Shown: piece by piece, positions 1 through 64,000 of the stretch
Layout: each line of letters opens with the position of its first letter
Position numbering within the stretch: position 1 is the stretch's first letter
From: Neocallimastix sp. 'constans'
Taxonomy: Eukaryota
Assembly (NCBI GenBank): GCA_050613775.1
Contig: JBODTK010000011.1
Coordinates: 1,116,001 to 1,180,000 of the forward strand
Length of the DNA: 64,000 nt
Direction of reading: 5' to 3'
The notes under the pieces: model-generated
Told to the model about the DNA's origin: nothing
Databases searched by the model: none
Seen by the model: only the letters and a program-made list of their open reading frames with translations
Position numbers and translations under genes: made by a program

Positions 1-229
1 GTGAGGAATTGTAATTATTTGATTTTTCTTCGGATTCATCTGTAGATGATGTGGTATCAGACTCAGGGGCCTCTGGATAATTATGGTAATGGTTAACTTT
101 GGATTTTTCACCGTGATGATATGCAGTTGCCTTATGATTATTATGTTCGTTTTTGTTTCTATATTCAAAAGCGCTATCAATTTTGTTTATAAGTCGGGAA
201 GATTTAGAACTTCCCTTTATTAATTTAAA
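1..229 (-). CDS. pol: N-terminal part of pol of element A (-1 frame, partial)
   Basis: Manual translation from the slippery site (FKLIKGSSKSSRLINKIDSAFEYRN...) has no stop to the window edge; same layout as elements D and E. Confidence 0.7.
196..229 (-). promoter_or_regulatory. -1 programmed ribosomal frameshift signal
   Basis: Sense strand T TTA AAT just before the gag stop, 7-nt spacer, then hairpin GGGAAG-8 nt-CTTCCC. Confidence 0.8.
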
Positions 230-1074
230 TGTTTTTGATATTGGATTATTGTAGCTATTGCTTTGTTCAGATCGGACATTTCATTAGGGCAAAATCTTTC
301 TTCATGTCCCTTTTCATGACATCTATGGCAAACGTGGATCTTCATTTCAGCGAAGCTTTTGGTCAAAGCTTCTAGATCGGATTCTTGAATATCCTTATCT
401 ATTTTCTTTCGATCTTTCTCAACTTTATTGAATTTATCTTCTGATAAGTTATTCTGTTTCCTTCTGTTGAAGCTTCTTCTTTTAGGTATTCTGTTAAATT
501 GTGTACTATCGTATTCATCATCGCTTACATAAGGTTCAATAGTTTCTTCGACCTTCAATGCAATATCGTATGCATCTTTTAATGATTTTGGTTGCTTGGT
601 CAATAGCGCGTTAAAAACAGGGGTTCTCTTCTTACAAGCTTTTTTATATAAGAATATCAACCTTTCTTCATTTGGCTTGTCTCTTTCGGATATTTCTAAT
701 AATAGTTCTTTAAATATTTTATTAAACTCTTTAACGGAGTATTTACTAATTTTTAAAGCTTCGAGTTTATGTAAATTAGCGTTAGATATTTTGCTATTAC
801 TGAATGGTTCCCCTATTTTTGAAATAAAATCGGAGAGTGATAGGTCTTTATTTTCGTAATATATATCAATACTACGATCTTTAGTTTTGCCATAGGTAGT
901 TAGTATCACGATTTTCTTTTTTTCTTTTTCTGAAAGAGATAAATCTTCGAAGATATCTTCTACTTCCATCTTCCACCGAAAGAATTTAGTATCTCTTCTT
1001 CCTAGAGCGGCAATTTCTTTAGCCATGAGAGTGGCTTTTTCATAATTATTTTCTTTTATTTTATTTGAAGACAT
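220..1074 (-). CDS. gag: Retrotransposon Gag with CX2CX4HX4C zinc knuckle
   Basis: CHRCHEKGHEERFC near C-terminus; similar to the gags at 51165 and 57942; first ATG at 1074 (ORF track starts at a GTG within the PBS). Confidence 0.88.
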   Translation of the reverse strand: MSSNKIKENNYEKATLMAKEIAALGRRDTKFFRWKMEVEDIFEDLSLSEKEKKKIVILTTYGKTKDRSIDIYYENKDLSLSDFISKIGEPFSNSKISNANLHKLEALKISKYSVKEFNKIFKELLLEISERDKPNEERLIFLYKKACKKRTPVFNALLTKQPKSLKDAYDIALKVEETIEPYVSDDEYDSTQFNRIPKRRSFNRRKQNNLSEDKFNKVEKDRKKIDKDIQESDLEALTKSFAEMKIHVCHRCHEKGHEERFCPNEMSDLNKAIATIIQYQKHLN

Positions 1075-1148
1075 AAAATAAAACGGTAGATAATTTAAGA
1101 ATATGGGGAATTGTGTGTTATATAAAGTAGGCTTTCCGGGGTAAGAGT

Positions 1149-1160
1149 GGTTCTCCACCA
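1149..1160 (-). promoter_or_regulatory. Primer-binding site, tRNA-Ala-like
   Basis: TGGTGGAGA, same 5' end as the element D PBS; complementary to the ...CUCCACCA 3' end of tRNA-Ala. Confidence 0.6.
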
Positions 1161-1172
1161 CTTAATAAATCT

Positions 1173-1599
1173 TGGTTATAAATAGATTTTTATTTTATTA
1201 TTTGATTATATAGAAATTGTTTTATATACTTTATAAATATATATAAATATATAAATCTTTATTAATTTATTGATTCATTTATTATTAAAAATTTATTTTA
1301 TTCAAAAGAGAGAGATTAAAAATATTTTTTTTTAAATTATTATTTTTATATTCTAAAATTGGTGTAACAACAATATCCAATCAGTAATAATAATAAAATA
1401 ATAATTATAATTTTATAATAAAATATTCTTTAGAAATAATATTAAAGTATTAAGAATTATTAATAATTTATATATAATACTAATAAAATAATCTATTATT
1501 ATTTATATCATAAATTTTATAGTAAAATTAAAAATATTTTATATATATAAATATATATATATTTTTAATAAATAACGTAATTATAGTTATTATTTATCA
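1173..1599 (-). repeat. Putative 5' LTR of element A
   Basis: Sense termini TGATAAA...TAACCA resemble the element D LTR termini (TGATAAAG...TACCA); partner LTR is outside the window, so boundaries are inferred. Confidence 0.55.
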
Positions 1600-1604
1600 A
1601 AAAA

Positions 1605-1976
1605 TGGTGCAATGTAAATGAACTTTTAAAATTTAAATCTAATTATATTAATATTCACAATAATAAGTAATTCACACTAAAGTTGTAAATTATAACTAAA
1701 TACTTAAATTCTACTTTATAAATTGTTTATTTAATTTTTATTAAATTTTTATTTTTGATCAATTGAAATCTCAATTTAGATCAATTGTCATTCAATCTAA
1801 TTTTTTACATTTAATAAAGTTATATGTGGAAAAGAGAGAGTCTTAATAATTTCTAATTTTATACTTTATATATAAATTTCAATTTAATTTATCCTTTTAT
1901 GGATTAATTTGATTTTCTATTTTTTTATGTAAATTTAATTTTATTTAATTTTAATTTTTCACTTGGTCTCGTACCA
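1605..1976 (-). repeat. 3' LTR of element B
   Basis: Direct repeat of 3604-3929 plus 4587-4632. Confidence 0.92.
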
Positions 1977-2129
1977 AGATCTCCCCCCTAAGCTTGGACT
2001 TCGTCCCCTGAAGTCCTCCTAAGGTTGACTTAGTAAACGAAACAGAAAAATTGATCTACTTTAATTAATTAACTATCTCTATACTATCTGTTTTCTTAAC
2101 TATATAAAATTTATTAATAACTATAAAAG

Positions 2130-3182
2130 CTAAAATAAAAATAATATAAAATAGTTTATAAATTTCCTTTTATATTTATAATTCCTTTCTACCATTCTTA
2201 AGTCTTCTCGATTATCGCACCTTATCTTGGAATTATCTTTGATGTTGATCCTTAATGTTTGATACTTTTCACTTGTCGTATCTATCCACTCAAATTTATC
2301 AGTTCGTTGCGTTTTCACATGGTTATCCGCTCTCATTAGTTCTTCATTATTATTTTCAGTATTAATTTTGTTAAGACTTGCAATATTTTCCACTTCCTTT
2401 ATTTCGTTATTTATTCCGTCATTATGATTGATTGGTTTGTCATCATCTTCTATTTCTTTTAACATAGTATTCTTATTAATTGTTTCTTCATCACTCTTTT
2501 CAACTTCTTCTTTGTCATTTATTACTTTGATATCTTCGGCTTTAGCGATCCATTCTTCTTTATTACTGTTTTCTTCTTGCTTAATTTCTTTGATTTCAAT
2601 AGTTTCTGCTAACTCCATTGGTTCATAATAAAAATTTTGCTCATTTCGTACACATTCTTCAAAGTTAATGATATTTTGTATTTTATGTGTAATTCGACAA
2701 GCTTCTTCAATTGTTTCAACGCCTTCATAAATTACAGTAAAACATGCATATTGATTTATCTCAATTGACCTAACGTAGTCTTTTACTGTAAAGCCTTCCT
2801 TAAGCAGTGATGGTAATTTATTGTAATATTCTAAATAAATAGAATTAAAATCGAATAAATTTTGTCCTACCTTTAATTTTATGGCCTTTAATTTATCGTA
2901 ATAATAAAAATGATCTCGATCTTTTATATTAAGAAGTGCATTTTTAATTTGGATTAAGTTTGGATACACTTCTTCTGGCATTTCCTCTTTTAATTCTTTT
3001 ATTAGTCTTCGTGCTTCACCACTGGTAGCAAGAAACGCTAATCTATATCTAATTTCTTCATCTTGAACACCACTCCCTTGTATTAAGTTTACCAACTTGT
3101 CATACCATGTCAATACGTTTTGTTCATTCACTACATTTAGTCGTGGTAATATTTTAATTAACTTAATTAGATTAGGATCCAT
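2130..3182 (-). CDS. gag: Gag-like protein without zinc knuckle, acidic C-terminal half
   Basis: LKAIKLK..NLFDFNSIY..YYNKL..TVKDYVRSI aligns by eye with LKTIQIN..SIKKFNYRY..LYNKL..SVKDYTNAI of gag E. Confidence 0.8.
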   Translation of the reverse strand: MDPNLIKLIKILPRLNVVNEQNVLTWYDKLVNLIQGSGVQDEEIRYRLAFLATSGEARRLIKELKEEMPEEVYPNLIQIKNALLNIKDRDHFYYYDKLKAIKLKVGQNLFDFNSIYLEYYNKLPSLLKEGFTVKDYVRSIEINQYACFTVIYEGVETIEEACRITHKIQNIINFEECVRNEQNFYYEPMELAETIEIKEIKQEENSNKEEWIAKAEDIKVINDKEEVEKSDEETINKNTMLKEIEDDDKPINHNDGINNEIKEVENIASLNKINTENNNEELMRADNHVKTQRTDKFEWIDTTSEKYQTLRINIKDNSKIRCDNREDLRMVERNYKYKRKFINYFILFLF

Positions 3183-3297
3183 TATTCCTTAATTATTCAT
3201 AACAATTTGATAATTCATCAATGGATAATTTTCATTAACTAGCTATAGTTAATATTTTTTTATTATTTAATATTTTTTTTTTTTTATATTATTTATT

Positions 3298-3510
3298 CAA
3301 AAGTAATTAACTAACTATAATTACTTATTTATTATTTACTCAAAAGTAATTAATTAACTATAATTACTTATTTATTATTTACTCAAAAGTAATTAACTAA
3401 CTATAATTACTTATTTATTATTTACTCAAAAGTAATTAACTAACTATAATTACTTATTTATTATTTACTCAAAAGTAATTAACTAACTATAATTACTTAT
3501 TTATTATTTA
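3298..3510. repeat. ~43-bp tandem repeat x5 in leader of element B
   Basis: Unit CAAAAGTAATTAACTAACTATAATTACTTATTTATTATTTACT with internal inverted repeat AAGTAATTA/TAATTACTT. Confidence 0.85.
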
Positions 3511-3578
3511 TTACAGTTCATAATTCTATTTATATTACTTATTATTTTTTTCATTAATATAATTAATTCATTTACTTT

Positions 3579-3595
3579 TCCCGGATGAGCCCCCA
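3579..3595 (-). promoter_or_regulatory. Primer-binding site, tRNA-Pro
   Basis: TGGGGGCTCATCCGGGA, one mismatch to the classical tRNA-Pro PBS TGGGGGCTCGTCCGGGA. Confidence 0.88.
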
Positions 3596-3603
3596 AAATT
3601 TTA

Positions 3604-4632
3604 TGGTGCAATGTAAATGAACTTTTAAAATTTAAATCTAATTATATTAATATTCACAATAATAAGTAATTCACACTAAAGTTGTAAATTATAACTAAAT
3701 ACTTAAATTCTACTTTATAAATTGTTTATTTAATTTTTATTAAATTTTTATTTTTGATCAATTGAAATCTCAATTTAGATCAATTGTCATTCAATCTAAT
3801 TTTTTACATTTAATAAAGTTATATGTGGAAAAGAGAGAGTCTTAATAATTTCTAATTTTATACTTTATATATAAATTTCAATTTAATTTATCCTTTTATG
3901 GATTAATTTGATTTTCTATTTTTTTATGTTGTTAAGATAATAATTGAATTTCCATTTAATTCAATTTCAATTTCAATTTCAATAATTCAGTTATTTGAAT
4001 TTCAATATTAATAATTAATAATATAATAATTATTATTAAAATATTTAGGAATTAGTCTAGGCCAACTAATTACTAAATATTATTAACATATTGAATTTAA
4101 TATATATTAAATAATGTAAACACGTGATTGTCATTAAATTAATTTCTACATATTATATTTTTATTATAAAATATAATATTTAGCAATATTTGATTCTTAT
4201 ATTTTATTTATATTAAATATTTATATTATTATCTAACTTTATATTATCAATATCAAACTTATATTAATATTATTTACATATTCATATTAATAATTAATAT
4301 TTTAATAATTAATTATTTTATATAAATACATGTTTAAATTCTTTGATTAATCCTTTGTAGGATTATTGTAATTTAAATTATAGTAATAATTATATAAAAT
4401 AATAATGTAATAAAATATTATTAAGATTAAATAAAATTTATATTTTAAATAAAAAACTTAATTATAAAATTTACTAATAACAATATGTTTTAAATAAGAG
4501 TAAAATTAAGTTATTAATTAATTACTATAATTTGGCATCTTGACCTAATCGTTAAGACCAAATTATCTAAAAACTTTAACATATGTAAATTTAATTTTAT
4601 TTAATTTTAATTTTTCACTTGGTCTCGTACCA
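3604..4632 (-). repeat. 5' LTR of element B, interrupted by a 652-bp insertion
   Basis: Matches 1605-1976 on both sides of the insertion. Confidence 0.9.
3930..4581. mobile_element. Solo LTR inserted into 5' LTR of element B
   Basis: TGTTAA...TTAACA termini; 5-bp TSD TATGT at 3925-3929 and 4582-4586; the other LTR has a single TATGT. Confidence 0.88.
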
Positions 4633-4646
4633 AAAAAATCCGAAGG

Positions 4647-4718
4647 GGGGTGTTAGCTCAGCGGTAGAGTAATTGACTGCAGATCAATAGGTCTTCGGTT
4701 CAAATCCGGAACGCCCCT
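4647..4718 (+). tRNA. tRNA-Cys(GCA)
   Basis: Acceptor GGGGTGT/ACGCCCC, D arm TAGCTCAGCGGTAGAG, anticodon arm ATTGA-CTGCAGA-TCAAT, T loop GGTTCAAATCC, downstream T run. Confidence 0.95.
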
Positions 4719-5126
4719 AGTCCAATTTTTATTTATATATTTAAACTTTTTATAAAGTGTGAAGTTTATTTATATAAAAATACTTTTATTTTATTTTATT
4801 TTTTTTTTTATTTTATTTTATTTTATTTTATTTTATTTTATTTTATTTTTTTTATTTTTTTTTTTTTTTAAATTTTATTTTATTTTTTATCATTTATTCG
4901 TTTATTCTTTTATTCTTTTATTTATTTATGTACATTAGAATTTATTTTAATTTTATAACATAATTTATAAATGAATTTAAATATGCATATAACATATATA
5001 TATATTTTATATTTATTAGATTTATTAATTATGATTAAATTTTCATAGTCATTGACAAGAGTATTTACTATTAATAATTAGATTTATATTTTAGGTATAT
5101 TATTGGAAATATTATATTTAAATTAT

Positions 5127-5191
<65 letters not shown>

Positions 5192-5451
5192 AACTTTACT
5201 TCGTTGCTATGGATAGGATTATTAAACTTTTAATATTTTTTTTTTCACAAGTAAAACTTCTAAAGTTTTAATTATTTGGTAATATGAAGTTCTGTATTAT
5301 GGAATGGATACTGATTAGGTTTTTACATCATTCAAATTATTAATATTACTACTTTTTGGTTTAATTATTTATTATGGAGTCAAACTATTTTAAATTATTA
5401 TATTTAATAATTTGTTTTATTCTTTAGCTTTAATTATATCTATAAATATTA

Positions 5452-5490
<39 letters not shown>

Positions 5491-6561
5491 AATATTATTT
5501 TGTAAATTCATTAAATGTCTCAATGTAACTTTATTTTATTTTATATAATATTCAAGTCTTGTTTAGTACTATAGTAATTTGGGTTTTATAATTAGGACAA
5601 TTTTGAATATTTATAAAACTGTTGTTATTACATGTTTTATATTTTTATATCTTTATAGGGTGACTTATAAAGATATAAAAGCTTTATAGACAGTACATTT
5701 GAAGCTTATGTAAGTCACGTTACATATTATAAAATTTTATTTATCATCTACATATTTATATACTTATTTATAAAAATTTAAATACTAATATTATTTATGA
5801 TTTTACAATCGTTCAATATGGTGTGGCGTGTACATATTTAAAATAAAGCCATACATTTTTAAGATATTCTATACAATTATAAATAAATATATAAATAAAT
5901 AAATAATTAAATTTATAATTAAATAAAAAAATGTAATAAACATTAAAAATTAAAATATATATATATTTAAATATATAATAATAATAAAAAAAAGAAATAA
6001 ATATATTTATAAAAATAATAAAATATATATTTTTTTACTTTAAAAACACATATTAATTAGAATAAGTTATTAAATATAAATAGATAATTAAATATTATTA
6101 AATAACTATTTCAAAATAGTATATTCTAAAAAAGAATTATAAAAAATTATTATTTACCATTGAATATTATTATTTATTTAAATATTAAAAAAAATACGCC
6201 ACATTATGGAATACACGTTTTTGAGAAATGCACCATCATTATTTATTAATAATATAATTTATAAATTATTTATTTATTTATTATTTTTTTAAAAAATTTA
6301 TCTATTTATCTATTTAATTATTATTCATCCTATAGGTCTATAGAGTAAAAGTAGCCAATCAAAAATAAATAATGTAAAGTTGAAAATATAAAAGAAAAAT
6401 TTTTTTTATATATATATTTTCTTTTTTTTTATATATTCATCATAAATTAAAATTTAAATTTTAATTGAAAATAAATCATTAAAATTAGATTAAATATTTA
6501 AAATAATAAAATTTATTATTTTAAAAAATGAAATCTAATTAAAAGAAGAAAAAAGAAATAA

Positions 6562-6646
6562 ATAAAGATGGTGATGACAGTTTTATATAAACCGAGATTA
6601 CACGAATGTGGAACATTTCTTATATTCACACTGCCTGAATCTTTAT
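6562..6646 (+). ncRNA. Box C/D snoRNA, SNORD41/snR51-like
   Basis: Terminal stem ATAAAGAT/ATCTTTAT, box C GTGATGA at 6571, D' CCGA at 6592, C'-like ATGTGGA, box D CTGA at 6635; guide TATTCACACTG complements LSU rRNA CAGUGUGAAUA (target recalled from memory). Confidence 0.78.
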
Positions 6647-7191
6647 AAAAAAAATTAAAATAATATATAAATATATTTAATATAAAAATTTAATATTAAC
6701 ATTATTTTATAAAGATGTTTTAATAGTTTATATATGATCAATTTAAAAAAAAAATAAAATGACTATTAAAAATTACTTTAATGGAATAATATAAATATAT
6801 TACGGTACATTACGACTATAATAACAAAGTCATTAATTAATTTATATTGTAAAAGATGTTAGTATATATATTATATATATTATAATTGATGATTGTTATT
6901 TTTATGTTTTATACATGTAAAGCCAAATATGCTAAACTTATTTTAGTAATTTTTTTATTATATCAATTATAAACTTTTATTTTATAAAAAAACAATTAAA
7001 TTTGTAATAATGGCTAATATTAATATTTGTAATTACACGTAAAAGAAAACTGGAAATTATGAATTTTCATTTTATTATATATATAAGTTTTAATAAGGGT
7101 ATTGTTTCTTAATTTTTAATATTCATTTATAATTATTTTTAATCATTTTGTGAATTTAATAAATTATTTCTACCTAAATTGTCATTCAGCA

Positions 7192-7251
<60 letters not shown>

Positions 7252-7495
7252 CCCTTTAAAAAGAACATTACTTTATATGCTTAGATGCTTAGTACAATAC
7301 AATGTTTTTCTTTTTTTTTCTTTTTTTTTTTTTTTTTTTTTTTTTTTCTTTTCTTTTATAAAGATTTGTTAATTTCAATGTCATCTCAATACTCAATTAT
7401 AAAAATAATAATATACACTTCTTGATTCTCTTTATTATTTTTATTTTTGAAATTTAAAGATTAATTTTTATAAAAGAAAAAAAATTTTTTTTTTC

Positions 7496-7536
<41 letters not shown>

Positions 7537-7978
7537 CATACAATCAAAAATAAATAATTTGATATTATATATACAAAAAAAAAATTTTTTTATAAAGAAT
7601 AATAATGTAAAAGACTTTTTAATAACAACAACAATAATAATAATTAATAATAATAATTAATAATAATAATAATATATATATATATAAATTTAATTTTTTT
7701 ATTTAAAGGGTTAATATTAATGAAAAAGCTAATTATTTAAAACAAAAAAAAAAATTGTTTTAAATAAACTTTATAGGAATGAATATTTATTTTCTTCGTT
7801 TTTTTTTTTTTTTTTTTATCTTATTAATTATAATTGATATTATATATCATTGGTATTAAGTGTAAAGGAAAAAAAGAAATAAAAATAAAATAAAAAATTG
7901 AATAAAAATTAAAAATAAAAATAAAAATAAAAATAAAAAAAAAAATAAAAATAAAAATAAAAAAAAAAAGAAAAAAGA

Positions 7979-8385
<407 letters not shown>

Positions 8386-9296
8386 CATAGATATATAGAT
8401 ATAGATATATAATAAATATTTCATATTTTAATATAATTATGTATCAAAAAAAAAAAAAATTTAATAAATTATTCCACTTGATAGATATTTCAAAAAAAAA
8501 AAAAAATTTTTTTCCTATTTATTTGTTATTTGTTGTTTTTATGAAATAAGATTTATTATTTACAAATTTTAAATTAATGATTTTAATTATTTGTATATAA
8601 ATGAAGTCATGATTTACTCATTTTTTTTTCTTTTTCTTTTTCTTTTTTTATAACAATATATTTATTTATTTATTTCTTAAATTAATTTAATAATATTTTT
8701 TTTTATAACAATGACATTATTATTATTATTATTATTATTATTTTATACTTTAATTAATTTAATAATATTTTTTAACAATGACATTTATTTTTTGTTTTTT
8801 TTATAACATTATTTATAATTGATTTAAATGAAAAATTAGGATATGATTTATATATTTGTTAATATACTATTTTTTTTTCTATATTTTAATTTTACAATAA
8901 TATATAATTTTTTTTTATGTTTTTTTTTATTTTATTTAAATTTTTATTACGTACAATTATAAATAAATTAGTAATAAAATTTATTTATTTATTTATTTAT
9001 TTATTCATTTATTTATGTCCTTTTAGTTAATAATTATCATTAATTTCTATTATTATTATTATCATTATCATTTTTATTATTATCATTATTATTAATAATA
9101 TTTTTTTTTTTTTTTTTTTTTTTTTTTGTGGATTATAATTTAGTTTTGCAAGATTACATGTTTTTAGTAATAGTTTTAAATATCTTTAGTTTAACATTAA
9201 TGTGATGATGTTGGCAAAATTCTTTCAGAGTCTGATGAAGATTCAGAAAGCGTTTCCGTAAAAAGATGGATTTAATATTAGTATATATATTTTTTT

Positions 9297-10319
9297 CTAC
9301 AGTACTTCTTGTTGCTTTATGATAGGATAAGAATATGGTGATACACTGGATAAACGATTAATTGAATTAATGTCAAGTGTTTCAGTGTTCATTGGTCTCT
9401 GCTTTGAATTAGTAATATTATTTGTAGCATTGATATAATTGTAATTATTAGAATCAGGAAATGAACTTGATCTTACACTGTATTTAAAGAGAAGGGAATC
9501 ACAAGCTAAAATTAAGATAAAGGAGCACTTAATATTTAAGAATGGTTTAACAATACTTTCAGGTACTTGATCTTTAAACCATACAGAAATACCATTACAT
9601 AAGGCTAAAATAATACTGACAATATCAACACATACTAAAATGATATAACTTGAACGTTTGATGAAACGATCAATATCTTTTGATTTAAAATATTCTTGTT
9701 TATTATGCATATTAACAAAATAAAGAATACCAATAGTACAAATTAAATCTGCTACTGCCATTATACTAAACGCCACCATATGCCATAATGCTATTTTCTC
9801 ATTATTTAAAATACCCATGGTGCATCGCATATAACCAATATAGAATCTAGCACCAATGAAAGCAACGAATAGGATGTAAATAATTATATTTAATATTTTG
9901 TAAGTTTTTCCTTGAGAAAATGCTTTCATTTTAGTTAAATTTAAGAAAGGAATTGCATATTCCTTGACAATCCAAAATATTTCAGCTATAAAAAAACCAT
10001 AAATTCTACCGTGTGGATTATCGATTTCACTTTTACTACAAAGATAAGCAACACTTCCTTTTTCACAAAAAGTTCCTAATAAACCCGCAACACTAGCATA
10101 AAATAATATTTTCCAATATCTTCCCTTACCGATATTAATGTACATTAATGTAACAAGGGCAAATTGAAGAATATTCGTATAGAAAATTGATTCATCAAAT
10201 TTCGATAGTATACCATCTATTAAATCATTGTAGGGTTGAGGAGGACATAGTTCATTTGATGATGATACTTTTTGGTATCCTCCTCCCGTTGGATAGTCTG
10301 ATATATTATTAGAAGGCAT
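9297..10319 (-). CDS. 7-transmembrane receptor-like protein, paralog 1
   Basis: Seven hydrophobic segments; shared motifs PTG.G, CP..PY, GKYWKIL, EIFWI.KEY, DLIC, KRSSY, P....K...ILILACD. Confidence 0.85.
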   Translation of the reverse strand: MPSNNISDYPTGGGYQKVSSSNELCPPQPYNDLIDGILSKFDESIFYTNILQFALVTLMYINIGKGRYWKILFYASVAGLLGTFCEKGSVAYLCSKSEIDNPHGRIYGFFIAEIFWIVKEYAIPFLNLTKMKAFSQGKTYKILNIIIYILFVAFIGARFYIGYMRCTMGILNNEKIALWHMVAFSIMAVADLICTIGILYFVNMHNKQEYFKSKDIDRFIKRSSYIILVCVDIVSIILALCNGISVWFKDQVPESIVKPFLNIKCSFILILACDSLLFKYSVRSSSFPDSNNYNYINATNNITNSKQRPMNTETLDINSINRLSSVSPYSYPIIKQQEVL

Positions 10320-11228
10320 TTCTTTTGATAAAACAGATTGAATGTTATATGATTTTCCTTATTACTATTAGTGTTATTATTATTATTATTATTATTATAT
10401 TTGTTATTATTATTCTTTATTAATCTTTCTATATATATTCTATATATTATATTTTAATTAAATATATTCTTATAATAAATTATTATATATTTCAAATCCC
10501 AACTTTGTATAAATATATATTTTTTTTTATATTATAAATAATAAATATAATATATAAAATTATATATAAAGTTTAATGTTTTATTTGATCTCTAAATTTT
10601 AAATATAATATTGGTAGATCTTGTATATTAAATAAGATTAATATTGTTATATTAACAATTTTAATATTTACAGACTTATTAATTTTTATATATATATATT
10701 TTTTTTAACAATTATTTTTTGTATGTAGTATTTAAAGAATATTATAAGTATGCGTTACAAGTTCCTACTAATATTTATTTGCTATAGTATTTAAAACTTA
10801 TTTATATGTTTTATCATTATTTTTAAGTAAATATATGAATAAAAAAATTGATTATTCCCTTCTTTAATAAATAAGAATTTAAAATATTATATATAGCAAA
10901 TATTTCAAATTATTTTACTGTGTTATTGTTATATAAATAAAAGAAAAAATATTAAATAAAACATAATCTTTTTTTTCTTTTATTTTTATTTTTATTTATT
11001 TATTCTTTTAATTATTCTTATATTCTTTAAATAATATTTTTAAATAAATATTAATATAATTATTTATATTTTCAATATATACTATACTTTTAGTTGAATT
11101 TTATATTTAAAAATTCAAAAGATTGAAAAAAAAAAAAAAAAATTAAAATAATTTTTTTTCTTAATTCATTTTTTTATTTTATATACTTTTTTTTTTTAAT
11201 TTTTATTTATTGATTTCTTTTATTTATT

Positions 11229-11402
<174 letters not shown>

Positions 11403-25552: not shown

Positions 25553-27541
25553 ATTAAGTTTCTTTTTTTTTTTTTATTTGAAAATGGAACAAAAATTTTT
25601 TTTTTTTTTTTTAAAAAAAAAATAATGAAAATAATGTTGATGTTTTTTTGTTTTTTTTCATTGAAGAATTTTTTTTTTTTATATATATTTTATATTCTTT
25701 TAATCAAATGTCAAAACAACTAACAAAAAAAAAAAATTAATTTCATAGACACAAAACCAAAAAAAAAAAAAAAGAAGTATTCATATAAAGATATAGTAAT
25801 TTTATTAAATACATAAAAACCATTTAATAAAAAAGAGAAATTTTAAAATTTTATGTATCAAAAAAAAAAAAAAAAAAAAAAAAAAAACTTCATATAAAGT
25901 TTTTAATTTATTTAATTTTAAATTTTTTTTTAGAAAAAAAAAATTTTTTTTTTTAAGTAAATATATAAAAATAGAATTAAATAAATGAATAGAGTGTTAG
26001 AGTGCTAGGAAATTTAGAATATAAATATAATGATTTTGCTTTTTTTTTTTTTTTTTTTTTTCAACATATTAAAATCTTTTTTAATTATTTTTTAAATACT
26101 TTATTCTATATGTTAATAAAAACATATAGATACATTATTTTTTTTTTTTTTTTACCTTTTTAATATTTCAAATATTTCATAAAGTTTTCAAAATATAATT
26201 TAAATAAAAAATGAAAAAAAAAAAAGTTAATAATTATTTTGTATTAATAAATATAGAATCTTTTTATATTATATATGAAATATTATAAAATGTTAATAAT
26301 ATGTTTAAATAAGAAAAAAAATTATATATATATAGTATTAGATTTTATCTATAATAATATTAATAATATTATTATAATTTATTCATTTAAAAAACAAATA
26401 CTTTAAGATCTTCATTTTTAATTGTACATTAATCCATAACATAGTAATTTATTTTTTTTTTTTAAAAAAAAAAAAAATTTGTTCTTAAATATTATAATTT
26501 TAATATAATTTTAATATAATAGTTTTACATTTAATAATTTTAATTTAATAATTATAACATTTAAATATTTTTATGTTTTATTTTATTATAATTATTAATA
26601 GAGTTTAAAAATTTTAATTATATCAAATTATATTTATAATGAATTCAACATTTTAAAAAGTTTATATTGTTTTTTTTTTATTTATTAATTAATTATTACC
26701 ATCTTTACCAAATTTTTAATTTACTCTTTTGGATTATTTATAATTCAATATATCATTAATGAAAATTTAAATGCTTTTTTTTTTTTTTTTTTTAAAAAAA
26801 AATTCTACATTAAAAAAATTTTTTTAAACATTTTAAAGTTTATAAAATTTGATTAATTTTTGATAGATTTTTTTTTTTTTTTTTTTGGAATTAAAATACT
26901 TGTAATTTGGAATTTGATTATTAATTTTTTTTTTTTAAAAATGACAGTGGTAATGTATGCTTTAATTTAGAAAAATAAAAAAAATAAAAAACAGTTGATA
27001 TTTTATCTTTTTTATTTTATTTTAAAAAAGAGAATATTTTTTTTATTTGATTCCTATTTTATTTTTCATTTTTCACTTTTCATTTTTCATTTTTATTTCA
27101 TTATATTTAATTATATTTTATTTTATTCAATCTGTATCTATAATTATATTTCTATTATTATTTATTATTATTATTTTTTTATTTTTATTAATAATTTACA
27201 TTTTTATTATACTTTAGTATTTAATTTTTTTTTTATTTTATTATATTTCATTTCATTACACCCCTTACTAATCCTATTCCATTCTTGAATAATAGTATAA
27301 CTTTTTATTATACTTTAGTATTTAATTTTTTTTTCTTTTTTTTTTTTTTTTTTTACTTTATTATATTTCATTTCATTATACCCTTTACTAATCCTATTCC
27401 ATTCTTGAATAATAGTATAACTTTACCAATAACAATTATAGGAGTAATAATGAAAATTTCATAAATTAATATTTAATGATTTATATAAATGATATAAATA
27501 TATTATTATTATATCATAACGTAATATGATTTATATTGAAA

Positions 27542-27580
<39 letters not shown>

Positions 27581-28547
27581 AAATATATGCAACTTAATTA
27601 TTATTATTATTTATGATATTCAAAAATATTCAATAATATTTATATCATATATTAACTATAAAAAATATAAATATAATCCATCTATTAAATTTTTTTTTTT
27701 TTTATATATTATATATATAATATATAAATTTTTGATAATTATTAATTTTTTATTAAGACTTAAATATTAAAATAATAAAATCATTTTAGTCATATAGACA
27801 AACGTACTTATTATTATATAAGAATATGAATACCATTAAATATTTTATTTTATTTTATTTTTATTTTTTTTTATATATATAATTTTTTAATATTTTTTTA
27901 TTTCGTTTTTTTTTTTTTTTTATAATTTTTTAATATTTTTTTATTTCGTTATCTATATGTGTAATGTTTTTTTTTTTTTTTTTTTATCAAAATTAAGAAT
28001 GATACTTGAATGATATTAAATAACTATATATATAATTGTTGTCGTCTTAAATAATTATATATATAATAGTTGTCTGTGATAAATTAATTTGAATACTAAA
28101 TGGAGATTAAATATTTAAATTTTAAACTGTTTTATATTTTCTATATATTTATATTTTACTCATATAAAGTAATATGGAAAATATTAAACTATTTACTATA
28201 TATATATATATATTTTTTTTTAATTATATATATATGTATATATATATATAATTAATATATTTTTTCTCCTTTTACATTTAATAATTTTATAATTATTAAT
28301 TAAAATAAAGTTATTTTGCTTATAAATATAAATTATTATAGAATTAATTCTATAGATATGAATTTACATTAGTTAATTGAATATAAATGAAAAAAAAAAA
28401 AAAATTGAAAAATATTTAAAAACTAATATATATATATAAAAAAAAATTGTATTATATATATACTTGTATATATTATTTAATATAAAACTTGAATGATGAT
28501 GAAATATAGATTCTATACATAATTAATTATAAATTAAATTATATCTT

Positions 28548-28583
<36 letters not shown>

Positions 28584-28601
28584 TAATATCAACCATAATA
28601 T

Positions 28602-28649
<48 letters not shown>

Positions 28650-28684
28650 CTTTTAAAACTATCATATAATATAGAATTTATTAT

Positions 28685-29692
28685 TTAAGTTTGTGTAATA
28701 TCAACGCTAATGTAATCTACGCTCTCTACACTACCTATATTATCATTAAATATATTGGTACTTTTAATATTGGTTCTAATTTTGCTCTCTTCAAATTTAT
28801 TATCGTCATAATTATCGTTTTTGGAATAGGTTAAAATATCAATATTATATTTAAAGAGAAGTGAATCACAAGCTAAAATTAAAATGAAACAAGTCTTTAT
28901 ACATTGAAATGGATTAATGTAACTACTCGGTATGCTATGAAAAGCTTCAGTAATTCCATTAAAAATGGATACCAGAATACTAATAAAATCCACAAATATT
29001 ATTATTATATAATTGGAACGTTTAATATAATAATCAACTTTATTTAATTTAGAATCTTCAGGCAATTTCCGGTTTCGCTTATATACATAATAAAAAATGG
29101 AAATACTACATAATAAATCTGATATGGCCAAGACAGCAAAGGAGGCCATATGACCATACTTTGTTTGTGGGGTCGTTAGGAGACCTTTTATCATACGTTC
29201 ATATCCGATGTAAAACCGACATCCCGAATAAAGAAAAAACAGTCCAATGATAGAATTCTTTACATATTTAACTATATTTCCGTTGGAAAAAGTTTTCATT
29301 TTATATAAATTTAATATAGGAATGGAATATTCCTTGATGATCCAAAATATTTCTGCAAATAAATAACTGGCTAGGTGAGGTCTTGGGGTGTTGATATCTG
29401 CTTCTCGACATACATAGGCGGTTGTTCCACCTTCAATTAACGTCCCACAGAACCCTGAAATCGCTGCACTTAATAAAATTTTCCAATATTTTCCTTTATT
29501 ACCACTGAAATACATTAAAATCACTAGTCCACATTGAATATAATTTGTATTAAATCCTGATTCCTTAAACTTTGAGCATAGCCCATCAAAAAAGTCTTTA
29601 TAGGGTTTTATAGGGCACATTCCCTTCGAGCTAAATCGATCAAATCCTTCTCCAGTAGGATATGGATAAACTGATAGAGGACTTGAAACCAT
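28685..29692 (-). CDS. 7-transmembrane receptor-like protein, paralog 4
   Basis: Same motifs as paralog 1; intronless ORF. Confidence 0.87.
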   Translation of the reverse strand: MVSSPLSVYPYPTGEGFDRFSSKGMCPIKPYKDFFDGLCSKFKESGFNTNYIQCGLVILMYFSGNKGKYWKILLSAAISGFCGTLIEGGTTAYVCREADINTPRPHLASYLFAEIFWIIKEYSIPILNLYKMKTFSNGNIVKYVKNSIIGLFFLYSGCRFYIGYERMIKGLLTTPQTKYGHMASFAVLAISDLLCSISIFYYVYKRNRKLPEDSKLNKVDYYIKRSNYIIIIFVDFISILVSIFNGITEAFHSIPSSYINPFQCIKTCFILILACDSLLFKYNIDILTYSKNDNYDDNKFEESKIRTNIKSTNIFNDNIGSVESVDYISVDITQT

Positions 29693-29840
29693 TGACTTAT
29701 TCTTATTCTTATTCTTATTATTATTATTATTATTATTAATTATTATTATTATTTTAATGATGACTGATGAAAAGATTGTTTTTTATTATTATTTTCTTCT
29801 AATAAAAATTGATGAAATTGATATTATTGTAATTGATGAA

Positions 29841-29872
<32 letters not shown>

Positions 29873-30157
29873 AATTGAGGAAATTGGTACTATTATTGTT
29901 ATTTATTATATAATTGATTAAAAGGATATTATTTTTATTTATTATTATTATTATTATTAGGTATAAGTGATGAAAAAGAGTGTTTTATTATTATTGTATT
30001 ATTATAATGAATTTGTATATTTGTGTTATTGAAAATAAGGTAAAATATACCTAAATAAATAAATTATCTCTATTAATTGTTATCTATATATATTTTTTCC
30101 TTTGATATATATAATTTTTATTTTATTTTTTTTATTTTATTTTATTTTATTTTATTT

Positions 30158-30202
<45 letters not shown>

Positions 30203-30812
30203 GAATAAATACCAAATTAATTAGTATTAAATAATTTTGAAATATTTAAAGACATTTTTGAATTATTATTATATAATTTTTTTTTTTAATTATACTTTAC
30301 TTAGTATTACTTTACTTATTTATATATTTATAAAAAAATTTAAAGAATTTTTTGAAACAATTAAACATTATAAAAATTATATATTTATTTTAATTTATAT
30401 ATATATCTATTAGTACATTTATAGAGATATAAATAAATACTTAAGAACTAAATTAATATTAAAAAAAAAATAATATTTAAAAAATATTATAAGCTAAAAA
30501 ATAAAGATAAAAAATATAATAATAATAATAATATAAATAAAAATACAAGAAAATCAAAAATATATATATTTTTTTAATTAATTAAATAATAATAATAATA
30601 ATAATAAAAAATCTTATTTAAATTTAAATTGTATTATAGAAATTGTTACCATTAACATAAAATTTATTATTATTTTTCTTCTCCCTTTACTTTTTTTTTT
30701 TTTTTATTATTTATATTTTTATACCCTGAATTACCTATACCTATTAATGTATATTAGATATAAAGATATAAATAACAAAATAGTATTTTTAATATTTTTT
30801 TTTGCCAGGGAA

Positions 30813-30847
<35 letters not shown>

Positions 30848-31256
30848 ATTTTTAATTACAATAAAAAAAGTTTTGTAAACTTTTTTAACTTTATATAATT
30901 AAAATAATTAAGTGAATTAAAAAAAAAAAAAAAAAAATTAATTATATCATATATAAATTAAGGTTCAAGGTCATTTTATTTTATTATAATTTTTTTTTTT
31001 TTTTTTTTTATTATTTTTTGTTTTTTAATAAAATTAAATATAAAATATAAATATAGTAAATATAGGTTATAGGTCATAAAATGGATATTTTGTTATATTA
31101 AATTTAAATATTCAAATAAAAAATTCATTAAAATAAGAATTTATTTTTATATGAAAGAATATATATATATATTTTTATTTAATATTTATTTATATTTGAT
31201 TATATATTTAATAATTTATTTAATACTTTAATTTTTTAATATTTGAAATGTTTTTT

Positions 31257-31289
<33 letters not shown>

Positions 31290-31693
31290 TTAATATTATT
31301 TTAAAATTACTAATAATATATATTATTTTGCATTAAAAATATATATATATATATATATTTTTTTTTTTGAAATAATTTTATTTATTCATCTCTTAAATAT
31401 TTAACTTTTTTTATTAGATGTATTGAATATAGATATAATATTTTAATAATTAAAAGGATAAAAACTAATAAATTTATTGATTTTGATCTTGATTTAATAT
31501 AAAAATTTGTTATTCAATTAATGAATTTTTTTTTTGTATTAAAATTTATATAAAATAATACTAATATTTTACCATCAAGATATTTTTAAATTTAATACAT
31601 ATATATTAAAAAATTTTTATTGTTTAAGCTTTGACATATTTTAAATTAAAAACAAAAGGTTAGAATGACAATTTACAATAATTAATTATTATT

Positions 31694-31724
<31 letters not shown>

Positions 31725-32158
31725 ACTTATTCTAAAAATAAAAGGATACTTTAAACTTTTTAAAATAATTTTCTTTTAATTTAGTTATTTATTTATTTAT
31801 TTATTTATTCAATCTATTTTATTATTTTCTCATGTTTTAATTATTTTCAAAAAAATAAATAATACGAAATTTTAAATTACTGATACTTAACCTTTTTTTT
31901 TAAAAAAAAAAAAAAGAAAAAATTAAAATAAAAAAATATGGATATTGTTTTTAATTAATAAATTAAAATGTTAATATCATAATTAAAATAAATTAATTTT
32001 TTTTTTTAAAGAATTAAATAAAAATAATAATAATAATAATAATTAATATTAATAATAGTTAATAATAATAATTATTGTTATTATTATTAAAAAAAAAATT
32101 ATGTTATTTTAAATAAATAAAAAAATTTTAGGAAAAAAAGTAAATATTTAATATTTTT

Positions 32159-32340
32159 TGTTTAAAATAATGTGAAATATATGAAAAATAAGCTCTTTAA
32201 ACATATTGCAGTATAATAATATATAAGCCACAATGTAGTAATACAAAAACAATTAATTTAGGTTAATTAAGTACTAATAACCTCTTTATTATAAAATATA
32301 TTAATAAAGTTGACATAATTATAAACCTTTAAATTTATGC
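32159..32340 (+). mobile_element. Degenerate solo LTR related to the element C LTR
   Basis: AATATATAAGCCACAATGTA and ATAAAATATATTAATAAAGTTGACATAATTATAAA are reverse complements of segments of 39579-39813. Confidence 0.7.
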
Positions 32341-33621
32341 TTCTTAATAATAATACTACTAATTATAATAACTATCATAAATTTAATAGTTTATATAGTT
32401 TAATAAATCTAAGTTTAATCTTTTTTTTTTTTTTTTTTTTTTTTTTTTGAAGACAATTATTATACATATAAAAAATAAGAAAAAAAAAATTAAAAAATAA
32501 AATTTATAGGAAATATTTATTAAAACAGACGACATATATTATATTCTATTTTTTGATATATAAAAAATTTTTAATAAAAATTTAACTGAAAATTATAATT
32601 TGATTTAAATGAAAGAAAATACTAACACTGATAAAAGGAAAAATATAATAATAAAACTGATCATAAAATAATACTAAAAATATTGTATTAATAATAATAA
32701 TTAAATAAAAATTAATATAATAAACAATAAACCTGTTATTTCTATTTTTATGAATATAGAATGAAAAATTATCATATAAAGAAAAAAAAAATATAATAAA
32801 ATATAATAATAATATAACCCTTTTTATAATAATGTGTGTTGATATCAATAAAAATAATGATAATGAAGGTTAAATATTTATGATATAAAAAAAAATTATA
32901 ATAATAATATTTACAATAAAAATATGTTAACAATATATTTATATTAATAATAATAAAAAAGAGAGTATTTATAATGTTTAATGGTAACAAGTATAAGTTT
33001 AATATTTTAATAAACCTTACAATTTATTTATTTAATTTTAATTTAAGGAAAAAAATAACATAAAATAAATATATAAAATTAAATAAACAAAAACTTTAAA
33101 TTGTTTAAATTAATTTATTATTATATATATTTTTTTTTTTTAAGGGAAATATATTGGAAGAGGTTTTAAAAAAAATATATATATTTTTTTATATAGTTTG
33201 TTGAAAATTTAAAAAATTTAAAATATTTAATTTTTTTTTAATAAAACTTTTTTCCAATATGTATATAAAAATAATTAATAATAAATAATAAATAATTAAT
33301 AATAAATAATAAATAATAAATAATAAATAATAAATAATAAATAATAAATAATTAATAATAAATAATAAATAATAAATAATAAATAATAAATAATTAATAA
33401 TAAATAATAAATAATTAAATAATAAATAATAAATAATAAATAATAAATAATAAATAATAAATCATAAATAATAAATAATAAATAATAAATAATAAATAAT
33501 AAATAATAATTTTAATGATAATAAAATATTATAATTATAATAATAATAATAATTATAATAATAATAATAATAATAATTATAATAATAATAATAAAACTTA
33601 TTTTTAAAAAATATATATCAA

Positions 33622-33662
<41 letters not shown>

Positions 33663-34574
33663 GATATATATCTTTATTTTAAAATTTATATATATATAGG
33701 TTATAAAGTTTTTTAATAGGTTTTATAAATTGTAATGCGATCAATCCTATATTTTATGTAAATATCAAATTTCTTTAAGTTAAATAAAAAAAAAAAAAAT
33801 CTTATAGAAACCAAAGAAATATGCTATAAAATAATTTAATGTAAATTTTAATATATAACAAAATATCAAAATACAATGGAGAGAAAATTATTACAGGAAA
33901 AAAAAAGAAAAAAATTTTATAATTTTAATAATAAAATTAAAAATAGATTAATCTTAATAATGATAATAATAAATAAATTATATTAATAATAAAAAACCAA
34001 AAAAAAACAAATAAAAATAAATTTTATCATATCATATAGTTTTATGAACTTAATTACTATTTTATTTTTATAATTATTTTTTTTTTTTTTGTTAAAGGAA
34101 AATAAAATAAAATAAAGTAGAAAAGCTTATATTTCTTAAATTAATAATAAAATTACACTTAATAAACCATGAATTATTATTATTATTATTAATTTTTTTT
34201 TTTTAGGGACAGTATATTTAAAAAAAAAATAATTATTTAGTTTGAATTAATCTTTTTTTAGGGATAGTATATTTAAAAAAATAATTTTATAGTTTAAAGT
34301 AATAAAAAAAAAAAAAATATTATTAGGGAATGGAAAATTGTCATGAAAAGAAAAGAAATGCAATGAAAGTATAATAATATAATTTAATAAACTTAATTTT
34401 TATTTTTATTTATTTTTATTTATTCAATATTAATAAAAAGGTGAAAAAAAAAAAAAAAATAAAAAATTAACCTTATAATATATAAATTAATACAAAAAAA
34501 GGGTACTAGATTAATGACATTTATTTTTTAGGGACAACATATTAAAAAAATAGTTTTATAGTTTATAAAAATAA

Positions 34575-35214
34575 TAAAAAAATAATAAAACTATTATATT
34601 TATAATAATAATAATAATAAAACTATTATATTTATAATAATAATAATAATAAAACTATTATATTTATAATAAAAATAATAATAAAACTATTATATTTATA
34701 ATAATAATAATAATAAAACTATTATATTTATAATAAAAATAATAATAAAACTATTATATTTATAATAAAAATAATAATAAAACTATTATATTTATAATAA
34801 AAATAAAAAAAATAATAAAACTATTATATTTATAATAATAATAATAATAATAATAAAATTATTATATTTATAATAATAATAATAATAATAAAACTATTAT
34901 ATTTATAAGAATAATAATAAAACTATTATATTTATAATAATAATAATAATAATAATAAAACTATTATATTTATAATAATAATAATAATAATAAAACTATT
35001 ATATTTATAAGAATAATAATAAAACTATTATATTTATAATAATAATAATAATAATAATAAAATTATTATATTTATAATAATAATAATAATAATAATAATA
35101 AAATTATTATATTTATAATAATAAAATTATAATAAAACTATTATATTTATAAGAATAATAATAAAACTATTATATTTATAATAATAATAATAATAATAAT
35201 AAAATTATTATATT

Positions 35215-35248
<34 letters not shown>

Positions 35249-35340
35249 TTATTATATTTATAATAATAATAATAATAATAAAACTATTATATTTATAAGA
35301 ATAATAATAAAACTATTATATTTATAATAATAAAATTATA
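34575..35340. repeat. Minisatellite AAAACTATTATATTTAT with variable (AAT)n
   Basis: More than 20 visible units. Confidence 0.88.
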
Positions 35341-35833
35341 ATCCTTATAATAATAAAGTATTGTTTTTATAATAAAAATAATAATATTATGTTTATAATA
35401 AAATCAATAAAACCATTACATTTATTATAATAATAATAAAAAGGAAAGATTTCAATTATAGTAATTGTAGAAAACACAAATTTGAAAGATTAATAAACTC
35501 ATTTTTTCTATTCTTTTTTATTTTTATTTTTTTTTTCTTTTTAAAAAAAAAAAAATAGAAAAAATTAAAATCTTTCAATGTTTTATATTGTTTTAATTAA
35601 TAATAAAAGAGATTCTGTAAATAATATATTTCATTTTTTTTTTAATAATAATTTTTCGTATAAAAAAATTAAAAAAAAAAAAAAAAATGAAATATTGTAG
35701 TTATTCTAGTATAAATTTTATAATATATTTAAATACACATTAAAAATTAAAAGTTTTTTTAAAAAATAATAAAAATTAAAAAAAAAAAAGAAGTTTTTCC
35801 ATTTTTTTTAGATATATATTTTAATATTTTTAT

Positions 35834-35872
<39 letters not shown>

Positions 35873-35978
35873 CATGAATGTTATAAAGATTTTTATTTTT
35901 TTTATTTTTTTTTAATATATTATAAGCAAATTTTATATGTTTATTCAATATTCAATATAAAAATAATATATATAAAAA

Positions 35979-36016
<38 letters not shown>

Positions 36017-39000
36017 TGTTATTCCAAATTTTATTTATATACATATCACTTAAAATTTATTGTTTTCATTAATTTTTAAGATTTAAATTTACTATAAGCA
36101 AAACCTGAATTAATATTTAAATTTCAATATTATCCTTAATAAAATCTACTATTCAATTAGTCTTATTATTATTACTTATTACTTTATTTAAATATTTTAG
36201 AAAATCTCTTTTTTTTTTTAACAACCTTTGAGAATATTGTTTTCTTCCTACATCACATTTTTCATATTTAACTTATATTATAAATATATATATACTTTTT
36301 TTTTATTATATTTTATTTTATTATATTATATTTTATTTTATTATATTTATTAGTATTATAATTATAATATTTTTACATGAATGGAGAATAATTCTTTAGT
36401 ACTTAAATGTTCTCTGAAAAATTTTATATCATAAATTTATACTAATAATAATAATAGAAATAAATAGTAAATAGTAAATAATAAATAATAAATAATAAAT
36501 AATAAATAATAAATAATAAATAATAAATAATAAATAATAAATAATAAATAATAAATAATTAAATAATAAATAATAAATAATAATAAAAAGAGTATTTATT
36601 AATAAATAATTGAATAATTGAATCATAAATAATAAATAATTGAATAATAAATAATAAATAATAATTAATAAATAATATTAATAATAAATCATAAATAATA
36701 AATAATAAATAATGTAAATTTTTTTTATTATTAAATATATAAAAAAAAGTTTTATAGATTAATTATATTTTTTTTTAATCTATAGTCCCTCTTTAATATG
36801 TAACTATTTAATTTAATTTATGATAAATAAGCATTTATTTATGGAAATCATGTAATTTTTTCTATGCTTGAGAATGTTTTAAGTAGTAATAAAAAAAAAT
36901 ATAAAAAATATAAATTTATATGTGACATATATATTATAATACAACTATTATATATATTAAAATACATATATTATATATATTATAAATATATATGTCATAT
37001 AATAAATAAACTGTAATATTACACTATATTATTTTATATACTAATTTATAATTGAATATAATTTAATTCTAAAAAAATTTTAAAATTAAACTTTGAAAAA
37101 AAAATGTTTTATATCATAATAAAAAACTTTAATTTTAATTTAATTTATTTTTTAATAATTAATTTATTTTTTTTAGTAATTAATTTATTTTTAATATTAG
37201 TTGTGCGACATTAAAACGTTAAAAAAAACAAGTAAAATATACATATGAAAAAAATAATTTATTTTATTTTATTATAGAATAGAATAAGGGTTAACAAGAA
37301 AAAAAAAAGTGGATTCATTTTTTTTGTTAATTTATCTAACAAAAAAAAAAAAAAAAATTAAAATAATTATTAATAATGTTATTTGAGAGATAATTCATTT
37401 AAAAAAAATAATAAATAATAAATAATAAATAATAAATAATAAATAATAAATAATAAATAATAAATAATAAATAATAAATAATAAATAATAAATAATAAAT
37501 AATAAATAATAAATAATAAATAATAAATAATAAATAATAAATAATAAATAATAAATAATAAATAATAAATAATAAATAATAAATAATAAATAATAAATAA
37601 TAAATAATAAATAATAAATAATAAATAATTAATAATTAATAATAAATAATAAATAATAAATAATAAATAATAAATAGTAAATAATAAATAGTAAATAATA
37701 AATAATAAATAATAAATAGTAAATAATAAATAATAAATAATAAATAGTAAATAATAAATAATAAATAATAAATAATAAATAATAAATAATAAATAATAAA
37801 TAATAAATAATAAATAATAAATAATAAATAATAAATAATAAATAATAAATAATAAATAATAAATAATAAATAATAAAATATTAATAAATATATATATTTT
37901 TTTAATTATGAATATTATAAATAATTGACTTTTATTATTAATTATTATTATTTATTATTATTTATTATTATTATTATTAATTATTTTATTTTATTATTTT
38001 AACACCCTATATGATTTATTTTAAAATTTTTTATTAATATCATATTTAATATCTACGATTTGGATGAATTAAAAAAAATATATAAAAAATGAGTATAGTG
38101 TTTTTTTCGAAGTATTAATTTTTAAAATAAAAAAAAATATTCATAATTTAGTTCTGCTATCCATTATAATATTTCTTAATTCAAGTATAGTTAATATATA
38201 TTTATTATTAATATTATATATATTTTAATAAATAAACAAATGCCATATATAAAAATTAGAAACTATTTATTCATTATATTATATATATAATTATTTATTT
38301 TATAATTAATATCATATAACATTGAATAATAATAATAAAAGACAAATAATTAGCTATAATGAACAGTACATAGTTGATTTTGAGATTTTAAAAAAAACTA
38401 ATTGAACCAAAATTAAAAAAGAAAATAACTACTTCTTTTTTTTTTTTTTTTTTTTCTGGAATTAATACTTTTAACATATTTCTCTTATTATATATATAAT
38501 TATCAATTTTTTTCTATTTAAATAAATTATTACTATTTTAAAAATTGTATTTAAAATAGTTAATTATTTATGTTTCAATACTTTATAAGTAATAATAATA
38601 AAATAATAATAAATAATTGAATAATAATAAATAATTGAATAATAATAAATAATTGAATAATAATAAATAATTGAATAATAATAAATAATTAAATAATAAT
38701 AAATAATAAATAATAAATAATTGAATAATAAATGATAAATAATAAATAATTGAATAATAATAAATAATAAATAATAAATAATAAATAATAAATAATAAAT
38801 AATAAATAATAAATAATAAATAATAAATAATAAATAATAAATAATAAATAATAAATAATAAAAAATAATAAATAATAAATAATAAATAATAAATAAAATA
38901 AATATTAAATAATAAATAATAAATAAAATAAATATTAAATAATAAATAATAAATAAAATAATAATAAATAATTGAATAATAATAAATAATTGAATAATAA

Positions 39001-39578
39001 TAAATAATTGAATAATAATAAATAATTGAATAATAATAAATAATTAAATAATAATAAATAATAAATAATAAATAATTGAATAATAAATGATAAATAATAA
39101 ATAATTGAATAATAATAAATAATAAATAATAAATAATAAATAATAAATAATAAATAATAAATAATAAATAATAAATAATAATAATAATAAATAATAATGA
39201 ATAATAATAATAAATAATAATAATAATAAATTTTAATTAAATGGTAAATCATTTTTAAAATAATAAAATCATGAATTATTATTGATTATTATTTTATTTA
39301 TTATATATAAATATGGTAGATATAAAGAATTAAGTCATTGGATGTCATTTTTATAATTTTTTATTTTATTATTATTATTATTGTAATATATTCATATTAA
39401 TATATTATTTTAATTTTCATTTTATATTAAATTATTTTATATATTATATTACTTTCTTTTATTAAATTTAATATATTTTGACGATTTTGCCACTCCACAT
39501 GTACAAAATAGAGAAGAAAAAATTGAAAAAAGGAAAGAAAAATAATTATTAATTAATAATAATAATAATAATAATAAT

Positions 39579-39813
39579 TGTTAAAAATCGTTAATTTAGG
39601 TTTTATAATTATGTCAACTTTATTAATATATTTTATGATTAAGAGTTACTTTGTGAGTTACTAGAGTAACTAATAACTAATGTTTAATTCTATTACAAAT
39701 TACATGCTTTTATACTTTTACATTGTGGCTTATATATTAATTTATCACAATATGTTTCAATACATTTTAATTATATTTAACTCCTATTTTCTCCTATTTC
39801 ACATATTCTAACA
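39579..39813 (-). repeat. 3' LTR of element C
   Basis: Identical by eye to 42827-43061. Confidence 0.93.
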
Positions 39814-41511
39814 TTCCCCCTTAAACCTAATTTTCTTGATATAAAAAATTTGGTTTACTGGTGAATATGTGTATATAAAATTATCCTATTCTATAATTTT
39901 AACTTGATTTAAATTAATCGACTAATTATTTCTATTCTAAACTAACATTTAATTTTACATGAATAAAATATTTTCACTTTATATTAATTTCTAACTCAAT
40001 ATGAATTTTTGTTAAAATAATTCTAAATAAATATGTAATCTAATAAATTCCCCCTAAACTAAGTATTTAATATTATTATTACACCATTGATATTGGATGT
40101 ATCTATGACATCTCTTATATTATTGTATGGTTTATATATACCATTTTGTATGACGGAAACCTTTCTCTTGAAGGGTGATATTATACCATCTATATTTGTG
40201 TGAATACCTCATATATTGGGTTTTTACATCACTTTTAATTATAATCGCTTTATAGATTAGCGTTAACTTTCATATATATTCGCTTTGTAGTTTTAGCGAT
40301 AACTATTAAAATAAATTGTTAATAATATTTGTTAATTGTATATTGGTGTACTTGATAAAATTTAATCTTGGGTGTTAAAATTGATTATATTTATAGTAAA
40401 TTATATTATTCTAGCCATTTAGACCTTTAGTAAATTATGTATGTAATATTATGTTAAGGTTCATAGTTTTAGTTTATTTCTCTTTATAGGCTAATTTTTG
40501 TTAAATATCTCTTATTGATTTAATTTTTATTCAAATTGGTTAGCTTTCATTTTAGTTTTTATTAATATTTTACGTTCACTATTCCCCCTAAAATCCGAAT
40601 TACTAAAAGAATTTTATATATTTGGATTTTCTCATCATTAAAATATTAATGATATAAGTTTAATAATTATGACTTCATGAATATTTTGCAATCAATAAGT
40701 ATAGCTTGTAGATGGAAAAATCTCATCTGTTTGTATATAACTCATGGTTATATTAATTATATTATACCATTCATTATGAAGGTTTTTGTTAAATTAATAT
40801 TAAATTAGTTATTATCTAAACCCATTTCACGCTAGGTTTAATAATACTATTATTATTATTATTATTATTGAATATACCCATTTCACGCTAGGTATTCAAT
40901 TTAAATAAATTGTATTTAGTTATTTTGAAGAATATGCTTATTTCACGCTAAGCATTTCTTTCATTAATATGTCATTCTCCTTTGAATATTTGTTGTTAAT
41001 TTATATGTATATATATACGCGTTTGATATGTATAAATACGCGTTAAAATAACTATATTTTAAATAACGAAAACCATTGTTTAATTTGTGATTGCTTAATT
41101 TATAATATATAATGTTAAATTGTAATTTGATATATTTATAGGGTAGAATATTATTTTTAGTTTAGTTTCTTTGTGCATTGAATAGAGTATTAAAGTTAAA
41201 TATGCTTTAAATTTCATCATATTTGTGTTAATTATCTTAATCTTTTAAACATCATGTAATGATAATTTGTTTTATCGTTCATTTTAAAATCTATATAAAT
41301 CTCTAATAGATTTTATCGTTTTATCATATGTTAGAGTAAATAATTATAAAATTATAATACATGATATATTACATATAATATAATTTTCTTCTATCTTCGT
41401 TGAATTTGTAATATTTATGTATACACGAAAATGTGTAGTAATTTTAATGTATATTTGTAAAATAGATATAATGAATTTCTTAATAAAGTTGATATAATTA
41501 AAATATCAAAT

Positions 41512-42126
41512 TTAATGAAGTAAAGTCATAGTAATAATAGTTAGGATAAGGAAAGTTATATTGACTTTAATAATGCTAGCACTATCCTCCATATACATAA
41601 CAACTTCACTTCCTTGGTCCAAATCATTTTCGCTATTTGTTGTATTTGTAACACTGGAAATTGAAGCATCACCTGGACAGTATTTATAATAATTATTTAC
41701 ACTACAAAAAGTCTTATTTTTAAGTGGTATATGTTTATCTCTCATAGCAGCTGAATGTGCCCATTCTCCCGGTTCCGCGCAATCTCTTCCTGGCTTAGTT
41801 TTTCCTTCTGCAGTAGCGGTATGACCTAAAGTTGCATGATAATAAAATGCATGTATTTGACCATCAGTCATTACTGATACCAATGTACCACCTTCACAAC
41901 CATCTGGAGTACCAATTGAATAACCTGTTGGTCTAGCCTCTTCATTTACAGCTGCTAGTAATTTTCCAATATCATCGCCTGTAATAGGCCAATTTACATC
42001 CAAAGTGAAGCCTCGACGTCTCAAAATATTATTTTTTATATCATTATTTTCTTTAAGAACATTAGTAGCACTTACTCCGAAATAAAATATAATAGCAAAT
42101 ATGATAATAAATTGAAGTTGTTTCAT
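41512..42126 (-). CDS. Secreted, probably GPI-anchored lactococcin-972-family bacteriocin-like protein
   Basis: Signal peptide, RRR dibasic site, EGGT..AFYYHATLGHTATAEG..PGEWAHS..NKTF resembling the Lcn972 pattern (Y.H....HSATV....G.WA), S/T linker and hydrophobic C-terminus. Confidence 0.78.
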   Translation of the reverse strand: MKQLQFIIIFAIIFYFGVSATNVLKENNDIKNNILRRRGFTLDVNWPITGDDIGKLLAAVNEEARPTGYSIGTPDGCEGGTLVSVMTDGQIHAFYYHATLGHTATAEGKTKPGRDCAEPGEWAHSAAMRDKHIPLKNKTFCSVNNYYKYCPGDASISSVTNTTNSENDLDQGSEVVMYMEDSASIIKVNITFLILTIITMTLLH

Positions 42127-42810
42127 TTTAATTTAAATACTTGGAATATTAATAATTTTATTCAAAGATAGTGGAATCATGTTATTATATATATCTTAGT
42201 TGTATAAATTAAGGTTATTAACATTTGTTAATAAAATTTTGAATTGTTTGTTTGTTTTCATAGTATCTTTCATATTATTACTGTTATTTGTACTCTATTT
42301 CTATTTCATATTCTGAATTATAATATTGTGATATAATTTTATTTATTGAATTTAAATTAGTTATTTAAGTATAAATTAAATTTCATTATTAATTTTAATT
42401 ATGATTGTATAAAGTACTAAAAAAAATATTTGTTTACATTTTCTAAATTTAAAATTTTAAAATTTCAAAATTTTAAATTTAAATTTAAATTCATTTATTT
42501 GAGTAATATTGTCTGAGTTTCAATTCATCATATAGATTTTACATTTCCTATATTAACTATTTATAACTATTTCTTGAATATTTAGAATATTTTAATTTCT
42601 CATTCGCATTGAATTTAACATTTCAATTTTGAAATTTCAATTTTGTCATTTCAAGATTTAGATTTCAAAAAATTTTATTCAGCGAGGATTAGGATTTCAG
42701 TAGATTTCTCCTTTAGTATTATTTATTGTCCGGCAATGTTTTTATATTCTGCTAGGTAGCTCAATTTTCAAAATAGTAAATAACGCTATTTGGTTTTCTC
42801 GAATAGAGTC

Positions 42811-42826
42811 CATGAGACTCTTAATC
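42811..42826 (-). promoter_or_regulatory. Primer-binding site complementary to the tRNA-Lys(CUU) anticodon arm (half-tRNA primer)
   Basis: Plus strand CATGAGACTCTTAATC equals tRNA-Lys(CTT) positions ~25-40 and directly abuts the LTR. Confidence 0.72.
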
Positions 42827-43060
42827 TGTTAAAAATCGTTAATTTAGGTTTTATAATTATGTCAACTTTATTAATATATTTTATGATTAAGAGTTACTTT
42901 GTGAGTTACTAGAGTAACTAATAACTAATGTTTAATTCTATTACAAATTACATGCTTTTATACTTTTACATTGTGGCTTATATATTAATTTATCACAATA
43001 TGTTTCAATACATTTTAATTATATTTAACTCCTATTTTCTCCTATTTCACATATTCTAAC

Positions 43061-43061
<1 letters not shown>
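42827..43061 (-). repeat. 5' LTR of element C
   Basis: Identical by eye to 39579-39813. Confidence 0.93.
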
Positions 43062-43123
<62 letters not shown>

Positions 43124-44052
43124 TTTTAGAAGGTAAAAATGGGTTTTATGATAAATGTTTATTATGTATTAATAACTAACCTCAGATTTACAATTAAAGT
43201 AAAACCAGTTCTATTTATACAAGAACTGTGGCTAAATTTAGATACATGTTAATTTATTTAATTAATGTATTACATAATATGATTCGTATATTCATATTAA
43301 TTTAATCTAATTTAACATTTATTTTTATATCATAAATTTCTACTTTTAACATTCCCCCTCAAACTTGATTTTCTGTTTATACAAAAATCTAGTTTGCTTC
43401 AAAGAAGTTTAAATTTATTTAGTTTTAAATTATATATGCCGACTACGATGAATTTTTTTCATACAAGTTTATTTTTTGTCCCTTCATTGATAATTTATAT
43501 TTGCTTTTTGGTTTAGCAATAACCATAATTTATATGTTTTGTGGATTAGCATTAACCATATTATTTTAGAGGTGACATTCTTGTTCGGTCTTACTAATTT
43601 CACATTTATTTTATGTGGGGGTAATGTCCTTTCCTTTTTGTAATCATTGAGCTAGTTATGAAGGCTAGTAGTTCTTCTAAAATTCCGGCTATTATATCTG
43701 TTGTAATATAGATTTCACTTCTTTATATTTTTTGATTAAGAGTCTTTTGTAATTACCATTTTGAAATCTTCTATTACTTGTCAGCTTCTTTCGCTCAGTT
43801 GATTAGAGTCTTGAGACTCTTAATCTTTTAGAAGGTAAAAATGGGTTTTATGATAAATGTTTATTATGTATTAATAACTAACCTCAGATTTACAATTAAA
43901 GTAAAACCAGTTCTATTTATACAAGAACTGTGGCTAAATTTAGATACATGTTAATTTATTTAATTAATGTATTACATAATATGATTCGTATATTCATATT
44001 AATTTAATCTAATTTAACATTTATTTTTATATCATAAATTTCTACTTTTAAC

Positions 44053-44053
<1 letters not shown>
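43124..44053 (-). mobile_element. 930-bp TRIM-like LTR element
   Basis: 228-bp direct repeats at 43124-43351 and 43826-44053; PPT GAGGGGGAA next to 43351; PBS 43793-43825 matching the tRNA-Lys 5' half; inserted in (AAT)n. Confidence 0.88.
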
Positions 44054-44102
<49 letters not shown>

Positions 44103-44134
44103 GTAGTTGTAACTATTAATAATGATATTGATAA

Positions 44135-44177
<43 letters not shown>

Positions 44178-44436
44178 ATTATATTTATGAAATATGAAAT
44201 AATATTCATTGGTGAAGTATCAATAATTGTATTGAATAAAAGATATAATTTATTATTGTTTCTGTTATTATTAATTACTTTTGCTATTTACTATTATCAT
44301 CTTTTTCCATCTTTTAATATTAATTAAAATTATTTATTATCTTTTATAAGCAAATAAACAAAAAAATCAAATAATATCAATGATAAATATAATAAATAAT
44401 AAATAAATAAATAAATAATATAAAATAATTGAATAA

Positions 44437-44476
<40 letters not shown>

Positions 44477-45117
44477 AAATAAATAAATAAATTAAATAAT
44501 AATAAATAAATAAATAATAAATAAATAAATAAATTAATTAATAATAAATAAATAAATAAATAAATAAATAATATTAAATAATTGAATAATAAATAAATAA
44601 ATATTTAATAAATAAATAAATAAATAAATAATATTAAATAATTGAATAATAAATAAATAAATATTTAATAAATAAATAAATAAATAATAAATAAATATTT
44701 AATAAATATATAAATAATTAAAAATAATAATTATAAAATAATTGAATAAAAAAAAAGATATACATTTTAAACTTTGTTTAGATAATACTAACATTTAATA
44801 AAATTTTAAATTTATTATATATATTTTTAATATTAAAATATGAAGCGTTCTATATTAAATTTTATATAAATAAATTAAAAAAAAAAATTTTTAAAATATA
44901 TATATGTATAATATATATATTATGTATATATAGAATTATAAATGTTATAATAATAAAGGGGACTATAAAAGCAGTTAATTTTACTTCCTTAATTCTATTT
45001 TTTTAAAAAATTATAAATTTAATAATATAAACACTAATAAATTAAAAAAAAATTTATTAAGTTCAATAAATCAAATTCAAAAAAAAAAAAAAAAAAGAAA
45101 TAATAAAAATAAAAAAA

Positions 45118-45831
45118 ATGAAATTTGCTCAAATTGCTTTAGGTTTAGTCGCTGCTACTGCTGTTCTTGCTGATACTGTCTCCCTTACTGGTGACTGTAA
45201 GAAGGCTTTCGATGACTTCGAAGAATGTGGTAAGACTGAAGCTGCTAATGTTGAAGAATTCATTAAGATTTACCAATCTGACAAGTGTCAAAACTTATAC
45301 AAGGACCCAATTGCTGCCCTTGCTAAGTGTGGTGATTTAGATGATGAAACTAAGGACAAGTTAATTGCTGATGTTAAATTCTCTCAAGCTTACAATATTT
45401 TATACACTGCTAAGACTGAAGATGGTAAGGCTTGTCCATTATACAGAAACAACAAGGCCGATAAGGTTAAGGACACTTGTGCCTCTAAGGCTTGTACCAC
45501 TGCCTCTGTTGATGCTTACAAGCTCTTCGTTGAAGGTAAGAAGTTAAACAAGAACAAGGAATCATCTATTGCCACTTACGAAGAAATCTTAAAGGGTTTA
45601 CAAGAATGTGCTCCAGCTGATGCTAATGCTGATGCTGCTGCTAACAACTCCACCTCTACTGTTGCTGCTAACAGTACTGAAGCCAATGGTGCTGCTGCTG
45701 CTGCTAACAATGGTACTCAAGTTTCCGTTAATGCTACTGATGCTAATGCCAATGCTAATGCTCAATCTGGTGCCTCTACCTTAAAGTACACTATGGCTTT
45801 AGTTGTTGCTGCTGTTTACTTACTTTTCTAA
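45118..45831 (+). CDS. Secreted Cys-rich, probably GPI-anchored surface protein
   Basis: Signal peptide, 8 Cys, A/N/S/T-rich stalk with N-glycosylation sequons, SGA omega-like site and hydrophobic tail; strong codon bias (GCT, AAG, GGT). Confidence 0.9.
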   Translation: MKFAQIALGLVAATAVLADTVSLTGDCKKAFDDFEECGKTEAANVEEFIKIYQSDKCQNLYKDPIAALAKCGDLDDETKDKLIADVKFSQAYNILYTAKTEDGKACPLYRNNKADKVKDTCASKACTTASVDAYKLFVEGKKLNKNKESSIATYEEILKGLQECAPADANADAAANNSTSTVAANSTEANGAAAAANNGTQVSVNATDANANANAQSGASTLKYTMALVVAAVYLLF

Positions 45832-45972
45832 ATTAACAATATATAAATTATATTGATAAAAAAAAAAGAAGAAAAAGTAAAATTCATTTATTTTGAATTA
45901 TTTTTTTATTTAAATAATTAAATAAAAAAAAATATCAATGAGCAAATTAAAATAATTTAAAAAAAAAAAACA

Positions 45973-46009
<37 letters not shown>

Positions 46010-47386
46010 GTTAAAATCATATTCATATACGAACCTTTCATGTATTTTATTTTTTTTTTTTCTAAAAAAATTGATTAGAAAAAAATTAAAGTCGAAAAGG
46101 GTACCAATGTAGATTAATTTATATTAAAATAAAAAGTTATATATTATTAATATCATTAATAAATTATAACGATTTAGAATTTATTTAATTAAATTATTAA
46201 AAATAATAATAAAAATAAAAAAAAAAAAAAATAAAAAAATAAAAATTCGAAAATACTTTTTTAAAAAAAAATTGAAACAATCTAAAGAAAGTTATTTTTA
46301 ATTTTTTTTTTTTATATTTATTTATTTTTTATTATTTATTATTTGTATTATATTAGTAAATTAGTGCTTTTTATATTCATAATCCAACGATGCTTTCTTA
46401 TTTTATAATAATTAGTGAAAATCGTATAAATGTTAGTAGGATTCTGAATAATAATGCATGTAAATATATATGTGATATGGTATTGATTACTGATATAACT
46501 TTCTTTTTGGTGGAAGAGATGTAGATATGATTAATATAAATTAAAATAAGATATGAAATATTTATTTATGAATTTTATTCTGAATTTGTTTATACACTTT
46601 TTTATTTTTTTTTGAATATTACTATTATTTCATATAATTAATAAATAAATAAATAAAATTAAATTTCGCGATAATTGTGGCTGTATAAAAAACATCAAAA
46701 TTTATAAAACTTTGTTATGAATATCCTGATCTTTCATATGGTTTCTATTGGCTATTATGTAATAAAATTTTACATATTATTTATAATTAAAAATATAATT
46801 TTATAATAAAATTTAATTAGAAATAATGATAATAATTTTATATAATTATTATTTATAAAAAATTATTTTATTATCATAATTATATAGTAATTATAAATTA
46901 ATTTATCTGGATAAATTCAGAAACGAAAGAATTTCTTTCCAAATATTTAAATTAATTATTAATTATCATAAAATTATCATCATATATATATATAATATTA
47001 AATTAATATTCGAAGTATTTATTATTAATTCATTATATTTGAATTATTTTTTTTTTTTTTTTTTTTTTTTTTTATTTATTTATTTTATTTTATTTTTAAT
47101 TAGCTAATTATTTTTTTATTAACCATTTATATTGAAATAATTATTAGTCGTATAATTTTATATTATTTTAATATTATTTTATATCAAAAATATATATTAT
47201 CTATATTAAATATTAGTAATAGTTTAAGCAAGCGATTAATTATAACAATTAAAATATTTTTATTCTTTAATATCTCGAGCTTATAATTATATGAAAATGA
47301 AGCTAAGGTCAATAGCTTCCTAGAAATTTTGGTTAGAAGTTGATACCATTAGAAAACTTAGATAACGTGTTACGAAGGTATGACAT

Positions 47387-47419
<33 letters not shown>

Positions 47420-48272
47420 AGTTCTGTTTGTTTATTTTTTCTTAAATTGTTAATCGTTTATATTAAAATTTTTTTTTGATCTAATTTTTGAAATAATTGA
47501 TTCCATATAAAAATCCTTTTATATATTATTTTTTTAGTAGCAAATATTCTTGATTTCTAAATATTTTTAAATATTTGAATAATAAATGATTTTTTTAAAT
47601 ATTTGATTTATGCTAATTAATATTATAAAATTATAGTATATATATTATGTATAAATAAATTATAAACCTTTTTCTTTTTCTTAAAGAAAGTATATAAAAA
47701 GTACTTTTCGTGAAATGGTTTAGTAGGCCACCTCATTAATCACTCATCCAAAGCGACTACTTCACTACTTGTAAAAGGTAAGTTTACCACCAACTAAAAT
47801 AACGAATAATTAATTTGACAAGGGCTGTTGAAATTATAACTGAATTAAATATCAAATTCACAATTTCAATAATTCAATCATAGTAATATCAATGAAATAA
47901 ATAAATATTATTATTAAATAATAATAATATTAAAAATATAACTAAAATATATTATTAGCCACAAATACTGAGAAATATTAATTATCTTAATTATTATTCT
48001 TAATAAACTTTTAATTTGGATACTAAAAAACTCTCCTAGGCCTACTGGTTCAGGAGTAATTTTATTAAAAAATTATATATTATAGTCATCATTAAATATG
48101 ATTCATAAATCATATCATTATAATAATTTATGTTTTTATTAACCTTATTATATATTAATTCATTATAATATGATTAAATTAAATTTTATATTTATAAATC
48201 TTAATTAAATTAGCTATTATTAAATTAAATCTATAGTTTATTACAATATATATTTTATTTTTAATGTTAATA

Positions 48273-48355
48273 TTTTGTAAATATTAATAATATAAAATAA
48301 TACTGAAATTAATAAAATATTTCAGTATTATTTTATATTATTAATATTTACAAAA
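48273..48355. repeat. Perfect 37-bp inverted repeat with 9-nt loop
   Basis: TTTTGTAAATATTAATAATATAAAATAATACTGAAAT and its exact reverse complement. Confidence 0.9.
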
Positions 48356-48549
48356 GTATAAAAGGAGAAATGATTGTAGTATCTTTTGTTTCCTTTGTAA
48401 GGTTCGTGTGTGTATGTGTATTCGAATTTCACACAATAATTATAATATTAATATTAATTAGATATATATATATATATATATATATTTTTTTAACTTTTAC
48501 TTTTTTTTCCTTAGAAAGAAAGGATAACAATAAAAATAATCAATCTTTT

Positions 48550-48631
48550 CGTCACCTGCAGGACTCGAACCTGCGCTCCCAAAGGGAAATGGCTTAGCAG
48601 GCCACCGCGTTAACCACTCCGCCAAAGTGAC
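48550..48631 (-). tRNA. tRNA-Ser(GCT)
   Basis: GTCACTT/AGGTGAC acceptor, TGGCGGAGTGG A box, TGGC-CTGCTAA-GCCA anticodon arm, long variable arm, GGTTCGAGTCC. Confidence 0.95.
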
Positions 48632-48646
48632 TACGTTGGTTGTTAG

Positions 48647-49681
48647 TGATAAAGAATGAATTAATAACCTTTATTTTATTATTAATAATTCTTTACTAAA
48701 TTGTACTTTCCTATATTCTTCATAACCTAAACCTCATTGTAAATTTAATTTATTTTGATATAAATTAATTTTAACTTGTAAATAATGTAAATAAATTTTA
48801 ATTAATTACTTTATTGTTATATTATTAAATATATGTATATATTAAAATACAATTATAAATATTAAAATTATACTTTTAAGATACTAAATTATTAAAACTA
48901 TTAATTAAATATTATTATAAAAATTATTATAAAATTATTAAAATTATTAATATTATTAATTAAATATTATTCTAAAAATTATTATAAATTATTAATATTA
49001 TAAAATTATTAAAATTATTAAATATTATTATAAAAATTTATATATTATAACTATTAAATATTATTATAAAATTATTAAGATTATTAATTAAATTTATTAT
49101 TAAAAATTATTATTAAAAATTTTTACTTATTATAAAAATTACTATTTAAATATTATCAAATTTATTAATTAAATATTATAAAAATTTTATTTTATTTTGA
49201 AAATAATTACAAGTATTATTTAAAATAATTAAAGATTATTAAATTTATTATATTAATCTTTAAAAACAATTTATTTAACTTAAAAATATCAAAGAAAATA
49301 GTAAAAACTATTTTCTATATATTTATTTTATAATTATTTTTAATTAAATTATATTTGAATATTATATTATTATATTTATAAAAATTAAAACAAAAATGAA
49401 TTATTGATATAAAATTAATTCAATAATTCTATAAAATTACTTAAATTATAAACAATTAATTATACTTTAAATTTATAAAAAAATATAAATATTGTAACAA
49501 TTTCTTAAAAAAAATTAAATATGTGTACTTTAAATAAAAAAAAAAAAAACTTTTATATTAATAAAAAAAATAAATAATTTTTAATAAAGAAAGATTTATT
49601 TTTTTTTAAAATCAAAGCAGGGTAATACCCGTCCCCCCCTGCTTGATTTTAAATATCTAAGTGTCAACCCCGAGTCTACCA
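48647..49681 (+). repeat. 5' LTR of element D
   Basis: TGATAAAG...TACCA; same length as and apparently identical to 56191-57225. Confidence 0.94.
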
Positions 49682-49685
49682 AAAT

Positions 49686-49703
49686 TGGTGGAGATATCGG
49701 GGA
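49686..49703 (+). promoter_or_regulatory. Primer-binding site, tRNA-Ala
   Basis: TGGTGGAGATATCGGGGA, 4 nt after the LTR; complement of a tRNA-Ala-type 3' end. Confidence 0.8.
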
Positions 49704-50048
49704 AGAAGAAGACCAAGAAGAAGACCAAGAAGAAAACCAAGAAGAAAACCAAGAAGAAGACCAAGAAGAAGACCAAGAAGAAAACCAAGAAGAAGACCAA
49801 GAAGAAGACCAAGAAGAAGACCAAGAAGAAAACCAAGAAGAAAACCAAGTGGAAGAAGACCAAGAAAAAGAAAACCAAGAAGAAAACCAAGTGGAAGAAG
49901 ACCAAGAAAAAGAAAACCAAGAAGAAGACCAAGAAGAAGACCAAGAAGAAAACCAAGAAGAAAACCAAGAAGAAAACCAAGAAGAAGACCAAGAAGAAGA
50001 CCAAGAAGAAGACCAAGAAGAAGAGACCAAGAAGGAGAAGACCAAGAA
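49704..50048 (+). repeat. 12-bp purine-rich tandem repeat GAAGAA(G/A)ACCAA in leader of element D
   Basis: More than 25 units directly after the PBS. Confidence 0.9.
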
Positions 50049-50147
50049 GGAAATTGGAACTACTAGGACTTATTTTTTTTTTGGAATTATGAGAATAATT
50101 TTTTTTAAATTAAATTTAATAGAATTAAATTAAATTAAATTAAAAAC

Positions 50148-50186
<39 letters not shown>

Positions 50187-50220
50187 CACACTTTTACATT
50201 CATCATCATATTTTTTTTTA

Positions 50221-50754
50221 TTGTTATCGGTTTTTGTGTTGTTGTTGTGGTTGGTGTTGTTGTTGTGATTGTTGTTGTTGTGGTAGTAATAAAAATTAAC
50301 ATCAGTTTTATTTGGTCTTCGCGTGCTCCAAATAAAACTATATACTGAGTGTACTGCGTACTAAGCAGTTATAGATAATTCTATAATTGCGAGTGGTTTA
50401 ATCAGGTGTCTGGAGAGGGGCCGGTTACTAACTAATCGAACCCCGATTAGATATAGCGGTAAATACTGTTGGGAAGCAGAAATTACCCTATAGATCACCC
50501 ATTATACGTTCAACACGGTTTGGGTGCTCCTCCACTTGACTCAGGCAAATTCACTTAGTATACCGAAATACTAAGGTCCCTCTGCGTGGTCGGCAGTTGT
50601 AATAGATAGCGGTTTTTCAAGTTGTATTAGGTTTGTTAATTTACCTTGTTTTTAATTAAGTTTATTTGTTTTTTTTAAGTTGTAATTATATAAACTTAAT
50701 AATAATTGTAATTGTAATTGTAATTGTAAATATTGTAATAATAACCGATAACAA
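50221..50754 (+). other. Putative structured RNA domain in the 5' leader of element D
   Basis: GC-enriched island with several helices, closed by TTGTTATCGGTT/AACCGATAACAA. Confidence 0.6.
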
Positions 50755-51164
50755 ATAAATAAATAAAAAAAAAAAAAAAAAAAAAAAAAATATTAATTCT
50801 TGTGTTTTTAAATATTTTTAATTGCTATATTAAAAAAAAAAAAAATTTTTTTTGTAAATAATTGTATATATTTTTTTTATTTAAGTAAAGATAAACGAAA
50901 GGGGTTATTAGCTTGAAAGAATAGTGAACACTCCAACTAGTTTATTAATTTATATTTATTCTAGTGTCCAGGAGGGGGAGTACGGGTGTATATAGCAAAA
51001 TTAAATATACACTAGCCGGAAACGTCTCACTAGAGATATAAATTACTTAAATATATAATTTTAATTGTAAATAAATAAATAAATAAATAAAAATATAGCA
51101 ATTAAATAATTAATAAAACAATTTTTTTATTTTATTTTTTTTAAAAGTGTGTTTTTTTTTTAAA

Positions 51165-52121
51165 ATGAGTACAATTAATTTTAAAGATTTAAAAAAGGAA
51201 CTTAAGGATATTGAAAAAATATCCAAAGAAAATTTAGATGTTAAAACTTGGAAGTCTGATTTAGAGCTTTGGATAAAGCTTGAACATGTTGAAGACTCCA
51301 AGATTATATTTTATGCCTGTGTTTTAACCTCAATTGGTGAAACCAGGAAAGTCATCCAAGAATTAATGGATGATAATGATAAAGATGATGATAGTGATAG
51401 TGATGATGATGATGATGATAATGATGATGATGATGATAATTATAAGGATATTGATGATGAAAATGAGGATGATGATAATGAAGAAGATAAAGAAATTGAT
51501 AAAAAGAATAAGGCTTATCCTTCCCTTAATAGAATTGTAAAAGCTATAGAAGAATTTTATGGCATTAGGGAGGATCAAAATAATTTATTAAGAGAGCTAC
51601 GTGCTCTAAGAATTAAGAGGAATGAAAGAATCAAAGATTTTAATATTAAGTATAAAACTTTATATTTAAAATTAAATAAAAAGAAAAGAAGTCAGATAAG
51701 TGTTTTAGATTACACAGACTCCATTGAAAACAATGTTGAAGCCTGGAAACGTCTAACCTTATTTGATAACATTTCTCTGTCAAAAGCCTTTAAAATTGCT
51801 GAAAAAGCAGATAGGTTAAATTATATGGGTAGTAATCAAAGAAGACATCCTTCTACCCCTTCACCTTCTGCAAATACATCTTCTTTTAGTAATAGAGTTA
51901 ATTTTCATCCTCCTATTAAAAATAAGTTAGAACAAAAAGTTAATATTAAACCTAAAGAAGATAATGACATAGAGGAATTAACAAGAAAAATGAGAAGTTT
52001 AACAATAAAGGCTTGTTATTTCTGTAAAGAACCAGGTCATTATCAAAACAATTGCCCAAAGTTGAGAGCAATTGTTGAGAAAAATAGGAAGGAAATTAGA
52101 AACAATAAACGTTTAAATTGA
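51165..52121 (+). CDS. gag: Gag with acidic insert and CCHC knuckle
   Basis: CYFCKEPGHYQNNC; ATG at 51165. Confidence 0.92.
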   Translation: MSTINFKDLKKELKDIEKISKENLDVKTWKSDLELWIKLEHVEDSKIIFYACVLTSIGETRKVIQELMDDNDKDDDSDSDDDDDDNDDDDDNYKDIDDENEDDDNEEDKEIDKKNKAYPSLNRIVKAIEEFYGIREDQNNLLRELRALRIKRNERIKDFNIKYKTLYLKLNKKKRSQISVLDYTDSIENNVEAWKRLTLFDNISLSKAFKIAEKADRLNYMGSNQRRHPSTPSPSANTSSFSNRVNFHPPIKNKLEQKVNIKPKEDNDIEELTRKMRSLTIKACYFCKEPGHYQNNCPKLRAIVEKNRKEIRNNKRLN

Positions 52122-52164
52122 GTAATGGGATAAGAAGCTCTCCCATACTTAATAAAGCAGCTTC
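52112..52164 (+). promoter_or_regulatory. -1 frameshift signal with predicted H-type pseudoknot
   Basis: T TTA AAT, 6-nt spacer, stem 1 ATGGGA/TCCCAT, stem 2 GAAGCT/AGCTTC. Confidence 0.82.
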
Positions 52165-55100
52165 ACTTAAATATCAAAAAGAAATTAAAAATTCTCGTCT
52201 TTCTAATATTGAAGAAACTCCTGCTAATAAAAGGGTGGTTAATAAAAAGAAAGTTGATTATTTAGTAGGAGCATCTAAACGTAAAATTTATGATGTTAAT
52301 AATGATGAAGGTAGTGCAGAGAAAAGGATTCATAAGTCGTTGAAGGAGAATCCTAAACCTATAATAACTCCTGCATTACGAAAACAGAAAGAACGAGAAG
52401 TAAAAGAAAATAATATAAGTAATAAAATTGTTAAACAAATTAAACCATCTATTCTAGCTCAACCACGAATTGAAAAAGAAAAAGAGATTGAAAGACAAAT
52501 TCGTGATAATGAAAGAGCTAGTAATAGTAATACTAATTATAGTAATAATCATAGTAATGATAATAGTAATGATAATATTAATAATAATTCATTAGTGAAT
52601 GATGAAGTTATTATAAATAATGTAAATAATGATAAAAGAAAGAATAAAAATTTAATGAAAGAAAATAATGATAATAAAAAAAGTATTGTGAAGGAGAATA
52701 ATAAAGTAATTGATTTAACAAAGGTGTTAATTAGTAAAGATAAAGATACTCAAAAAGAAAATAAAAGTTCTAGAGTATCTAGGAAAATTAAGATGCAATC
52801 GGGGGAAGAGGAATATGATATTCTTAAAGATTTAAATTCTGCCCATTGCAATATTACTTTTGGACAGTTATTGGATGCTGCTCCAAAATTAAGATATAAG
52901 GTGTCACAGGGTATTAAATTGGATAGGGACCAATCTAATATCTCTGGGGTGTTGGATAATGTGTCAGCCACGACTGTGGTCGTTAATAACATAGACCACA
53001 CTTATAAAAGTAAAGGTAACGAACCATGTGAAGAGGATATTGCCATGGTTGATGTTACAGTTGAAGGTGTTTCGGGGAAGGCTTTAATTGATTCATGTAG
53101 TAATTTAAGTATAATTACTCAACAATTTTTAGATAAGCTTCCGTCCGAATATGAACCTATTGATATTAGTCGTGGCAGAATTAGGTTGGCAACTAAGAAT
53201 GATGATTACTCGGAAGGTTATATCATTCGGGTGCCAGTAAAGATTAATAATCTTGTATTAATGGTTAATTGTAGAATAGTAGAAAAGGAGGATCCTTTTT
53301 ACGATATTCTAATTAACTTAAAAACCCAAATTGATTATAATTTGTTTATCCACCCCATTTTATATAGTTTGTGTCAAATTACTCCTGAGGGAGTAATTGA
53401 CGTTATTGCACCTATTAATAATGATTATGAAGATGAAGAAAAGTTGTTGTGTATGATTAAGGCTTTGGATGAGGATTCCAAAAAGAATGATTTAAAGAAA
53501 ATTGAAGGATTATCCCCAAAGCAATATATTCATCATGAAATTTTCCTAAATACTTTAAACGAAAAATATAAAGATGAAATAATTAAAATTCTGGAGGAGA
53601 ACTTAGAAATAGTTGCTACTTCTTCAGAAGAATTAACACCTTCTGATCTTCCTCCACATAAGATTAATTTAATTCCTGGTGCGAAACCAGTTAAGCAAAG
53701 GTGCTATAGATTAGTTAAATTTAAGTCGGATATACTTAAGGAGGAATTAATTAAATTAATTAATAAGAAATTAATTGAACCTTCTTGTTCCGAATGGTCA
53801 TCGCCAATAGTGTTAGTACCGAAGAAGAACGGTAAATGGCGATTATGTATTGATTATCGTAAGGTTAATGATTTAACAGTTAAAGATTCTTATTCATTAC
53901 CTTACATTGATGAGATATTTGATAGTTTAGATGGGGCACAGATTTTTACAACAATGGATCTTTACTCTGGTTATCATCAAATTTTGATGGATGAGGAAAG
54001 TGTAGAAATTACCACCTTCACCACAAAATTTGGTAACTACCAATTCAAGGTTATGCCTTTTGGTTTAACCGGAGCCCCAGCTACATTTCAAAGGGAAATG
54101 AATAGGATTCTTTTCCCATTTATAGGAAAGTTTGTTTTTAACTTTATAGATGATATTTTAATATACTCTAAGAGTATAGAAGAACATATAAGCCACATTA
54201 GGCAAGTGTTGGAAGTATTTCGCCAACACAAATTAAAAATTAACATTGAAAAATGTGCCTTTATGCAGACTGAAGTAGAAGTCTTAGGTCATAAGGCATC
54301 AGTGAAAGGTTTAAGTCCCCAGGATAGCAAAATTAAGGCTATCAAGGAGTGGGTAGCACCTGTTGATGTTCATGAATTACGATCTTTTCTTGGAGCAGTA
54401 GGATATTATAGAAACTTTATTGATAAATATGCCCAAATCTCTGCTCCTTTATGTAAATTATTAAGAAAGAATGTTAAATATAAATGGAATAATGAACATC
54501 AACAAAGTTTTGATCTGTTAAAAGAAAAGTTAATAAATGCTCCAATTTTAAAATATCCAAGTTTTAATCAAAGGTTTATAATTAGAACGGATGCTTCCTA
54601 TGAAGGTATTGGAGGAGTATTACTCCAAGAAGATTTAGAAACCAAAAAGGAACATCCAGTTCATTATATAAGTAGAAGTTTAAGTAAAGCCGAGAAAAAT
54701 TATGGCATTACTGACTTGGAAGGAGCTGCATTAATTTATTGTATTACTAAGTTGAAATCTTATATATTAGGAAATCCTAATAAAACAGTAGTAATAACAG
54801 ATCATAAACCTTTAATCAGTTTCTTTAAAAATAAGGAACCTAATAATGCTAGGCAAGCAAGGTGGTGCTTAACTGTTAGTACCCTTGGTGTTGAAATTCA
54901 ATATCAAATGGGTAAGAAAAATGTGTTAGCCGATGCATTATCTAGGATGAAGAAAAGAGATGATTCCGTGGTATTGGCAACTAAGTTAACTTCAAAGGAA
55001 GAAGAAGAGTTGCTTTCTAAAACTATTAAAGACTTTATAAATGAAAAATTTGTTACGATAGATGGTGAAGATTATTTTGTTGATGGTAATGACTATCGTA

Positions 55101-56167
55101 AATTAATTACTGATCAAACGGAAAGAGTAAAACTTATTTTAGAAGCCCATAAGATAGGTCATGAGGGATATTATAAGACTTATCAAAGGCTTCGTAAAAG
55201 TTTTTATTGGAATAATATGGTGATGGATATTAAAAGAGTGGTGCAAAGTTGTGACAAGTGTCAGTTGAATAGGTCACAACCATATCCAGAACCTACAGAA
55301 AATATTCCAACTAAAGTAGAAGGTCCTTTTATACATTTGGGTTTAGATATTATTGGACCTTTGATTAAAACGAAGAATAATAATCAATATATTATGGTTG
55401 TGGTGGATTACTTCACCAAATGGGTTGAAGCAGAACCCACGGAAAATATAACATCACAGGATGTGATTAAGTTCTTAATTAATGTGTTTGCTCGTCATGG
55501 TGTTCCACAGGTAATAACAACTGACAATGGTGTTCAGTTCACCTCGGACATGACGAAAATATTTTTAGATCTCTATGATGTATATGTGAAGTTTATTTCC
55601 ACATATCATCCTGAAAGTAATGGACTTACGGAAAACCGTAATAAAGAGATCGGCAAGTTATTGAGGTTGTTGGGTTCTAAGAATAAGGATTGGGATGAAG
55701 TTTTACCATCCGCCTTATGGGCTCTTAGAACTACCAAAAATAAGGTAACAAAACATTCAAGTTTTGAGTTGGTTTATGGTAGGGAAGATCAGCAGCCTTT
55801 TGATATTGCTGCTAGACCTACCAAGGATATTAATAAGTCATCGGATGAAGTGTTGTTAGAAAAATTTATAAATCATTACCGATGGACTTTAGAAGCAGCC
55901 GAAAATGTTAAAAATGCAAATAAGTATTGGGCTGCTAGAAGAGAGGAAAAGAATAGTTTGAATGAAGGAAAAAGAATTAGGGAAGGTGATTTAGTTCTAG
56001 TTAGAAATTTTTCAAGAACTAAACTAGAACCTTATTTTGTTGGTCCTCTTAAAGTTATAAAAAAACAATTTAATACGGTTACCTTGGCTGATCCAAATTC
56101 TGGAATTCAAATGAATAGGAATGTTCATTTGAAGAATATAGTCAAGTATAACTCAGCTTCGATGTAG
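52118..56167 (+). CDS. pol: Pol polyprotein (PR, RT, RNase H, integrase), expressed as Gag-Pol
   Basis: LIDSCS protease, WRLCIDYR, MPFGL, FIDD, TDAS, TDHKPL, HHCC, TDNGVQF, GPLK; gypsy domain order; no chromodomain. Confidence 0.96.
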   Translation: MSNGIRSSPILNKAASLKYQKEIKNSRLSNIEETPANKRVVNKKKVDYLVGASKRKIYDVNNDEGSAEKRIHKSLKENPKPIITPALRKQKEREVKENNISNKIVKQIKPSILAQPRIEKEKEIERQIRDNERASNSNTNYSNNHSNDNSNDNINNNSLVNDEVIINNVNNDKRKNKNLMKENNDNKKSIVKENNKVIDLTKVLISKDKDTQKENKSSRVSRKIKMQSGEEEYDILKDLNSAHCNITFGQLLDAAPKLRYKVSQGIKLDRDQSNISGVLDNVSATTVVVNNIDHTYKSKGNEPCEEDIAMVDVTVEGVSGKALIDSCSNLSIITQQFLDKLPSEYEPIDISRGRIRLATKNDDYSEGYIIRVPVKINNLVLMVNCRIVEKEDPFYDILINLKTQIDYNLFIHPILYSLCQITPEGVIDVIAPINNDYEDEEKLLCMIKALDEDSKKNDLKKIEGLSPKQYIHHEIFLNTLNEKYKDEIIKILEENLEIVATSSEELTPSDLPPHKINLIPGAKPVKQRCYRLVKFKSDILKEELIKLINKKLIEPSCSEWSSPIVLVPKKNGKWRLCIDYRKVNDLTVKDSYSLPYIDEIFDSLDGAQIFTTMDLYSGYHQILMDEESVEITTFTTKFGNYQFKVMPFGLTGAPATFQREMNRILFPFIGKFVFNFIDDILIYSKSIEEHISHIRQVLEVFRQHKLKINIEKCAFMQTEVEVLGHKASVKGLSPQDSKIKAIKEWVAPVDVHELRSFLGAVGYYRNFIDKYAQISAPLCKLLRKNVKYKWNNEHQQSFDLLKEKLINAPILKYPSFNQRFIIRTDASYEGIGGVLLQEDLETKKEHPVHYISRSLSKAEKNYGITDLEGAALIYCITKLKSYILGNPNKTVVITDHKPLISFFKNKEPNNARQARWCLTVSTLGVEIQYQMGKKNVLADALSRMKKRDDSVVLATKLTSKEEEELLSKTIKDFINEKFVTIDGEDYFVDGNDYRKLITDQTERVKLILEAHKIGHEGYYKTYQRLRKSFYWNNMVMDIKRVVQSCDKCQLNRSQPYPEPTENIPTKVEGPFIHLGLDIIGPLIKTKNNNQYIMVVVDYFTKWVEAEPTENITSQDVIKFLINVFARHGVPQVITTDNGVQFTSDMTKIFLDLYDVYVKFISTYHPESNGLTENRNKEIGKLLRLLGSKNKDWDEVLPSALWALRTTKNKVTKHSSFELVYGREDQQPFDIAARPTKDINKSSDEVLLEKFINHYRWTLEAAENVKNANKYWAARREEKNSLNEGKRIREGDLVLVRNFSRTKLEPYFVGPLKVIKKQFNTVTLADPNSGIQMNRNVHLKNIVKYNSASM

Positions 56168-56190
56168 CTTGAGTTTTAGAGGGGGCATCA

Positions 56191-57225
56191 TGATAAAGAA
56201 TGAATTAATAACCTTTATTTTATTATTAATAATTCTTTACTAAATTGTACTTTCCTATATTCTTCATAACCTAAACCTCATTGTAAATTTAATTTATTTT
56301 GATATAAATTAATTTTAACTTGTAAATAATGTAAATAAATTTTAATTAATTACTTTATTGTTATATTATTAAATATATGTATATATTAAAATACAATTAT
56401 AAATATTAAAATTATACTTTTAAGATACTAAATTATTAAAACTATTAATTAAATATTATTATAAAAATTATTATAAAATTATTAAAATTATTAATATTAT
56501 TAATTAAATATTATTCTAAAAATTATTATAAATTATTAATATTATAAAATTATTAAAATTATTAAATATTATTATAAAAATTTATATATTATAACTATTA
56601 AATATTATTATAAAATTATTAAGATTATTAATTAAATTTATTATTAAAAATTATTATTAAAAATTTTTACTTATTATAAAAATTACTATTTAAATATTAT
56701 CAAATTTATTAATTAAATATTATAAAAATTTTATTTTATTTTGAAAATAATTACAAGTATTATTTAAAATAATTAAAGATTATTAAATTTATTATATTAA
56801 TCTTTAAAAACAATTTATTTAACTTAAAAATATCAAAGAAAATAGTAAAAACTATTTTCTATATATTTATTTTATAATTATTTTTAATTAAATTATATTT
56901 GAATATTATATTATTATATTTATAAAAATTAAAACAAAAATGAATTATTGATATAAAATTAATTCAATAATTCTATAAAATTACTTAAATTATAAACAAT
57001 TAATTATACTTTAAATTTATAAAAAAATATAAATATTGTAACAATTTCTTAAAAAAAATTAAATATGTGTACTTTAAATAAAAAAAAAAAAAACTTTTAT
57101 ATTAATAAAAAAAATAAATAATTTTTAATAAAGAAAGATTTATTTTTTTTTAAAATCAAAGCAGGGTAATACCCGTCCCCCCCTGCTTGATTTTAAATAT
57201 CTAAGTGTCAACCCCGAGTCTACCA
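56191..57225 (+). repeat. 3' LTR of element D
   Basis: Direct repeat of 48647-49681, followed by TTAG. Confidence 0.94.
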
Positions 57226-57780
57226 TTAGTGATGCAGTATTTAAATAAAAAGAGAATATTATCAAGAAATAAAATTAAATATAATAAATAATTAGTTAAA
57301 TTATATATGTATATTATAATAATAAATAGTAATATAAAAATTATTAAATTTATTTAATTAGTTAATAGCCAATAGGATTTAATTTATAGTAAATTAGAAA
57401 TTAGAAATATAAAAGAAAAATTATTATAATTCTTTAAAGAAAAGGGAGGTTTTTTTATTTAAAAAAAAAATAGAGATAAAATTGGTTAAAATAAATATAT
57501 TTGGGGAATATATTTATTTATCAAAAATTTTAATAGTAATAAGTTAGTTAGAAATAAATAATTAATAAGATCTTTAATAACATTTTATTATAAAATTTGT
57601 ATTACGACATAAATAATTTAAATAAATAAATAAAACGACAAAACTATAATTTTTTTATATTTTGTTTTAATATTAACGTGTATTGTAATTATATATTTTT
57701 ATATTAGAATATATTTTTATTTAATACAATCTTGCTAACCACAAAAACATTGATACTTATAGAAATAACGTATCAAAATT

Positions 57781-57797
57781 TGGCGCCCAACGTGGGG
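57781..57797 (+). promoter_or_regulatory. Primer-binding site, tRNA-Lys(CUU) 3' end
   Basis: TGGCGCCCAACGTGGGG, the classical Lys1,2 PBS. Confidence 0.92.
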
Positions 57798-57941
57798 GGA
57801 AAGCAAGATCAAATAAATTAATATGAAAATAATAAGAAAATTATAATTACAATATAATTATCATAATAGAATACTTTTTTTTATATAATCTTTCATTTAT
57901 TTTTCTTTTTTTTTTTATCAAGTAATTATTTTTTTTTTACA

Positions 57942-59258
57942 ATGTTTGACGCTACTAAACTGCAAAGGAAGCTACCACATCTGGCTGATTATGGAAAAGA
58001 TGTAGACAGCTGGATGACCGACTTTGTTAAGATAATGGAGCTTTATGATATAATGGAACCAAGGCGAATTTTTATTTGGGTAAAGGAAGCTGTGGAAGAA
58101 GATATTCAAGGAGCGTTACAATCATTGGTAGTCAGACGAGGGGATGAAATGAGATATCCCACATTTAAAGAAATTCAAAATACAATTGAAGAACATTTGC
58201 ACATTACAGAAAATGATAAATGTGCAGTTCTCAAAACAATACAAATAAATCAAGAAGAATCAATTAAAAAGTTTAATTACAGATATAAAAAATTATATAA
58301 TAAACTCAGTTTAGAATATAGAAGACTTATATCTGTAAAGGACTACACGAATGCTATTAGCTCCCGTGTATTTCCATGCTCAAGAGTTATGGTTGCAGAA
58401 TGTGATACAATAAATGAGGCGTGTAAAATTGCAGAAGTAGCTGAGGAGACTGAAAAAGAAATAGCAAATATAAATCAAAGAAATGAAATTAATAATATGA
58501 GGAATCATATTATGTTTACTCAGAATCAGCCGGATAATATCTTACTAATGCGACATCCATTCTACGAAAACTTACAGTTAAATCAATTACCTATGAACCA
58601 TAATAATAATATATTCCAGGAAAGAAATAATTGGAATTCTAAATCTAGATTATGGAACAATAATAATAATTTCAGAAATTCAAATTATGTATATCACATG
58701 AGTAATCCATATAATAATCCAAATTATTACTTGAATAATAAAAATGATATTAATAAAATGAACAATGGAAATTTTACAAATCGTTATAATAGTAGATTTA
58801 ATTATAATAAATTTTGGCACAGTAATAATATTAATCAATATATGAATAATAATAACAAATATAATATGAACAATATGAATAATAATCAGCCATCCAATGA
58901 AATAAGAGACAATAAGATGAATCATTATTTAAACAATTTGAACAACAATATTAATATAACAAATAATGATAAAGAACATGACAACCAAATGTTTAACAAT
59001 AATAAATTTAATACAAATAATATGATTCAATCCTTTAATTATCAAAATGGAAATAATCACAACAATGGGATAGAAAATAATAATGTCAGTAATACATTAG
59101 TAACTAATAAAAACTCAATTAACAACAATAATAACAACCATGTAAATTGTTACCGTTGCACAATGAATGGACATAGAGCTTCAGAATGTCCTTATACATT
59201 TAAGCAATTGGCTGAATTGGAAGAAAAAGGATTGCTCAATAAACATTTAAACCAATAG
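57942..59258 (+). CDS. gag: Gag with long Asn-rich region and CCHC knuckle
   Basis: CYRCTMNGHRASEC; capsid-like N-terminus similar to the other gags. Confidence 0.92.
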   Translation: MFDATKLQRKLPHLADYGKDVDSWMTDFVKIMELYDIMEPRRIFIWVKEAVEEDIQGALQSLVVRRGDEMRYPTFKEIQNTIEEHLHITENDKCAVLKTIQINQEESIKKFNYRYKKLYNKLSLEYRRLISVKDYTNAISSRVFPCSRVMVAECDTINEACKIAEVAEETEKEIANINQRNEINNMRNHIMFTQNQPDNILLMRHPFYENLQLNQLPMNHNNNIFQERNNWNSKSRLWNNNNNFRNSNYVYHMSNPYNNPNYYLNNKNDINKMNNGNFTNRYNSRFNYNKFWHSNNINQYMNNNNKYNMNNMNNNQPSNEIRDNKMNHYLNNLNNNINITNNDKEHDNQMFNNNKFNTNNMIQSFNYQNGNNHNNGIENNNVSNTLVTNKNSINNNNNNHVNCYRCTMNGHRASECPYTFKQLAELEEKGLLNKHLNQ

Positions 59259-59280
59259 ATGGGAGAAGGACAACTTCCAT
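59246..59280 (+). promoter_or_regulatory. -1 frameshift signal
   Basis: T TTA AAC, 6-nt spacer, hairpin ATGGGAG/CTTCCAT; -1 frame open into the 59342 ORF. Confidence 0.82.
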
Positions 59281-62200
59281 TAACCAAACCAATAAAATAA
59301 TATTCAAAAATAATGACTCATATAATAATAATAATAAAACAATGTTCAAAAATAATGACTCATATAATAATAATAATAATAAAATAATGTTCAAAAATAA
59401 CGACTCATATAATAATAATAATAATAATAATAATATAATGACAATGGTAGACGATCAAACAATATTACCTATAATTAATAATAATATTAAAGAAAAACAA
59501 AAATGTAATGACCTTAATATAAACAATAATAGTAACACTACACAAAATACATTAAATAGACCAATTGAAATTATAGCAGCCGCTACTCGAAATTCAAGAA
59601 ATAAATTAAACAAACATAATGAAAAGCCATACAATAGAAAGGAAGTGAGATTTAATTTAAAGGACAATCCAAAACCAATACAAACGGCAGCTATGAGTCA
59701 TAATAATATTAATAATAATACTAGTGATAATAAAATTAGTACTAATAATAGTATTAATAATAATTATAATAATAATATTAATAATAAAAATAATATCGAT
59801 TATAGTAATACAAATGCTAATAATAATTATAATAATATTAATAATCATAAGAATAATAAGAATAATGAATATGAAAACAATAATAAGAATAAGAATAATA
59901 AAATTAATCATAATATAGACAATTATAACGATAATGCGAATAATGATAATAAAAATAATAATACTATAGATAATTATAATAGTAATAATGATTTTAATGA
60001 AAATAAGGAAAATAATACTTACGACTATTTTAAAGAAAATACTGTCACCAATAATGATGATAATACTCATAACAATACAAGCAATACCCAAAGGGTTGAA
60101 CGAGAAGATATAGAACCTAATGAAGATGTAATTATGATAGAAGAATCTGAAGATGATGAAGATAATGATGCTGATAAAGAAAATTATAACTCTAAAAATT
60201 ATAATAATATTTTACCTGGTAGATCTAAGAATTTTAATAATATAATTAAGGAAAACCCGGATATGGCCTCTAATAGTGAAAATCGTAAAACAGAAAAACT
60301 AGAATATCTTGATCCTTCCTTTATAACAGAGAAAAATATTCGAAATGTTAAAGGTAAAAATAGGGAAGAAAAAATTAAAGATATAAAGAATAAAGCTAAG
60401 AAAATAAATACCGACATTGAGCAAAGTGAAACTTCTTTTAAGAAACCTGAAAAACACATCAAACTTATGGAAAAATTTGGTGATTATTATATTCAAGATT
60501 TAATAAAAGAAATTGCATCAACTGATGTAATAACAAAATTAGTTTACCTTTTAGATCTTTTTCCAAAATTCCGTACAGAATTTTTAAAAGCTTTAAAATT
60601 AGCGCCTAAACAAACAATAACAAATGTGATGACGGTTATCACAAAACATAAAATAATTAAAGTTTGCGGTAAAGTAGAAAATAATGACTGTGAAATATTT
60701 TTAGATACGTGTGCTAGTGTCAACTTTATCACACGTTCTGCTTTAAATAAATTAAAAATCAACAAACCTTCTATTGGTAGAATTTCTGAAACAATATTTC
60801 AAGCGTACTCTAATTCTTCAACAGAGAGTGATATCTATGACTTACAGATTTCTATTGGTAGTAAAACTTTTAATGAATATTTCAGAGTAATAGAAAAGGA
60901 TGATATTTTCGATATCTTAATTGGTGTTGATTCTCTAAAGAATAATAGATTTGATATTAACTTAGTAGATGATACTTTATATTATATTGATGAAAATAAT
61001 AATTACATTAAACTAGCAGATCTATTTTATGATATCAATCTTAATAATACTTACAAGGATGATGAGGATATAGAAAAACATCAAAATACAAAATCTGAAC
61101 CTTTTTTATTAACAATTACAGTTACCAATGATAAAGAAATTACGAACACTAATGAATTACCTAACACGAAAGAACATTTAATTAACGAAATAATATCTTC
61201 TGTTCCTAATAAATTTAAAAATAAAATTAGTAAATTATTTTTTAAATTTAAAAATGTAGTTGCAATTAAAACAGATGATTTAGGAAGGTCAAAATTATTA
61301 CCTCACAGGATTGAATTAATTCCAAAATCTTCACCCATAAAGTTAAAAGCTTACCGTTTATCCAAAGCGCAAACAAAAGCTCTAAAGGAAATTTTGATTA
61401 AGCTAATAGAAAACAAACTAATAGAGCCATCCTACTCTTCATGGGCATTTCCAGTAGTACTAGTTCCAAAGAAAAACGGCGACTGGAGAATGTGTGTCGA
61501 CTTTAGGGCTTTAAACAATATAACTATTAAGGATTCCTATGCTTTGCCCTTAATTGATGACATATTAATGTTTATTGGAAAGAACGCTAAAATACTCTCT
61601 ACTATTGATCTTTTCTGGTTATCATCAGGTTCCAATGAATCCTGATGATAAAGATAAAACAACATTCACAACGATGTTTGGAAACTATAAATTTTGTGTG
61701 ATGCCGTTTGGGCTATGTAATGCACCGGCTACATTTCAACATGAAATGAACCGGATTTTTTTTGACTTGATTGGAGTATGCTTATTTGTTTACATTGACG
61801 ATTTAGTAATATTTTCTGACTCAATTGAATCACACATTACTCATCTTACTAAAGTATTCCAAATCCTAGCAGACAATGGTTTGAAAATAAACTTAGAAAA
61901 ATGTTCTTTTTTCAAAGAAGAAGTAGTCCTTCTTGGTCATGTATTATCCACAAAAGGTATTGCCCCGATTCCTGATAAGATTAAAGTTATAATTAACTGG
62001 CTACCCCCTAAAAATATCACTCAACTTAAATCATTTTTGGGAGCTGTTGGTTATTATCGGAAATTTATTAAAAATTTTGCTCAGATTGCAAATCCTCTGT
62101 TTAACCTCTTAAAGAAAGATGTACCGTATGAATGGTCCGAAAAGTGCAACATAGCCTTTGAAAAATTAAAAATGTCACTAACGGTTGCCCCTATTTTAAC

Positions 62201-63839
62201 TCCTCCTGATTATTCTAAACCTTTTATTATCCGAACAGATGCTTCCAGAGATGGACTTGGTGGAGTACTTCTCCAAACAAATGAAAATTCAATTGAAATC
62301 CCCATATATTTTGAAAGTAGAACTCTTTCCGCTGCTGAATCTAATTATAGTGTTACTGATTTAGAAGGCAAAGCAATATTTCATTGTGTTAAAAAATTTA
62401 AACCCTATTTTAGTGGAAGCCCTTTTACCACTATCGTTTATACAGACCATAAACCCTTGGTTAGTATATTTGCTAATAGAGAGCCTTCAAATAATCGCCA
62501 CCTTAAATGGGTTACTGAACTATCAATATTAAATGTTCAAGTCCAATTTCAAGAGGGGAAGAAGAACGTTATTGCTGACGCTTTATCTAGGTTACCTACA
62601 AAAGAAATACATGAAAATAAAGAAATATTAAATGCATTAGTAAACAATGATGTTTTATCCAATAATAGCAATGATAGTATAAATAAATTTATGAATGAAT
62701 TTATAAATAAGAGAATTATAAATATTGATGGTGTGGAATATCTTAAACAAGGAGAACAACTGAGAAGAATAGTTCACAACAAAGAAGAGAAGCAAAAATT
62801 AATCGAAGAAGCCCATGGTCTAGGCCATGAAGGAGCTTATAAAACTTATAGCAGACTGAAGAGGGATTACTACTGGGGAAATATGAAAAAAGATATACAA
62901 ATACTAATAAAATGTTGTCACAAGTGTCAAACTTGTCGACCACAAAAATTAAATAAATATACCGAAAATATTGCAACTGTACCTGAATATCCTTTCTCAA
63001 GAGTTGGGTTGGATCTAATAGGACCATTACCTATAACAAATAAAGGTAATAGATATATAATTGTATTAGTAGATTATCTTACCAAATGGGTGGAAGCAGA
63101 ACCCTTACAATCTGCCGAATCTCAAGATGTAATAAATTTTCTCAAGAAAATATTTGCACGACATGGTGTTCCTGAAATTTTAGTTACTGACAATGGTCCA
63201 CAGTTTACTTCCGATAAGACAAAAGCATTTTTGGACCTTAACGACATTTATGTAAATTATGTAGCAACCTATCACCCCTCGTCTAATGGAGAAGTAGAAA
63301 ACAGAAATAGGGAAATAGGTAAGTATCTCAGGTTACTCGGAGAAGAGGATTCGCAGTGGGACGAAACACTTTATAGTGCTCTTTGGGCTTTAAGAACGTG
63401 CAAGAATGAAGTTACGAAACACAGCAGCTTTGAATTGTTGTATGGTCGGAGAGACTTACAACCATTCGAACTCACTGTTAATGTCGAATCCAAAAATGAC
63501 TGGGAAGACGAAGAAGAATTTTGGCTGAGGAAATTTATTAACCATGACCGTTGGATCCGTGAAGCAATAAAGAACATTGAAACAGCAAACAAGTTGTGGG
63601 AAGATCGTAGAAAACAAATAAAAAGAATGAGAGCAAAGTATAAGCCAGGTGATCTTGTTTTGGTCAAATTGTTCAACAGAAAGAAGCTGGATCCGTTTTT
63701 CACAGGCCCACTAAAGATCGTAAAACAAGAGTTCAATACAGTAACAGTTTGCGATCCAGTAACTGGGGAAGTTGCTGATAGGAACATTCATTTAAAAAAC
63801 ATTATTCCATATTTCACAGAATTGAATTTAGAAGAATAA
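59246..63839 (+). pseudogene. pol: pol of element E, split by a frameshift at ~61611-61616 in RT
   Basis: ORF 59342-61645 (FLDTCAS, WRMCVDFR ... IDLF) continues as SGYHQ, MPFGL, YIDD, RNase H and integrase in ORF 61575-63839; ~2 nt missing. Confidence 0.85.
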
Positions 63840-63856
63840 GGATACATATATATATA

Positions 63857-63900
<44 letters not shown>

Positions 63901-63905
63901 AACAG

Positions 63906-63948
<43 letters not shown>

Positions 63949-64000
63949 TAAATTATATTGAAACTTCAAAACCTCAAAATTGAAATTTCAAAATCTGAAT

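What the first reader, a model, noticed from the sequence alone, without database searches (positions are those of the whole stretch)
39579..43061. LTR retroelement whose sole cargo is a lactococcin-972-like bacteriocin with eukaryotic secretion and GPI signals
Seen: identical 235-bp LTRs, PBS and PPT enclose no gag/pol, only one intact, intronless, sense-oriented 204-aa ORF. The ORF has a signal peptide, an RRR (Kex2-type) site, a domain with the Lcn972 pattern (YYH....HTAT...G...PGEWA), four Cys, an S/T linker and a GPI-like tail. Known: lactococcin 972 is a Firmicutes lipid-II-binding bacteriocin. Inference: a bacterial antimicrobial gene was acquired by the fungus, adapted for surface display or shedding, and is being amplified by a young non-autonomous retroelement, i.e. 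a mobile antibacterial cassette.
Basis: partly seen in the sequence, partly recalled or inferred. Interest (0 to 1): 0.92.

Follow-up and report, generated by a model that had tools for sequence, protein, structure and literature searches.

The report
Gut-fungus retroelement carrying bacteriocin-like gene
A gag/pol-less LTR retroelement in an anaerobic gut fungus encloses one intact gene whose product is predicted to fold like the bacteriocin lactococcin 972 and is likely displayed on the cell surface; such genes were already reported in these fungi, but their riding in a retroelement appears new, and both antibacterial activity and selective amplification remain untested.

Summary
The anatomy is real. 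Identical 235-bp LTRs, a half-tRNA-Lys(CTT) primer site, a polypurine tract and an ATAAT target duplication enclose one intact 204-aa ORF and no gag/pol. The ORF passes Pfam's Lactococcin_972 cut-off narrowly (22.4 vs 22). Its predicted fold (pLDDT 84) best matches formosin D and Lcn972 (Z 8.3, 6.8).

(1) The gene family is already published in gut fungi (Swift 2021) and trichomonads (2025). Its nearest relatives are fungal or unnamed gut-metagenome proteins, not bacterial genome proteins. The signal-peptide/GPI-like layout is shared with Piromyces and Caecomyces, so acquisition and adaptation are old. (2) The backbone is a high-copy family whose members mostly lack this gene. The ORF sits near single-copy depth in 2 of 3 putative DNA runs and about 6-fold in the third. 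(3) The domain is neutral to acidic, and killing is untested.

Verdict: a new variant of LTR gene capture, with a long-retained, probably antibacterial cargo.

The parts
42827..43061 (-). 5' LTR, 235 bp, TG..CA
   Evidence: identical to 39579-39813
42811..42826 (-). Primer-binding site complementary to the anticodon arm of tRNA-Lys(CTT); half-tRNA priming as in Ty1/copia hemiviruses
   Evidence: hemivirus priming from nucleotide 40 in PMC1181622 passages
42127..42810 (-). 5' internal leader; the 700 nt between LTR and ORF hold 16 upstream ATGs, so translation likely needs an internal promoter or splicing
   Evidence: the consequence is inference
41345..42267 (-). Cargo slot, 923 nt (ORF plus 141 nt upstream and 167 nt downstream); a sister copy has 820 other letters here
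   Evidence: tables 5 and 8 (one contig each in X1, X13, X5)
41512..42126 (-). Intact intronless ORF, 204 aa: predicted signal peptide (about 1-20), RRR 36-38, Lcn972-like domain with N-terminal helix/strand extension (40-150), acidic S/T/N linker, hydrophobic GPI-like tail
41695..41892 (-). Residues 79-144, superposing on Lcn972 (2LGN): 64 of 66 residues, rmsd 2.4, Z 6.8
   Evidence: predicted model
40824..40950 (-). Three spaced copies of an 11-nt backbone motif, also found three times behind the paralogue in L002
   Evidence: none in the rest of the window
40049..40589 (-). Two internal polypurine-tract-like motifs (40583-40589 and 40049-40055)
39814..39823 (-). Polypurine tract abutting the 3' LTR
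39579..39813 (-). 3' LTR, 235 bp
39574..39578 (.). ATAAT target-site duplication (partner at 43062-43066) inside an (AAT)n tract
43124..44053 (-). Neighbouring 930-bp cargo-free LTR element (TRIM-like): identical 228-bp LTRs, same tRNA-Lys primer site and polypurine tract, same ATAAT flanks, 62 bp away
32164..32347 (+). Degenerate solo LTR of the same family, about 69% identical

Best explanation
This is a single gag/pol-less LTR element with identical LTRs and a half-tRNA-Lys primer site, likely moved in trans by a Ty1/copia partner, and its one intact gene encodes a predicted Lcn972-fold protein that is likely secreted, Kex2-trimmed and GPI-anchored and probably acts on the walls of neighbouring gut bacteria. 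The gene family likely entered gut fungi long ago, ultimately from bacteria and possibly through another gut eukaryote, and gained its secretion and anchor signals before Neocallimastix, Piromyces and Caecomyces split. An ancestor of this element family likely captured one such gene, and a minority of copies have kept it intact long enough to diverge to 36% identity while others decayed or lost it. This copy inserted recently, into an AAT microsatellite, and is probably transcribed. Shown: anatomy, profile match, paralogue in a homologous backbone, sister copy with another middle. Predicted: fold, signal peptide, GPI. Inferred: copia partner, age, transcription, function.
For: Anatomy. Pfam PF09683 22.4 bits vs cut-off 22; 26 of 26 members of A2 hit it at E up to 0.1; the A2 profile's best PDB hit is 2LGN, E 0.0066. 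Model pLDDT 83.9; best 2 of 48,161 chains are formosin D (Z 8.3, rmsd 3.1, 77 aligned) and Lcn972 (Z 6.8, rmsd 2.4, 64 aligned). The same signal/dibasic/domain/hydrophobic-tail layout occurs in Piromyces P0071 and in P0079/P0080, the latter matching Swift's Caecomyces cluster 5. L002: DNA downstream of the 207-aa paralogue scores 123 against the element versus a mean of 41 and a maximum of 59 in 106 control tiles; landmarks are collinear (+518/565/618 and +936 versus +562/622/678 and +924). Decayed paralogues P0002, P0013 and P0017 lack signal or tail. RNA run X2 holds exact contigs over ORF and non-coding interior at depth 49-81, against 2.1 for the sister contig and 6 for the left-flank bin. 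Trichomonad Lcn972-like genes are induced by E. coli and their expression impaired E. coli growth (PMC12612818 section 13). One relative, P0174, is fused to a peptidoglycan-binding domain.
Against: The Pfam score is at the threshold; NCBIfam TIGR01653 does not hit this protein, though it hits 29 of 38 members of A3; Foldseek gave no match at E up to 0.001, and Z under 8 can be a common arrangement. The core is neutral (net 0) and the mature domain acidic (net -3, pI 5.9), whereas 10 of the 12 relatives scored carry +2 to +7; the two 207-aa paralogues carry -1 and +1. L002 is too short to include an LTR, and its upstream DNA scores no better than controls (59 versus a control maximum of 104). 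dN/dS between the two intact paralogues is about 0.6 and unreliable at this distance. No copia gag/pol partner is in the window: the retroelement ORFs scanned are Ty3-like. RNA libraries can contain DNA. Sixteen upstream ATGs argue against simple translation from an LTR-started RNA.
Confidence: 0.55

Rival explanations
1. Mobile antibacterial cassette: the element is actively copied or forms circles or tandem arrays, and the extra gene dosage is selected when the fungus competes with bacteria.
For: In run X1 the ORF contig is at 6.4 times the single-locus baseline (range 3.6-9.7), while family-backbone bins scale alike in all three runs (1269/1248/1211, 440/474/461, 234/210/186). L001 joins 3' interior, one LTR and 5' interior, as a 1-LTR circle, tandem array or terminally redundant RNA would. 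The LTRs are identical. The identical P0002 protein has two accession numbers in N. lanati.
Against: The ORF is at 0.6 and 0.9 times baseline in X13 and X5. The tool warns that contig depth is not copy number, and the kind of these three runs is only guessed as DNA. An L001-type junction also arises by assembly collapse of identical LTRs. No second insertion site of this exact element was seen. The cargo-free neighbour also has identical LTRs, so youth needs no cargo.
Confidence: 0.2
2. Passive passenger or changed function: the gene was swept up by read-through capture and rides neutrally, or it now serves as a surface adhesin or sensor for bacteria rather than a killer.
For: Most family copies lack it (backbone depth hundreds of times baseline versus about 1 for the ORF). 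Several paralogues are truncated or frameshifted. The net charge is neutral to acidic. A GPI anchor would hold the domain away from lipid II unless it is shed (inference).
Against: Two paralogues at 36% identity both keep open frames with signal and tail although the surrounding non-coding DNA aligns only in patches. The family's nearly invariant Tyr, two His, Gly, Trp and Ala are kept. The 207-aa paralogue was reported transcribed (PMC8106346).
Confidence: 0.22
3. Chance flanking of a host gene by two solo LTRs, or an assembly artefact.
For: The family is very abundant, and a solo LTR lies at 32164-32347. Polishing can homogenise LTRs.
Against: The primer site and polypurine tract each lie on the inner side of the correct LTR; the non-coding interior is itself high-copy family backbone; a sister copy shares both slot borders; exact contigs over the ORF exist in 4 of 4 runs laid.
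Confidence: 0.03

Closest known systems
Lactococcin 972 family bacteriocins (Pfam PF09683, TIGR01653; PDB 2LGN; formosin D, PDB 9HKJ)
   Same: Profile match, conserved Y-x-H...H-TAT and G-x-WA positions, predicted beta-sandwich superposing on 64 of 66 Lcn972 residues.
   Different: About 22% identity; extra N-terminal helix and strand, four Cys, RRR site, acidic linker and hydrophobic tail; neutral to acidic; no ABC transporter or immunity gene alongside (that bacterial context is recalled, not from a call).
Putative bacteriocins of anaerobic gut fungi (Swift et al. 2021, PMC8106346)
   Same: Same family: scaffold 363 (128 aa) matches P0012, of the 65%-identical cluster; scaffold 388 (207 aa, transcribed) matches P0016; Caecomyces cluster 5 matches P0080 (printed stretches).
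   Different: The window's paralogue is neither of the two N. californiae sequences. The main text has no occurrence of 'transpos' or 'retrotranspos'.
Trichomonas and metamonad AMP-Lcn972 (PMC12612818)
   Same: Eukaryotic, laterally acquired Lcn972 domain, some with signal peptide; a T. foetus homologue is in my search (P0100).
   Different: C-terminal domain with no GPI-like tail; no retroelement link in the passages and section I read; separate branch in my tree.
Ty1/copia hemiviruses (copia, Ty5, 1731, Osser) and non-autonomous TRIM/LARD derivatives
   Same: TG..CA LTRs, 5-bp target duplication, polypurine tract, priming from a tRNA cut in the anticodon arm.
   Different: No gag/pol; tRNA-Lys(CTT) rather than the initiator Met tRNA used by Ty5; carries a cellular gene; both local copies sit in AAT microsatellite.
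LTR-mediated gene capture or retroduplication (e.g. rice and sorghum captured genes, PMC3726574, seen as search listing and abstract start only)
   Same: An intronless cellular gene inside an LTR element.
   Different: The cargo here is whole, of likely bacterial ancestry, and apparently kept through long divergence in a fungus.

Membership tests
Non-autonomous LTR retrotransposon | Two direct LTRs with TG..CA ends | tested here: met
Non-autonomous LTR retrotransposon | Primer site inside the 5' LTR and polypurine tract inside the 3' LTR | tested here: met
Non-autonomous LTR retrotransposon | Target-site duplication | tested here: inconclusive
   ATAAT both sides, but within (AAT)n where one phase in three matches by chance
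Non-autonomous LTR retrotransposon | No gag/pol coding capacity | tested here: met
Non-autonomous LTR retrotransposon | Dispersed multicopy family | tested here: met
   Backbone: 1,357-1,405 contigs laid in each putative DNA run, many at 85-99% identity; solo LTR at 32164-32347
Non-autonomous LTR retrotransposon | This cargo-bearing copy present at several insertion sites | tested here: inconclusive
   ORF depth 6.4, 0.6 and 0.9 times baseline; no genome held
Ty1/copia hemivirus lineage | Half-tRNA priming ending in the anticodon arm | tested here: met
Ty1/copia hemivirus lineage | Integrase-before-RT pol order and RT phylogeny of the autonomous partner | not testable with these tools
   The element has no pol; no partner in the window; fungal genomes are not searchable here
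Lactococcin 972 family | PF09683 above gathering score | tested here: met
   22.4 vs 22 whole protein; 23.8 for the domain; marginal
Lactococcin 972 family | TIGR01653 match | tested here: not met
   No hit for this protein; 29 of 38 members of A3 hit at E up to 0.01
Lactococcin 972 family | Lcn972 beta-sandwich fold | tested here: met
   Predicted model; Z 6.8, rmsd 2.4, 64 of 66 aligned, rank 2 of 48,161
Lactococcin 972 family | Cationic mature peptide (recalled trait) | tested here: not met
   Core net 0; residues 40-150 net -3, pI 5.9
Lactococcin 972 family | Lipid II binding and killing of Gram-positive bacteria | not testable with these tools
   Needs bench assay
GPI-anchored surface protein | N-terminal signal, S/T-rich linker, small-residue omega site, hydrophobic C-terminal tail | tested here: inconclusive
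   Hydropathy peaks 3.1 and 2.6; tail and small residues present and conserved in layout across homologues; no dedicated predictor available

The most novel reading that the evidence does not exclude
Neocallimastix keeps a long-lived family of microsatellite-targeting, half-tRNA-primed LTR elements with an exchangeable cargo slot that holds diverse Lcn972-like surface antibacterials, and copies of it are amplified within cultures or strains under bacterial competition: a eukaryotic counterpart of a bacteriocin plasmid.
Probability: 0.2. Interest if true: 0.87.

Novelty: new variant of a known kind. Interest (0 to 1): 0.62.

Why it matters
Gut fungi hold their ground though vastly outnumbered by bacteria, and their putative bacteriocins have no known mechanism or route of spread. 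A retroelement that carries and diversifies an intact bacteriocin-fold gene offers both. It also shows recent insertions of a primer-defined LTR family in a fungus with few genetic tools, and gives a concrete, testable candidate for a surface-anchored antibacterial relevant to rumen ecology.

Tried and rejected
No whole genome was held, so no genome-wide BLAST. The single protein found no PDB sequence match. The ESM Atlas gave no usable feature hit and a low-confidence model. No close relative by tblastn in viral contigs (0 of 50 candidate stretches) or in 185,579 GTDB genomes (0 of 247 stretches); these pattern searches find only close relatives, so they do not exclude a bacterial donor. P0078 found nothing in plasmids or phages. 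Four weak Clostridium plasmid hits (E 0.04-0.1) were rejected as likely chance: the one inspected lies in a serine protease gene. LTR patterns found nothing in viral contigs or GTDB. Rfam found nothing in 39300-44200. No earlier scan notes. dN/dS was inconclusive. The tree (37 rows, P0017 and other near-copies left out, no named bacterial rows) puts the seven fungal-type rows with P0078 (93/90) next to twelve unnamed 100-107-aa proteins (joint branch 99/95); fungal monophyly was neither shown nor rejected (p-AU 0.52), and no donor can be named. I considered an LTR-to-ORF depth ratio to tell tandem from dispersed copies and dropped it, because the LTR contigs of X13 and X5 differ from this LTR. 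The 5' LTR, primer site and most of the leader were not covered by read laying, so the right-hand junction is unchecked in runs. The sister copy's 820 letters could not be retrieved.

Full report
Setting. The window is very AT-rich eukaryotic DNA with Ty3-like retroelements. Named homologues of the ORF come from Neocallimastix, so the host is very likely an anaerobic gut fungus of that genus (inference). No whole genome was available.

The element. 39579-39813 and 42827-43061 are identical over 235 nt, with TG..CA ends. On the minus strand the 16 nt following the 5' LTR pair exactly with tRNA-Lys(CTT) and stop 2 nt beyond the anticodon loop in 4 of 4 ARAGORN-called viral tRNA genes. Those genes were found with this motif, so only the tRNA call and the end position are independent. 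Priming from nucleotide 40 of a half tRNA marks the hemivirus group of Ty1/copia elements (PMC1181622, passages). A polypurine tract abuts the 3' LTR. Both ends are flanked by ATAAT inside an (AAT)n tract. A second element of 930 bp lies 62 bp away, with identical 228-bp LTRs, the same primer site (14 nt exact) and tract, and no cargo. A 69%-identical solo LTR lies at 32164-32347. The inside of the main element has one ATG ORF of 70 aa or more and nothing long enough for gag or pol. It is one non-autonomous element.

The cargo. The 204-aa protein scores 22.4 bits on Pfam Lactococcin_972 (cut-off 22) but does not hit TIGR01653. A 26-sequence family profile finds Lcn972 (2LGN) as its best PDB sequence, E 0.0066. 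The AlphaFold model of residues 40-152 has pLDDT 83.9. Foldseek ranks formosin D first at E 1.4e-3, with no hit at 0.001. The wide search ranks formosin D (Z 8.3) and Lcn972 (Z 6.8, rmsd 2.4, 64 of 66 residues) first and second of 48,161 chains. An N-terminal helix and strand precede the shared core. Hydropathy supports a signal peptide and a C-terminal hydrophobic tail, with RRR at 36-38; no dedicated predictor was run. The core is neutral and the mature domain acidic, unlike 10 of 12 scored relatives, which counts against unchanged Lcn972-like killing. GC at third positions is 0.16, below the two in-frame host ORFs checked (0.27, 0.30), so the gene shows no compositional sign of a recent bacterial origin.

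The family is old and partly published. Swift et al. 2021 (PMC8106346; main-text passages, supplement 1 part 1 of 3, supplement 2 parts 1 and 3 of 7) reported Lcn972-like putative bacteriocins in N. californiae and C. churrovis and proposed transfer from bacteria or protozoa. Their printed stretches match P0012 (cluster 65% identical to this protein), P0016 (36%; reported transcribed) and P0080. Their trees are pictures that I could not see, and 7 of 19 supplements were not searched. Piromyces P0071 and P0079/P0080 share the signal/dibasic/domain/tail layout, and more such proteins appear among 165 representatives found by the profile (23 of the 150 listed were read), one fused to a peptidoglycan-binding domain. 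Trichomonads have laterally acquired Lcn972 genes induced by E. coli (PMC12612818, passages and section 13). The nearest non-fungal-type relatives are unnamed 100-108-aa proteins without signal peptide, on short contigs; a gut-protist origin is my guess. No close relative was found in GTDB genomes. Bacterial ancestry is therefore likely but remote, and the eukaryotic signals predate this element copy.

Is the cargo tied to the element family? L002 carries the 207-aa paralogue. Its downstream DNA matches the element's 3' interior (score 123 versus mean 41, maximum 59, in 106 control tiles), with the triple 11-mer and the internal purine motif at collinear distances. L002 is too short to show an LTR and its upstream DNA does not match. 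In 3 of 3 putative DNA runs one contig matches both borders of 41345-42267 but holds 820 other letters between them: a sister copy with another middle, perhaps the truncated P0002-type paralogue (inference). So at least two, possibly three, diverged middles occupy this backbone.

Is it being amplified? I laid 4 of 24 listed runs on 39300-42400 (13 of the 24 are on record as RNA, 20 studies). As baseline I took the median depth of 9 of the 15 joints shown in table 5, leaving out those absent from a run, seen in two contigs, at very high depth, or marking the sister copy. Backbone bins then stand at about 1,200, 450 and 200 times baseline, alike in all three putative DNA runs; summed overlapping contigs inflate these numbers, but the family is clearly large. 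The ORF contig stands at 6.4, 0.6 and 0.9 times baseline. Most family members therefore lack this gene, and it is near single-copy in two runs. The excess in X1, and contig L001, which joins 3' interior, LTR and 5' interior, fit circles, tandem copies or new insertions, but also RNA content or assembly collapse. In RNA run X2 exact contigs cover ORF and non-coding interior at depth 49-81, against 2.1 for the sister contig, a hint of full-length transcription and not proof.

Mechanism. Most likely a copia partner supplies Gag and Pol in trans, reverse transcription is primed by a tRNA-Lys half molecule, and integration favours AAT tracts (2 of 2 full elements here). The cargo is likely made from an internal promoter or processed RNA, since 16 ATGs lie upstream, enters the secretory path, is trimmed at RRR and is GPI-anchored or shed, presenting an Lcn972 fold to bacterial walls. 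Rivals: a selected, amplifiable cassette (0.2), a neutral or repurposed passenger (0.22), chance flanking (0.03).

Novelty. Ten library searches (listings and abstract starts) and term look-ups in two surveys of early-diverging fungi (10.1101/2021.12.02.471044 and PMC8778642; passages; 0 occurrences of lactococcin or bacteriocin) showed no report linking these genes to LTR elements. The library lacks most subscription papers. Gene family known, LTR gene capture known, their combination apparently new: a new variant of a known kind, interest 0.62.

Noticed in passing
window 43124-44053: Cargo-free 930-bp LTR element with identical 228-bp LTRs, both ending in AA instead of CA, sharing primer site and polypurine tract with the main element; its complementarity to tRNA-Lys appears to extend into the D arm.
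   Followed up: partly
window 32164-32347: Old solo LTR of the same family, opposite orientation.
   Followed up: partly
window 9300-10358, 17713-18891, 22284-23315, 28688-29782 (all minus): Four paralogous intronless ORFs of 344-393 codons, 65-74% DNA identity, hydrophobic, no Pfam hit at 0.001; possibly a receptor family.
   Followed up: partly
window 48647-57225: Long direct repeats of about 1 kb (48647-49681 and 56191-57225) around a Ty3-like gag (51117-52118) and pol (52109-56164); a second Ty3-like element follows at 57870-63836. A tRNA-Ser gene at 48550-48631 lies just upstream.
   Followed up: partly
window 223-3841: Gag-like ORFs (223-1161 weak Ty3 capsid; 2133-3188 no Pfam) with direct repeats at about 1604-1842 and 3603-3841: possibly a gag-only LTR element.
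   Followed up: no
window 45118-45831: 237-aa ORF with signal peptide, Cys-rich domain, Ala/Asn linker and hydrophobic tail; no significant Pfam hit.
   Followed up: partly
P0174, P0161, P0173, P0131, P0117: Lcn972-like domains with C-terminal membrane anchors, a tandem two-domain form, and one fusion to a peptidoglycan-binding domain; unnamed, Asn-rich, gut-fungus-like.
   Followed up: partly
P0119, P0140, P0147, P0157: Proteins with 2-5 tandem Lcn972-like domains, source unnamed.
   Followed up: no
P0019-P0028, P0060-P0077: Large family of 100-107-aa cationic Lcn972-like proteins without signal peptide, almost all on contigs under 3 kb; possibly from gut protists.
   Followed up: partly
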